Source: Schmidtea nova
Taxonomy: Eukaryota
Direction: 5' to 3'
DNA length: 64,000 bases
Assembly: GCA_044892505.1 (NCBI GenBank)
Contig: CM097882.1
Span: forward strand, 584,722,001-584,786,000
Part shown: one piece after another, positions 1-64,000 of the stretch
How the letters are laid out: every line of letters begins with the position of its first letter
Position numbering within the stretch: the first letter of the stretch is position 1
Translations under genes and position numbers: made by a program
The notes under the pieces: generated by a model
What the model saw: the letters and a program-made list of their open reading frames with translations, nothing else
Told to the model about the DNA's origin: nothing
The model's database searches: none

Positions 1-978
1 AATTAATTTTCCACTGTCATCACGAATATTGATTTCAATGTTGTTTATAGTTGATGTTGAAATCGGCAAATACATTGGATTCTTTATTTCAATTTGTACA
101 ACTTCGCCTTGGTCATATTTCTTAATCCAAATTGATTTTAGGAGGGGAACTCGTACATCTCCAACAGTTACTGGTTCAATAATGTTGCTGTAAATGAACA
201 TTTGCTGATGAAGTTGTAAAATTTTGGGGATTTTTACACCAATTATTTCTGTATCAGTATATGTTTGTTTCTGTAGACCCAGAGATTTGGTTAAATTTGA
301 ATCAAAAGTAATTTTTGAAATATTATCCTGAAGAATAATTTTAACCAATTCATTATTGACAAGTTTCAATTCTTTAAATGGAGATGGATTAATTTTCATT
401 AAATATCCTTGCAATTCCGGTAATGACGTTATGAATAATTCATCTTGAAAATAATAATCATTAACAGTTTTAATGTCATAATTTATTAAAATTCCAAATT
501 GTTCAAGACTATTATCATTCGTGAATTTTGGTAATTTTAAACGACAATGGTCATTTTCACTTGTAATTGATATATTTTCCAATCCAAAACTTTTTGCATG
601 TTCAATATCTGGAAATGTAATTTTAAATGGAACATGTGGGCAAACAATCACTAAATAATTATATTTTTCAATAAATACATCAGTGTCTGAACTAGGTTGA
701 GAAACTATAACTTGAATTGTTTTATTTTGATTATTAATTCTCAAATAACTAATTTCTTGAATTTCTCTTTTAGTTTCAATTTGAATAAAAGAATTACTAT
801 AATACGGGAACAAATTATACACAAAAGTAAAATCAATCAAAGCAACTTCCCAATCGTCATTACTATTTAAATAAATCGGATTTTGAAATTCTACATTAAA
901 ATTACTAGCTTCATTATTAGGATAAATAAGAGGACATGCATTGCTAGGCAAAATCATATAAAACTGGTTTTCTTTCAT
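1..978 (-). CDS. Polinton minor capsid (penton-like) protein, 3' end off-window
   Basis: Not in the ORF track because it has no stop in the window. ATG at 978 gives MKENQFYMILPSNACPLIYPNNEASNFNVEFQNPIYLNSNDDWEVALIDF. The same frame near the edge reads MFIYSNIIEPVTVGDVRVPLLK..NPMYLPI..INNIEINIRDDSGKLI. Both are typical N- and C-terminal motifs of this Polinton protein. Confidence 0.82.
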   Translation of the reverse strand, partial: MKENQFYMILPSNACPLIYPNNEASNFNVEFQNPIYLNSNDDWEVALIDFTFVYNLFPYYSNSFIQIETKREIQEISYLRINNQNKTIQVIVSQPSSDTDVFIEKYNYLVIVCPHVPFKITFPDIEHAKSFGLENISITSENDHCRLKLPKFTNDNSLEQFGILINYDIKTVNDYYFQDELFITSLPELQGYLMKINPSPFKELKLVNNELVKIILQDNISKITFDSNLTKSLGLQKQTYTDTEIIGVKIPKILQLHQQMFIYSNIIEPVTVGDVRVPLLKSIWIKKYDQGEVVQIEIKNPMYLPISTSTINNIEINIRDDSGKLI

Positions 979-983
979 AATAT

Positions 984-2069
984 TTATTTAATCAATTGTT
1001 TTTCAGATATCCAACTTGGAGTTTCATATCCATGCCATTTAACGTAATATTGTTTATATTTCCCATCAGTTTTGGTTTTTAAAATCTTTTGAATTCTAAA
1101 AACTGTGGGAGCTGGAATAACTTGAAGTTCTTGTTCGTAGAATTTACCCTCGATTACATTGTTTTCATGATCGGAAATAGTATACATGACAGGATTTTGA
1201 TTAGTATCAACATTTGAGATTTGATATACTTCATCACTCCAATTACTATCAAAATTTTTGATGAAGGGAGAAGCACTAATTTTACTCATTCTCACATAAT
1301 CACCTACTTTATATTTCGGTTTTTTATTAATTGATTTTAATCTATCTTTTATCCATCCATCAAAATTATTATTTGAATATACATCGACAGGTTTCATTTT
1401 ATTTAATCCCGAATGCGGTGATCGATTGTAACTGGAAATAATTTTCGGTAAAACATTTATCCACGTTTTGTTACCTTGATACACAAAATACTTTTTCAAG
1501 CGATCTCTTAAAGTACGATTAAATCTTTCAACATGAGCAGCTTTGAATTGAGAAAATACAGAATAATGATTGATTCCTTTGATCACTTCTTTTACTTTGC
1601 TGTTATAAAACTCTTTTCCTAAATTAAAATTAAATAATTTTTAAAAATTTAATTTCTTACCCAAATCAGTTTGTAAATTACGTGGCTTCCCATCTTTAAA
1701 TAAAGATTCAATAGCCTCAGCCATTTCATTAGCAGATTTAGTTTTTGTTGAAATAGCTCGTGCATAACGGCTAAAAACATCAATACAAGTCAAAATATAT
1801 TTGTAACCCTTGTTAATTTTAGAATATGGAATCATTTCCATCAAATCCATTTGCCATAAATCGTTACCCCCAAAAGTTTTATATTTGCGTGTAGGAAATC
1901 TTTTCAACATTGGTTTATTTAAACTATATGCCAATTGATCAGATAACCATTTCTGAGTTTCATTCTTTGAACTTTTTATTCTTTTTGCCAATTTTTTGAC
2001 TGAACCAAAACCATCGGGATCTTTTGGGTTTGTCCATATCGTTTTTATATTCTTCATGATTTTCTTCAT
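984..2069 (-). CDS. Polinton retroviral-type (rve, DDE) integrase with C-terminal chromodomain; 2 exons (2069-1661, 1618-984), 347 aa
   Basis: Motifs LWQMDL, YILTCIDVFSRYA, spliced LQTDLGKEFYN, HVERFNRTL, and chromodomain YYVKWHGY..PSWI. Exons of 409+635 nt give 1044 nt in frame. Confidence 0.92.
1619..1660 (-). other. 42-nt spliceosomal intron (phase 1) in the Polinton integrase
   Basis: Minus strand reads TTG G|gtaagaaatt...taatttag|GA AAA GAG TTT TAT. Removal restores TDLGKEFYN and removes an in-frame TAA. Confidence 0.88.
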
Positions 2070-2131
2070 TAATACAACAATTTGTTAGAATATTTAAATC
2101 TATATTATGTTTATTCGGTTCAGAAATTTTA

Positions 2132-2461
2132 TTACCCATTTCTTAAAGATGAGATTGCGCTTATTGCTGATAATACTATTGGAATTAATGTACCGAGAAA
2201 CCCACCCTTTTGTTTATATATTATTTTTCGCATAAGATTTCTATTTTTGGTATTCACTAATGATAAAAGCGAATTTTTATGTTTTTGTAGTTCAATTTTC
2301 TTTGATCTACTAATATTTACATTACCATGAACAATATTAAAAACGACTTCAAGTAAATCATCAATAACAAAGGGTGGGAAAGCTTGTAAAATTGTCATTC
2401 GCTTATTTGTTGGAGCTTTAACCAAAGCATTAAAATACGGTAAACTACGTTCAAATTTCAT
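2132..2461 (-). CDS. Small conserved Polinton virion-type protein (109 aa) ending in QKGGF plus an amphipathic/hydrophobic helix
   Basis: C-terminus KQKGGFLGTLIPIVLSAISAISS resembles the GG-motif small proteins of Polintons; lies between ATPase and integrase. Confidence 0.65.
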   Translation of the reverse strand: MKFERSLPYFNALVKAPTNKRMTILQAFPPFVIDDLLEVVFNIVHGNVNISRSKKIELQKHKNSLLSLVNTKNRNLMRKIIYKQKGGFLGTLIPIVLSAISAISSLRNG

Positions 2462-2491
2462 GATTAAAATTTTTGTGTATATTTATTTCGT

Positions 2492-2677
2492 TTATAATTT
2501 TATCCACTTCTTTACTTGTTTCTTTCTTTTACCAATCTTTTTGGTAACTTTTTTAACTAATTTTGATTTTCGATCAACTTTTTTAAGAAGTTTTTGATCA
2601 GCTTTTTTAAGTAGTTTTTGATCAGCTTTTTGAATAGCTTCTTTATTTAACTTGACAATTACTTTTTTAAATGACAT
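2492..2677 (-). CDS. Very Lys-rich 61-aa protein, candidate DNA-condensing core protein
   Basis: About one third Lys, with an internal tandem KADQKLLK repeat; co-oriented and tightly packed in the Polinton cluster. Confidence 0.5.
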   Translation of the reverse strand: MSFKKVIVKLNKEAIQKADQKLLKKADQKLLKKVDRKSKLVKKVTKKIGKRKKQVKKWIKL

Positions 2678-2698
2678 TATTATTTCTTTTATTTATTT

Positions 2699-3322
2699 TC
2701 AATTTTGTTTATAAACCGTGACTCCATTTTCGTTAAATATATCCGTTCGGATACGTAAATCATCAGGACATTGTTGAGTAAAATCAAAGAATAAATATCC
2801 ATGAGGAACTTTAGTAGCATCTTGAAATGAATTAATTAAGAATTTCCTATCATTAGGGTAAGCTTGTCTTGCTAGAAAATCAATAATTGTAGCATCTCTT
2901 GGGTTTTTGAATATAACCAAGTATTGAACATTTAAATTACGAGTTCTGTGACTACCACCTTGATGAAATAAATTTTGAGTAATGAAAATTACAGTAACTC
3001 CTAAATGTCTACTAATTTTTGTGAATAAATTATTAAAATCTTTTTCTTTATTTGCTTCTTGGTACAAATCATCGATAATTATAACATCGCCTTGTCGTAA
3101 TCTAGATGACCAGTTTTTATCAAACCCTTTTATAATTGTCATTTTTAATTTGCAGAATTGATCTTGAGTCAGTCCATGTTCTTCATCAGCTCCCCGATGC
3201 CAGTAAATTTTATTGAATTTAGATTTAAACATTTTTGATTGCAACAATTTACATACAAATAATGTTTTTCCACTACCACTTGGGCCCACTATTTGATAAA
3301 CTGCATCATTTCTTAATTCCAT
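2699..3322 (-). CDS. Polinton DNA packaging ATPase (A32/FtsK-HerA family)
   Basis: Walker A GPSGSGKT, Walker B IIIDD, FTKISRH, ITQNLF, and C-terminal PHGYLFFDF...RIRTDIF. Confidence 0.93.
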   Translation of the reverse strand: MELRNDAVYQIVGPSGSGKTLFVCKLLQSKMFKSKFNKIYWHRGADEEHGLTQDQFCKLKMTIIKGFDKNWSSRLRQGDVIIIDDLYQEANKEKDFNNLFTKISRHLGVTVIFITQNLFHQGGSHRTRNLNVQYLVIFKNPRDATIIDFLARQAYPNDRKFLINSFQDATKVPHGYLFFDFTQQCPDDLRIRTDIFNENGVTVYKQN

Positions 3323-3382
3323 TTTTATTTAATTAATTAATTAATTAATTTAATATTGTTTATATTTATTCAATTTATAAAA

Positions 3383-3865
3383 ATGATAAGTAATATTAAT
3401 TATATGGGCAAGTGTTTAGTTCCAAACATGTTATTTCCTGTTGGGAAACCCCAGCAAGTTATAGATAGGAGTGGAAAGTACCCTATTTTATTTTTCAGAT
3501 CGGGAAAATTTCGTGTAATGGGTTGTAAACAACCGTTAAAACCAGATGATTTGAAATATAAAATTTCAGATTTAAAAATTCAATCGATCACTATAACATT
3601 GGATATGGGTAAATCCATAAATTTATACGAATTACAAAATAAAACAGAGTTCTGGTACGAACCCGAAATATTTCCAGCTTTAAGATTAATAAATTATAAC
3701 CCTATTTGTATTAATATTTTTTCAAGTGGAAAAGTTGTAATATTAGGAATTAAAACATTGGATTATTTTAATCAAGTAAATGAAATTAAAAATTATATTA
3801 ATTCATTAATTAATAATGAATTAATTGATGAAAAATATCTCGATTTATTATTTAATTTTGTTTAA
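3383..3865 (+). CDS. TATA-binding protein (TBP) homologue, minimal core of ~160 aa, Polinton-encoded
   Basis: Two TBP repeats. [14 protein letters not shown] matches [36 protein letters not shown] matches [32 protein letters not shown]...[14 protein letters not shown] matches SYEPELFPGL...LIFVSGKVVLTGAK. First ATG at 3383. Confidence 0.87.
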   Translation: [160 protein letters not shown]

Positions 3866-3900
3866 ATACATTGTTATTTTACAAATCCATATTTTTGAAA

Positions 3901-4286
3901 ATGTCTAAAAGTAAGTATTATTTTTAATTATCTATATTATTAATATTTTTAATTTAGCTTATTTATTTGAAGTGGTCCTGAAGAAAATTCAAGAATTATA
4001 TCCAAAAATAAAAGATTCATTGGATTACTGTGCGCCAGAGTTATTGGTTCATAAGATATATAAGCTTACTGGGATCAATATCGAACAATTGCTCGAGATT
4101 CACTATGATATGGTTCTTGGAGCTGGAGTCAAGTGCATTGAAAATTGCATAGTTTGCAATGATTCACTAAGAGTATCCTGCGTAAACGGATGTGCATGCT
4201 GCCATGATTTTAAAAGAGATCATTCGGTGCATATCTTAATGTCAGAAATGCGTAAAGCATATTATAACGACATTTATAATTTATAA
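3901..4286 (+). CDS. Unknown Cys-rich protein (112 aa), 2 exons (3901-3910, 3958-4286)
   Basis: ATG TCT AAA A|gtaagt...aatttag|CT TAT TTA (47-nt intron, 3911-3957) joins in frame to ORF 3972-4286. Cys cluster CIENCIVC..SCVNGCACCH. Confidence 0.62.
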
Positions 4287-4376
4287 TAAAGTTTTGTGAT
4301 TTAGTTGTTCTTTATTTTTATTGTATTATTTACACTGTGATGAAATATTAGTGTTATTATTTTAGAAATTTTTCTA

Positions 4377-4703
4377 NNNNNNNNNNNNNNNNNNNNNNNN
4401 NNNNNNNNNNNNNNNNNNNNNNNNNNNNNNNNNNNNNNNNNNNNNNNNNNNNNNNNNNNNNNNNNNNNNNNNNNNNNNNNNNNNNNNNNNNNNNNNNNNN
4501 NNNNNNNNNNNNNNNNNNNNNNNNNNNNNNNNNNNNNNNNNNNNNNNNNNNNNNNNNNNNNNNNNNNNNNNNNNNNNNNNNNNNNNNNNNNNNNNNNNNN
4601 NNNNNNNNNNNNNNNNNNNNNNNNNNNNNNNNNNNNNNNNNNNNNNNNNNNNNNNNNNNNNNNNNNNNNNNNNNNNNNNNNNNNNNNNNNNNNNNNNNNN
4701 NNN
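4377..4703. other. Assembly gap (N run)
   Basis: Run of N. Confidence 0.99.
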
Positions 4704-4759
4704 TTATTATTAATATTATTATTTTAAAAATTTTTCTAAGTTTTTTCCCACTGAACCGA

Positions 4760-5143
4760 AAATATAAAAATAAATATAAATTAAAATAAATATAAATTAC
4801 TAAATATAAATTATTAAATATAAATTATTAAATATAAATTATTAAATATAAATTAATATAAATTAATAAAAATTATTAAAAATAAATTATTAAATTATAA
4901 ATAAAAATAATTAAAAATAATTAAAAATAATTAAAAATAATTAAAAATAATTAAAAATAAATTAAAAATAAATAAAAATAAATAAAAAATAAAATAAATA
5001 CTTCATTTAAACAAAATAATAAATTAAATTGACTTCATTTAAACAAAAAATTAAAATTAAAAAATTCACTTCATTTAAACAAAATTAAAAATTAAAAATT
5101 CACTTAATTTAAACAAAATAAAAATTTTTTAAAAATTCACTTC
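4760..5143. repeat. AT-rich tandem repeats
   Basis: TAAATATAAATTAT-type and AAATAATTAA-type arrays, then ~35-bp units containing CTTCATTTAAACAAAA (4-5 copies). Confidence 0.8.
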
Positions 5144-5179
5144 AGGTCTGTTCCTGTTCTTGGGCGCTCCCCCTACTCT

Positions 5180-5843
5180 ACTTATGTTGATTTCAACAAC
5201 TTCGATGAATTAATCAAAAAGGCCATGAAGATTGAACTTAATTTGAAAAGTACACAATCAAATTCAGAATCATTTGCAATGATGGGACAAAAACAAGAAA
5301 GATTAGTAACTCCTGAGAAGAACAACAGATTTCAACAATATAGCAGTCCTTCGCCAAAATTCAAAGCCAAATTCCAATCAAGTCAACCAACTAATGCCCC
5401 AATTGACGAGAAAGAAATGCCAATACAATGCAGCAATTGTCAAAGAATGGGACATCATGTGAATCAATGTTGGCTCAAAAACAGATCTCAAAGAAGCCCA
5501 ACTCCAATCCAATGTAATAATTGCCAAAAGATGGGTCATAATAGTAGTCATATTTGGTTCAAAGGTAATATGCAGAGCCCAAGGCGAATGTGGCCAGAGT
5601 GGATGAAAGGTAATGGTGATAAAAGTTTTAATAAATTTAGCAATGTGGAACAACGAACTAATGATAATGTGCATTGCTACCAATTGCGGAAAGAAAGGAC
5701 ATGTGTTGAGAAATTGTTATGCTAAATCAAGATCACCGTCAACATCACCATCACCACAAAGAGACAAAGTTAATTTGCAAGGTCAAATTCAATGCCACTC
5801 ATGTAGACTCTATAATAGATACGGCAGCCAGGATGCTAAATGA
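5180..5843 (+). pseudogene. gag C-terminal part with 3-4 CCHC zinc knuckles
   Basis: FDELIKKAMKIE; CSNCQRMGHHVNQC; CNNCQKMGH; frameshifted (C)..CGKKGHVLRNC; degenerate CHSC. Confidence 0.82.
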
Positions 5844-5934
5844 ATATTTAATAAATTGAATAAAAGAAAAGGGTGATTGGAAGATATTGTGTCCACCACT
5901 AGATATAAAAGAAAATGAGGAATAGACAAGAAAA

Positions 5935-7934
5935 TTGTGTGATAAAGTCAGTTCGAAAACAAAGAGAATCGGAATATTCCCATGGTTGATGTTTACAATG
6001 ATTATCTTGTGTACAGTTATTACACATATGACGTCATTGGTTGCATATGATTGCTCTCAAACCGAAATGGGAAGGATTTACTCAGTAGTAGATATGTCAG
6101 AATGCCCAGATGCCTATCTTAGTAAATTACAAATTGAAAATGATGTAAAATACCATGTGTATCAAGAGTCAGATTTACAACGAACTAAAGTTAGAGAGTG
6201 TATTGTCAAACATACAAAGTTTGTGTTTTATTGTGGAAAATGGAGCCACATGTCATTGATAAAAGCGAGAGCAATACCTAGACCCGTTGAAATTTTTCCA
6301 GAAAATTGTTTAACAGCATTTCAAACCGGAGAATTAAAAATAAGTTCGGAAATTCGATTAAAAGCCAAACTGAATCATAGAACGAGAGAGACAGTAGTTG
6401 TGAAAGGAATCATGAAAGCAAATGGTGATTGTGAAGGTGAACCGTATAAAATGGATGGTAAAATTGTAGATAAACGGTAGTACTAGAGAAATACCTTATA
6501 GAATTGAGAGAGTTCGAAGGAGCATCTGATGATGATACAGGTAAATTGCTAACACATCCATTTTGCAACATGAAACAAACAAATTGTCAAACGGGAGAAT
6601 CAATTTTAGTTTATGATGTTAAAGTAAATAAATGTAATTTGGCTCATTTAAAGACAATGAATTTTAAAGAAATAATAGGAGAACAATTCAAAGAAAGACC
6701 GGAAAGTTTTGCCGTGAATTATAAACTAAAAGAGACAATTAAATCGACTCCCTTAATGACCAGGCGAACAAGTGAAGTATTGATGTCAACATCGCCAACG
6801 GACGGCAAGCGTTTCATAAAAAAGGAACCTACTAATAAATATGGAAGAGTTGTGTATGCAACAAATTATAAAGGTGTCTATATTTCAAAGGGAATAGTTG
6901 AAGACGCAAAACTAAAATTTATACAGGCGACATTAAATTAACGCACTATTTTAATAATAAAATTGATTATTTATTCCATTTTAGTCAGAACGTCATGGAG
7001 AACGTATATAGAGAAATGATCCTAAATGATTGTAAATTAAATAAAGAGATTCTTCGGAATCGGATGGCTATGGCAGTCACAAACCCAAATTTGATAGCAC
7101 CTAATGTTGATATCGGAAAGTGGCGTGTTCGCGAGAAGTTTTAGAGAAGCCTTATACAGCTACAAATGTAAAGAAGTTGCTGTAAAAATTGCGAAATATG
7201 AACAATGTAAGAATGAATTACCCGTAAGTGTTGAGGGTAAGTTACGATTTATGGAACCAATCACTCAAATATTGGTCGAAGTACAGGCTAAACCAAAAAT
7301 ATTACAATGTAATCGATTACTTGCTCCGTTATATCGCTTAACGCCGGATTCATGGATAGCGTTACCAGACTACAGAGGAGTTAAAACTCATGATAAATTT
7401 GAGGTAACAGATTTTGAATATTTGGTGAACTTTACGTCATTGAATAAAATGGCACAAATGGGGTTGTATGCAAGCGAAGACATCGAAGAGGCTCAAAGAA
7501 ACTTGCTATTTCCATCAAAAAAGGTAAGGGTAATTTCAGACAGAGAAGGAAAAGTTAATTACGAATATTTGTTAACACCCGATCATTTCAAAAGAGCCAC
7601 ATATAAAACAATGGAAAAGATTTGGGGGTATATTTATGTTCTTAGGGCTTGTGTTGGTTTAATTGGAATCTACGTAATTGCAGTAACGATGATAGTGATA
7701 GTATCGCAAGTGTTGTCAGCACATAGAATATACGTTATTTCCGGATGGTCATGGAAAATAATTATCGGTTGTATTCCATTTTTGGCCAGATTTTTCATAA
7801 CAAATCATCAATACAAAGAAATGGCAAATGTAAGAGCACAATTGAGAAAGGATAAAAAAGTGAGGAATCATTTTGTCAATCACAAGATATTGATAGTCAT
7901 AACAATAACAATGACGGAGGTAAGACCGAGTTGA
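5935..7934 (+). pseudogene. Chuvirus-type (class III-like) envelope glycoprotein, about 3 frameshifts
   Basis: Hydrophobic signal followed by LVAYDC..YSVVDMSEC..VYQ..VREC..FYCGKWSHMS. Bridging frame at ~6935-7125 reads YFNNKIDYLF..VYREMILNDCKLNKEILRNRMAMAVTNP. Then YKCKEV.V..CKNELPV..RFMEPITQIL and a C-terminal TM region with GWSW. Confidence 0.8.
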
Positions 7935-8108
7935 AATATTTTCGAAGGAGGATATTGAAAAATAAAACAGAACCAGAAACTAGATTTTTGCTCGAACCAA
8001 TGCCAAAATTAAGCGGAATTGATACGTTAACCCGATGGCATACTCCAACATTTGAACCAACAACACCTGTATATCCAAGCGAAAAATTAAAAGAGATGAA
8101 ACCATTAG

Positions 8109-10809
8109 ATGAGATTCGAATTGCATCAGAGAAAATTGAACCCAACGAGTGCGGAAATCGAACGCAAAAATATGCTTGGATTACCATGCAGTTATGCGTT
8201 AATGACAATGATGGTGGGAGGAAAACAACCTTGGATCGATGTTTTGTTTAATGATCGAAGAGTGCAAGCTTTATTAGATTCAGGTTCAAGTCATTCTATA
8301 GTGTCGGAGGAATTTTTAACGTATCGCGAAAGAAAAGAGATGAGGCCGACAAATAAGCGTATCAAATCAATGTCGCTGAATATTATAGGAAAAGTTAACG
8401 CAAAATTGAAGATTGGAGATCAGGAGATTATTCACTGGGTAACAGTAATTAGAAGAAGCCCTGTAAAATGCCTTATTGGTATGGACGTTATGAAGCCGTT
8501 AAAAGGAATTTCACTTGATCTAAATACCGGAAAATTGATAAAAGGTCAAACTGGTGAGGTTATTGAGGAGGTAGGAGAAGTTTTCCTAAATCAATTAGTT
8601 GATATATCGTCAAAAAGCGAAATAATATATTATGCAGATGCAACGAATGCACCAGGCGAAGAATGCATATTTGAGCCAAATCCAAAATTAATAGAAAAAT
8701 ATGATTTACCTATGTGTGATGAGATAGTGAGAGTCAAAAATAAATTAGTGCCAGTGCAAATAGCGAATTGTGGCACAAAATCCATTCAGATGCAACCCAA
8801 AACAAAATTGGGGAAATTGACAAAGATTGAAGCTGAAGAAGCTCAGAAACTACCGAGAAATATCAAAATTTATAAAAACCTCAAGTTACAAGCAATGATT
8901 TAACAGATGATCTAAAGAAAGAATTTACAGCACTATTAATGAAATACAAAAGTGTGTTTGCTAAACATGAATACGATTTGGGACTTACTCAAATAATTGA
9001 GCATGAGATACCTTTGCTGGATGAAACTTCTATCAAATTGAGACCATATAGAATTCCTTACGTTTATCAAGAAGAAAGTGATCGACAAATTAAAGCAATG
9101 AAATAATTCAATATTATACAAGACAGTTCGTCACCATTTTCATTATCGATAGTGATTATTAAAAAGAAAGATGGAGAGTTGCGATTTTGTGTAGATTATC
9201 GAAAGTTGAATCAGGCCACGAGAAAAGATACGTATCCTATTCCAGTTCCACAGAAAATGTTTGATCAAATGGGCGAGATACAATTTTTCACAGTAATTGA
9301 TTTAAATAAAGGATACAACCAATTTAAAGTAAAAGAGGATGACGAGAGAAAAACAGCATTTTCAGACGGTAAAGGTCTATATGAGTTTAACGTTTTAACA
9401 TTTGGATTAACTGGAGCACCGGCGACTTTCTAGAGAGGCATGAATTTCGTATTGCGAGACATTCCACAAGCATTAATCTATATTGACGACATAATAATAT
9501 TCTTAAGTGATTTTCAAGAACATTTAAAAGATGTGGAAACAGTATTCAAACGATTATTAAATGCAAATTTAAAAATAAAACCATCAAAATGTGAGTGGGG
9601 AAAGTCTGAAGTTGTCTATGTGGATCATATTATTTCACGGCATAGATTACAGCCAAATCCGGAAAATGTGGAGAAAATCAAAAGTTATCCCATTCCTACG
9701 GATGTGGATCAAGTTCGCCAATTTCTTGGATTAGCAATTTATTACAGAAAATTTATTAAAAATTTTTCACGTGTAGCACAACCTTTAAAAGTACTGTTAA
9801 AAAAGCAAACCAAATTTAAATGGACTACGGCTCAGCAAGAAGCATTTGACAAGCTCAAGGAAAGTTTATTAAAACAACCGATATTGAGATGTCCAGATTT
9901 TAAAAGACCGTTCATCTTAATGACAGATGTTAGTAATTTTGAATTAGGTGCAGTATTGGGTCAACAAGTTGAAGGCGAAAAAGGTCATGTAATCGCTTAT
10001 GCTAGTCGCACATTGAAACCACATGAAAAGAATTACTCCACAATTGAAAAAGAAACTTTAGCACTAGTATATGGAATTACTACTTTTCGACAATATTTAA
10101 TCGGGAGAAAGTTTATCGTCTTTACCGATCATAATCCATTACAATGGCTCATGAAGCACAGAAATTCATCAAGCAAGTTGATTAGATGGTCAATTGCGTC
10201 GCAAGAATATGATTTCGAAATTAAGTATCGCTCAGGAAAGTCGAATGCGAATGCCGATGCGCTGTCGAGAATTAATAGCGGAGATGATGTTAGTAAAAAC
10301 GAGACAAATTATGAAAATACAATATTTATGGCTATTAAAACTATAAATAATATAAAAGAACTACAAAATGATCAAGAGAATGATATTGAATTAAATCGAC
10401 TACGTCAACATGCAGTCACAATCAAAAAAGAGAGTGACTGGAAACAAGTTGTTGAAGAAAAACATAAATATATTATCCATGATGGTTTGCTAAAATGTGT
10501 GAAAAATGAAAATTTATTAATTATCGTTCCAACAAAACATCGAAAATTATTACTATTGTTGTATCATGATGGAGCATTGGGAGGACATTTATCAGCACGA
10601 AAAACGTTATCAAAGCTAAAGCAAAAATATTATTGGGATACCATGGAACAGGATGTCAGACAGTGGTGTCACACGTGTGAAATATGCTTGACTAGGAGAA
10701 ATACAGGAAAGAAGATTAAAGTTCCACTAAAGCCAATGCCAGTGCCAGAAGTGCCAATGGAAATGACAGCAATGGATATCGATGGTCCATTACCAGAAAC
10801 AACAAATGG

Positions 10810-10853
<44 letters not shown>

Positions 10854-11849
10854 CTTTTGTAACTATTTAACAAAATGGCCAGAAGCTTAACCTATGCCAA
10901 ATCAGAAAGCAAAAACAGTAGCAAAAATATTTGTTGAAAACATAATCTTTCGATATGGAGCGCCAAAGAAATTACTTACAGATCAAGGAACGAACTTTCA
11001 AAGCGATTTATTCAAGTCAGTCACAGAATTATTCGGGATAATGAAAATTAATACATCACGATATCATCCACAAACAGACGGTCTAGTTGAAAGATTCAAT
11101 GGAACATTAATTAATATGATATCATCCTACGTGAACAGAAAACAGAAAGATTGGGATTCGTTTATAAAGACATGCCTATTTGCGTATCAAAACGCCGTGA
11201 ACGAAAGCACCGGTGAAACACCTTTCTACCTCATGTATTTACGACGTAATAATATGCCAATTGATTTGAAATTTCAGTCACCTATTTCTCAATACATGGA
11301 CATATCCGATTATAAAGTAATCATGCAAGAGAGATTACAGTCAGTATGAGTTCAAGCAGGTCTTTAAAAAAACATCAGCAAGAAGCCTACAAAGAATCCT
11401 ACGATAAACGCGCACATGCGCATGATATTAAAATTGGAGATCTGGTATATATAAATAAATCAGAACCAACAAAAGGATTATCAGTAAAACTGCAAAGACC
11501 TTATAAAGGGCCATATTTAGTATGCGAATCTACAGAGATTAATCTGAAGTTACGTCCACAGAATAATAAAAAGGCTGAAACAATTATTGTTCATGTTAAT
11601 AGATGTAAAAAGGTACCGGTAGAAAACATAAAACGGTACCCACTACGATCAAAGCAAAATAAAGATGATGACATAGTCATACAAAAATTTGCAAAACACC
11701 CAGCCCCATCAAGTTACATCAATAGTTTTGTTAATTTCAACAGTAATGGTGTTGAATATTTTGTGTATGAATGCAATAGGGTATTCTCCATCATTTGCGA
11801 CAAAACGAATTCCATTGTTAGAGACAATCAATACATTTGCAACATGTAG
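8109..11849 (+). pseudogene. Gypsy pol: protease, RT, RNase H, integrase (HHCC, DDE, GPY)
   Basis: LLDSGSS; LRFCVDYRKLN, YIDD; TDVS..LGAVLGQ..YSTIEKE; H..H..C..C; MDIDGPLP, TDQGTNF, VERFNGTL, GPY. TAG at 9431-9433 and further disruptions. Confidence 0.92.
10812..10846. repeat. (AT)n microsatellite expanded inside the integrase coding sequence
   Basis: About 17 AT units after GPLPETTNGN, shifting the frame. Confidence 0.95.
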
Positions 11850-12841
11850 CCAGATTGTATGGGTTTATTCTTGTGAAAAAGAGGAGGAAGTATAAATAAA
11901 TTATTTATTAAATTATTTCGAATTACAATAATAATAATTATGTTGCACGTCATCTGACAATGAACTACAAATATCCGTGGCTGTTAACACAGCTAGATTC
12001 TAAAAAAACACTACGGAAATACGTAATATTGTTAGAAGATGGGAGAATCCTAAAAATATTAAAATTAAAATATTACACAGTAGGGACAGATAGATATTGA
12101 ACAAATATACATATACAGAAATAAGCTACAGAAAAATTGGTTTGATGACAATATTCAAGATAACTATGAGGATAACAATTTGGTGATTTATTTTGACAAT
12201 TATGACTATATTGATTATGCTACTATTTTATTTTATTTTGATCATGACAATTATAACTGTATTGATTGTTTGGTCACTTTTATTTTTATGGTGATTGATG
12301 TAATAAAGAGAAAGATTATTTAATAGATGTTATATTTTTCAGTCCGAATTTTTAAAGAAATCCTTGTTTTGCATTAAAATAGAAAATGGAAATTATAAAT
12401 AACATTTGATGTCCAATTTCAATTGTGCAGTTGCAAGTACAAAAAAAGTGATTTAATTTATTTATTAAATTAATTAAGTAATTAATTTTTATAGAAAGAT
12501 TATACAAAGAAATTATAGTTATTAAACCAATTTCTTTTGCGTAACCCCTTTATAAAAATTTGTGTAACAATTTGATCAAGTACTTCCTGTTAATAAATAA
12601 AATTTAATATTTGCTGTATTATAATTGTTTTGTATAAAATAATAAATTTCAATAAAAACAATACTAACGGCTAAAATAAGTTCCAAATGTAGAACGTGGA
12701 TAAAAAGCACAACATAAACCAAAATATTCGTGATCCCAAAATATTAAAGGAGTAGTGTAATAGGCTAACGGTTTTAGTAGAATGCGAGGGACACGTCGCG
12801 CAAGTTCCGGCTCCTCGCCTTTGGGGTTTCTAAATAATAAT

Positions 12842-12960
12842 TGTTGTGATTAAAATATTAATCACACATCAATTTAACAAAATATTAATTTTGTTTAAAT
12901 AATTAAATATTGTGATAAATAAATATTTTGAATTTTATCTTATTATGTCAAATCATAACA
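12842..12960 (+). repeat. 5' LTR (119 bp)
   Basis: TGTTGTG...CATAACA; identical by eye to 16443-16561. Confidence 0.96.
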
Positions 12961-13697
12961 TTGGCGACCACGCGGCAATTCAACAACAATCAGAAGACGC
13001 TATTTTGCGAGTTTCAATCAAACCATGTCCATTCTACAGAAATAATCCAGATCTATGGTTCAGACAGCTAGAATCCTAATTTAAATTGTCCAAATTATCA
13101 AATGATTCTACTAAATTTCACCATGTTATGGCTTATCTTCCTGAAGATGTCGTTGTCAATATTCCAGAGACAGTTAATGAATTTAACCAAAGTATCAAAG
13201 AAATTATTATGAAGAATTTTGCCAAGCCACTGACAAAATGTATTGAATACGCACTTGGAAAATTTAATCTAGATGATTTAAAACCCACACATCTTCTTCA
13301 GAAAATTAGTACGGCGTTCACAGAAGCTCAAATAACAGACCAACGATTATTGCGACACAAGTTTATTGAAGCTCTCCCAAAAGATATTAGGCTCATAATC
13401 ACAAGTTATCAAGACAAGTCTACGGAAGAATTGACTGCAATAGCGGATGGGATGTTGGCTGTAATGGAAAATGAAACACAATATTCGAATGAACATTTTA
13501 AAATCCAGGCTTTAATGGATGAAATTGCAGAATTAAAAGAAGAAATATTCAATTTAAAAGAAAGTCCCAAGAAATTGAATAACCTTTGTTTCTATCATAC
13601 TAAATATGGAAGAAATGCCAGGAAATGTGACAAATTGAAAGATGGATCCCGATGTGCTTTATATGTGCCGGGAAATGTAAAAACGCTTCGAAATTAA
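12945..13697 (+). pseudogene. gag, one internal TAA at 13077-13079
   Basis: PFYRNNPDLWFRQLES*F, and C-terminal CFYHTKYGRNARKC. The only in-frame upstream ATG is at 12945, inside the LTR. Confidence 0.85.
12962..12972 (+). promoter_or_regulatory. Primer binding site TGGCGACCACG (probably tRNA-Arg)
   Basis: One base after the LTR. Complement of CGTGGTCG-CCA, which fits tRNA-Arg(TCG)-type acceptor stems. The isotype is an inference. Confidence 0.75.
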
Positions 13698-16430
13698 CCA
13701 CCGTCGAAGCGTGTATTCAAAAGCGGTGTACAGTAAATCAAATTTTTATTTTCAATAATAAAGACAAATTTTTAGTGGACACAGTTTCGTGTTTACCTCG
13801 AAAATTTTTCAAGCCAGAAACTCCATACTCATCTCGACTTACAGCTGCCAATAGTACTCCAATAAAATGTTATGGGAATAGGAAAATTGAGTTACGAATT
13901 GATGACAAAACAATTAGTTGGTCTTTCCATGTATGCGATGTATCGCAGTCTATTCTTGGTGCAGATTTTCTAGCAGCACATCACGCTCTAATTGACTACA
14001 AGTTGAAAAGAGTTTCAATTAATTCGATAGTTGATAATAACTTGTTGAATTACTTCAACAAACCAGAATGTAGCGCCAAGATCACAACACAACATGACAT
14101 TGTTTTAAATGATATCGTCAGATCATTCCCAGCAAGGCGATTATATGGCGACAAATTAAAAGCTGCCAAAGATTGGTTTAACAAAATGGTAGACACTGGC
14201 AAATGTCGATTATCAAACTCGCCAATTTCTTCGCCACTAGTTGTTGTAAATCAAAATGGAAAATACAGATTTTGCGGTGATTACAGAAATCTGAACACTG
14301 CAACCATACCTGACAGATATCCAATTCCAAGAATCGAGGATATATTGCAGATTGTGAGAAATAAAAAATACTTCTCCACTATCGACCTTGAGAAGGCGTA
14401 TTTACAAATTCCAATGAACGAGAGTGACATTCCAAAGGCAGCAATAACTACGCCGTTTGGTATGTATCAATTCCTTTTCATGCCTTTTGGATTACGAAAT
14501 GCCCCATCGACCTTTCAACGAACAATTGACACAATATTGCGAAAATTTTCATTCGCAAGAGCATACTTGGATGATGTAATTATTGCATCAGACACAGAAG
14601 AAGAACATGGCAAGCATTTACAAATAATTGCAAATGAATTGAATAAAGTTGGATTTTTAATCAATGTAGAAAAGTGCAAAATTATGCAATCTGAAGTAGA
14701 TTTTTTGGGCCACCACATATCGAGAACTGGAATTTGTCCTTTAGAAATCAAAATCAAAACAATTCAAAATTATAAATTGCCAGAGACAACTAAACAAATA
14801 AGAAGATTTTTAGGTATAATTAATTTTTATAATCGTTTCATTTCAGGGGCTGCAAATAAATTAGAATTGCTATATAAACTTATCAATTCAAAATCAAAAA
14901 AGATAATTTGGACGGATGAAGGCCTAAAATGTTTTGATGAAGCGAAACAAATATTACAAAAAACGACCGAACTCGCGTTATTTCATGAATTGGAACCTAC
15001 CACTTTGAGAACAGATGCCTCAGGATCAGGAATTGGAGCAGTACTGGAGCAAAACGGGTGACCAATATCATTTTTTAGCAGACTGTTAATGAACACAGAA
15101 TCCATATACAGTACATACGACAGAGAATTACTTGCAATATACAAAGCTTGCAAGCACTTCCATAATTTCCTCGAAGCCACTGAATTCGTAATACAGACGG
15201 ATCACAAACCGATTACCCAAGGACAACCAAAAGATCCAAGCAACAGACAATGGAGACATCTCCAATATATTCATGAATTTCAGTGCAAGATAGTATACTG
15301 CCCTGGAAATAAAAACCAAGTTGCTGATGCACTCTCTAGAACAGACGTTCAATTAGTTTCAGATAACGTTTACCCGTGGCTGAATGAAGAGATACTACAA
15401 AAGCAGAAAGAAGAGATGAATCATAATAAAGATGAATTATTAATGAAAAATGGGAAATTAATATTACCTCCGAGTCTCAGAAGAGAAGCTTTTCAGATGA
15501 TTCACAATATCGCTCATCCAGGAATACGAAGGACCAAGATATTGATGTTGAGTTCATATACATGGCACAAAATGACAAAGGATGTCCAGATGTGGTGTCA
15601 GCAATGCGATTCCTGCTCAAAATCAAAGGTATATCGTCATATCAAAGCGCCATTGCAAACATTCCCAGCAGCTAGTCGGTTTCATACTCTTCATATTGAT
15701 ATTGTTGGACCTCTTCCAGCAAATAACGGTAAGTCCTACCTACTGACAATGATTGATAGGCAAACATCATGGCCTGAGGTGATAGCCATTAAAAATATAG
15801 ATTCAGAAACCGTGGCAAAATCTCTAATTGAAGTATGGATTTCCCGATATGGAATTCCATCCGAAATCGTAACAGATTGTGGTAGGCAATTTACAAGCTC
15901 TTTATTCCAGTATATGTGCAATGTTCTTGGAATAAATACAAATCAAACATGCGCTTATCATCCTCAAGCCAATGGAAAAGTAGAAAGATTCCATCGAACA
16001 CTAAAATCTCAAGTTATGGCTTCAATGGATAAAACTAATAAAAGGTGGATTGACGTATTACCTCAGGTACTGTTAACGATAAGGAACAGTCCAGATTCAA
16101 CAGGTTACTCTCCGGCGCAGAAAGCATTTGGATGTGATCTTGCTGTACCAGGAATTATGTTTAATTCCCCAAAATAAGCTTCTTCATTTCAATTAAAAGA
16201 AATTATTGAGAGCTTCAAAATAATCGAAAGACCACTGCAAGATGGTATGACAATCCCGAAATCTATTAAGGACTTTGAATTTGTGTAATTGAGAAAAGAT
16301 GTACGGAAGTCTTTAGAATCTCCATATACAGGTCCGTTTCGTGTATTAGAAAAGCAGCCAAAATATTTCAAGCTATCGTATCGGGAGAATGTATCAGTTG
16401 ATCGTCTAAAACCAGCATGGCAATCAATTT
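13652..16430 (+). pseudogene. pol (PR-RT-RH-IN) in the -1 frame relative to gag, with several stops
   Basis: FLVDT; YRFCGDYRNLN, YLDD; TDASGSGIGAVLEQ; HIDIVGPLP, TDCGRQF, VERFHRTLK; YTGPF. Slippery G GGA AAT at 13670-13676. Stops at 15059, 16175 and ~16288. Confidence 0.92.
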
Positions 16431-16441
16431 AGGAGGGAGAA
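16431..16441 (+). promoter_or_regulatory. Polypurine tract
   Basis: AGGAGGGAGAA immediately before the 3' LTR. Confidence 0.88.
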
Positions 16442-16442
16442 T

Positions 16443-16561
16443 TGTTGTGATTAAAATATTAATCACACATCAATTTAACAAAATATTAATTTTGTTTAAA
16501 TAATTAAATATTGTGATAAATAAATATTTTGAATTTTATCTTATTATGTCAAATCATAACA
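16443..16561 (+). repeat. 3' LTR (119 bp)
   Basis: Identical copy of 12842-12960. Confidence 0.96.
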
Positions 16562-17563
16562 ATAATAATAAACCACAATAATAAATAAAATAACCTGAAA
16601 AATAAAAATGTGATATCAGAATGCACATTTGTGCAAACACAAAAAAAAGCAAACATTGAGCAATACTCAAAAATAAACAAGGCACAGATTGTGCAATATA
16701 AATAATTTTAAATGCACTTAAGTGCAATCTACTAATCAATAATAATAAGAATTTAAGAATTTTAAGAATTTAATAATTTTAATGGTCTAAAATATAAATA
16801 AAAAATATAATTATTTTTAATAATGATTTTAAGATAATTTAAAATATAAAATATAATTATGTTTTAATAATAATTCATAAATATTTGATAAGATACATGT
16901 TCTTCTTCCATAGAAACATTACACAATTATAACTTTTTAATGATTAAAACAAAAAAGAATAATAACAACTTAAAAAAATAAAACAAATAAAATAATTTAT
17001 TCTAATAATGCGAGAAACCACCTTTTTAACATCAAGGATGCTGGGATATCTAATAAATCTAAAAATAGTAACCCCCAATTTTGTACTTTAAAATTAACGG
17101 AAATTTCGCTGAATAAACATATTGGATAGACAAAGCGTATTGACATTCAAAATGAGGTGTCAACAAGAATTTACTATACACACAGACTGATCTTTCAGTC
17201 AAAGCACCCCAAAAAATTATTTTGCGAAGAAGAATTGCAAATTCAGTAGTTGATATTGCAATATAAATTCGAGCATACAAATTTACATAACTGAGCTCAG
17301 GTAATAGCATTTAGAGACTATTAACAAAGAAAACAAGATAAAAAGAGAATTTTATATAAAGCAACATTATTAATTGTGTGAAAGGTGAATATTTTATTTT
17401 GTAATATATAATTATTGTTATCAAATAAAAGTTTAGAAAAGAACCAGTCTTTGACTTATTTATTTATATAAGTTCATCAAGTTGAGATTCTTGGAACCTC
17501 AACAATATTATACACCTTGAAATTTGGACAAAAAGGTGGGAAAACTTTGTATCAATCGAACCT

Positions 17564-18382
17564 ATGATAAATGGAATCAATGTATATTCGGAACCCCAGG
17601 AATCCCAACAAGTAAAAACGATTTTCCAAAATTACGTGATAGACACACTGAATAGTAGAAAACCCTTTATAAATTATGTTAATCTAAAATTATTTCAGAC
17701 TTATAATATTGCACTTCACTATTATGAGAAGGCTTTATATGAAAACGGCACCGAGAAGGAAAATCAATGGATCAAAGTTCACACCAGCCAACAAACCATT
17801 ACATTAATTAATGAAACAAATAGAGTTCAGTTTCACATATATCATCAAACAATAAAAGTCACCAGACAAACAGACCCCAATCAAAAGGCCAATCAAAAGG
17901 CGGTTATATATTGTTATGGGAAAATTCAAGCAACTTTAGACAATAAAATACAATCTCAAACAATAATCTTTCAACAATCGCAATCAAAACCAATGTCGAG
18001 ATTAGTGCTCGTATAAATCAAATATTACCGTCGTACTCTAAATTCAAATCTATGGCAGATTACTTTAGTCGAAAATAAACTCATTCAAGTCTCATATGAT
18101 GAACTATACCCAAATGATTCACACCAATATCAAACCACGACAGTTCTTAATGACATTACTTTTGTTAATAACTCAAGTGCAAATAATCAAACTACATCGT
18201 TTCTAAAAATTAATAACGAGACTATGTGCATAACACTGATCATAATTATCATTTCCTTAACAATAGTTCTAACCGTTATCATTGCTATCGTAGTGTACAT
18301 ATTCGAAAAATCATTCCAATCTCCGACAAATCAATCCGAGGATTCGAGACCTAGGATTGTCTACGAGGAGACATTTGTATAG
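17564..18382 (+). pseudogene. Unknown single-pass membrane glycoprotein-like ORF (273 codons, one internal TAA at 18014-18016)
   Basis: The frame stays open after the stop to TAG at 18380. Several N-x-S/T sequons (NGT, NET, NSS, NQT) and TM segment CITLIIIIISLTIVLTVIIAIVVYIF. Confidence 0.55.
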
Positions 18383-18793
18383 TAAGACAACAATAATATG
18401 CATGCAATTTGATTAAAGTAGTAATAGTACATCATTTAACATTTATTTATTGATGACATTGCATTTTATATAGTGATTACAATTTTTTTGGTTAATGTAA
18501 AACTGCTTTTCAGTATTTGCTGAGAGAATGAATTTGATTGGATGACGAAAAAAAATATTGATAGGTAATTTAAGAAGGTATATAAGATAAGGGGTCATTC
18601 ATTATATCTAAATTTTTCAAAAATTCAAACATAAATTTTTTTCACAATCAGATGTTTTTGGAAAACAATGGGTAATTAATTATTTATTTATTTATACGGC
18701 TACGAGTTGAGGCGGTATCCTTTGGGTACCCAACCTCAATCATGGCTTCAAATTTAAAATTGAATTAAAATTAATTGTAAATAATTCTAGCAA

Positions 18794-20205
18794 ATGGAAC
18801 AAATACCATGGACAGGACAATTTATGACAGTTACCACAAACTCCACAGAAGCCATACCGACCAAAGATAAAGAATCGATCAAAATCTGGAAATACCAAAT
18901 TATCTCCGAATCGACGGTAGAAGAATGAAAATTCAAATTCTGAAGCTACATCGCAAGTTAAGAATAAAATTGTCTGAAGAAGTACAAATGGCCAAAAGGA
19001 AGATTATTTCTTGCACATAATCAAAGGAACAGTCGAGATTATGAATGAGCGAAACCAGTCCTGGCTATAAATGAAAAAATTTACTACGTGGAAACTTCAG
19101 GAGGAGATAATGAACAAACCGTTGAGAGCCGTCAATAAAGATGTAATAATGGTCATAGAAATCAAAATCGACAATGAAATAGGACTGATTCCAAGTAGAT
19201 ATCCAACAGATGGGAACGATGAACCATTAATGGAAATTTCGGAGGAGATCCTGAAAAGGAAAATGTCATTTATCAGGAAGCAAATATGTTTGGAAGAAAT
19301 CCGCAACCGAATATTATTTATCGACGCGGAATATGGACACTCCAAAGCAGGAAAGATGATTCCCTTGTCTGTGGTCATCATGAACTATCATGGCAAAATA
19401 ATCCGAAACAATTTCATCACTCCAAGAGGAAAACTGAGGTATTAATTCAAAGATTCATGGGATAACAGAAGTTGCCAGTAGAAATCAATCGGATCAATAT
19501 TCTGAGATGAAAGAAATACAGGAATTGACCAAAGAAAAAATATTGATTGGGCACGATCTTCATGCTGAACTGGAATATCTGCAAATATGGATCAATAGAT
19601 TATATGGAGTGCGGGATTTAGCAGCAGCGCAAGTGTTGAAATTAATGAATGTTAGCCGAAAAGGAGAGTGGTTTAAATTGAAAACCGTAACTCAAAAATT
19701 ATGCGGAGAAGAAACGCAAACAGGTATCCACACTGCGTTGGATGATGTGAAGAGTATTAGAAAGATATACTTGAAAGTGGAAAGTGAATGGATTGATGAT
19801 GTGACGATTCCTAGGAAGCAGCCCTCAAAAAAATATTCGCTAGAGGAATACAAGAATCTACGAGGGCAAAGTACATCAGAAATAGTACAGATTTCAGAAA
19901 TTGTGGATCTAACCACAGAAGAATCCAGGATGGAAATCGAATTCCCGGCCAGACAATTGAATTGGGCAACAGAAAATAACTTAAAAACTAAGGAAGAGAG
20001 TTTAGAAGTTATTGAAAGTTTAATGGAGGGAATATCAGAATATAAACTGGAATATGGGCCAATGCCTAAAGATAAAAATAGAAAGAGGAAACTGAGTGTA
20101 GAGATCGAGGAAAATGTAACGTATGCAGGAAAGGTGTATGTTCGAGAAGAAACAATTGTTCGAAACCGGCATGGAGAAAAGAGCTTCAAGATTAAATTCA
20201 ATTAA
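18794..20205 (+). pseudogene. REX4/ISG20-like DEDDh 3'-5' exonuclease gene with N- and C-terminal extensions; frameshifted
   Basis: ILFIDAEYG (ExoI), VVIMNYHG, bridging frame SKIHGIT, LIGHDL (ExoII), VRDLA, QTGIHTALDD (ExoIII). Confidence 0.8.
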
Positions 20206-21944
20206 CTTTTTTTATTTATATTTATATTGAAAAAGATAAATAAATAAATAGTTTAGTGAAAATTCGTCTCTTATTATTCATTCAAAAAAAAATAAACAAA
20301 TAATCTTGTACAAATTCGTCTCATATTACTCATTCAGGCATCCCTCCAGTTTGAAAAACTCCTTTTATTATATCACTAAAGATAAGTAGTTATTATTGTT
20401 ATCATGGAATATCAAATAGTCAAAAAAAAATAAATAAATCAGTAAATAAATCAGTAAAATTATTATCATGACCTTGTAGAAGACATTATCAATATTATAT
20501 TCTACCTATGAAATAAAATAACAAAATTAAGGCAAAGCACTCTTGGCCGTCAAGGGTTGGATTCCTTGGACAACGGCTAAGACTGATGCTGTAACTTGTT
20601 ATCATATCAAAAATTTATTATATATAAAATTATTATTACTATTATTATTATTATTACTAGTATGGAAAATCCCTTATCATTCTACAAAGATACACTCATA
20701 AACCCTTGAGATGTCATGAAAACTTAAAAATAGGTATGACGAAAGAATATTGGATGTTTAGGAAACCTTGTAATTTGACAATATATTTAAACCTATTATT
20801 ATTATTAATGAATTAATTATTGGCATTATTATTAGATATTGATTATTATTGTTAAGTTATCATTTTCCAATTTCGGTAGTAGTTCCAAAAAAAAAGAATA
20901 TATTGAAACGTGGATTCGGAAACGCTAAATAATTAAGTGAGACTCAACATGATGAATTATAATAAAATAGTTTGCAAATCAGATCCGAGAGACGCGAATA
21001 ACGAATGTTAGAAATGGATATTTAATTTTTTTAAATAAAATAGATACAATAGGTGTATATGTAAGAGAAAACGATATTCAAATCGTGTTTTGAAATTTTC
21101 AATTGACAATTATCCAGTACTATGCACAACAGTTTTCTGCAGGAAATGTAAAGAAAAACTTCATGTATTTCACAAACAAAAAATTAAATTCCAAAAATAT
21201 ATATTTTAGTAAATATAGTAAAAATATCCACTAACAGATTTGATTGAAAGATTCAGCACTGCATTTCATAGTTAACTTGTCAACGCCATGAAAATGTAAC
21301 ATATCTCGATTAAAATCGATATATTCATGCCTATTACACCGCTTTGCCAAATCCAAGATACCCACTACCTGTTCATTGACTATTTGTAGATTTTTTTGCA
21401 AATTTATTAGATTTGATTAATGATCAAACAATGCTAGAGTCTAATTGATCGATACTAGATTTATTAGCAATACAAATCAATGATCCTAAAATAGTAGGCA
21501 AAGATGTTTCATTACCGAATAAGGTTGCACGCTCAATTAATGGCTTAAAGCATGCTTCTTGATCCCATGAATTTTTACAGATGCCTGTCACATCATTGCG
21601 ATAGAATTCAGAAACATGTGACCATCGACTATATAAGAAATTATACATTATCAATATGGAAACATTTTCTGTGTTCAAATTATTGATTTCTAATTTCTCA
21701 TCGCCCCATCTAGATAATTTCCATAAAATATTTATTTTCTCCTCGCCGTTTTATATAAAAAAATACCTGTATTATTCTCAACCATTAATAATTTATGTCA
21801 AACTTTGAATTTTCCAATAACCACAATAAATCATTTTCATCATTATGAATCCATCTGCAGTTAAATCCTCTTGATTTCCAAGGTAGGTAAAAATCAAAAC
21901 TTTTAAAAAAATAAGATAAAATCAAAAAACGAAATTACATGAGA

Positions 21945-22235
21945 ATTCCCTTTAAATGGGAAAATTTCCGCCATTAATTAAAGGCATTAAACTGCCAATT
22001 GAGAAATTAAATTTGAGGCATCAAAATACCAACGAAAGAAAATAAATTAATTAAATGGCATAAGCATTTAATGGCCTCATAATTCAAAAAAAGAGGGAAA
22101 TTTCCTCCATTAATTAAAGGCAGTTAACTGCCAATTGAGAAAGAGGCATTAAGCTGCCAATTGAGAAAATAAATAGGCACTTAATGGTCTAATAAATAAA
22201 TTAAATGAAAACAAAGGCATTAAAATGCCAAATCA
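21945..22235. repeat. Cluster of degenerate repeats (AAAGGCATTAAACTGCCAATTGAGAAA), probably subterminal region of a DNA element
   Basis: At least three ACTGCCAATTGAGAAA-like copies and two GGAAATTTCC.CCATTAATTAAAGGCA copies. Confidence 0.6.
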
Positions 22236-22385
22236 AATAAAGGAATATTTTAATTGAAAACATATTGTAATTTCAAAATTTTTTTAATTAGAAAAACATT
22301 AATTAAAAAAAATTTATCGAAAATTATATTATTATTATCATGTTGTTGTTAGTATTAATATTATTATAGTATAATAATCAGATTA

Positions 22386-22700
22386 NNNNNNNNNNNNNNN
22401 NNNNNNNNNNNNNNNNNNNNNNNNNNNNNNNNNNNNNNNNNNNNNNNNNNNNNNNNNNNNNNNNNNNNNNNNNNNNNNNNNNNNNNNNNNNNNNNNNNNN
22501 NNNNNNNNNNNNNNNNNNNNNNNNNNNNNNNNNNNNNNNNNNNNNNNNNNNNNNNNNNNNNNNNNNNNNNNNNNNNNNNNNNNNNNNNNNNNNNNNNNNN
22601 NNNNNNNNNNNNNNNNNNNNNNNNNNNNNNNNNNNNNNNNNNNNNNNNNNNNNNNNNNNNNNNNNNNNNNNNNNNNNNNNNNNNNNNNNNNNNNNNNNNN
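22386..22700. other. Assembly gap (N run)
   Basis: Run of N. Confidence 0.99.
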
Positions 22701-23017
22701 AACAAATATATAATAATAATAAATTAAATAAACATAAATTAAAGTAGAATAATACTATGAAAAGAGAATTAAATATAATAAATTAGAAATAATAGGAAAG
22801 AAATAAATAGTGTAATAAAAGTGATAAAAAATATAAATGCAATGTATAAAATATGACGGGAAATGAAATTTAAAGGTAGAAATAGAATAATATGTGCTTA
22901 TTAACCGAAATAAATAGTTAAATAAGAAATTAAATAAGAAAATTTCAAGTTAATTAAAACAAAAAATTAAATTGATTTATTTATAAATAAATTGGTTTTA
23001 CGACCATCAGCTTGACG

Positions 23018-23055
23018 CTGATTGGTTGGTGTGCTGATCTGATCAGTATAAATAC
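23018..23055 (+). promoter_or_regulatory. Putative Pol II promoter: inverted CCAAT box, 21 nt, TATA box
   Basis: CTGATTGG (23018-23025) and GTATAAATAC (23046-23055). Confidence 0.55.
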
Positions 23056-24508
23056 TGAACCAGAATCTGATAATTTTAATGATTTTTGAGACTGAGTTTT
23101 AAACTTAGACTTTGTGAACGATTTTTCTGAAACAATTTTTGCACTTCGAAATTTGCTATTTAATTGAAGGTATGAATATTTTTGGTGTTTTAATTGAAAT
23201 TATTCGGTTTAATTTTATGTTACATGATTTTTGTCATATGTCTTCAATATATGATTCAATAATTTTTATCGTTGATATTTCATAAATAAATTTTATATTA
23301 ATAATGTATGAAAGTGTGCTCCTTCCACTGTGTAATCGGTGGAAGGAGGCAACCCTCTCAGGGGTAGCATAGCTGCCACGTGGAGGGTTAGGCCATCTTC
23401 GTAGTACTAGGTGCCATGAAGAAGGTAGGAATTTGATATTAACTATTCATGTCATTATTACTGGCCAGTATAGCCAGATTGCTGTTATTTTTACATTAGC
23501 AAATACTTTTATCTAGTATAATTGATCAAGCAATAAATGAACTTTATTATTTGTTTTTGAAGTTAACATAAATGACTTATTCTAAACGACACCGAGGTTT
23601 TCTTTTGAGATTGCCATCAGGGATTTGGTGCATGTGGCTGCTGATATTTCCTGAAAGTGAAGGATTATATTCTGTCGAATACTTCCAAGGACAATATCGT
23701 CCTGATGACTTAAAACTGCTAGCAGATAAAAGGGTAACTACCAACCACAAATGACAGAATGTTCATTATATTATTATCAACTGATAGTGGCAGAATAATG
23801 ATTGGGTGTCCATGTCGAATAAATCGAGGTAGGTGCTCACGATTAGAATGGAGCAGATTTTAAACCCAATCTTTGTAAGATACATCGTAGGAATCGGAAA
23901 GGCGTACGCCTATCGTAGATTGAGCATATTTCATCCCACAAAGACAGATGGTCGTCGTCAGGTCGAATGGAGGCACGGAAAATGTACCATAACACACAGA
24001 TTATAAATTACACACAAAATTCTAATCTTTAATAAATCAATACTAGCTGTAAATTCACCACATTAATGATGCACGATGATGAGTTAGGTAGGTGTTCAGA
24101 TGACAAACTGCCTACTACATTTGACATAGCGATCTAACTGTCAACCGTAGACCGATCAAAAACATTTATCTAAATTTAATAGACTGATCCCTGTATATAG
24201 GGCAGTAGTATTTTTAAAATTTGAAATTAAATTATTATCCTGATTGCTGTAGATAACACAGGCATAAATGAATATTCTAAATAAATTAATCTGATCGCTG
24301 TACATAGCGACAGTGTTTGAAATGTATAGTATATTTGCTTCATTTTCAAGTCTCAAAAGCCTAAATATATAAACATGAATGGAATCGTCATTTAAACAAT
24401 GACATGAGGTCTGTCGGAGTTACTAAATGTATTGTCAAATCCGATTAATTAATCGATCATTAAATACGAAACTGAAAATAAATCATAATAATCACAATTG
24501 GTTTTCAG

Positions 24509-25106
24509 AATAGTGTCAACAAATCTCGCAACTTCAACTGAATTGGATAAGGTTTGGTGAATCATTCGCAGCCTAGAAAAGGAACTCCAACTAACCAAGG
24601 AAAAACTAAAGAGTTCAGAAACAACCAATTCACACCTTCGCAAGAGCTGGTTCAATCCAGAACAAATGAAACAACAGATGATAAAAAGTCAACGCGCCCT
24701 ACGAGCAGGCGAGGAATACCGGATAGAGCTCGAGGTGACGAAAATCGAACTGCGAAAATGTTTGAAATCGGTGACAACCTCATTCATCGAAGACGAGCTG
24801 AAGGAGTTAATTCGACCAATCACATTCCAACGTTGGGCGTCAGAGAATTCAGGACGTTCAGTAGGAACAAATACTGAGGGGTCATCGCAAATCCCCAACG
24901 TCATCACCACAATGGCACCGGTTGAAACAATCTCATCCGCAATGGAAATCAAAAAGAAGAAGAAAAATAAAATGGGATCAAGACAGAGAAGATGGAAGAA
25001 GCAATTTTCACAACAAATAATCCATCACAATTATGAACTACCAGAAATCGATCTGATGACAGATTTCATGGCATTTGATGAAGAATTTCTAAAATTCTCC
25101 GATTAA
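24509..25106 (+). CDS. Unknown coiled-coil protein with Lys/Arg-rich motif (cassette copy 1); upstream part has a TGA at 24558
   Basis: ORF 24666-25106; the frame extends to a ttttcag acceptor at 24508. Homologous to ORFs at 55106 and 57116. Confidence 0.55.
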
Positions 25107-25863
25107 ATTGCGGAATTTAAAATTTTATTAGTTGTACAAATATAGTTATTATTATTATTTTTTTTGTGTTGTATTAATTTTCTGTAAAGTAAAGTAGTTA
25201 ACAGAAAAATTATTATTAAATGATTGAGTTTTTAAAGTATAAATTATTCTGGTATAAAATAATTAATAAAGATTACAGATCAACATTAAGATTTAAAGTA
25301 AAATATATCATAATTTTTAAGATTAACTGTTGATATTGTAAGAAAAGGGCAGGAATAATAAAATGAAAGATCATGGATACAGATAAAGTAAAGTGAAAGT
25401 AAAGCGTAAGTCCTTCTATCGGCAGCAATGGACCCGCGAACATAAATGGGGAGTAGTTCTAGAAATAGAGCTCATCTGCCCATCATTGTTCAAACACCTA
25501 GCACATTTCCAACTCGACTATCCAGGGAAATAGTCGAGGGTGCTTGTGTGTCACGTAAGTATTTTATGTTTGGTCGTGGATGGAGGCATCCTTAGAATGT
25601 TTTGGCTAATGGAAAGCCCGAGCTAACGTAAAACCCGAGCCAATGGAGAACCCGGGCAATGAGGAGAACCCGAGGTGACAAGATAATTGCCTTGAAAATT
25701 AATGTTCCCGGCAGAAGGCAAATGATAATTAGCATCTAAATTGCCTCAAAATGTAAATTGGAATTTCGAGATTAAAAATTGAACGTTTAATGGCCTTTAA
25801 CGAGCAATTTACCATTCAAACGAAATAAAACAAATAAATCAACTTTCAAAATTTGATATAAAA

Positions 25864-26562
25864 ATGCAGACCATTCGAATCCAATCTATTCAAAGGACTA
25901 TGCACAAAATACAAAATAAAAAAGTCAGAACAACATCATACAACTCACAGTCAAATGGCAAAGTAGAAAGACTTCACAGATCCTTAAAACAAGCGATACG
26001 GACTAAAGCTAATGACAGAAACTGGTTAGAAAAACTGCCAGAAATACTAATCCGACTACGAAACATCCCATCTTCGATAAATAATAATAGCCCTAGCCAA
26101 CTAACTTTCGGACATTCAACAAACTTAATAAAAAATATCGAAAACACTGACAAAACATTCGAAGTCAAAGCACAAACAAAGCAAAACGAAACAAAAGAAT
26201 CTTTCGTAAATAGAAATGACAAACTCAAACATTCAAAAACAAATCTCATCGTCGAGTCGGTATTAATAAAAAAACCACTCACCAGCGGTTTCGAGTCAAA
26301 ATATGAAGGTCCCTACAAATTAATAAATCTGAATAAAAATGTGGACACACTACTTATTAACAGCAGGGAAATCAGAATCAACATTCGCAGGTTAAAACCC
26401 TATCAATTTAACAACCAAACAACACAAAATCAAATTAACAAAAAACCCCAACAACTTCCTAACAGAAACACAACAATCATACCAATAGAAAACAAACGAT
26501 ACAGCGACTGCCTAAAAAAACACCAACACACACAAGTAAAACATATGCACAAACAATGTTAG
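25864..26562 (+). pseudogene. Gypsy integrase C-terminal fragment
   Basis: TTSYNSQSNGKVERLHRSLKQAI..WLEKLPEIL..R..P..SPSQLTFG..YEGPYKL..INIRRLKPY. Confidence 0.88.
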
Positions 26563-26794
26563 TTGTACAGTTTCTATTTTTTGTTTAAATCGTTGTAAAA
26601 CACAAAACAAAACAAAAACATAAACAAAATAAAAAAAACAAATAAAATGGTTTTAGGTTAACTGTTATTGTAAAAATGTAAATTTTGTGTGAATTGTAAA
26701 TAATAGTTAACAATGCTTTAATAGGCTGTAAATTTTGCTCAAATGTAAATTTTATTTTTTTCTCTTGTTAACCTCCGGTTTTAAAGGGAGAAGT

Positions 26795-27720
26795 TGTGTA
26801 ATGTTCTCGATTCGTGTGGTTTATTTCCCCTTATAGTCTGTTCCCCCCCGCGCTTTTTGTTTTTGTTAAATTTTTGTTGTGTTAAATAATAATAAAATTG
26901 CAATTTAATTTAAAAATTCGAATATTGCTTTCTATAGTAAATAACTATAGGAAGCCAGAAAGAAAAAAAATCAATAGACAAATTAAAATTCAATTTAAAA
27001 ATCTACGAAAAATAAAAACTCCAGAAATAGAAAATAGAAAATTTACAGTTCTTCTTATCCTTTGTAAAAAATTGAAGATAAATCTTTGAGACAATTAAAA
27101 ACCCTCCACAGAATTGAATTAATTGAGAATACTGAATCAACTAAAGCTTCGGAACCAAAATCCTTAAAACCATAAAAAAACCCTAACAGACTTTCCCTGC
27201 ATAATCGTGAGTACGTATTGTTATCCTTTGTATATACATAATAGAAATTGGTTATACTGTTATTTTGTTATTTCGTTATATATTTTGTTGTAAACACACG
27301 CACACCTGCATCCACAAATACACAACAGATATCCCGACTGTTCCAACATAAATCGGTGACTCTCTCGGGCTCTACAAAATTTAGGATAGAATTATAGATA
27401 GAATTTTAGTGAAGGATAAACTATTATCCTTTTGAGTTGCTTGCAATTAAAATATTGAATACAAAGTAAAGAGGTATACTTTAGTATTCCCCGGGTGCCC
27501 CAAAATCTTAACCCTCTTGCTTGCCCATCTTGTTTAAGGAAAATCTTAGCGATCGTTCAGCTACATAGGAGCCAACGATTTCTTGCAGGCTGCAAACAAA
27601 CAGCAAGTATTAATAAATCCACATCTTGTGTTGTTCTTGTACACAGTTTTCGTAAATTGAATTTTGTAAATTATTAATAAAAGTATTTGAAAAACGAAGT
27701 TGTTTCTTTTGCTAGTTACA
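26795..27720 (+). repeat. Probable 3' LTR of the 25.9-kb Gypsy fragment
   Basis: PPT AAAGGGAGAAG (26783-26793), then TGTGTAA. Candidate end AGTTACA at 27720 with an AATAAA upstream. The right end is inferred, with no second copy to confirm it. Confidence 0.6.
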
Positions 27721-27811
27721 TATTAAATAAATATACGCAACCACACTAATTATATCATATTTATCATATTTTTATCTATTGGGGTCAACTTGTGTTAAGG
27801 TCAGTAACCCC

Positions 27812-28056
27812 NNNNNNNNNNNNNNNNNNNNNNNNNNNNNNNNNNNNNNNNNNNNNNNNNNNNNNNNNNNNNNNNNNNNNNNNNNNNNNNNNNNNNNNNN
27901 NNNNNNNNNNNNNNNNNNNNNNNNNNNNNNNNNNNNNNNNNNNNNNNNNNNNNNNNNNNNNNNNNNNNNNNNNNNNNNNNNNNNNNNNNNNNNNNNNNNN
28001 NNNNNNNNNNNNNNNNNNNNNNNNNNNNNNNNNNNNNNNNNNNNNNNNNNNNNNNN
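27812..28056. other. Assembly gap (N run)
   Basis: Run of N. Confidence 0.99.
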
Positions 28057-31000
28057 CATAACTATCATTATAATCAGTATTATGATTATTGTTAGTATTA
28101 GTATTGTTATTATTATTATTGTTATGGTTACAATACCTTTGATATTGTCATTGTTATTATACTATCATTAGGATTTTGCGGTTGTGGTTGTTTTGCGACA
28201 ATTAGTTATTAGTGAAGTGGTTTCTTTTGTGTATGATTTCGGTGAAAATTTCGGTGCATTTCTGGTCTAGTGCCAAATTAATGTTGATGTTTTTCTTTTG
28301 TTCTAATCATTCATTATGACGCCGGTTGATGGTCAGTCTTCCAGTTTCTAGTGGCGTTATTTCCGTCATTTTCGTTGTCTTTTTCTTTTGATTAATTTTC
28401 TATCTTTCAGCACAATTACCAGTTTCGAATTGTTTATTTGTGGACTTAATATCATTGTATTAAATACATAAAATAAATTGAAACGAATTCGAAGACGAAT
28501 CTAAAATAAAGGGTAGATGTGTCGATATTATTCTAAAACAGTGCAAGTATAACGAGAGTGCGCAGAGGATTGAAGGAAAAATCAATAAAAAGGCTGAAAA
28601 GCGTTAAATTCACAATTAATAAATAAGTACAAAAAAATAATTAAAAATTTGACAAAATAAACATAACGGGGAAATTGCTATGTACGAATGGCAAATGGGG
28701 AGACGAGTACGAATATGATAATAAAACATCAATTGGGGATCCCAAAAAAAAGATATTTAATAAATAGAAATTAATTAAAAATTAATGAATAATTTATTAG
28801 TTATGTAGAAAACCGGAGTCAGGAGAAAGCCCGAGCAAAGGGAAACCCGAGATGATATCAAATTACGAAAAGCGCGGATCAAGTAAATCGAATTATAACA
28901 AATTTTAATCAACAAAAATCAAATTACTGAAGTTCATAATCAAATTTCATCTTAAGTTAGGAAACATAATCAATTTGTTGACAAGTTAGAAAACTAGAAA
29001 AGTGGCAAAGAAACAACATCGAATTGCCAGTTTGGTTGAAGAAAATTGTCATTAGTTATAACGATTTTGTAAGTTAGAAGGAGGATATTGTAAAAGAAAC
29101 ATTAGCATATCAAAGCGTATCAGAAAGGGCAACCTACCCTTGGTAGACCTACCCCTATCGCTTAGGAAAAGTAAGTTTAGATTGTGATTTTTCAGCGTCT
29201 ATTTATACTAAATTTACTGATACCCACATATGTTGTTATTTATATAATGATATTAACGATTTAAACTTACTTATTAGTCTTAATAAGTCAGTATTTATTT
29301 ATTTTTTTTTTATTTAATTTTTATTTAATTTAATTTTTTTTTATTTATTTATTTATTTAACTTTATTATTTGATTTATTTATTTTCTAAAATATTTGTTT
29401 TTAATTCTTTTAAATGAGGTATTTATCCATTGTTTTTTATGCGTTGATTGATTGATTAAAACAATCAAATTTATTTTCAAATCTATTTTCATTCCTATCT
29501 CTGTAATTTTTACGATATTTCAATGGGGATTTTTTTCTATAATTTTTAATAAATTATTTTCTTTATTCTGATACCGATTTTATTCTTTGATCATGCTTTT
29601 CATATTCACTATACAAGCGCTAATCTTCTCCAATCAATTCTCGTGAGGTCCTTCGTGTGTAAATCCGACCTGCACTCAAATTATGTGCTTTCTTTTGAGA
29701 TGCCTCTTTTTTATATTTTCAGCCCTATCTCGATCGACTTATGAGATGCGGTTCGTATGACTACTATTTGTACTTTAGTATTTTATAATCTTTTGTGTCG
29801 TTTTACTGCCTAACGCTTTATCGTACGTTTTGAATTTATTTCCCTTTGTATATATTTAATTTTTGATAAATTTAAACAAAAATTATTTTCAATTCCGCCA
29901 ACCCAACAGAGATAATAATACAATATATACTAAGAATAATATTTAAATCTATGTTGATATTTCGGGAGTTGTGTTGAGTATATGGTCCCTATATATTTTG
30001 AAGGCTTATTGTTCTTAAATGAGGTCCATTGTCGTTGTTCCATGATCCAATAGTACCCACTATTATCGCTGATAATGTGGTTTTGTATCTGTTCACACTT
30101 GCTGTATCGATGGCATGGTTAATATATTTCTCATTGTTCTCTTCTCTAGCATTGGCAAAATTTATTTATATGGTACTATGATGTCCACTATTTATATCTT
30201 AGTGTAGTATTAATTCCAGGAAGGGCATTTTCAATATCAACATCAAAGTTTTTATTAATAAAAAAATTATTTACCTTTTCGAGAATTTGGGTATGTTTTA
30301 ATTCTAGTATTAGTTTATAGTATTCTTATGTTTATTTATTTATTCATAAAATTCATGGTGTTTCAGGGTCATCGAAGGCTCTCTGGGTCGTTGGCCTTCG
30401 GTGGCTTGAGTCGTTAGTACCGCAACAGGTGTGGCGGATGACTTAAGCTATCGATAAATTTTAAATTGATGTATATATTTTTAGAACGAACTGAAGACAT
30501 TAAAGTTATGTCACGGTTAATTGTTCATTTTTGAGGAGCGAAAGAAATAATTTTTACTAAATATGAATTTTTTGTCCGATTTCGCAGCAATGATATTTTC
30601 CTTGGGTGGCCGTCAAGTTTATGATTCTCAAAAATGGTATAGTGATATTGAAACTTAGGGTAAATTAACACAATAAACTACGAAATCCCTACTAGTTAAA
30701 TAGTCCAGTAAAAATGTTCTTAGAAGTCTAAATAAAATCTAGAAAATTAACCTGAATAAAATTATAGAGTTCACTAACGAATAAAGCAATAAAAACCGTT
30801 ATCTACTCGAAATTCACTACGAGTAATTAACAATTTTTAGAATCAGACAGTAAATGAAAATCAACAATAATTAACTCCGTGTTGAGGATACCTAAATATT
30901 AAATAATATTATAAATAAATAGAATAACTTGGGGGAAACCGATAGGGTGATTGAGATAGCATTCTGGAACTTGGAGAAGAAAACAGAACGCTTCCCCTTG

Positions 31001-32675
31001 TGCTTAACTAATGCTACTAACTATACGAAGCTAACGAGACTTTTCTCTTGGATAGCTAGAAAAGATTATTAAATCGTTATTCCCGGATGCTACCACACTT
31101 TGTGAGTCGAATTAGTATAATCAAATTAGTATCTCTAAAAAATTTACCCTTAATAAAGTAATAAAAGAAACATAAAAATACAAGCTAAAACTACTACTAA
31201 TATGCTATTAATTTACATCAATCGATAAAAATAACACAAAAATTTAATGTCATCCGAGGAGTTAGATTTCTGTGAGGAAATCCTGGGTCTCATCAAACGA
31301 CTGTGGTCGAATTCCATCGATTGAGTAACTCTTGGGTGTTTAATAGGACACAACTTGGTTTAATAGGCGAATATTTCGAGAATCCGAATTTTGGAGCCCA
31401 TGCAGATTTCTGCCGCCTTGTCTTATTGAACCGGAAAAGAAGGTTATTGAATTGTATTCTCTCACTGTTGCGGACATAACGAGTAGAGTCCAAGATAATC
31501 ATTCAGAGGGCGTTTAATTGGGAAACTGGAAACTCCCGAAAAATGATCAACCATCGCGGCAACTGATCCTGATCCCGGAAAGGGATAAACCAGTTCGGAG
31601 TGGCTTCCGGATTATTGATGATTGAGTAGGATCCTTCCAACCACATATCCTCCGCCTGTGGTGATTTGCTTGCACAATCACACCAATGATTAAATTATGG
31701 TGGTGTAGTACTCGTCGGAGATGTGACAAATTAAAATCCTCGACCGGTGTGTCAAATTGGCGATTGACCCGGTCGACTATGACACAACTAAAATATCGAC
31801 AATTTGGATCGGTCGAATTTCTCTTTATAAATGGTAGAAATTTATTTACCTTATTAACTGTTAGTTATGTTCGCCGTATCATCCATGGATTTATCAATCT
31901 AAACCCTTTCTCGTCTCGATAAGAATTAATAAAAAATTCTCACTATGTTCGGATCGGACACAATTATTATGACTATGCTATATTATTACTGCTCGAACTG
32001 CTCTATGAAATCGACTGTCATATTTGTCGCATATTCTACAAAATATATCAATTGCTACATGTTGTCATTAGATTGTCCTACGTGCTATCAACGAATTCAA
32101 AAATCATTATAATTATTACGTGTTGTATGTGGAATTTCTCAAAAATATAAATTTGCCCTTATTCAATGTCTTCAATCCCAAAAATAATTATCAAAAATTT
32201 TCTATTGAGTAAATATCATTATTTCATGACCTGTGTGGAATAATGCAATCCTACTGTTGTTTTCATTTTTCAATTGAATTCCTCAATAATTCATTTAACG
32301 ATCTACCAAATGTTGCATGTGGGATTTATAAAAACTCAAAATTTTAATCATTACAATTGAATGCCCTACGTGCAAAAATCCCTACCTTTATTTGGTGCCA
32401 AGTCGCCACATCTACCCAACCCAAGAAGGAGTCACGGTCGAGAGGCTTTCCGCCCCGTGATCAAGAAACCACCGGGCCGCACATTAATAAATATAGGGAA
32501 AATGAGGGGTTACCCGACAATAATAAATGAGATGATTAAAACCAAATCTATGAATACATTTTATTGATCCGAATATGAATTGTACAATGTTTCAACAAAG
32601 ATATAAACGATTTTCAATATCGCAAAATTATAACAAGTAACAATGTTAAAAAATGTACAAGGTACAAGATAAATC

Positions 32676-32730
32676 AACTGATTTCAACGCTGGTATTTAT
32701 ACTAGTTTGGGATTCCAACCAGCCAATCAG
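32676..32730 (-). promoter_or_regulatory. Putative Pol II promoter (CCAAT-N21-TATA, Inr-like TCAGTT)
   Basis: Minus strand reads CTGATTGG-N20-GTATAAATAC, then TCAGTT at 32681-32676. Confidence 0.55.
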
Positions 32731-33289
32731 ATGGCTTCTTTTTTCAGGTAATCGATTGTGTTTGTTTATTTGAATTTTTGTTTACAAATTTAATTCCATC
32801 CATTTCAGATTTTTGAAATTCCTTTCTCCATTTGGTAAATTGATTATTTCATAAATATTTATTTTATTTCTTCTTTAGGCCGATATTAATTGGAATTCTT
32901 GGATGGTTTGTTTAATTTATATTGTAAATATTTAATTCGCTTAATTTCAACTATTCTTTCCCTCAATCCGATATCCAGGTAATAATTATTTAATTTGCAT
33001 TTTTATTTTAATGCATTTTGTGTAATTTAATTATATTTTATTTTTCGTTATTCCCAACTCTCTCAGTGTTACTCGGTTATTTTGGGTAATTTACTATTAA
33101 TATATTTTATTCACCTTTGCTTTTATTAATTTTGTTTTATTTCCCAGATCCTCCTCTGATTATTGGGGTTATTTATTTTTATTTGTTGTTTATATACTTA
33201 TTATTTTTGATTTATTCATCTTTTAGGCCTTATTTGGCTGGCCCAAAATTATTATTATTTTTTTATTATTGGTTTTGGCTGCTCGCCGA

Positions 33290-34482
33290 TTCAATTTTTA
33301 TGAGAATTTCAATTCGGAAAAGATTTTCGAAAGTACTCGAAGCATATTTCAAAGCAACTCAGGGATTCGTTTGTGGGAAATTAGCATTGATTGTTTTCTT
33401 GTAATCTGGATTTTCCTATGATATTTGACAAATTTGTAGCAAGATAATTCTCCAATTATTCAATGCTCTGTTGTTGAATACCTTTGTATTCTTTCTGATA
33501 GTCTTTGCTTAAATTCATTGGAGTCATCATTCCAAATGGCATTGTCAGTGTCCTTACAGAGCTGTATTTCCGAACGATACTGATACGAAACATCTTGGAA
33601 GTCAAGAATGTTTGGTAAAAAAATTCTTTCTGCATCACCAACTTGAAATCCGATATGATAGATGTCAGTTACTTTATATTCACATTTCTTTAAAAGATCC
33701 ATAGGAGTGACAAGTTCAAAAGCTAAAAAGTCATCTGTAGGACATAGATTGAACTTGAGAGATTCGGCAAATGGAGAATCAGAATCTGTCATGCATTCAG
33801 TAACATAGCTATCGTTAGTCTTATTCATATTTAATTGAAGTTCAAATGAGTTCTCAATCTCATTGAGATTTTCCAATCGACTCCATTTGGAACAAACATT
33901 ATATTTACTGATGAATTTCGAACATAAACTATTATCAACAAATTCACAACGAACAGTTATATTTTTATTGATCATAATAAATTACAATGTAAATCACCGA
34001 AAGTAAGAAAAACTTGACACAGACTTCGAAACCAATTAACACCTGAAAAATCACAATTAGTACCGTAAAACAAATCAAATCACCAACTATTGAAAAATCA
34101 CAAATTTCTTATTTAAATTTTTAAAGCCGTCCAATTCACCTCTATTATTTAAACACCCAAATCTTTTTTAATTTTTTAAACAAGCCCTAATATTTTGTTT
34201 TATATTTTACCCAAATTAATTTTAGAAAACAAAACGTTGATCATTCATGTAATCATAAATTTTTAAAGATAAAAAATTGCAAATCAATATCGCGAATAAT
34301 ATCTTCCACTTTTGAACTAGAATTTTCAAATATTATATCATTATTACTTTCATTTAAATTGTCAATTAGAATGCTTAAATCGGTCTCAAGGTCGTGCATC
34401 GATCTCGAAAAATTGGTAAACATTTCATACAAATTTTAAGAATTATTTTCTATCATCATGGATGATTTTCTCGGTATTCCCG
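33290..34482 (-). other. Unknown gene-like sequence (includes ORF 33460-33975), duplicated at 45131-45986
   Basis: Near-identical copy at 45 kb. Upstream CCAAT (34668-34675) and TATA (34608-34616) on the minus strand. No recognisable domain. Confidence 0.6.
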
Positions 34483-34818
34483 TTATAACAACATAAGAAT
34501 TTCGCGACGATTCATGAGAAATCACTTTTCGGTATATAAGCCTTTTCTTGATAAAAGATTGCAACATCCAGAAAGCAATTTACATTAAATCATTTAAGCA
34601 TATAAGATTTATATAGATTCCGATAAGACCGTCTAACAGCTTCAGGCTTGCTCCACAATCTCTCACACCAATCAAGCCCCGCTGTTAATTATTTAATCTT
34701 TATTTTAATTAGTTTTTAAATATTTTATGAAGCGGGCGCGACAAATTATTATTATTGTTATATAATTATCATTAATATAGTAGAAATATTATTACAGTTT
34801 TTATTGAGATTACTCTAC

Positions 34819-35478
34819 CAGTGTTTCACACGGTGGGGCGTATGATAATCAGTATTGCCAGTATGCAAAAATGACGTGGGCATATTTAGTCGTGAATGAG
34901 CATATTTATATTATTAATTTATGTGAAATAGTTGATAATTAGAGTAATATTTTTGTTTTCTTTTCACATATTTAAATTCTTGACCATTGTAAAATCAGTA
35001 TTGTCTTATTTATCTATTATAGTTCATTGCAAAATGAGTGATCAACCAAAAAAAATTTCAACATCAGCACTCGAAGGAATTTTTAAAATTTGTATTTATA
35101 TCTGCTGTGCACGACGAATGCCTACCTTTTTGTCTTCTGTGTGAGAAATTATGAAATTATGAAACGAGTTCTTCTTAAAGCACATTTGAAAGCGAAACAT
35201 AGTACTTATATTAATCCAGATATTATTTTCTTTCAAAATCTCAAAGGAAAAATTTGGAAAAAGAACAACATTAACAAATCTATTTTCTGTACAAACTTCA
35301 AGTGTCGATCGTGAACTTGAGGCTCGTTACCAAATTTCATTGCTCATTGCTAAACGTGGACACAACCATACTAAAGGAGAGGATCTAATCAAGCCATCAA
35401 TATCAGCTTTTTTAAACAACAAGATGACAAACTCATGAAGTTTATGTCACTCAGCAACACTAGACGAATTGAGTGAAA
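34819..35478 (+). mobile_element. hAT (Buster/ZBED5-like) 5' fragment
   Basis: Starts CAGTGTTTCAC (hAT-like TIR). Degenerate CLPFCLLC..MK..LKAHLKAKH and EARYQISLLIAKRGHNHTKGEDLIKP. Confidence 0.78.
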
Positions 35479-36637
35479 ACTTAAAAATACAACTTGTTGT
35501 AAAGCTGAAAACATGAAATTTTTGATTTTAATATTAATGACGATACGTCTATTTTAATAATTGAATGTAAACTGTTGAAATCAGTACTTATTTCAGGTTC
35601 AAGTGAACCACATCCGATTTGATTAATAATATTATTATTATTTATAGTTGAATTATTATTATTTATAGGTGAATTATTTATAAGTGTATTATTATTTGAG
35701 GTTAATTTATTAATTGAAAAGGTATTTATTATTAAAGGCATAATTTTATCCTCGTCATCCGAAATGGTTATGATTTATTTTTTAATTAATATACAAGGTA
35801 TTGAAACCTCATTGATTATTTTTCTTTTTGTTGAATTATTATTTTGATTATTATTTATGTGGTATTGTAATTTGATGTATTTTGATTATTATTATTTGTG
35901 TTGTTTTTTTTTTGCCTATTATTATTTAAGGTATTATTATTTGAGGTGTTATTATTAGTCATTTTTTGATTATTATTATTATTAATAATTGATTTTTTAT
36001 ATCCAATATGCTGAGTTAAATAATATCTATGTTTATCATAAAACTCAGTATGGTATGGTAGGGATTCATTGATTTTACACGTTGGGCAAATAAAGAAAGT
36101 GATACTATTATATTTGTAAGAATATTACTTTTCCATAATGAGATGGCAATCATTATGAAAAGTACTATTGTGGTATAAAGAATAATTAGAGCCCATATAA
36201 TAACATTACATCATCGATAGCAGAATCAAATTTTTTAAAATATATATGTCGTCATTGGGTGTAAATAAAGGGGTGTGCAAAAATGGGCCGTGGAGTCACT
36301 TGACTTTGATTGACTATGACTCATTGATTACATAATTCCCTTCGTTACCCCGTCCACACTTCTCCCTACTAACAAAGTAGAAGCGTATTATTTTTACATT
36401 TACTTATGGTTATCACTTTTATTACCATCAATCACGTATTTTGTGTAAAACTGCTTTTCCTATGAGACAAGTATAGAATCAATTTGATTGGCTGACTCTA
36501 AAGAACAAGGAGATATTGAAAATTTGTTATAAGAAATTAATTATAGCGCATATAAGGTGAGCGCTAATCCATTAAACTTAACTTTTTACAAAAATAAAGG
36601 CAATTTTAAAAATTTTAAATCGATAATTTTTTATTAA

Positions 36638-36641
<4 letters not shown>

Positions 36642-36710
<69 letters not shown>
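36642..36710. repeat. (TA)n microsatellite
   Basis: About 34 TA units. Confidence 0.97.
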
Positions 36711-36713
<3 letters not shown>

Positions 36714-36797
36714 GCTACGGGTAAACCAGTACTCTTTGGGCACTTCGTCTTATCCCTAGCCTCAAAAATTAAATTCACTTAACTTTTAGTAAAAAAA

Positions 36798-37470
36798 ATG
36801 GAGCAAATCCCATGGACAAAGACAACATACGACAGCTACGCAAAACTTCAAAGGAATGATGCAGGACAAGATTTTCAAATAAACAACAATTTATAAATTC
36901 CAAACTATTTAAGAATAGACCATTGGAAAATGAAAATCCAGATGTTCAAATTATATCGAAATATAGAAATGAAATTAGCTGATGAAATTCAAGTATCCAG
37001 AAAAGAGGAATACTATCTACATATTATCAAACGAACAGTGAAAGTGATGGATTGAAAACATCAATCGTGGTTTGAATTTAAGAAACTAACTTCCTGAAAA
37101 ATTCAAAAAGAAATTATGTCAAAACTAATATGTGCAGCAAAACGAAAAATCCATTATTGGCTGGGAAACGAGAAAAGACAATGGAGCAAACGAAAGACCA
37201 TGTATATAATCAACGGAGAGCAAGGATTCAAAATTGATACAAATCTCAGAGGACATGTTAAAACGAAGAATGTCATTTATTAGGAAGGAAATGGATCTCG
37301 AAAAGATTCCCAGCTGAATATTATTCACAGGCGCAGAGTATGGCAATTCGGAATCAGGAAAATTGATTCCCTTGACAGAAACCATTATGAATTATAAGGG
37401 TAAAATAGTCAAGGAGAAAAATTCGCAATTTTAATTCAAGGATTCATGGAATTACGGTAGTGACCAGTAA
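36798..37470 (+). pseudogene. Second, more decayed and 3'-truncated copy of the DEDDh exonuclease gene
   Basis: ATGGAGCAAATCCCATGGACA versus ATGGAACAAATACCATGGACA at 18794. Translates ILFTGAEYG..GKLIPL..IMNYKGKI and ..IHGIT. Shares upstream promoter motifs. Confidence 0.78.
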
Positions 37471-38779
37471 GTAATTAGCTAGACAGTTTAATTATCACCG
37501 GGAAAATTGATTTTAAACGAAATCCGAAATACTCAATTGATGAAAAAGTAATTAACAATTTTATTATAATGAATTAGATTAGGAATTTGGCAACTTGAAA
37601 GGCACTCGCTAGACAACCTAATCAGATAAGAAGAATTCATTAAGTTGAACAGTATAAAAAGGAGAAGCAAATTCCAAAGTTTGTCAGAGTAGTTGAAAAC
37701 AAAATTTAGTTAAATATTTGCAAGACGAGAAATCTAGAATCAGTATTAGTTAGAATCAAACTTATTCTTTATAGCGTACCAGAAAGGGAGATCTTCCTTT
37801 GGGAGACTTATCCATACGCCTAATCGGAAAAGCAGTGCGAATAAAAGTTGTTGAAATTACGTAAAGACTTTTTATTATCAAAAATTGTGTCAAATAATTG
37901 TTGTAAAGAATGTCACACTTTCGAATAAATCTTACGGTGTTGGGTTTTCTTGAATCAATCCTATAAAAACACCAAGGAGTCAGACAAATAACACCGACTA
38001 ATTGATAAACCCAACAAAATTATTTATTTTATTTATTTAATATTTTGAAGATAATTTATTTCAAGTTGGATTAGGCATTATCAAAAATTTGCATACTTTT
38101 TCTGTGGGTATTCGTATCAAAATGTGTTATTTAGCATCGGAAAAATAGGAATCTGTATTGTCTGCTGGTAACCTAAAAAAAAATTCGAAGGCTTTGTTAT
38201 TGTGGTGGCTTGTGCACTGCCAAATGAAATTTATGAAGTAAGATTTTTTTTTTGAAATTTTAAAAGGAGATTTAGCGCAATTTATGAAACACGTGGTTAA
38301 ATTAAGATTTTAAAAAATCTTTTTTTATAACTATTTATGGAAATTCTAGTCTTGATTATTTTTTTCTGATGATTAGCAATTTGGTATTACTTTTTTCCAA
38401 TGATTTTATTTCGACAGATTACCACTAAACAATAGTTTTCCTTAAGGTCTTTTCCCTTAAGTATCAAAGGGTATAACTAGCAATAAGTAAAAATCATAAT
38501 TAATATATAAATTTATTCAGTATATTATCACTAAATTATTTGTTTTCAATTCAAACTTTTAAATAACTTAAAGAATTCCTATCAAATAAATATTTTCTTT
38601 CTTCATTATTAAATTATTAAGTTGTTTCATACTTTATTTTCACTTTAATTTTCTAATTTTCGGCAAAATGGGTACACCAGTTTATATTGCATTTTATGTT
38701 ATACAAAACTGTTGTAATAATTTTCTTTAATATATTTATTTATCTTAAATTCCAGGCTCTGATAATTGAATTTCTAGGA

Positions 38780-39245
38780 GATAGAAATCAAAATTTTCAA
38801 CATCTACTCTTCTTCACATCTCATTGAGGCCAGGCTGCTAAAACACATTTAGACATCTGCGCCATGTACGGAAAAGGTGATAGATCTACTAGTCGAAAAT
38901 GTTTTTACAAGTTTAAAAATTACAATTTCGAACTCTACGAAACTCCCTGCATCAGTCGGATTAACGAGTTTGTCAAGGATCGTCTCAATGCTTTTTTTTA
39001 AAGGAAGACGGTCGTCAAAAGTGCAGAGAATTGACGAAGAAGATGGACTATAAAGCGGTGTTAATCTTGCCACTTTCAATCAATAGAAATTTTTCAAAAA
39101 CTTAAAGCTTTGATGCCAAAAAACAACAAAGAGAAGCAACTGATTATAACCACTCAAATTCTCGTTCACCATTGAGCGACATGTGACTACAAAGCAACGT
39201 TTCCTGTAAAGAATCATCAGAAGAGATGAAAAATTGTCTACGCCC
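38780..39245 (+). pseudogene. mariner (mellifera-like) transposase N-terminal fragment
   Basis: NFQHLLFF..GQAAK..DICAMYGKG..RKCFYKFKN.NFEL.ETP..NEF..DRLNA..KEDGRQ..REL..KM, then QRFL.RII..DEK. Confidence 0.78.
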
Positions 39246-40445
39246 TTTTATTTGAAACAATTGATGAAATTATTATGTTCTTAAAATTCGTGAGATTATG
39301 ATAATTATTTGAATTACAATATCTAGAGAACATGTTGACCTTTAATTTTGAAAAAATATTTAAATCAGAAAAATGTGACTTGACATATGCAGGGCGCGTT
39401 AACAGAAAACGGGCCCTAGGCGCAAACATTTTTAAAGCTTAACTGAATATGTGAATTTAGTGTCAGAGACTAGTGGTGTAAGAAGAATTTTGCACAAAAC
39501 CAACAAAAGTTGAATTGAAGCCCTTTTCATGAATATGATTGAGTTACAGTAATTCTGCTTAGTTATAGAAACTATTTTATGTTATTTAATTTTAATGAAA
39601 ATGCATGAGTCTAATCTCTTGTCGAAATTATTGTACTACAACGACACGTTATATGGGGCTATATAAAAAGATTTTAAGAAATTAATTCTGTGAAATTAAC
39701 ATTAAATTTCTTGAATCCGACAATTCGAAGAATTTCAAATTTAATTTTTAAAATACCAGAAATTCAAAAGATTGTTTTAAAGAATTTGTGATGACTTAAA
39801 TATAACCACTCAAAATCTCGAAAAACGAAAACATTTATCAACTCACTCTAGTTTCTTAAATATGTATGCTGTATACCTATTTTTATAAGACGGGTTCACT
39901 AATTGCATAATAAATCGTAATAAATACACTATTCATAAAAAACAGATCCCGTGTGATCACGTGGTACGTATTAAGTATGACATTTATAAAAGTGTAGTTG
40001 TTAACGCTATTAGCTTATTTTATCGTTTGGGGCTTTAGTTGACCAGCAAATTTTTAAAAAAAGTGTTCTAGTTTTAACATAATTTTTACATATAACTTAT
40101 ATTTTAAATAGAGGCTACAATTTTCATAGCAGTTCGAGAACATTTTCAAATAAAAATTAATTTTTTATATTTATTTTTCTTCTATGGACCTACCACAGAG
40201 GCAACTGCTAATTACAGGAATCACAAAAAGAATAATAAAAATAGAAAAAATATGAAAGTTTAAGTGGCAAAAATTGGAAAGAATAATTCAAAAAATTTAA
40301 CGCTACTATTCATCACATTATAGGGTTTACGTTGCTTTGCATAGATATGAATTATTAGCCCAAATGAACTTATACAATTATAACTTACATAATATACATA
40401 TGAGAATTCAGTTTAACTGTAAAATTATGGCTATATGACACTTAA

Positions 40446-40495
40446 TCACCCGACAGATAATCACACGACAGATAATCACACGACAAATAATCATA
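40446..40495. repeat. Short tandem repeat, 15-bp unit AATCACACGACAGAT, about 3 copies
   Basis: Read directly from the sequence. Confidence 0.75.
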
Positions 40496-40671
40496 GAAAA
40501 AATAATTAAGCAAATTGATAATCACAACCAAAATATGGATGATTTCAATAATTACAATTCATCTCCAGAAAATAAATGTCATTAAAAATGAGAGACAGAG
40601 GAAAGCTAATCGATGCACAAAAGTAAAAGATAATTAGGAACAACAACAATATTTACTAGGGCCCTGCAAGG

Positions 40672-40808
40672 NNNNNNNNNNNNNNNNNNNNNNNNNNNNN
40701 NNNNNNNNNNNNNNNNNNNNNNNNNNNNNNNNNNNNNNNNNNNNNNNNNNNNNNNNNNNNNNNNNNNNNNNNNNNNNNNNNNNNNNNNNNNNNNNNNNNN
40801 NNNNNNNN
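40672..40808. other. Assembly gap (N run)
   Basis: Run of N. Confidence 0.99.
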
Positions 40809-41869
40809 AACCGAGAAGACAGAATGATTTACAAAAATAAATGAATATATCTACCTTTGAATTCTAGTAATCAATGACCGGATAAACGTTATGATTATCA
40901 AAGAACTTAATCTTAATGGCCTTCTAATTCGTTTGGCACATAGACCTAAGACATTAAGGCAAGCCTTGGCTAGCAACACGAGAAAAGAAAATACTTCTAG
41001 GATTGAAAATTTACAGACACCAAAGAAAATATTTTTTCATAATAACATAGACTTTATCGCCAGACTTTATCGCAACAAGAGCCGAAATTCATTAACTCAG
41101 AATGTTGAGAGCCGCAGTTTGAAAATATTTTTAATTGTGTAATATAAAAATTTCACGGCCATCAACACATTAGTGTTATTGAATTACTATAAAACAAGAC
41201 TTAACAGATTTATGGCGAATATATACCTTATATATAAATACAAGGGCAACAATTAATTTAATTTAATTATTATTTATTACAATTTACAATTTTATGTTCA
41301 ATGTACTTACAATATTTGATAATCGATTTACAAATTAATATTTATATAATTTATTGTCAGATATTTACAATATTCGCTAATCAGTTTATAATTTAATATT
41401 TAAATTACAACATCCGTTAATTGGTTGAAAAATATTTATATTTGGTAATAATAATTTATTTATTTATAAGATAACATTTTAGTATATAAGGTACAGTAAA
41501 ATTTACAAATTTCGATAAACCTAAAATTAGTGCTTACATAGTTTCAAAGGGTAATCCAGAGAAACAAATAAAACAAGAAACAGACAAAAACGCTTCACAT
41601 TTACTTTTGCAAGCATACATAACAAGCAAGAAATAACATTTAACTATACACAACACGCAACTATCAATTGAATCTGATTTCGTTGAAATTATCACAAGTG
41701 TATTTGATTCAGATTGAAAGTGTTATAAGTATATTTGAATCAGCATAAATTGGTAAATTTTGATATTCAACAAAAATTATTTAAAACAAGACATCTTATT
41801 TATAAATATAGCCAGTGCACGTTGAGACTTCAACAAAAATACTTCTAAAAATATGTATTCTATGCTGGT

Positions 41870-42600
41870 AGGTGCAGTTGTTGTATGTGTCTGTATTTTG
41901 GCTTAGAATAGTTGAAAATATGGCTCATAACTTGTTAGTACTGTAGGTAAGAACTCATTAAAAACGTTCATTTGTCAGCTGGTAACGGCGCTTCGATTCA
42001 ATAAATTTTATTATTGAATACAAAGATTCACAGAAAAAAACTTTGTACCAAATATAGAAATCAATTTACACGTGGCATACTTTAAAAAAAAATATTTTGA
42101 TTCAGCAACAAATTTCCAAAATTCTGTTGGAGATTCATGAATTACCTTTAATCACAGGTCCTCCTGAATTTCTATTAATTCCATCTCTCCAGTAGATTTA
42201 TCAGATAACAATTAATTGTAAAATATAAAGTCATTACTAAATATATCAATTTCAAATGATTCATAAGAAATTGTTGCAAAATTTTAATTTTTTTAAATTT
42301 TCAAACCTTAGTTTGAAATTGTTTTGATATTCTTGAAGTTTTTGATCTTCGATTTGGGAATTTTTATTTTTCAACCGAGGAAAATGATTGAAGTTTTTGT
42401 CATTAAATTATGTTTAATTAGCAGCATTTTTTGAAAATTGAAAAATGTTTTACCAAGATCAGTAATAAGTTTATGCTTAACCTATAATTCTAATTTGAGT
42501 TATTGTATATGTTCCATTATATCAGTCAAAAACATAAAATTTTGTATCCAATAATCATCTTCTAATTGTGGATAAAGCTTTTAATTTTCTATAAGAAAAT
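41870..42600 (-). pseudogene. hAT transposase C-terminal fragment (GTF2IRD2/Buster-like)
   Basis: Minus strand: FLTDIMEHI..L.L.L.GK.KLITD..FNHFPRL; ELIEIQED..TEFWKFV..KLISIFGT..CESLYSII..RYQLTNE. Confidence 0.72.
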
Positions 42601-42607
42601 TAATGAC

Positions 42608-43715
42608 TTTAGGATCAAGAGTAGTTCTTGATATGGTGGATTGCATTTCGGATCCTGCAAGTCACTGTATATATTTTGATAACCTAATTACCAGTAGAGA
42701 CCTGTTGATATATTTACAGAAATTGGGATACCGAGAAACTGGCACTTTACGAGAAAATAGATTATGATTTTCGGTTTGATAAAAATGCCGAAATATTTTT
42801 TGTAAAATGGAATGACAATAAATGCGTTACTGTAGCCACTAATTTTGACAAAATAGAACCTTTGTTTCAGACTAATAGGTGGGATAGAAAGGCTAGGGAA
42901 AAACGACCCATTCCTCAACTGCGAGTTTTGAAAAATTATAATTCATATATGGGAGGCGTAGATCAACATGATTGGTTGGTTGGTAAATACGCAATTAAAA
43001 TTAGAGCTAAGAAATGGTATTGGCCATTATTCACTAGAATACTGGATATGGCAGTGGTACACGCATGGCTTGTTTACAAACAAGTAAATACTACAAATAT
43101 TTCTTTTCTAGATTTTCTTCGATCTATATCAGTACCTTATTTGAAACTAGGGTAAAGTATTAGACCTAAAAATGGTAAACCACGTACATCAGCATCCAAA
43201 GTATTTGCTGATGTAAGGTATGATAACAAAGGACATATTATGCTAAAGCATGACAATCAGAGATGTTGTCAAGGTGACAATTGTAAATCAAAACCATTAA
43301 CGTATTGTGGAAAATGCAACGTGACATTGTGTCAAAAGTGTTTTTCTTCATATCATACGAAATAAATTTTCAAAATTCTTATTATTTTATGTAATTATTT
43401 ATTTTATGACTTTGATTACTTTGGTTATTATATTAAAATATGTTACTAAACCTAAAATTATAACTACTTGTATTGAAAAATTCATTACCAATATTACATA
43501 ATAAAAATATTTATATCGTTTATTATAAATTTTGTTAAGTTATTTTGATACCTCTAAATCCCAGTGTCATATTTATAGGATACATCAAAACACTAATTTT
43601 AGAAAAGTTAAAAAATATTTTATTAATAATTTCTTTTTTTAGGAGTCTGTTTCTGAGTAATCTATGTTGATAAAACATAAATTATCAGAAAATTTTTAAA
43701 TTGGGCATTAACGGG
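42608..43715 (+). mobile_element. piggyBac 3' half (PGBD-like transposase remnant plus right TIR)
   Basis: IYFDN..TS..LL..GTLRENR; WNDNKCVTVATN; YNSYMGGVDQHD..KKWYWPLF; Cys-rich tail CKS..YCGKCNVTLCQKCF..YH. Ends GGGCATTAACGGG followed by TTAA (43716-43719). Confidence 0.88.
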
Positions 43716-44524
43716 TTAAACGCGCCACTGAAAGCATCACAAATAATTTACAATATGAATCGGTTAATCTTCAAGAAGAAAAGTTTTTTAGAATATTTAA
43801 ATCGATTGAATTTTTTTCTCTTTAAATAAAGGGAAAATTAACAAATTTAAAATTTCTAGAAGAGAAATGCTTATTTATGAGAAACCCTTTACAAGCATAA
43901 ACAATACCAAATCAAGGAATTTGTTCTAACCTTTTCATATTTATATTTTGTCTTAACACATTGACCCCCAGTATATTTTTTATCTGTACACCACAGGAAA
44001 TTGTAAATTTTTAAAATTTTATTTAATTTTTTATGGAAAACTATATTAAAATGAAAAAAATCATGGAACCTGAGTTTTGTAAGGTAATTCGGGTATGTTT
44101 TACTTATTTTTGAATGATCGCTGCGTTTCAGCACATTTTTACCATTCTACATTGAATCTTCATACACGTGGTGAATTTCAAGCATGGGAAAAGCACCCTG
44201 TTTAATAGTCAATCAAGGAATCTCATCATTTTATGTGGTATAGATTTATTGCATCTATGTTCAAATTTTTCGCCAGGCCTATAAATGCATTGAATATAAG
44301 CCTTTTCGTGCTCATGGCATCGTTTTTATAGACTTCAAAAACCAAATTGCATTTAGGTATTTTCAAATTTCTACACTACTAAAAAACCGACTGCAGGTAA
44401 CTAATTTGTATTAAATAATGAAGAACAAAGAAATTAAAAAACCATTAATTTAAAATTAAAATTTAGCTGATCCTGAAGAGAATCAAAAATATAGAGAATA
44501 TGCGAAAGAGTATAACCTTGAAAC

Positions 44525-46290
44525 GAAAATACAATGATGATTACATTAGATTTGGATTAATACTATGTCCACATGATTCGTCAATCCCACTCAGTCTCTA
44601 TATGTTCAACACAACTTTCAAATGAGGCAATGGCACCGAGCAAGCTTAAACGACATCTGGATACAAAACATCCAACTTTGAATGAGAAGCCCAAAAGTTT
44701 TTTGAAGCATTTTTATCGAGCTCAAGACAGCAAGCAAATAAAATGAAAGCGTTCTCAATTCTTGTCAAGGCGTAGCTAGCAAGTTTCAAGATTGCAAAAC
44801 TGCTGACTAAGAAAAAAAGCCGCACACTGAAGCTGAAACCATCATCATGCCTGTTTTAATTATTGCTGTTGGATCAATGTTCAGTCATTAAACTGTCGAA
44901 AAAATCAAAAACATTCCACTGTCGGATCATACGACGTTGCAAAGAATAGAAGATATATCAGCGGATTCGGACGATCAAATTCGCGAACATTTTACCACCG
45001 CCAATGAGATTGAGACGCTCTAGGCACTTCAAATCGACGAGAGCACTGACATCAGTGGAAAAGCTCAACTACTTACATTCATAAGATTCGTGAAGGATGG
45101 AATAATTCAAATTTTTTATTTATTTTTCATTTCAATTTTTATGAGAATTTCAATTCGGAAAAGATTTTCGAAAGTATTCGAAGCATATTTCGAAGCAACT
45201 CAGTGATTCGTTTGTGGGAAATTAGCATTGATTGTTTTCTTGTAATCTGGATTTTCCTATGATATTTGACAAATTTGTAGCAAGATAATTCTCCAATTAT
45301 TCAATGCTCTGTTGTTGAATACCTTTGTATTCTTTCTGATAGTCTTTGCTTAAATTCATTGGAGTCATCATTCCAAATGGCATTGTCAGTGTCCTTAAGA
45401 GCTGTATTTCCGAACGATACTGATACGAAACATCTTGGAAGTCAAGAATGTTTGGTAAATAAATTCTTTCTGCATCACCAACTTGAAATCCGATATGATA
45501 GATGTCAGTTACTTTATATTCACATTTCTTTAAAAGATCCATAGGAGTGACAAGTTCAAAAGGACATAGATTGAACTTGATTCGGCAAATGGAGAATCAG
45601 AATCTGTCATGCATTCAGTAACATAGCTATCGCTAGTCTTATTCATATTTAATTGAAGTTCAAATGAGTTCTCAATCTCATTGAGATTTTCCAATCGACT
45701 CTATTTGGAACAAACATTATATTTACTGATGAATTTCGAACATAAACTATTATCAACAAATTCACAACGAATTCACAAAATTGCAAATCAATATCGCGAA
45801 TAATATCTTCCACTTTTGAACTAGAATTTTCAAATATTATATCATTATTACTTTCATTTAAATTGTCAATTAGAATGCTTAAATCTGTCTCAAGATCGTG
45901 CATCGATCTCGAAAAATTGGTAAACATTTCACACAAATTTTAAGAATTATTTTCTATCATCGTGGATGATTTCCTCGGTATTCCCGGTCACAATAGAAGA
46001 TATATCGGCGGATTCGGACGATCAAATTCGCGAACATTTTACCACCGCCAATGAGATTGAGACGCTCTAGGCACTTCAAATCGACGAGAGCACTGACATC
46101 AGTGGAAAAGCTTAACTACTTACATTCATAAGATTCGTGAAGGATGGAATAATTCAAATTTTTAATTTATTTTGCAACGAATTAAAAGAGAAAACGATAG
46201 AAACAGACATTTTTGAACTTGTGAAGCGAAAGTAGTGTCAAGAGGACTGAGCAAAAATGCATTAGTGTTTTTATTGACGGAATAAAAAAT
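44525..46290 (+). pseudogene. hAT (Buster/ZBED5-like) transposase remnant interrupted by an 875-bp insert and a 172-bp duplication
   Basis: DDYIRFG..LSNEAMAPSKLKRHLDTKH; KPHTEAETIIMP; PLSDHT..RIEDISAD; ALQIDESTDISGKAQLL.FIRFV (twice). Confidence 0.88.
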
Positions 46291-46775
46291 TGGATTTTTC
46301 TTTCAAATTTTGAATTGAGCTAGATTCTTTTAAAATTTAAATATTAATTATTTGCGAATAAACAGAAATTATAATCATTCAAACAGTGTAAACATTTTTG
46401 GGACATTAATTTTATTTATATATATATATATATAGAATTAAATATTTTAAATATTTTGTAAAATTAAGATGATCACAAAATATTTAATTAATATAAGCCT
46501 AAGGCTAAGGTAAGTAGTCAATCCTAAAAATAAGATTTTTGTTAAAATAAAACCTAATGGATTTTTGTTATTTTTAAATTTTTAACTTAATTATTGTTAA
46601 TTAAGTTTTTGTTATATTTGATCAATTTGTATTGTTTTTTGTTGATGATTAGAGAAAGGAATTGATTTTTGATTTTAATTTTTGTGTCTGGAGTGGATTT
46701 TGATTTAGCCGATTGATATTTTGGTCTCGAGTTACTGTTTTGGATTTGGAGAACTTCGTTGTGATTTTTGCGAAA

Positions 46776-47145
46776 TTATGTTGTATATGTCATTGGCCAC
46801 GATTTGTGACAACTTGGATCATTGAATTCATTCATTTGAGGTCTTTTTTGTCGGAAGTTCCCGGTTGGAATTGCAAATGGAATGTGAGAATTGGAAAAAT
46901 TTTGGTAGCCACTTCTCGCGAGTGGCATTTGGCTTTGCATATTCAACTGAGCTTGCATGAATTGTAAAGAGCCATCTTCGGCGGAATTTTCTCTAAACCG
47001 ATTGTTTATTGGAATTATTTGATTCATTTGTTGTGGTAATTGGTTCATTTGTTGTGGTGATTGGTTCATTTGTTGTTTTGTAACTAGTCCTGTTTGACTG
47101 TTATCAGGAGGATTTCTGACACCATTTTTAGCTACTGAAATAAAA
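46776..47145 (-). other. Gln/Asn-rich exon-like ORF of unknown origin
   Basis: QQMNQ repeated three times; the frame follows a ttttatttcag acceptor-like site; no domain recognised. Confidence 0.3.
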
Positions 47146-47187
47146 CACAATAAAACTAATAAATAAATAAACATTTATTCAAATTCC

Positions 47188-47340
47188 AATGTCGTTGTTG
47201 CTTCGAATTATTGATTTTTGGATTTTTGTTTTCTAGTTTGCTTCTTGGTTTTTAAAAAGTGAAATGTTGTTGTTATTTCGAATTATTGATTTTTGGATTA
47301 TTGTTTTCTAGCTTGCTTCTTGTTTTTTTAAAAGGTGGAA
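47188..47340. repeat. Tandem duplication of a ~76-bp unit (2 copies)
   Basis: AATGT.GTTGTT..TTCGAATTATTGATTTTTGGATT.TTGTTTTCTAG.TTGCTTCTTG occurs at ~47188 and ~47264. Confidence 0.85.
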
Positions 47341-47365
47341 AAAGTGTCTGTTTTTAGTTATTTAA

Positions 47366-47495
47366 NNNNNNNNNNNNNNNNNNNNNNNNNNNNNNNNNNN
47401 NNNNNNNNNNNNNNNNNNNNNNNNNNNNNNNNNNNNNNNNNNNNNNNNNNNNNNNNNNNNNNNNNNNNNNNNNNNNNNNNNNNNNNNNNNNNNNN
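47366..47495. other. Assembly gap (N run)
   Basis: Run of N. Confidence 0.99.
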
Positions 47496-48987
47496 CTATA
47501 TATAAAAATATTATACTAATATATAAATAACGGAGGCACTACACCAATAAATAAATTTTATCAATAGCTCTATTGAAAATTTCTTTTAATTTGATTTTCA
47601 TGTATAATTTTTTGTAATTTTAATGCTAAATTTTCATTTGATTATAAATTTAAAAAAATATATTTTAGAAATTATATTAGATATATGCATTTAAAGGGTA
47701 AGATATATATTTGTACTTGCTTCACATATCATCATATGGATAGTTGAAGTTCATTGTGTCTAATCCTTGAGAGGAGGAAGTTTTGTATTTATTTCTTTTT
47801 TAATTTTCCCAAAGGCACTCTATAATTTTGAAGTGAATAAACAATAGATACTCCACAAATATTTATTAAATTAACTAAATTTTAAACAATTTTCCATATT
47901 TTGATGGCTTTGTCTGCAATCAAAAGTTGTTAACGTCAAGAAATCGGAAATATTTTCAAAAAAGTCATAATTTTGCCTTATCATTTACCTGTATAGCTTT
48001 AAATTTTTTTCTTACAGAATATAATAGGGATTGTTTAATTTTTAATTTTTATAAATTTAAGAACAAGGAAAAACAATTAATAACAAAAATTAAAATGCCC
48101 GCGGTATGCTTATACAAGTTAATTTCAGTAAATAAAAGCTGTTCATGTCTATCACGAGAAAGTCAGACAAGTGATTAAATTTAAAATGTAAATTTAAAAT
48201 CATTTCCTGATGCTTTAAATCGTCCAAGATTGCTTGAAACAGCTCTTACAGAAGGGGATAAAGAAAAGAATTATGCATGAATCAAAATAAATTTATAATT
48301 ACTTAAGAAGATGATGAATTTTATATTTTCAATGTAAAAGCAAATAAAAAACCATTTTTTAACTCCAGATTTATTATTATGTATAGAACAGGGATGGCGA
48401 ACCTTTCGAAAGTCGAGTGCCAATTAATAAATTTTTTAGAATGTCAAACATTTCGCGTGCCAAAATCCGCCAGCTGTACCAGATAACCAACAATTGTATT
48501 CACAACTAAAAACTTATCTCTTTCAACTTTCCTTCATACCTTAACCTACCGGGTAGGTCCTACCCTCATACTTGGACTGTTCAACCTGACTAGATTCGGC
48601 TTCTTTCTTCCATAATTTCACATACATTCACAACCCCGTCATTTCACCCTCTCACCATCCTCATTTTGCTCTCGTTCATCCTTTCAAATTGTGTCGGAGT
48701 AGGCTACAGTGGTTTACGCGTTGTAATTTATGAAGCACTATAAATCCACCTCGGCCCAATCTCATTAATCACATTTTCATCCTTCTTTTTCTGTGCCGTG
48801 TAATATAAATGATTTTGATAAGTAAACTAGTGGTGCAGTATTTTTAGATCAATTGTTTTTTTCAGTTTAATTATATTATTAATTAACTAAATAAAAGACT
48901 ATAAGTCATGTTATTTAATGTTGGACACAATATTTAATTATAACATCAACATTGCGAGATGAATCATGACTCAGTGGTCATTGAACC

Positions 48988-49991
48988 CTAGTGAGATCTC
49001 TGTTGTTGTACATTAGACACCAATTGTTTGATATCCGGATCATAGTTTGTATTCTTCAGAGAAATGCACGCCGCACTCATTTCATCAGTTAATCTATTGC
49101 GAATATCAGATTTGATAATATTCATTGTAGAGAACAAACTCTCGCAAGAATAACTGGATGAAAAATAGAGAGAATTGCCAATGCGACATGTTTTAAATCC
49201 TGAAAAGTATTCGGCTCCTTGGTGGACAATACAGTGAAATCCCAGCAATGAATGTTCAACTTCTTTAGTAAACAAATTTATAAAACCGGATTCTTTTCCT
49301 GTCATACTGGGTGCACTATCAGTTGTAACAGATACAATTTCCTTTAAATCAATACTTTTATCAGAAAGCTCCTTTACTACACACTTACATATGTCCATTC
49401 CAGTAGTAGAACCTGGAAGATTGACAAGCGCAATGAGCTCCTCTCGTATTTCATCACCTCTTGGATATCGAGCAATAATAGCTAATCTAGCGGAAGACGT
49501 CACATCTGTACTCTCATCCAAGCAAATTTAAAACGTGTGGCATATTGATAAATCATTTTTTAATTGATCTTTAACATTATTTTCCAATTTCATGATTTTA
49601 TCTTTAACAGTATTTCGACTGATCAGCATGTCTTTGATGGGCTGAAAAATTTTATCTTTATTTGAGAAATCAGCGAACAAGGATGGCGCATATTCCAGCC
49701 ATGATTTTTTTTATATAATCACCATCACAACGGTTTGCCATGCTTAGCAATAATTTTAGATATCTCAAAACTTGCAGCTACAATATTAGATGAACTTTGA
49801 GTGAAATTAAAAAAATTATTTGATTGCATCATTTTGTTTTTTAATTCTCTTGCTATGTATTCCCGCTGCTCAGCTTCGCTTTTTTTAAGAAGCCATTCAT
49901 GTTTTGTTTCATAATCACGTTTAACTGATGATGTCCGACAAACAACACTTTCCGAGTAGAAGACACACAGTGCTTTGCCTTTAACGTCCAT
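48988..49991 (-). pseudogene. hAT transposase (GTF2IRD2/EPM2AIP1-like) with central deletion
   Basis: KALCV..VKR.YETKH; IIAKHGKP; DESTDVTSSARLAII; TTDSAPSM; HCIVHQ joined almost directly to FSSSYSCESLFSTMNIIKS..RNRLTD. Confidence 0.9.
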
Positions 49992-50173
49992 AACCCCGTA
50001 TTGAGCAGTCCACCATTCCTAGAAGACCCTGCCACTACCTTCGCTATCAAGTTTCTGTTTTTTAAATTTTGAACAAGACATTATTAGTTCGTGACACTAA
50101 CTTTATTTATTTAAACAAAGTAAATTTAAATAATACGTTTCAAATAGTCATAATTGTTATTATTACTATTTCA

Positions 50174-50366
50174 NNNNNNNNNNNNNNNNNNNNNNNNNNN
50201 NNNNNNNNNNNNNNNNNNNNNNNNNNNNNNNNNNNNNNNNNNNNNNNNNNNNNNNNNNNNNNNNNNNNNNNNNNNNNNNNNNNNNNNNNNNNNNNNNNNN
50301 NNNNNNNNNNNNNNNNNNNNNNNNNNNNNNNNNNNNNNNNNNNNNNNNNNNNNNNNNNNNNNNNNN
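50174..50366. other. Assembly gap (N run)
   Basis: Run of N. Confidence 0.99.
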
Positions 50367-51116
50367 ATATATTATATTATAAACTTTTTATTAAATTATC
50401 ATTGTTTATATTATCATTGTTTGTCTCAAATTTATCTGCTAATAACGTTTCTAAATACTGCATTTTATCAAAATCAAGCTCAGTCCTCCTATGCTGTCGT
50501 ATTTGCTTATTTGGCGCAAGTTAGGGTTGGGGTCGGGCGGGATGGGTCAATTCAACAATACGTGAACAATGGTAAAGCTGATAAAGCTCACTTTCACGAC
50601 CTAGTACCCAAAGGTTAAAGCAATTAATAACGGTAAGTCTGCATCCCCACGCCGTTATTTATTTATAAAGAAATTTTTATAAATAAGAAAAGGCTTGCAG
50701 TCATGTGTTTAAAATTCAAAACTATCACTAACAGGTTTGTGGCAGACTAGCATTTCACGACAAAAAGTCGTTGGCTGGCGCATTGATATGACAAAACGAG
50801 AGGAATCTTTCATTTGCATGATAGCGAGATTCATTCACGGGTGCACTGATCAAGCGATGATAGGCGCCTCAGCGATTTTAATCGGTTATGCTCATCTTAT
50901 TCGGTGTTTGCACAATAGTGTGTTTTAAAATATGAGGTGAGTCTCTATCATTTGAAAAATTACATTGAGATAAAAAGAGAAAATCAAAAGTCGAAAAAAC
51001 ACAAAATAATCCATTTTTTAGATTTTTTTGTGACTAATATATTATAATGTCGCGTGCCAATCAAAATCATCCCGCGTGCCAAGTTGGGTACGCGTGCCAT
51101 AGGTTCACCACCCCTG

Positions 51117-51544
51117 GTATAGAAGAAAATGCTTTTGATGATGATATAAATTTACAAGTTAGAAAAATTGAAATAGTAGTTTATTTAAATTTGATACAAA
51201 ATGTTAAAAATATTAAAAATTTTAAATATTATAAAGAATTGAATAAGGTCTATCATAACAAACCACCCTTACAAGATCTTTTACAACAACAAGATGTTGA
51301 AAAAGATTCTGGAATTACTGACGCATGCTCACTAAGTAAAAAAATAAAATCAAAAGGAAAAGGAAAGAAATTAGATAATATATTTTATTTTCCAGATAAT
51401 CCAATTTCATTATTCGAACATTTGGGAAATTTATTGGCAGCAACAAAAGCCGGGCAAAATAATACATTTAATAAAGTTAATGCAATTTTAGCAAGATTGA
51501 TGGAATTAAAAATAATAATAATACCAAGTATGAGAAAATTTTAA
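51117..51544 (+). pseudogene. 3' part of a Polinton structural-type gene split by the hAT insertion (5' part ~48200-48388)
   Basis: Removing the hAT rejoins TPDLLLCIE|ENAFDDD. C-terminus GKG..IFYFPDNP..L..LGNLLAATKAG.NN.FN..NAIL.RL.EL.II is a typical Polinton motif. Confidence 0.7.
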
Positions 51545-51576
51545 AGAAATAATCTCCTTAAATTTATACTATAAAA

Positions 51577-51839
51577 ATGACAGCAACAAATTTTGATATT
51601 GACAAAATTTTTCATTTTAAGCATGATGTTCGAAAAAGAAAGATTTTTTGGAAATATTTCCAAAAACAACAAGTGCTGAAGCATTAAATAATGGATGGAA
51701 AATATATTTTAATATTAATCAATCTTCAAACCCTCTAGATAGTCTAGATATTTGTAATTCATTATTATATTGCAAAGTAAAATTAACTGGAAATGTTGCA
51801 ACTGATAAGTATATATTTGAACATAATTCAAAACAATAA
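51577..51839 (+). pseudogene. Possible Polinton major capsid protein N-terminal fragment
   Basis: EIFP..S...LNNG..IYFNI.Q..NPLD..NSLLYCKVKL; directly follows the previous Polinton gene; frameshifted and truncated. Confidence 0.5.
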
Positions 51840-54800
51840 CAAGTATTATATTACTATAAAGAAGGCTAAAATTTAATCAACTGGAACAAGATGTAATAAA
51901 AATCTAATTGTGCATATTTAAATGAATAAATAAATATCTTACTTTTATTATCATATTTTTCCTAATATCTAAAAGATAATTTGAAAAACCAAATTTTAAA
52001 ATTAAAAAAATGCGAAAGCATTCATATTCCATAATACTATGATTTTTAATATAAACATATCGATTCTTATAATATATATTTATCTCAATATAAAATGTCA
52101 ATGTCTGTTTATCCGTCCGTCCCACGGATATTATTTATTGATTTTTATAAATATTTTATATTGATTAACAAATTTATTAATTCAATATTAATTCTTTTTA
52201 CATAATTACTTCAGTAAGAGGCTATGTCAGGTCTGAACCACTACCCCCATGTGTGTATTGCGTTCTCGCTCGGGACATAGCACATTTGATTATGTAATGA
52301 TTGGGTCATAAATTTATTTGTTACGTAATAATTCTCAGTATTTTACAAAGGACGCAGATTATAGCGTCGTAATTAAATAATCGACGTCAAGGTCATTATA
52401 TAATCGGGTCAAGGTCATTTTTTGTTAAAGTTTTTGGCACAATTTTTGATTTTTACCGCCGTTTTGAATTTTTGTTTAAATAAAGTAAATATTTAAATTT
52501 TTGAGGCAATTTTTGAATTTTACTGCTGTTTTGATTAAATAAAGTAATTATTAAAATTTTTAGAGCAATTATCAATAGTTTTTAAATTAATATTTTTACT
52601 ATTGTTGGGCAAAAACCACAAATGTTTTAATAAAGCAATAACCCCATAGGTAGAGAGCGCGCAAGATTCAGTTTTAACCCAAATATCCATTAGAAATCCA
52701 AACGATTAAGTGAAAAACAACAAAAGGTGAAGTGGACTCAAAACACATCAACCAGTAGAGAACGCGCTAGCTGTGAGTCTGAAAGCCCTTACATTGAAAC
52801 CTCGAGAAAAATCAAATGCCATCAAAAGAAGAACGTTTAAAAGTTAGAATAGGCGGAAAACCCATTGAAAATACCCATAAAAAACGGAATTGTGTTATAA
52901 AACCTTCATGCAGAAAAAAATAACAAAATTTTAGCCGAAAATTGTGATTTTAGCAAAATATTTCACATTAACAATAAAAAGAACTAATATTAATCGAAAT
53001 ATCGTAAATTAAATCAAATCGAACAAATTTCGATTCAAAAACAAAAATTTTGAACAAATAAATTATTTGTGTTTTGAAAAAAATTATTACACAAAAATAT
53101 GGATTTAATTTTCGGAAAATCATTAGAATTAATTTAGAAAAAATTAAACGGAAAATTCTAGAACAATTTGTTTTATTACACTACTGAAGGTAACGCAAAA
53201 TCGATGGTATATATACCGCCATCAAAATGGCAAGAATCAGAATTTGTGAATAATTTTCTGTTTAAGAATTTTGCGATAAAATTTTGTTAAATTTTGTTAA
53301 TATTTTTGAGAAGACCAGGAGCCACACTAAGCGTAAGGTTTTTTTTATTTTAATTTTTATTCCATTACATATGCGTTATCGGCATGGGAGGCCCAAAAAG
53401 TCATGCCCTTTGGACATCCCATGTCGACACAGTTCTTATTTATTTTTATTTAATTCATTTAGTTATATTCTTTTATTTTTATTACTAATAATATAGGATT
53501 GTATCTAACAAATTTTTTTTTATTATTTTATATATCACAAATTCTCATAATTAAAAAGAAAAAATTCTAGTAACTCAAGTACAAACTATTAAATAAATAA
53601 AAATTTTTTTTTACTTCCGTACCCCCTGAAGCCTGTGTCTGGCCTTGTGCCGATCGGGTGGAAGTAGCCTGAGCGGATCGCTGGTTCGATACGTAAATTG
53701 ATCAGCCCATATTTCCGAGTCCAGGTGAATAGCCTAACCATCCATGATCACTTCATCCCAACTGGGGAACAGTGGCTTGGCCAAAGGCAAGGTGTTATAT
53801 TAATGATATTTAATTTATAATAAATGTAGTTTATTTGAATTTATAATTTCCGACATATTTATCATCTAAAAATTAATACTACATGAAAACGTAAAGACGA
53901 TTCTCTCCAGTAATGTCTTTTCCATTAGGAAAAATAATTGTACAAGAACATTTTACTCGTCGTCGCCTTCACTCTCGCAACAACCGTCATCTTATCCGAA
54001 AACGCAAGTAAATGGAAGTTAATGTTGGAAAAAGAATCATATGAAATAATGCTCAAAACTGATATAATGATTACGAAATGAAATGAAGTATTAGGACAAG
54101 TATTGATGATCTGAATTAAACCCCATTTATTATCTAAATAATTTTGTCTAGTGAACCTTGTTTTCGGGAGCCTGAAGTTCCTAAGTAAAGTGTTCCGAAA
54201 AATTCGCGCGCACTTTGGTTGGGAAATTCATGCTCGGACGAAACCGAAATTTACTTTACTTGATGTTAAAAACATTCGTTGAAAAATTTATAACTTATTT
54301 TATTTTTATTTAGCATATGAAAACTTTTTAGATTAAATGCTTATTTGAATTTCTAAATTGATGGATAAAAATTTATTATTAAGTGGATTTCGTCTTGATC
54401 AAAAAATAAAAATTTACTTTTTATTATATTGAAAAAAATTTTTTTATAATGAAAAATTGTAAACTAAAAATTTTCCTAATATTGTCATGATATAAAAGAT
54501 TTTGTCATTTTATAAAATTCCTAAGAATTTAAAAATCAAAACTTGTATTGAAACCCATAAAAATTGTAAATCGAGAATATTATTATTATATTGAAAATTT
54601 TTATCATCGTGAGTTCGCGATTTTATCGAAAAATTAACATACAAATTATAGAATGTATATTATTACCGTTGCTAAGGCCTCGGCGAATTTTTGAAAAGTC
54701 CAAATGATAAATTTCAATAAAATGTTAAAGATTTATAAAGCAAGATAGACAATAGGATTAGGATATAAATCAAGCTTCTCTAAATTTTAAATATGGAAAA

Positions 54801-55105
54801 CACAAAAATTTATACAACTTCGAATATAATAATTAATTTGACAAAGCTAACATCGATTGAAAGTCCCCGAATATATGTCTTTTTAAAGGAAGCATAAATC
54901 CCCGAATTGAGTTGGCGATGGTATGTTTGAGGGTAAACATAGTAAGCAATAATGAATGTGTGAATGGAAATAATTTTGTGTTGGTTATGAAAAATCGATA
55001 AGTGTTCATCGATCAAAATGATTATGTTTTATTGATTTAAAATGAATATTTGGAATTGAATGTCAAGTGACGATTGGAAGGGGTTATTATTGTATAATTT
55101 TTTAG

Positions 55106-55669
55106 ATGTCCGAAATGAATATAGAGCAGAAATTCGAAGAGATACACAAACTGATTGTGGAAAATGCCCGCCATAATCGCCGGGTAGACCAGTGTTTCGC
55201 CGAGATGGAGAGGGCGAAAACTTCAAATACGGATGCGTTACAGATCATGACGTCTCGGATGGAAAAGTTCAGAGCGCGATGCCGGGAGATGGAGTCGACG
55301 TGGTCGAACAAAGAGACCGTCGACAAACTCCGCAAACAAATCCAGATGCTGTTGCAGCAGGCTGCGGACGACGCAATAAAATTGCGGGCGTGCCGAGTCA
55401 CAATCAGGGACTTAGAAACACAAAATGAACGGCTAAGATTGGACAGTGGTATCATTGCCGCCGTCCTGCCAAAACCACCCTGCCTGTCCCAAGAGTTGTT
55501 CCCAGTGAGGGTCGAGGAACAGATATTGTCACCTCCTGTTCCCGCCAAAACAGCCAGGCAGAAGCCCAATAAAGGGGTGAGAGCTCGCCGAAGACGTCGG
55601 CAGGAAGCGAGACTGCTGGGACGAGTCCGCAAGGAATATGTAGACATAATAGACATTACTGCTTTGTGA
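55106..55669 (+). CDS. Unknown coiled-coil protein with Arg-rich motif (cassette copy 2), intact 187 aa
   Basis: GC-rich ORF in an AT-rich background, preceded by tttttag. KPNKGVRARRRRRQEAR. Aligns weakly with 24509-25106 (W.N.E..). Confidence 0.6.
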   Translation: MSEMNIEQKFEEIHKLIVENARHNRRVDQCFAEMERAKTSNTDALQIMTSRMEKFRARCREMESTWSNKETVDKLRKQIQMLLQQAADDAIKLRACRVTIRDLETQNERLRLDSGIIAAVLPKPPCLSQELFPVRVEEQILSPPVPAKTARQKPNKGVRARRRRRQEARLLGRVRKEYVDIIDITAL

Positions 55670-57115
55670 TTTAATGGACAACGAGTATCCTATCGTGTAT
55701 TTATTTGTTTTTTTCTTTGTAGTTTGTGTTGTTTTTTTTGTAACATTAAAGTGTTCTCTTGTTTTTTTTTTGTTTTTTTTTTGGGTTGAATGATTGAATG
55801 CAATAAAGCAATGTATAGAATAAATTGAGTAAAAGCAACTGAGGTTCAATAGTAAATGAAGTACATGAAGTTTCTGAAGTAGATAATACATTGGAGGGAC
55901 AGAAATGGGCGAGAAACCTTCTATCGGTAGCCCTTGGACCCAGGAGATATTCGGTCAATCATAGTTTCGTATTGGCGACGCTCACTGATTGCGAATACCC
56001 ACCCACTTGTTACGGTACCAACGTTGCATAGTGACGGGTAACAAGATGGTAATTTCAATGTTTTATGTGTTGAGTTGTTGATACGAGCCATAGCAACGTC
56101 AAGGTCATATTGACGATCAACAACCCACCACTATTAATATTTTATAAGTATTAGTATTTTATTTAATATTATTTTTATAATTATTTTTATTAATATTTAT
56201 TATTACTATTTTCCAAAGTATTATTATTATATTTGTTAACTTGAAATATTTAACAACTTAAACTGAAAATTTGTTCAGCTTATATAGTAACTTTTTGTTG
56301 CTCTTCATTTTAAATGGCAATGCTCGTCATTTGTCAATAATGTTTTTAGCTCTTAAATGGGACTTAAAATTTAAAAAATAAAATTGATTTTTATTAAATT
56401 ATTTTCCCTAAAGTTCTGCCTCTTTCTACTTTTGCCCCCTTTTTTATTTTAGTTCATTACTTATCTAGGAAAATAGCATTTACAATGGATAAAATTAAAT
56501 TTTGATAAAGCAAGCTTTAATTGTGGTTAAAATTTGAAGTTAAATATAATATATCAATAGAAGATATAAATATAATATATTAACAAAATAAAATATAATT
56601 AAATCAAAATCCATTAATCAGATAAAATAAAATCTATTGTTAACAAATTGTATGCTGGTAACGTAATTTTATGTTTTTTTGCCATTTGACACTTGTGCTG
56701 GTCTGTTGATATAGATGTTTCAACTGAGATTTTATTTTTTTACTGTTCTTATTAGGGATCTTACCAACATAAAAAATTCACACCGCTGATACCCATGATG
56801 TGTCTTTAATCACTCATCATGTTGGTAATGTATCTAGCGTTGAAGAATGATGAGGCAGGTGAGCAACCTTGCGACTACTATTCCCTCATTTATCTACGGG
56901 TCCACCACTGCTGATAGAAAGCCTGTGTGGTTTTGTTTCGGTCACAATTTCTAATTCGCTCTGTGCCTATATACGTCTAGGATATTGTTTTTTTTGCTAT
57001 CCACCTCCCGGTTATAAATCAAATGAATTGTGTGTATTGTTTAATACTCAGACATTCGTTTATCTTATCACACCTTCTCTTCGCATCATGCAATAAAACA
57101 ATTTGTTAGATACAT

Positions 57116-57533
57116 TTATTTGTAACCTAATAACACATTTGGGTTTATAACTTGGATTAACTGTCGTTCGCTGAGGCCACTGAGTAGATCTACCTCTACT
57201 CCCATTCTTTTTGTGAAGGCTCTGCTTTCACGTCGGCGCTTTGCTCCCAGCCGATTTCTTTTCTTAGTTTTTGTATTCACATCACTAGTTCCGGTTTTAG
57301 TTTCTTCGCTCATCTGGTTCGATATTTCTTTTACTAGCGTAGCCTCGGTTTGGGTCTCTATCGACATGCTCCTCGAGGGCACCCATCTATCGAAAGTGAT
57401 CTTTCTAATCTGGTCTCTCAAGTGCTCTGACACAAACTGTTCCGAAACTGCTCTTAGACATTTATTCAGCTCGACTTTGGTCGCGGCTAGTTCGACCGAT
57501 TGTGCGTCAAAAGTCCATCGTTTAATGAATTAA
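57116..57533 (-). pseudogene. Unknown coiled-coil/basic ORF (cassette copy 3), 5' part decayed
   Basis: ELAATKVELNKCLRAVSEQFVSEHLRDQIRKITFDRW matches ELEVTKIELRKCLKSVTTSFIEDELKELIRPITFQRW of copy 1. KKRNRLGAKRRR. Confidence 0.65.
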
Positions 57534-57988
57534 GTTTGGAAAACTTTTTTAATTTAAAGAAAATTGCTGGATTTGTTTAATTGGGCTATTTTGATGGACA
57601 ATTTAGTCGCAGATTTGATTTAAGTAAATTTTTGCTGAGTGTAATTGTAATGAATTAATTTGGGCGAACTTGGAATTTAAATTTAATTGTAAATTTTGCT
57701 GAATATTGATGAAAGATGTTTCGAATTTGGAATTGTAATTTGTGGAATTGAATACAATCTTCGTGACTTGGGAATTTTGTGATTTGGTTTCGAACTATTG
57801 GGATTAATTTTTGGGACTTTTGGATTTGGTTTCGTTTTGGAATTTGGACTTCCGTTATGTTCTTGAATTCGAGTTCTTTGGATCGTTATATGACAAGGTA
57901 TATCAAATGACCTTTCACTGGTAAAATGACACTTAGTAAAAATTGACTGACTCGGTAAGAGTGACTCTCTCTACTGAATTTGACTGCC

Positions 57989-58026
57989 GTATATATACTT
58001 ATTTTTGTTGACGGCCACCCAATCAG
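57989..58026 (-). promoter_or_regulatory. Putative Pol II promoter (CCAAT-N21-TATA) upstream of cassette copy 3
   Basis: Minus strand reads CTGATTGG-N20-GTATATATAC. Confidence 0.55.
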
Positions 58027-58695
58027 AATTCAGTATGCGTTTAAGTACGGTTAGCATTTTATTTTTAATGCTTATCTTTATGTGCTTAATTCGGTGAGTT
58101 GTTGTTTACTGATGCGTTACACTTATTTATTATTTTATTTTAGGTCTTCATTTTACCCGAGCGGTCCACCCCCTCTCTGTCAGTCTTGGCTGACTCATTC
58201 CAATGTGCTTTTATTATTCGTTCTGCGTGAGTAAATTTTTTATTGTTATTATTCACTTTAATTCATTGTTAATTTATTTCAGGTTCCATTGCTTACTAAT
58301 GTTTCTTTGTGGATCGCTAGTACCTCGTTAGTTATTTTATTATTTTCTTTGTTAATTTTCCGTATTTATTTTTTTCTTATTTTAGATTATTTGCGATTCG
58401 CCGGGCCAAACACTTGAGCGCGAGTGACGTAAAAGTACGTTTTTGTAGACTTGAGGTGGAGAGAAGATTTCGTATAAATACGGGTCATTGTAAGTGCGTA
58501 TGTTTTTTATATCGCTTTACCACAGAAGACCAGAATATTAGTAAGGCCGTTTGAAGTGAAAATGCTGGTATATTTATTACCACCTGTTTCAACAACCTTT
58601 TTTGAGTTATTCTGTGTAGTTTATGTGGTATATTTCTTACTGTTCTTTTTTACTATTCACTTATTTATTTTATTATTTGTTACTACATTGATAAA

Positions 58696-59990
58696 ATGAA
58701 CCAAGAAATATGTGCTGATGTATTATCGAATTTTTCGTGTGACAGTGATATCGAAAATCAAGATAGCAAAGAAAGCGACGATGAAGACTTTATTAGATGT
58801 CTTCGAACGTTCACTCGTGAAACTGTTTCTAGCAGTCTTGAAACAAGTTTTGATGAAGCAGAAATATGGTCATCGATTGACAATCCTCCTGTCCTTGTAG
58901 AGTTTTTGAGTCGTTTTGGAATTATTGTGGCTGATGTTCCTGAATCCTCAATTGAAGCATCAAAGTTATTTATAGGCGACGACTTTTTTTACATATTTAG
59001 TCACTGAATCAAACATATATTATTATCAATATATCAATCGCATAATAACACCTCGCAAAAGTATCAAATGAAAAGATATTACGATTCCAGAGATGAAGAA
59101 ATTTTTAGCTCTCGTTATTTTTATGGGACGAGTTCGTAAAGATAGATGAGACGAATATTGGTAAACTGACCCTTGTACAGAAACACCGTTTTTTCCAAAG
59201 ACTATATCAAGGGATAAATTTCGGCAAATATGTGAAGTTTGACATTTCAACAACAATGAAGATATCACAGGCGAATCTTATCGATTATCCAAACTCAGGC
59301 CAGTACTCAATGTTTTTGTCGAAAAATTTAATAACATTTACAAACCAAAACAACAAGTGTCGTTAGATGAGGTCATAGTACCATGAAGAGGACGATTATT
59401 TTTTCGAGTATACAATGCTGGAAAACTTACAAAGTACGGCATTTTTGTACAAATACTATCCGAAAGTGATAAAGGTTACATTTGAAACTTTGAAATTTAT
59501 GCAGCTCAAGGATTACAATTGATCGAAACAATACAAACTGCAGTTTCTCCATATATCAGTATTATCACCATTTGTATATGGATAATTATTACAACAGCGT
59601 TGATAACACGAAAGCCCTTTTACAAAAAAAATACGTATTACCGGAACCATCAGGAAAAATTTAAAAGAGGGGAAACAATCTTCCGTCGAAAAAAGGACAT
59701 GTTGATACAAGTTTGGTAATCAAAGAAAGAAGTATCTTTTGTCTCTTCAATCCATTCGGCGGATTTGGAAGAAAGCCATAATGTTGACAGTAAAACTTGA
59801 CAAAAAATCATGAAACAAAACGCTTTAATAGACTATAACAAGTACATGAAAATGGTCCTACTATAATATTTTACGAAAAACAGTAAAGTGGACAAAGGGA
59901 GTAGTTATGTATATGATAAAATGCGAACTTTTCAATGCATATGTGGTGTATAACTCTACGAAGACGCTAATAATAAAATATAAAGAATAA
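58696..59990 (+). pseudogene. piggyBac (PGBD4-like) transposase remnant
   Basis: Acidic N-terminus; TPFFPKTISRDKF; RLSKLRPV; QVSLDEVIVP*RGR; KYGIF; HLYMDNYYNSV; DYNKYM; KWTK..FNAYV. TIRs not identified. Confidence 0.85.
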
Positions 59991-60200
59991 AGTATAATGT
60001 CGCATTGGATTTAGTTATCCGCGTGAAATGTGGATAATTAATAAATCGGTCAATTTGTGTTTCTTTTTATTAAAATTATATTTCACTGATCAGTGTTTGA
60101 TTTTAAAATTTCGGGATATTTGTAAAACAATTTGCATGCAATACGCGTACAACATGAAGTGACTCACATAGATATGCAGCTCAAATATAGAACAAAGGCA

Positions 60201-60374
60201 AGTAGTATATACGAAGTTGGGTATCCCGCAGATTTTGAAAACCCATGCCCGCAAAACATTTCACACATTCACTAATGCAGGACGGATTCGCCCGCAACCG
60301 TTCATTTCACTCATGTTTTATATGCGGGCAGGATTCTCAGAATTTCCAGGATATCCAACTTCGTATATACTACT
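60201..60374. mobile_element. 174-bp MITE-like element with 26-bp terminal inverted repeats
   Basis: AGTAGTATATACGAAGTTGG(G/A)TATCC at both ends, one mismatch; internal CCCGCA repeats; no TSD found. Confidence 0.75.
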
Positions 60375-60422
60375 GTGATTTTTACTTGCCCGCAAAACAT
60401 AATTAAAATTTTATTCTTAAAA

Positions 60423-60683
60423 ATGGCAGCAAAACCGATTCTTAAAAAGAGGAATTTATTGTTACATGAAAAACTTTATCAAAAATATTGTGATGATTGT
60501 GATAAAAACTACAAAAGTAGATCGGGTGTATTATCTCATTTAAAAAGAAAATGTCATTTAAAAAATATTAAACAAGATCAAATTATAGTTGAAAACATAA
60601 AGGATGAAAACAAGATAAAATATTGGGATTTAAATGAAATACAAAAAGCAACAACTTTGATAGCGCAGTGGGAATGTAATTAA
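60423..60683 (+). CDS. Small C2H2-like zinc-finger protein (86 aa), probably Polinton-associated
   Basis: YCDDCDKNYKSRSGVLSHLKRKCH; lies ~0.9 kb from the Polinton genes. Confidence 0.5.
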   Translation: MAAKPILKKRNLLLHEKLYQKYCDDCDKNYKSRSGVLSHLKRKCHLKNIKQDQIIVENIKDENKIKYWDLNEIQKATTLIAQWECN

Positions 60684-61224
60684 CCATTTATAACAATATA
60701 TGGTGGTTCAAATCCAAACCAAGACTAATTATTTTTTCTATGTAATTTCAATATTTCTGTTAATATACATACAAATATGTAATAATAATATGTTTGTGTG
60801 TATTAACAATTATTTTTATTAATTTTAAAAATAAATGATGAAAAATAATTTATTGAAATGGGTATGGTGGCGGACCGGGAATGGTTGTCACAGTTTTTCG
60901 AACACACCTGGGATCGATCCCTAATTTGTGAGAGTTTATTTCGGTTTGGTTTCGTGCTTTCGGTAATGTGCTTAAAACACCGTTGAGATCGCCCTCGAGC
61001 GAGAAGTGATAATAATGCACATTACAAGTATTGAAGAGGTTCTGGTGTATGAGTCTGGCCAGCTTGTATATTGTGATTAATTCGATACACGAAAGGGGTT
61101 AAAATAAAAAACAAAAAAAACAAAGTGTTCCGGAACATTAAAAAAACAAAAAAACTACTATCCTCACAGCAGTTTTACTATTTTCTAATATTATTAAATT
61201 GAGACCAGGGTACTTCGAAAGTGA

Positions 61225-61285
61225 GAGTACGAGTTAGGAGTACGAGTTAAGAGTACGAGTTAAGAGTACGAGTTAAGAGTACGAG
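61225..61285. repeat. 13-bp tandem repeat GAGTACGAGTTAA, about 4.7 copies
   Basis: Read directly from the sequence; no spacers. Confidence 0.92.
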
Positions 61286-61369
61286 ATTTTGAAATTGAGA
61301 ATAAAAAAAATGATGGATGAAAAGGTAAGCATGAAAAAACTAAAAAACACCAGCAGAAATTAACGTTAA

Positions 61370-61608
61370 CCCTTTCTAAGGTGATGGCAATATACTGTAC
61401 ACCATTTTAAACTAATAAAAATATCTAAGTGTAACGCTGTCGGTAATCATTTTTACTTTTGGTACAACTACTGACATATATTGAGTCACAAGAGAACAAA
61501 TTTATAGTATTTGAAACCATAGATGTGTTTTTCATTTGTAACTATATAATTATTATTAATAAACTTTGAGTTTTACATCACTTTTAGTTTCCTTTGCCTT
61601 AGAAAGGG
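61370..61608. mobile_element. piggyBac-type MITE (239 bp)
   Basis: TTAA|CCCTTTCTAAGG ... CCTTAGAAAGGG|TTAA: perfect 12-bp TIRs and TTAA TSD. Confidence 0.93.
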
Positions 61609-61611
61609 TTA

Positions 61612-62058
61612 ATGGGTGGTGATTTACAAACACTTTCAACAAAAATACCAGAATTTCCATGGGCTAAATATAAAGGAGAACATCATATTCCAGGATTTCA
61701 ATATTTTGGACCTGGAACAAATTTAGGTATTAGACTTGATGAAAACGATGTACCTAAACCAGGAGAAGAACCAATTAACCGAGTTGATGATGCAGCTTTA
61801 AAACATGATATTGCTTATAAAAGTGAAGATATAAGAAATCGTCAAAAGACTGATGTTGATTTAATACAAGATATAAATGAAATTAAAAATAAAACAATTA
61901 AAGAAAAATTAGCTGGTGTTATTGCTAAAAATGTAATGAAAGCCAAGATCCTCGTAGGAGGTGGACAAAGCCAGATCGACAAAGTCGCGTTTTCACTGAT
62001 CCTCGTAGGAGGTGGACAAAGTCCAGGTGGTGAAAATACAACAACACCAACAAATTGA
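61612..62058 (+). pseudogene. Parvovirus-VP1u-like phospholipase A2 domain protein of a Polinton/adintovirus
   Basis: Ca-loop YFGPGT and catalytic RVDDAALKHDIAY. 5' end is interrupted by the piggyBac MITE; internal 24-nt repeat with 51-nt period. Confidence 0.85.
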
Positions 62059-62635
62059 GCGAAGCTCCGCTGAACTTTTAGCACAAGAACTTCATAAAGA
62101 ATATAGAAAACCATCTAAATTTTTAAAAGTACAAGTATTTAATAATGATGATATTTGACGAGCAGATCTTGTTGAAATGCCCAATATGAAAAATAATAAT
62201 GATTTTAAATATATTCTACCTATTATTGATTTGTATACAAAATTTGCATGAACAATACCATTAAAAAACAAAACAAGTCATTCAATAAAAAATGCGTTTG
62301 AAAATCTCTTTGAAGAAAATCCAGATAGAATTCCAAATAAATTATAAACTGATAATGGTAAAGAATTTTATAACAAAATATTTGATGAATTTTTACAAGA
62401 AAATGAAATACAAATTCATTCTACTTTTAATCAACCAGTTGAAAGAAGTAAAGGGTCATCTCATAATCCTGTTATAGAAAGATTTATTAGAACTTTAAAG
62501 AATTTAATGTTTAAAAAATTTCCAGAAAATGGAAATCGTATTTGGATAAAAATATTACCAGAAATATTAAATTTTTATAATAATAAAAAACATGCAACTA
62601 TTAAAATGTCACCACTAGAAGCAAATAAAAAATAA
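62051..62635 (+). pseudogene. Second Polinton integrase (catalytic core), three in-frame stops
   Basis: LAQELHK..DDI*RADLVEM..KYIL.IIDLYTKFA*TIPLKNK..KL*TDNGKEFYN..IHSTFN..VIERFIRTLK..WIKILP..YNNKKH.TIKMSP. Confidence 0.9.
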
Positions 62636-63269
62636 AAAATAAAAAATATTTTGATAAAGAAATTTATAAATGGAAAGAAATGACATATACAATAACAAAT
62701 GAAATGATTAAATCATTCAATTTAAGATTTTTAAGATTAGAATCTCACAAATCACATGTTGATCATACCCATGTTATTAGAAAGAGAAGTGCAGGATTGA
62801 AAGAAAATCATAATTTATTACTTAGCATATTTATACATGTAAAATCTTTAGATCCAATAATTATAAAGAGTCCTTTGTGGTCAATTCATGTTGTAGTAAC
62901 CACAATATATTGTATTTTATAAAAACATGGGTGTTTTGACATTATTTTAAAAGGATCCAGTTAAAACACCCATGGGTGCAAAGATTGGTGATGTTATAAT
63001 ATATGAGTTGGTGTCAGGTGGACGTGTATATTTTGATGGAGTTGAATCAAGTAAAAATTTGATTTAAAGAATATCAAGAGGTTTGAATTTTCAACTGGTG
63101 TTGTGGAATATATTGATCTCTTGTATTACGAGAAAATGGTTAATAATCATGGTATTCAACATGCTTTAAAAACATGTATAGTCATCTATTAAAACCTCGA
63201 GACCATGAATTAATAGTGCAAGACAACAAAGTATATTAAATAAGCGCAGCTCAAATTATTTCTACTAAA

Positions 63270-64000
63270 ATGGTTGAACGCAGTTCCACTGAACATGATT
63301 CTGAAATAAAAGAAGATTTTATTCATCCAGAAGTACATGTGTGTTACCCAAATTTAGATAAAATATATCAACAAAGTTTTTTAGAAAACAATGAGCGCAG
63401 CTCCGCTGATGGTCGAAGTTCTGGATACACCAACAAACCAAGTGCACCAGCAGAGCTGCGCTCAATAGAAACCAACGGACGAAGCCCTGGTAACACAAAC
63501 AATTTTTATGACATGTACAAAAAAGTAAAATTAATGAATTCATAACAGAAAAGAAACAACTACAAGATTTACTAATACATTACAAAAAAAACACAGATGG
63601 ACTCGAGTAGACTCGTTGATAAAAATATTTGGTATTAGTTTAGGATTTTTATTAACTTGTTGTAGTGTTGTAATTGCTCCATTAACTGCATTTGGTTTTG
63701 GAACAGGTATAATTGTGCTGAGTTCAGTTACAGGTGGTATAAGTGCTATAGATTTGTTTTTGACAGAAGCAGTTTCTATTGGTCTTACTAGTAGAAAGAA
63801 AAAGATTTATAGAGAAGTATGCCTGAAATTAGAACTTGGTATAAACAAATTGTATTTGTATCAAAACAAAGCCATGAGTGATGATAATTTGACAGATGAA
63901 GAAATTGAAACTAGTAAAATTATTATACAAGAAATTATTGAAGAGATTGAGAAGATTAAATATTCAAAACAAGTAAAAAAAGAAATAAAAGTTGTTAGAA
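63270..64000 (+). pseudogene. Polinton-associated membrane protein, probably one gene with a frameshift near 63540; runs off the right edge
   Basis: YPNLD in the N-terminal part. The second frame (from ~63541) has two hydrophobic segments (LIKIFGISLGFLLTCCSVVIAPLTAF; GIIVLSSVTGGISAIDLFL), then KKK..KLYLYQNKAMSDDNLTDEEI. Confidence 0.6.

Follow-up and report, generated by a model that had tools for sequence, protein, structure and literature searches.

In a stretch of 64,000 nucleotides of Schmidtea nova DNA (contig CM097882.1, positions 584,722,001 to 584,786,000; here called the window), a glycoprotein gene of viral type lies between the gag and pol parts of a Ty3/Gypsy retrotransposon. Is the glycoprotein a native part of such an element or a chance insertion, where did it come from, and what might it do? 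We analysed the window itself, related copies in the same genome and homologous sequences from elsewhere.

The window copy and its damage

On the plus strand between ~5180 and ~11720, the open reading frames and Pfam matches of the window place gag knuckles, glycoprotein, protease, RT, RNase H, integrase and GPY in sequence (Table 1). A first, sequence-only reading had assigned the pol to Ty3/Gypsy rather than BEL/Pao from motifs such as FCVDYRKLN and YIDD, and the profiles agree: RVP/Asp_protease, RVT_1, RT_RNaseH, Integrase_H2C2, rve and GPY occur in order. A BEL/Pao backbone was rejected, as the matches include no Pao-type Pfam family and gypsy-type domains are found instead. The glycoprotein motifs AYDC, YCGKWSH, CKNELPV and PITQIL are present, and two Env pieces match PF24664 (Monjiviricetes_fusion) strongly, with E-values of 1.7e-24 and 6.4e-28. 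The gene had been described as one open frame of ~660 codons; it is indeed a glycoprotein, but in the window it is split into four frame pieces (5926–6477, 6474–6938, ~6941–7100 and 7098–~7855).

The window copy is a dead, rearranged, frameshifted and truncated member of a Burro-like Ty3/Gypsy LTR family (Metaviridae) that has multiplied recently. It lacks both LTRs and the beginning of gag, and no LTR of the same family flanks it. Compared with a natural copy, ~1,830 nt (about 600 codons) are absent at 5807/5813, and the 36-mer spanning this junction occurs only once in the whole genome with up to one mismatch allowed. The distance of ~90 nt between knuckles and glycoprotein, pointed out in the sequence-only reading, is thus real in the window but not native, since it results from a ~1.8-kb deletion private to this copy. 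The claim that the glycoprotein abuts the protease frame at 7931 had to be dropped: a frameshift creates its apparent end at 7931/7934, and the homologous sequence goes on in another frame through a linker of ~130 codons to the protease, which starts near 8200. Direct contact of the glycoprotein with gag or protease was therefore discarded as an artefact of deletion and frameshift in the window copy.

A Polinton/Maverick-like gene cluster (window 984–4286) adjoins the element. The ends of the ~1.75-kb solo-LTR-like insert (TGTTAG...CTCAACA) resemble those of a 2,992-codon family described below, and a fragment at 36696–37412, ~65% identical to the exonuclease ORF2 of the element, is probably left over from a related family.

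Table 1. Features of the element and its surroundings, in window coordinates.
Feature	Position	Strand	Evidence or remarks
Polinton/Maverick-like integrase with chromo-like tail	984-2084	-	
Adenovirus pX-like ORF, Polinton/Maverick-like cluster	2132-2482	-	
A32-type ATPase, Polinton/Maverick-like cluster	2699-3328	-	
TBP-like ORF, Polinton/Maverick-like cluster	3341-3865	+	Pfam TBP E 7.7e-16
3' gag (nucleocapsid, CCHC knuckles, the fourth cut)	5183..5807	+	zf-CCHC E 1.7e-4; 77-95% aa identity to residues 207-417 of natural copy
Junction of ~1.83-kb deletion; ubiquitin-like and most of Bcl-2-like region gone	5807..5813	+	blastn against natural copy jumps from 4293 to 6123
Remnant Bcl-2-like C-terminus (BH2-like motif), stops inside	5813..5967	+	alignment to natural-copy residues 1020 onward
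Hydrophobic stretch, predicted internal signal peptide of Env, ending just before YDC	5968..6045	+	hydropathy maximum in natural copies (residue ~1078); analogy with viral G
Env ectodomain and TM region (Monjiviricetes/gB-type)	6046..7855	+	PF24664; frameshifts near 6472, 6908, 7103, 7854; small indels near 7541-7647
Env cytoplasmic tail and linker to protease, frameshift near 8141	7856..8207	+	alignment to natural copies
Aspartic protease (LLDSGS) and spacer	8208..8900	+	Asp_protease E 6e-7, RVP E 8.5e-5
RT, RNase H, integrase zinc finger, with in-frame stops	8876..10813	+	RVT_1; RT_RNaseH E 2.5e-37; Integrase_H2C2 E 2.3e-19
Integrase core and GPY domain, broken	10852..11723	+	rve
Degraded second signal sequence and start of post-integrase FN3 protein	11692..12029	+	tblastn, natural-copy residues 2990-3120
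Later solo-LTR-like insert (~1.75 kb), TG...CA ends, ATAT duplication	12030..17504	+	holds another gypsy element
Env-less gypsy element nested in the insert	12842-16561		identical ~120-nt LTRs, 5-bp ATAAT duplication
Remainder of post-integrase protein: predicted FN3 domains, TM anchor, short tail ending ETFV	17505..18382	+	81% identity to natural-copy residues 3105-3393
ORF2, DEDD-family exonuclease, broken	18794..20205	+	RNase_T E 2e-4, just under cut-off

Intact copies, related families and accessory modules

Natural copies were collected by searching the 1.25-Gb assembly with the first Env piece of the window; 150 of 2,727 candidates were scored, at 78–100% identity. A hand count of these gave 32 with stop-free frames of 3,381–3,401 codons around the Env match. 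Ten copies were fetched, and all domains lie in one frame in the nine that had been selected for long frames. The intact polyprotein consists of Gag, ubiquitin-like and Bcl-2-like regions, signal, Env, PR, RT, RNase H, integrase-GPY, second signal, three predicted FN3 domains and TM. Four CCHC knuckles (residues ~289–411) are followed by a middle region of ~660 residues, a hydrophobic segment (~1078), AYDC (~1103), the Env TM (~1641), PR (~1855), RT (~2261) and GPY (~2929); ~390 further residues follow GPY, with the terminal TM at ~3346. Retrotrans_gag is matched at E 8e-7, and intact Env matches PF24664 at E 2.4e-90. The suspected gag-env-pol order is thus genuine, and the natural copies, with their single stop-free frame, encode it as one polyprotein.

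LTR pairs of ~855–880 nt with TG...CA ends (97.6–100% identical), together with a polypurine tract, were found in eight of the ten fetched copies and were not recovered in the other two; 4-bp target-site duplications (TSDs) are clear in seven of the eight, and both of two additional copies have LTR/TSD support. Full elements measure 15.3–17.0 kb, and the primer binding site (PBS) is complementary to the 3' end of host tRNA-Trp(CCA) genes plus CCA. Genes for tRNA-Trp(CCA) form a tandem array with a period of ~282 nt at C3:128.02–128.07 Mb (L115–L118); a genome-wide count of the tRNA-Trp pattern gave 2,036 forward matches, which probably include primer sites as well as genes. Identity is 99.4–99.98% among copies of one subfamily and 75% between subfamilies A and B, from which it follows that several lineages expanded recently. 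Between two subfamily-A copies (L013–L014 and L019–L020) dS is 0.01–0.05 in most domains and 0.2–0.6 in the middle region, the Env TM and RT, a patchiness that suggests recombination between lineages. One poly(A) RNA run yielded 549 reads, 484 of them below 95% identity and mostly on the LTR; the depth over the ORF was 0–2.4.

Three further families are present in the genome, with frames of 3,427, 3,345 and 2,992 codons and RT identities of 96, 85 and 50%, respectively. They share the order Gag-Bcl2-signal-Env-TM-Pol-signal-ectodomain-TM, the most distant (50% RT identity) having a shorter ectodomain with one FN3-like motif. The 2,992-codon family (L061–L064) is young (~1,195-nt LTRs, 99.9% identical) and has the same layout with a different PBS; all 76 of its scored copies stand at 48% identity to P0005. 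Outside proteins retain gag-Env-PR or BH2-Env-PR fusions with 41–42% Env identity, and the distant gag-Env-PR relatives P0002 and P0003 apparently have more than one aspartic-protease domain past Env.

In natural copies the exonuclease ORF2 belongs to the element. An exonuclease-like ORF2 also follows the polyprotein in two of the three further families; for the 3,345-codon family, the copy that was fetched had none listed. Its motifs DAEY, GHDL and HTALDD, read by eye and with no profile behind the subtype, suggest a DEDDh exonuclease, and RNase_T is matched in another subfamily at E 1.4e-4, just below the cut-off. The middle region contains, by alignment, two ubiquitin-like motifs (Pfam ubiquitin E 0.037 and 0.012, sub-threshold) and a Bcl-2-like domain that ends in a BH2-like W...GGW. 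Pfam Bcl-2 E-values were 0.004, 0.001 and 0.17, and 7.6e-6 in a distant family, all short of the curated cut-off; subfamily C gave no Pfam Bcl-2 match. All 55 PDB matches of the Bcl-2-like region (E≤10; best E 0.007) were Bcl-2-family chains, as were all 60 matches listed for a four-sequence profile against the PDB. A single-sequence AlphaFold model of the region (pLDDT 42) was uninformative. Host defence or cell death is the likely target of the ubiquitin-like, Bcl-2-like and exonuclease modules.

The post-integrase part opens with a signal-like stretch and ends in a TM. Five structure models were made, of which one, based on nine sequences, was confident (three beta domains, pLDDT 81) and the other four were not (51–56). 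The best Foldseek matches were tandem FN3 fragments of fibronectin repeats (E 3e-9; whole-chain TM-scores 0.2–0.3), and the ectodomain is predicted to comprise three FN3 domains. Pfam FN3 was not matched in the copies or outside homologs scanned; an atlas look-up, taken as a lead only, gave the FN3 clan (0.84–0.87). The protein has four outside homologs; in one of them (P0019) a single frame runs from the integrase tail through the signal into the beginning of the FN3 part.

Selection on Env and its origin

The best 150 RT matches in the genome were checked for an upstream Env, which was present in 142. It lay at the expected spacing in 100 copies; the remaining 50 were all fetched and comprised 38 with a full Env, 4 with a partial one and 8 with none within 4.2 kb. 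Of these eight, six have no PR either and one has a partial PR; the last (L076) retains PR, and its Env match lies ~20 kb upstream. We read the eight as truncations or insertions. When four natural copies were compared codon by codon in pairs, dN/dS was 0.03–0.09 for the Env ectodomain; between subfamilies it was 0.01–0.03 for RT, 0.06–0.07 for capsid, 0.15–0.40 for the Bcl-2-like region and 0.18–0.22 for the FN3 region; the ratios are rough because dS is near saturation. By these ratios, Env is under strong purifying selection. Fourteen ectodomain cysteines are common to three subfamilies, and viral G proteins likewise open with a predicted signal followed by the same [AG][YF]DC. A phmmer search of the PDB with the C-terminal Env piece of the window gave no matches at E≤10, and the class III/gB label therefore rests on Pfam and on published models of relatives; an atlas look-up put Env at the PF24664 cluster (0.83), again as a lead only. 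We consider it likely that Env still serves the element as a membrane fusogen.

Selection on Env indicates function, not extracellular spread. Env may be retained for a job inside or between cells, either tethering assembly to membranes or merging with adjacent stem or germ cells, with no free infectious particles, and we give this reading a chance only a little short of even. We count in its favour that no RxxR furin site is found in the Env ectodomain; gB-type Env proteins do not always keep this site, according to the consulted part of PMC13524379. The full-length ectodomain and its cysteines are, however, conserved across families, beyond the needs of an anchor. Infection from cell to cell by the element itself appears plausible but rather doubtful.

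To place Env among viral glycoproteins, five matching IMG/VR contigs were considered: two mononegavirus-like (N..G-L order), two that their gene order (L-G-N and G-N) would make chuvirus-like, and one gypsy. The last (L043:50-5681) carries its PF24664 env behind the gypsy pol, the canonical pol-env order. The sequence-only reading proposed an independent capture of a chuvirus glycoprotein by a gypsy lineage, which would be fairly recent. The PF24664 match is in keeping with this, and so are the E-values, with the two chuvirus-order G proteins scoring 3e-41 and 1e-39 versus 3e-32 and 3e-23 for the mononegavirus-like ones (four viral G sampled). Yet the identity of Env to both groups is alike, at 21–28%, and it is nested in neither. 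In a 16-row tree (midpoint root, four viral G), a single clade (100/100) unites the element Envs with the outside gag-Env-PR fusions. Its branch measures 2.4 substitutions per site, and the element Envs fall outside all four viral G proteins of this small sample. Moreover, the layout is common to families at 50% RT identity, and PMC13524379, in the part consulted, argues for an ancient association. A chuvirus capture of this kind is improbable; "chuvirus-type" is an apt family label but unproven as to the donor, which cannot be named because only four viral G proteins were sampled.

In the window alone the broken glycoprotein resembles a separate ORF, but the probability that it is a viral fossil (EVE) nested by chance in one gypsy copy is virtually nil, as Env is in frame in dozens of copies, accompanies 142 of the 150 RT copies and has no boundaries of its own. 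On boundaries, on profile similarity to the Monjiviricetes fusion family and on the presence of Env in other copies, the sequence-only reading was borne out.

Relation to known elements and a working model

Burro/GYPSM1, a group of giant gypsy elements of dugesiid planarians, is described in the consulted text of PMC6431247 (Arkhipova & Yushenova 2019) as having Gag, knuckles, Ubi2/SUMO-like and BCL-2 domains, an in-frame Env between BCL2 and PR, and then PR-RT-RH-IN; its Env matches mononegavirus fusion glycoproteins and is presented there as the first env to lie in frame between gag and pol. The window's family resembles it in its single polyprotein, in which sub-threshold ubiquitin-like and Bcl-2 regions occur in the published order and are followed by an in-frame Env, but it is compact, with 15–17 kb and ~3,400 aa versus >30 kb and 4,873–5,140 aa for Burro (PMC6431247). 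MATH, BIR, ankyrin and dUTPase gave no Pfam matches in the parts scanned. The family is Burro-like and is not Burro-1 to -4. The passages on Burro in PMC6431247 make no mention of a post-integrase FN3-TM protein or an exonuclease.

GAG-ENV-POL Ty3/gypsy elements with HSV/gB-type ENV are reported from Nematoda, Bryozoa and Platyhelminthes in PMC13524379 (Chary & Hayashi, eLife), which in its consulted part finds them not to be monophyletic and also lists 114 gypsy pol genes of arthropods with a chuvirus-like G next to them. Smed_errantivirus_1 (and 2–6) of that study share with the window's family the Ty3/gypsy pol, the gB-type Env between gag and pol, and multiple copies (45 listed). By an eye count, the Smed_errantivirus_1 Env segment agrees with the first Env piece of the window at 81 of 113 residues (~72%); the six Smed elements are 27–64% identical among themselves (PMC13524379). 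In the consulted part of that paper no LTR or tRNA type is listed for Smed_errantivirus_1, whereas LTR, TSD and tRNA-Trp PBS are resolved here, and its main text, as consulted, has no mention of Bcl, ubiquitin, exonuclease or polyprotein. The novelty that had been claimed for the gene order and for the gypsy/gB-type pairing does not stand, both being published in PMC6431247 and PMC13524379 as far as consulted. An arrangement that is already published adds little by itself; what is added is a young, compact, high-copy family whose LTR, TSD and primer site are resolved, evidence of selection on Env nearly as strong as on Gag, and a signal-FN3-TM module fused behind integrase and conserved down to 50% RT identity. 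The FN3 module was not found in such elements in the text passages and supplement rows searched, and it provisionally seems undescribed.

Nematode non-canonical ERVs reportedly have a continuous gag-env-pro-pol ORF (attributed to Sacco et al. 2022), and Anakin-type BEL/Pao elements are said, from Dezordi 2020, to carry a chuvirus-like G. As cited in the consulted part of PMC13524379, the former have env before pol in a metavirus, as in the window's family, in hosts of a different phylum; the latter share the glycoprotein family on a BEL/Pao backbone, unlike the gypsy backbone found here. Rotifer Vesta/Juno LTR elements (Rodriguez 2017, PMC5408684, as consulted in part) resemble the window's family in carrying a DEDD-family exonuclease, as ORF3, downstream of pol; theirs is DEDDy, whereas the motifs read from our sequences suggest DEDDh.

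Overall, the best explanation, very probable as a whole, is that intact copies encode Gag, a Monjiviricetes/gB-type Env that is likely a fusogen, and Pol in one frame of ~3,400 residues, the window copy being dead; the identity of the element is highly probable. Hydropathy and the analogy with RNA-virus polyproteins lead us to favour, with some reserve, a topology in which the polyprotein would be threaded through the ER membrane, its four hydrophobic segments alternating cytosolic and luminal blocks. The Gag-Ubl-Bcl2 block would stay cytosolic. In Bcl-2 proteins the tail anchor sits behind BH2; here, the hydrophobic stretch in that place would be the internal signal of Env, cleaved before YDC. 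The Env ectodomain would enter the lumen and the Env TM would bring the chain back to the cytosol, with PR-RT-RH-IN tethered to the Env tail until release by the protease of the element. The second signal, behind GPY, would send out a type-I membrane protein bearing FN3 domains. The parts would be set free by signal peptidase and by the protease of the element, and the element would assemble on membranes alongside its own fusogen. A second moderately hydrophobic stretch that follows the Env TM could alter this topology. With one single frame, Gag and Pol should be made in equal amounts, a point that the model leaves unexplained.

A bolder version, which we regard as unlikely though worth stating, is that these elements are two-glycoprotein enveloped retroviruses made from one ER-threaded polyprotein: the gB-like Env would fuse, the FN3 protein would be its receptor-binding partner or a decoy receptor, a Bcl-2 tail anchor would have been reused as the Env signal, and spread would take place between cells of the regenerating animal. 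If it is a second virion protein, the FN3 module would offer a handle on the infectivity of invertebrate gB-type elements and on their choice of target cell. Absent from two more distant families, a tail ending in ETFV or ETIL closes the FN3 protein in four subfamilies (L014:3220-3236; window 18365–18382), which we take to be an ending of the class I PDZ-binding type.

Follow-up and report, generated by a model that had tools for sequence, protein, structure and literature searches.

The window, i.e. the whole 64,000-nt stretch of a eukaryotic Schmidtea nova scaffold that we analysed, has a GC content of 30%, contains six gaps, and is made up mostly of transposon pieces, in particular Polinton-like genes and Gypsy elements; other fragments in it we take to be piggyBac-like and hAT-like. 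Within this setting lie three gene units, each with a small ORF that is GC-richer than the window (41%, 51% and 44% for ORF1, ORF2 and ORF3), as an earlier note made from the letters alone had claimed, and each with the same 3' element downstream. All positive evidence on these units was drawn from the window itself. The cassette described in that note is partly confirmed: it is real, with corrections, its ORFs do not form one protein family, and its RNA element is the strongest result.

Proteins and promoters of the units

The ORF1 exon (24509-25106, + strand) directly follows an acceptor-like TTTTCAG that ends at 24508; it had been read as open from 24509, but a TGA at 24558-24560 interrupts the frame, and the open part is 24561-25106. 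ORF2 (55106-55669, + strand) is intact and encodes 187 aa, with its ATG directly after an acceptor-like TTTTTTAG. Imperfect palindromes lie 5' of ORF2 at 53379-53427 and 54150-54255 and may be small inserted elements. ORF3 (57116-57529, - strand, corrected from 57116-57533) is a homologue of ORF1 without an in-frame ATG, and ORF1 and ORF3 are both broken.

The alignment of ORF1 with ORF3 is borne out, with a score of 167 that is reached by 0 of 2000 shuffles (shuffle mean 33). Because identity by codon position in their 38-codon core is 20, 27 and 14 of 38, and because 11 of the 18 identical residues are encoded by different codons, the ORF1/ORF3 family was under purifying selection as a protein in the past. 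The weak homology proposed for ORF2 is unsupported: 87 and 882 of 2000 shuffles reach its scores against ORF1 and ORF3, the hhalign probability is 0.2, and 94 of 968 reported shuffles equal its profile score. Of the single family of three ORFs, which the earlier note had made subject to alignment statistics for the second copy, the ORF1/ORF3 pair thus stands and ORF2 is not alignable at the protein level.

ORF2 has the same layout as ORF1 and ORF3, i.e. a helix, a linker, an Arg/Lys run and a short hydrophobic tail. In ORF1 this takes the form of a helical N-terminal part, a disordered linker, a Lys/Arg run and an IDL-type tail, and in ORF2 of coiled-coil-like helices, an Arg run and a VDII tail. 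The basic C-terminal motif reported earlier is present in 3/3 proteins, and a short (V/I)D(L/I) stretch follows the basic run in all three; these tails resemble, we assume, a SUMO-binding motif, which they fit better than an export signal, and by-eye inspection of the three proteins found no clear Leu-rich nuclear export signal. Long N-terminal helices are seen in 2/2 structure models, followed by a disordered linker and a basic helix, at low confidence (pLDDT 61 and 68). The heptad signal expected of a coiled coil is found in 1/3 proteins, being significant for ORF2 (11/1000 shuffles) and not for ORF1 (128/1000) or ORF3 (661/1000).

Searches of protein databases returned no Pfam match for ORFs 1-3 and no protein relatives for ORF1 or ORF2. 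A profile of ORF1 and ORF3 had one match among 1.84 billion representatives, which we rejected as a low-complexity repeat protein, and none in viral contigs. Structure matches in the Atlas reached 0.88-0.91 with recognition below threshold, and PDB sequence searches gave none beyond 4 weak matches at E 0.35-0.56; we dismissed both sets as generic helices. Foldseek of both models against viral models gave 0 matches at E 0.001. An exact look-up found 0/10 window proteins in the protein collection, and a control, the two-copy exonuclease of the window, likewise had no relatives, so that these blanks say little about novelty; the searched libraries probably lack transposon proteins of this host. 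Four sequencing runs of one study contain 0.56-0.59 of the unit 1 words, and among the runs listed none of those holding unit 1 words is an RNA run.

The unit 1 promoter (23018-23055, +) consists of a reverse CCAAT box, CTGATTGG, and a TATA box 28 nt apart. That of unit 3 (57989-58026, -) has a CCAAT box, a TATA box 28 nt on and an initiator-like TCAGT further down. The common promoter layout claimed for these two units holds for the boxes and their 28-nt spacing, although the two promoters have nothing beyond the boxes in common (47/500 shuffles equal their alignment). The pair with identical spacing occurs at 23018(+), 58026(-) and 32730(-), and in 0 of 30 shuffles. The last of these, absent from the earlier note, is a fourth promoter copy (32370-32730, -) with a leader homologous to that of unit 3 (aligned over ~170 nt, 0/500 shuffles) and a GC-rich region with a donor-like end. 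It leads to a different decayed ORF region at ~31240-31886, and no 3' element was found behind it. For unit 2 a tentative TATA box is proposed (53207-53334, +, with a donor-like GT at 53333); it shares a 10-mer with unit 3, lacks an intact CCAAT box, and its region is matched by 17/500 shuffles in comparison with unit 3 and 35/500 in comparison with unit 1. Because the promoter recurs without the cassette ORF or the 3' element, we treat promoter, ORF and element as modules.

Splice-like sites occur where the ORFs start and within the leaders. The GC-rich leader of unit 1 (23310-23435, +) forms three hairpins (z -6.98, 0/200 shuffles) and has a donor-like end (GT at 23425) that, judging from its sequence, may be used in splicing. 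A structured leader common to the units was considered and rejected, as folding z is -2.11 in unit 4 and +0.15 in unit 2 and no structured leader was seen in unit 3. Further downstream in unit 1 lies a decayed ORF-A (23572-24003, +) with several in-frame stops, no Pfam match, and no similarity to the frames of unit 4 (119-385 of 500 shuffles). Elsewhere in the window, two related DEDD-exonuclease units (18500-20205 and 36450-37840, both +; 65% over 733 nt) each have their own promoter and hairpin leader, and these promoters align with each other (0/500 shuffles) and are, within the window, similar to the cassette promoters. The first exonuclease unit carries basic and IVDLT motifs, and just 5' of it lies a broken ORF region (17564-18384, +) with a transmembrane-like segment at its end.

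The ordinary Pol II gene anatomy of the units, the intact ORF2 and the purifying selection on ORF1 and ORF3 would also suit a lineage-specific host gene family that encodes small nuclear proteins and has a regulatory 3'UTR structure, copies 1 and 3 being pseudogenes. We consider this quite unlikely, given that 2/3 copies are broken, that the units lie in a transposon-dense region and have a GC content far above background, that modules are mixed between units, and that no family matches, though the control shows that database coverage is poor.

A folded RNA element downstream of the ORFs

The common non-coding motif that had been reported behind all three ORFs is indeed there: TTCTATC..TGGACCC starts 308, 250 and 197 nt past the stops of ORFs 1, 2 and 3, and the motif pattern, which was drawn from these same three copies, has 3 matches in the window and 0 in 100 shuffles. 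The element is not merely this 22-nt word; it spans ~165 nt and has three domains. Copy 1 lies at 25402-25570 on the + strand (D1 25402-25435, D2 25446-25483, D3 25507-25542, U-tract 25562-25570), copy 2 at 55907-56069 (+) and copy 3 at 56766-56931 (-). Copies 1 and 3 align over 123 nt with 70.7% identity (E 1e-10), and a profile built from these two alone has copy 2 as its best other match (nhmmer E 0.026; covariance model E 0.1), a ranking that lends modest independent support to a common element. Units 2 and 3 stand tail to tail (56069-56766), their 3' elements ~700 nt apart with AT-rich sequence between.

The cassette had been drawn to 25700, but the element ends near 25570, and 25590-25700 consists of other repeats and may belong to a different element. 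Short AAACCCGAG-type repeats with ~19-nt spacing occur at 25612-25680 and again at 28825-28851 (E 0.1) and are possibly binding sites of another element. Also in this part of the window, a TATA box at 29208(-) points leftwards, and 28983-29171 and 37642-37832 have in common a 200-nt region with a terminal hairpin (E 4e-8).

D1 comprises a 3-bp stem (P3-like; 8/9 pairs form) capped by an invariant UUCUAUC loop, an outer stem that forms in copies 2 and 3 (5/6 and 5/5 pairs) and is poor in copy 1, and then UGGACCC. The GG beside the stem can pair with the loop; this pairing is invariant, so covariation cannot bear on it. The long hairpin of D2 contains an unchanging AGU/GCU core together with a 1x3 internal loop; D3, also a hairpin, has an AA bulge, and a UUUUAUG tract comes after it. 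Over 26 anchored positions in three copies, with the helices chosen on these same copies, 72/78 cells are paired and both sides have changed at 15/26. With the anchor words held fixed, 17/20, 19/20 and 18/20 free pairs form in copies 1, 2 and 3, compared with null means of 7.7-8.0 (0/20000 shuffles each). Copies 1 and 3 alone give 32/34 paired cells (94%; both sides changed in 7/17 pairs), compared with 29-53% in slid controls. Since G·U pairs outnumber A·C 8 to 1 across the three copies, the sense strand is favoured. Taken alone, the folding energies of most pieces do not stand out (z -2.9 to +0.3). A conserved sense-strand fold of the ~165-nt element is thus well supported by the copies themselves, and the suggestion that the gene carries a structured RNA in its own transcript is upheld by the computed compensatory base changes.

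None of the 4227 Rfam families matches at gathering, with 0 and 3 chance-level matches at E up to 10. Motif scans found one viral and four metagenome matches, the four metagenome contigs looking bacterial; we ascribe all five to chance, the downstream hairpins being absent on inspection. Readings as a hairpin, twister-sister or hammerhead ribozyme, an snRNA, a CRESS origin or a primer site were also weighed and gave no fit.

The domain that most invites comparison is D1: its 3-bp stem, pyrimidine-rich loop of 7 nt, outer stem and GG come in the order P3, L3, P1, P1.1, and so resemble the arrangement of the HDV-like ribozymes found in non-LTR elements (P1, P3, 7-nt loop, P1' and GG; PMC3774820, excerpts). 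The 3' element could on this basis be a self-cleaving ribozyme, undescribed or aberrant HDV-like, that cuts transcripts into units, the role that hammerheads play in Penelope-like elements and Terminons, and Terminons do join coiled-coil ORFs with 3' ribozymes, as the portions of PMC6431247 used here describe. We judge this improbable. By the requirements that we took from sections of PMC3774820 (a G in L3, a P2 of at least 5 bp and a catalytic C in J4/2), the loop lacks the G, no consistent non-overlapping P2 exists across the copies, and no catalytic C is common to them; the P1 strands stand 17-19 nt apart, compared with at least 23 in R2 ribozymes in the same sections. The Rfam search likewise gave no ribozyme at E up to 10. 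The element further differs from HDV-like ribozymes, as described in those sections, in its two additional conserved hairpins and in lying at a 3' rather than a 5' position.

Transposon setting and hallmarks of known elements

A decayed Burro-type Gypsy element occupies 5225-11849 (+), with CCHC knuckles followed by two fusion ORFs and then protease, RT and integrase. The two ORFs match the Monjiviricetes fusion family (Pfam; E 6e-24 and 9e-28), so that a fusion env of mononegaviral type stands between gag and protease. In planarian Burro elements env lies between gag and pol, accessory ORFs occur, and lengths exceed 30 kb (PMC6431247, excerpts). By this layout the Burro-type element points to a planarian host, probably a dugesiid. 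A compact Gypsy element at 12839-16561 (+), which contains in-frame stops, is a recent insertion as judged by its identical 122-bp LTRs. A near-identical repeat (96-98%) with an unassigned 171-aa ORF, at 33290-34482 and 45131-45986, is inserted into other elements. Polinton genes lie near both window ends; a TBP-family ORF (3383-3865, +; Pfam E 6e-16) adjoins Polinton-like genes on the opposite strand, and an ORF among such genes at 61612-62058 (+) presumably resembles a parvovirus-type phospholipase A2 domain.

The cassettes are consistent with a mobile-element origin, because the setting is transposon-dense, copies are decayed, CpG is undepleted and no host family matches. The hallmarks of particular element classes were sought at the units. 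No flanking LTR pair surrounds any unit (the longest common words are 10-12 nt and nearly all A/T), which is not decisive because a solo LTR or fragment would also lack the pair. No purine run of at least 11 nt occurs in the 440-450 nt around each 3' element, no primer-binding site was recognised by eye near the units (the window offers 0 tRNA genes for comparison), and no gag or RT is joined to any unit, the sole such piece being a truncated Gypsy-type integrase ORF downstream of unit 1 (25801-26562). The units lack a poly(A) tail (their longest A runs measure 5-7) and, since they also keep splice-like sites, are not processed copies. They also showed neither a terminal inverted repeat nor a Helitron end.

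Half-L1 elements have an RRM-bearing ORF1, an internal promoter and a poly(A) tail. A half-L1 or LINE ORF1-only element was rejected on the missing Pfam (RRM) match, the upstream TATA box and the short A runs. A Penelope-like element or Terminon was rejected as well, for want of a sense-strand hammerhead, a pseudo-LTR and reverse telomeric repeats: no hammerhead core was found on the sense strands (the opposite strand of unit 1 gave a single loose match), and no telomeric repeats or pseudo-LTR were seen, with one CCCTAA after copy 3 and none after copies 1 and 2.

The units might form a stand-alone non-autonomous family, in which the 3' RNA is recognised by an RT acting in trans and varied cargo ORFs ride on common 5' and 3' modules. 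Such an arrangement would suit the same 3' element behind unalignable ORFs, the same promoter ahead of different ORFs, and the presence of 3-4 units in 64 kb without pol, and non-autonomous Chlamys elements have 3' ends in common with autonomous families (PMC8557442, excerpts). Retroposition, however, would leave behind a TATA promoter that lies upstream of the start unless the element carried a second copy of it. No such repeat was found, nor is there a poly(A) or telomeric tail; we therefore hold this reading to be unlikely.

Upstream promoters and retained introns are what DNA transposition permits, and with Polinton genes at both window ends the units could be genes carried as cargo by a DNA-based element, whether a Polinton, a Helitron or a DNA virus that has integrated; the fold would then act in ssDNA or mRNA. 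This we think very doubtful, the units lying far from the Polinton genes and lacking a terminal inverted repeat or Helitron end. The sole Polinton link is a 10.9-bit match of the ORF1/ORF3 profile to an ORF at 1-978 (-), named Polinton capsid-like on our assumption; we rejected it, the score being equalled in 1/20 null runs.

Interpretation and relation to known systems

The reading that we favour, at a probability of roughly one half, is that the units are accessory units that have come loose from large LTR retroelements or endogenous proviruses and that their 3' RNA serves in cis as an export or packaging signal. Each unit would run from a Pol II promoter through a leader containing splice signals and a gene for one small nuclear protein to a ~165-nt folded 3' RNA. 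Its transcript would be spliced to produce the protein, whereas the parent element would replicate via intron-containing RNA, and the 3' element would act as a cis-signal for nuclear exit or packaging of that RNA, bound either by the unit's own Arg-rich protein (Rev/Rec-like) or, in a CTE-like manner, by a factor of host or Gag origin. Given an LTR origin, we put the chance that the own Arg-rich protein binds the element in a Rev/Rec-like manner, by analogy, at about one in three.

Because the promoter lies upstream, splice signals are retained and there is no tail, LINE-type copying is disfavoured, and an LTR-type parent or a DNA-based carrier fits. Between these two the LTR-type parent is favoured because selection acts on a transcript-strand fold and such an RNA needs an export or packaging signal. 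The units may be fragments of solo LTRs of great length, or remnants with internal deletions; both would lack pol, a primer site and paired ends, as observed. Promoter, ORF and 3' element may have been exchanged between families or have diverged at unequal rates, which would explain why ORF2 cannot be aligned and why a fourth copy of the promoter exists. A less probable, tentative alternative to detached LTR accessory units is an undescribed modular mobile family of flatworms built around a new structured-RNA class, the RNA serving, with the Arg-rich protein, as a Rev/response-type export switch beyond the retroviruses of vertebrates, or as a new replication signal or ribozyme for trans-mobilised cargo.

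The units fail the tests for Penelope-like elements, HDV-like ribozymes and half-L1, and they cannot be filed under Burro. Like the Burro/GYPSM1 giant Gypsy elements of planarians, one of which decays in the window, an LTR parent would have room for accessory ORFs; the ORFs listed for Burro in excerpts of PMC6431247 (MATH, BIR, BCL2, ankyrin, SUMO-like, Smc) have no Pfam match in the units, however, and the analysis of the window gave no link between the units and Burro sequence. ORF3s of coiled-coil and DEDDy type occur in rotifer LTR elements and are said to be expressed from spliced messages (PMC5408684, excerpts). The units resemble these bdelloid ORF3s and the coiled-coil ORFs of Terminons in their small non-enzymatic helical accessory ORFs, in the spliced expression that we propose, and in the DEDD exonuclease ORFs of the same pool; they also share with Terminons a 3' RNA fold, which in the units is not a hammerhead (PMC5408684 and PMC6431247, excerpts). 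Unlike the bdelloid ORF3s and Terminons, as far as these excerpts describe them, the units have no pol or RT in cis, have their own TATA promoter and lack telomeric repeats.

With Rev, Rex and Rec and their response elements, and with the CTE, as portions of PMC10746203 present them, the units have in common an Arg-rich motif, predicted oligomerising helices, splice signals and a structured RNA. They differ in showing no sequence or fold similarity, in having no clear Leu-rich export signal, an additional requirement of Rev-like proteins (PMC10746203, excerpts), and in their invertebrate host; moreover the 3' element follows the ORF and hence would be present in spliced RNA too, unlike the HIV RRE. 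The likeness of Arg-rich protein and 3' element to Rev/RRE is an analogy, and in its working the unit as a whole would come closest to a retroelement's accessory gene equipped with a cis-acting RNA. We found no description of such a unit in the literature that was searched, outside which most subscription papers and Repbase reports fall.

The main find is thus an RNA element outside all 4227 Rfam families and short enough for probing, cleavage and binding assays. Giant LTR elements dominate planarian repeats and are targets of piRNA silencing (PMC8532177, excerpts), and the 3' element is a sensitive handle with which to find and classify planarian repeats that are as yet unannotated. Rev-type analogues are rare outside retroviruses (PMC10746203, excerpts); should the element and the Arg-rich protein act together, Rev-type control of RNA export would be seen to reach into the retroelements of invertebrates.
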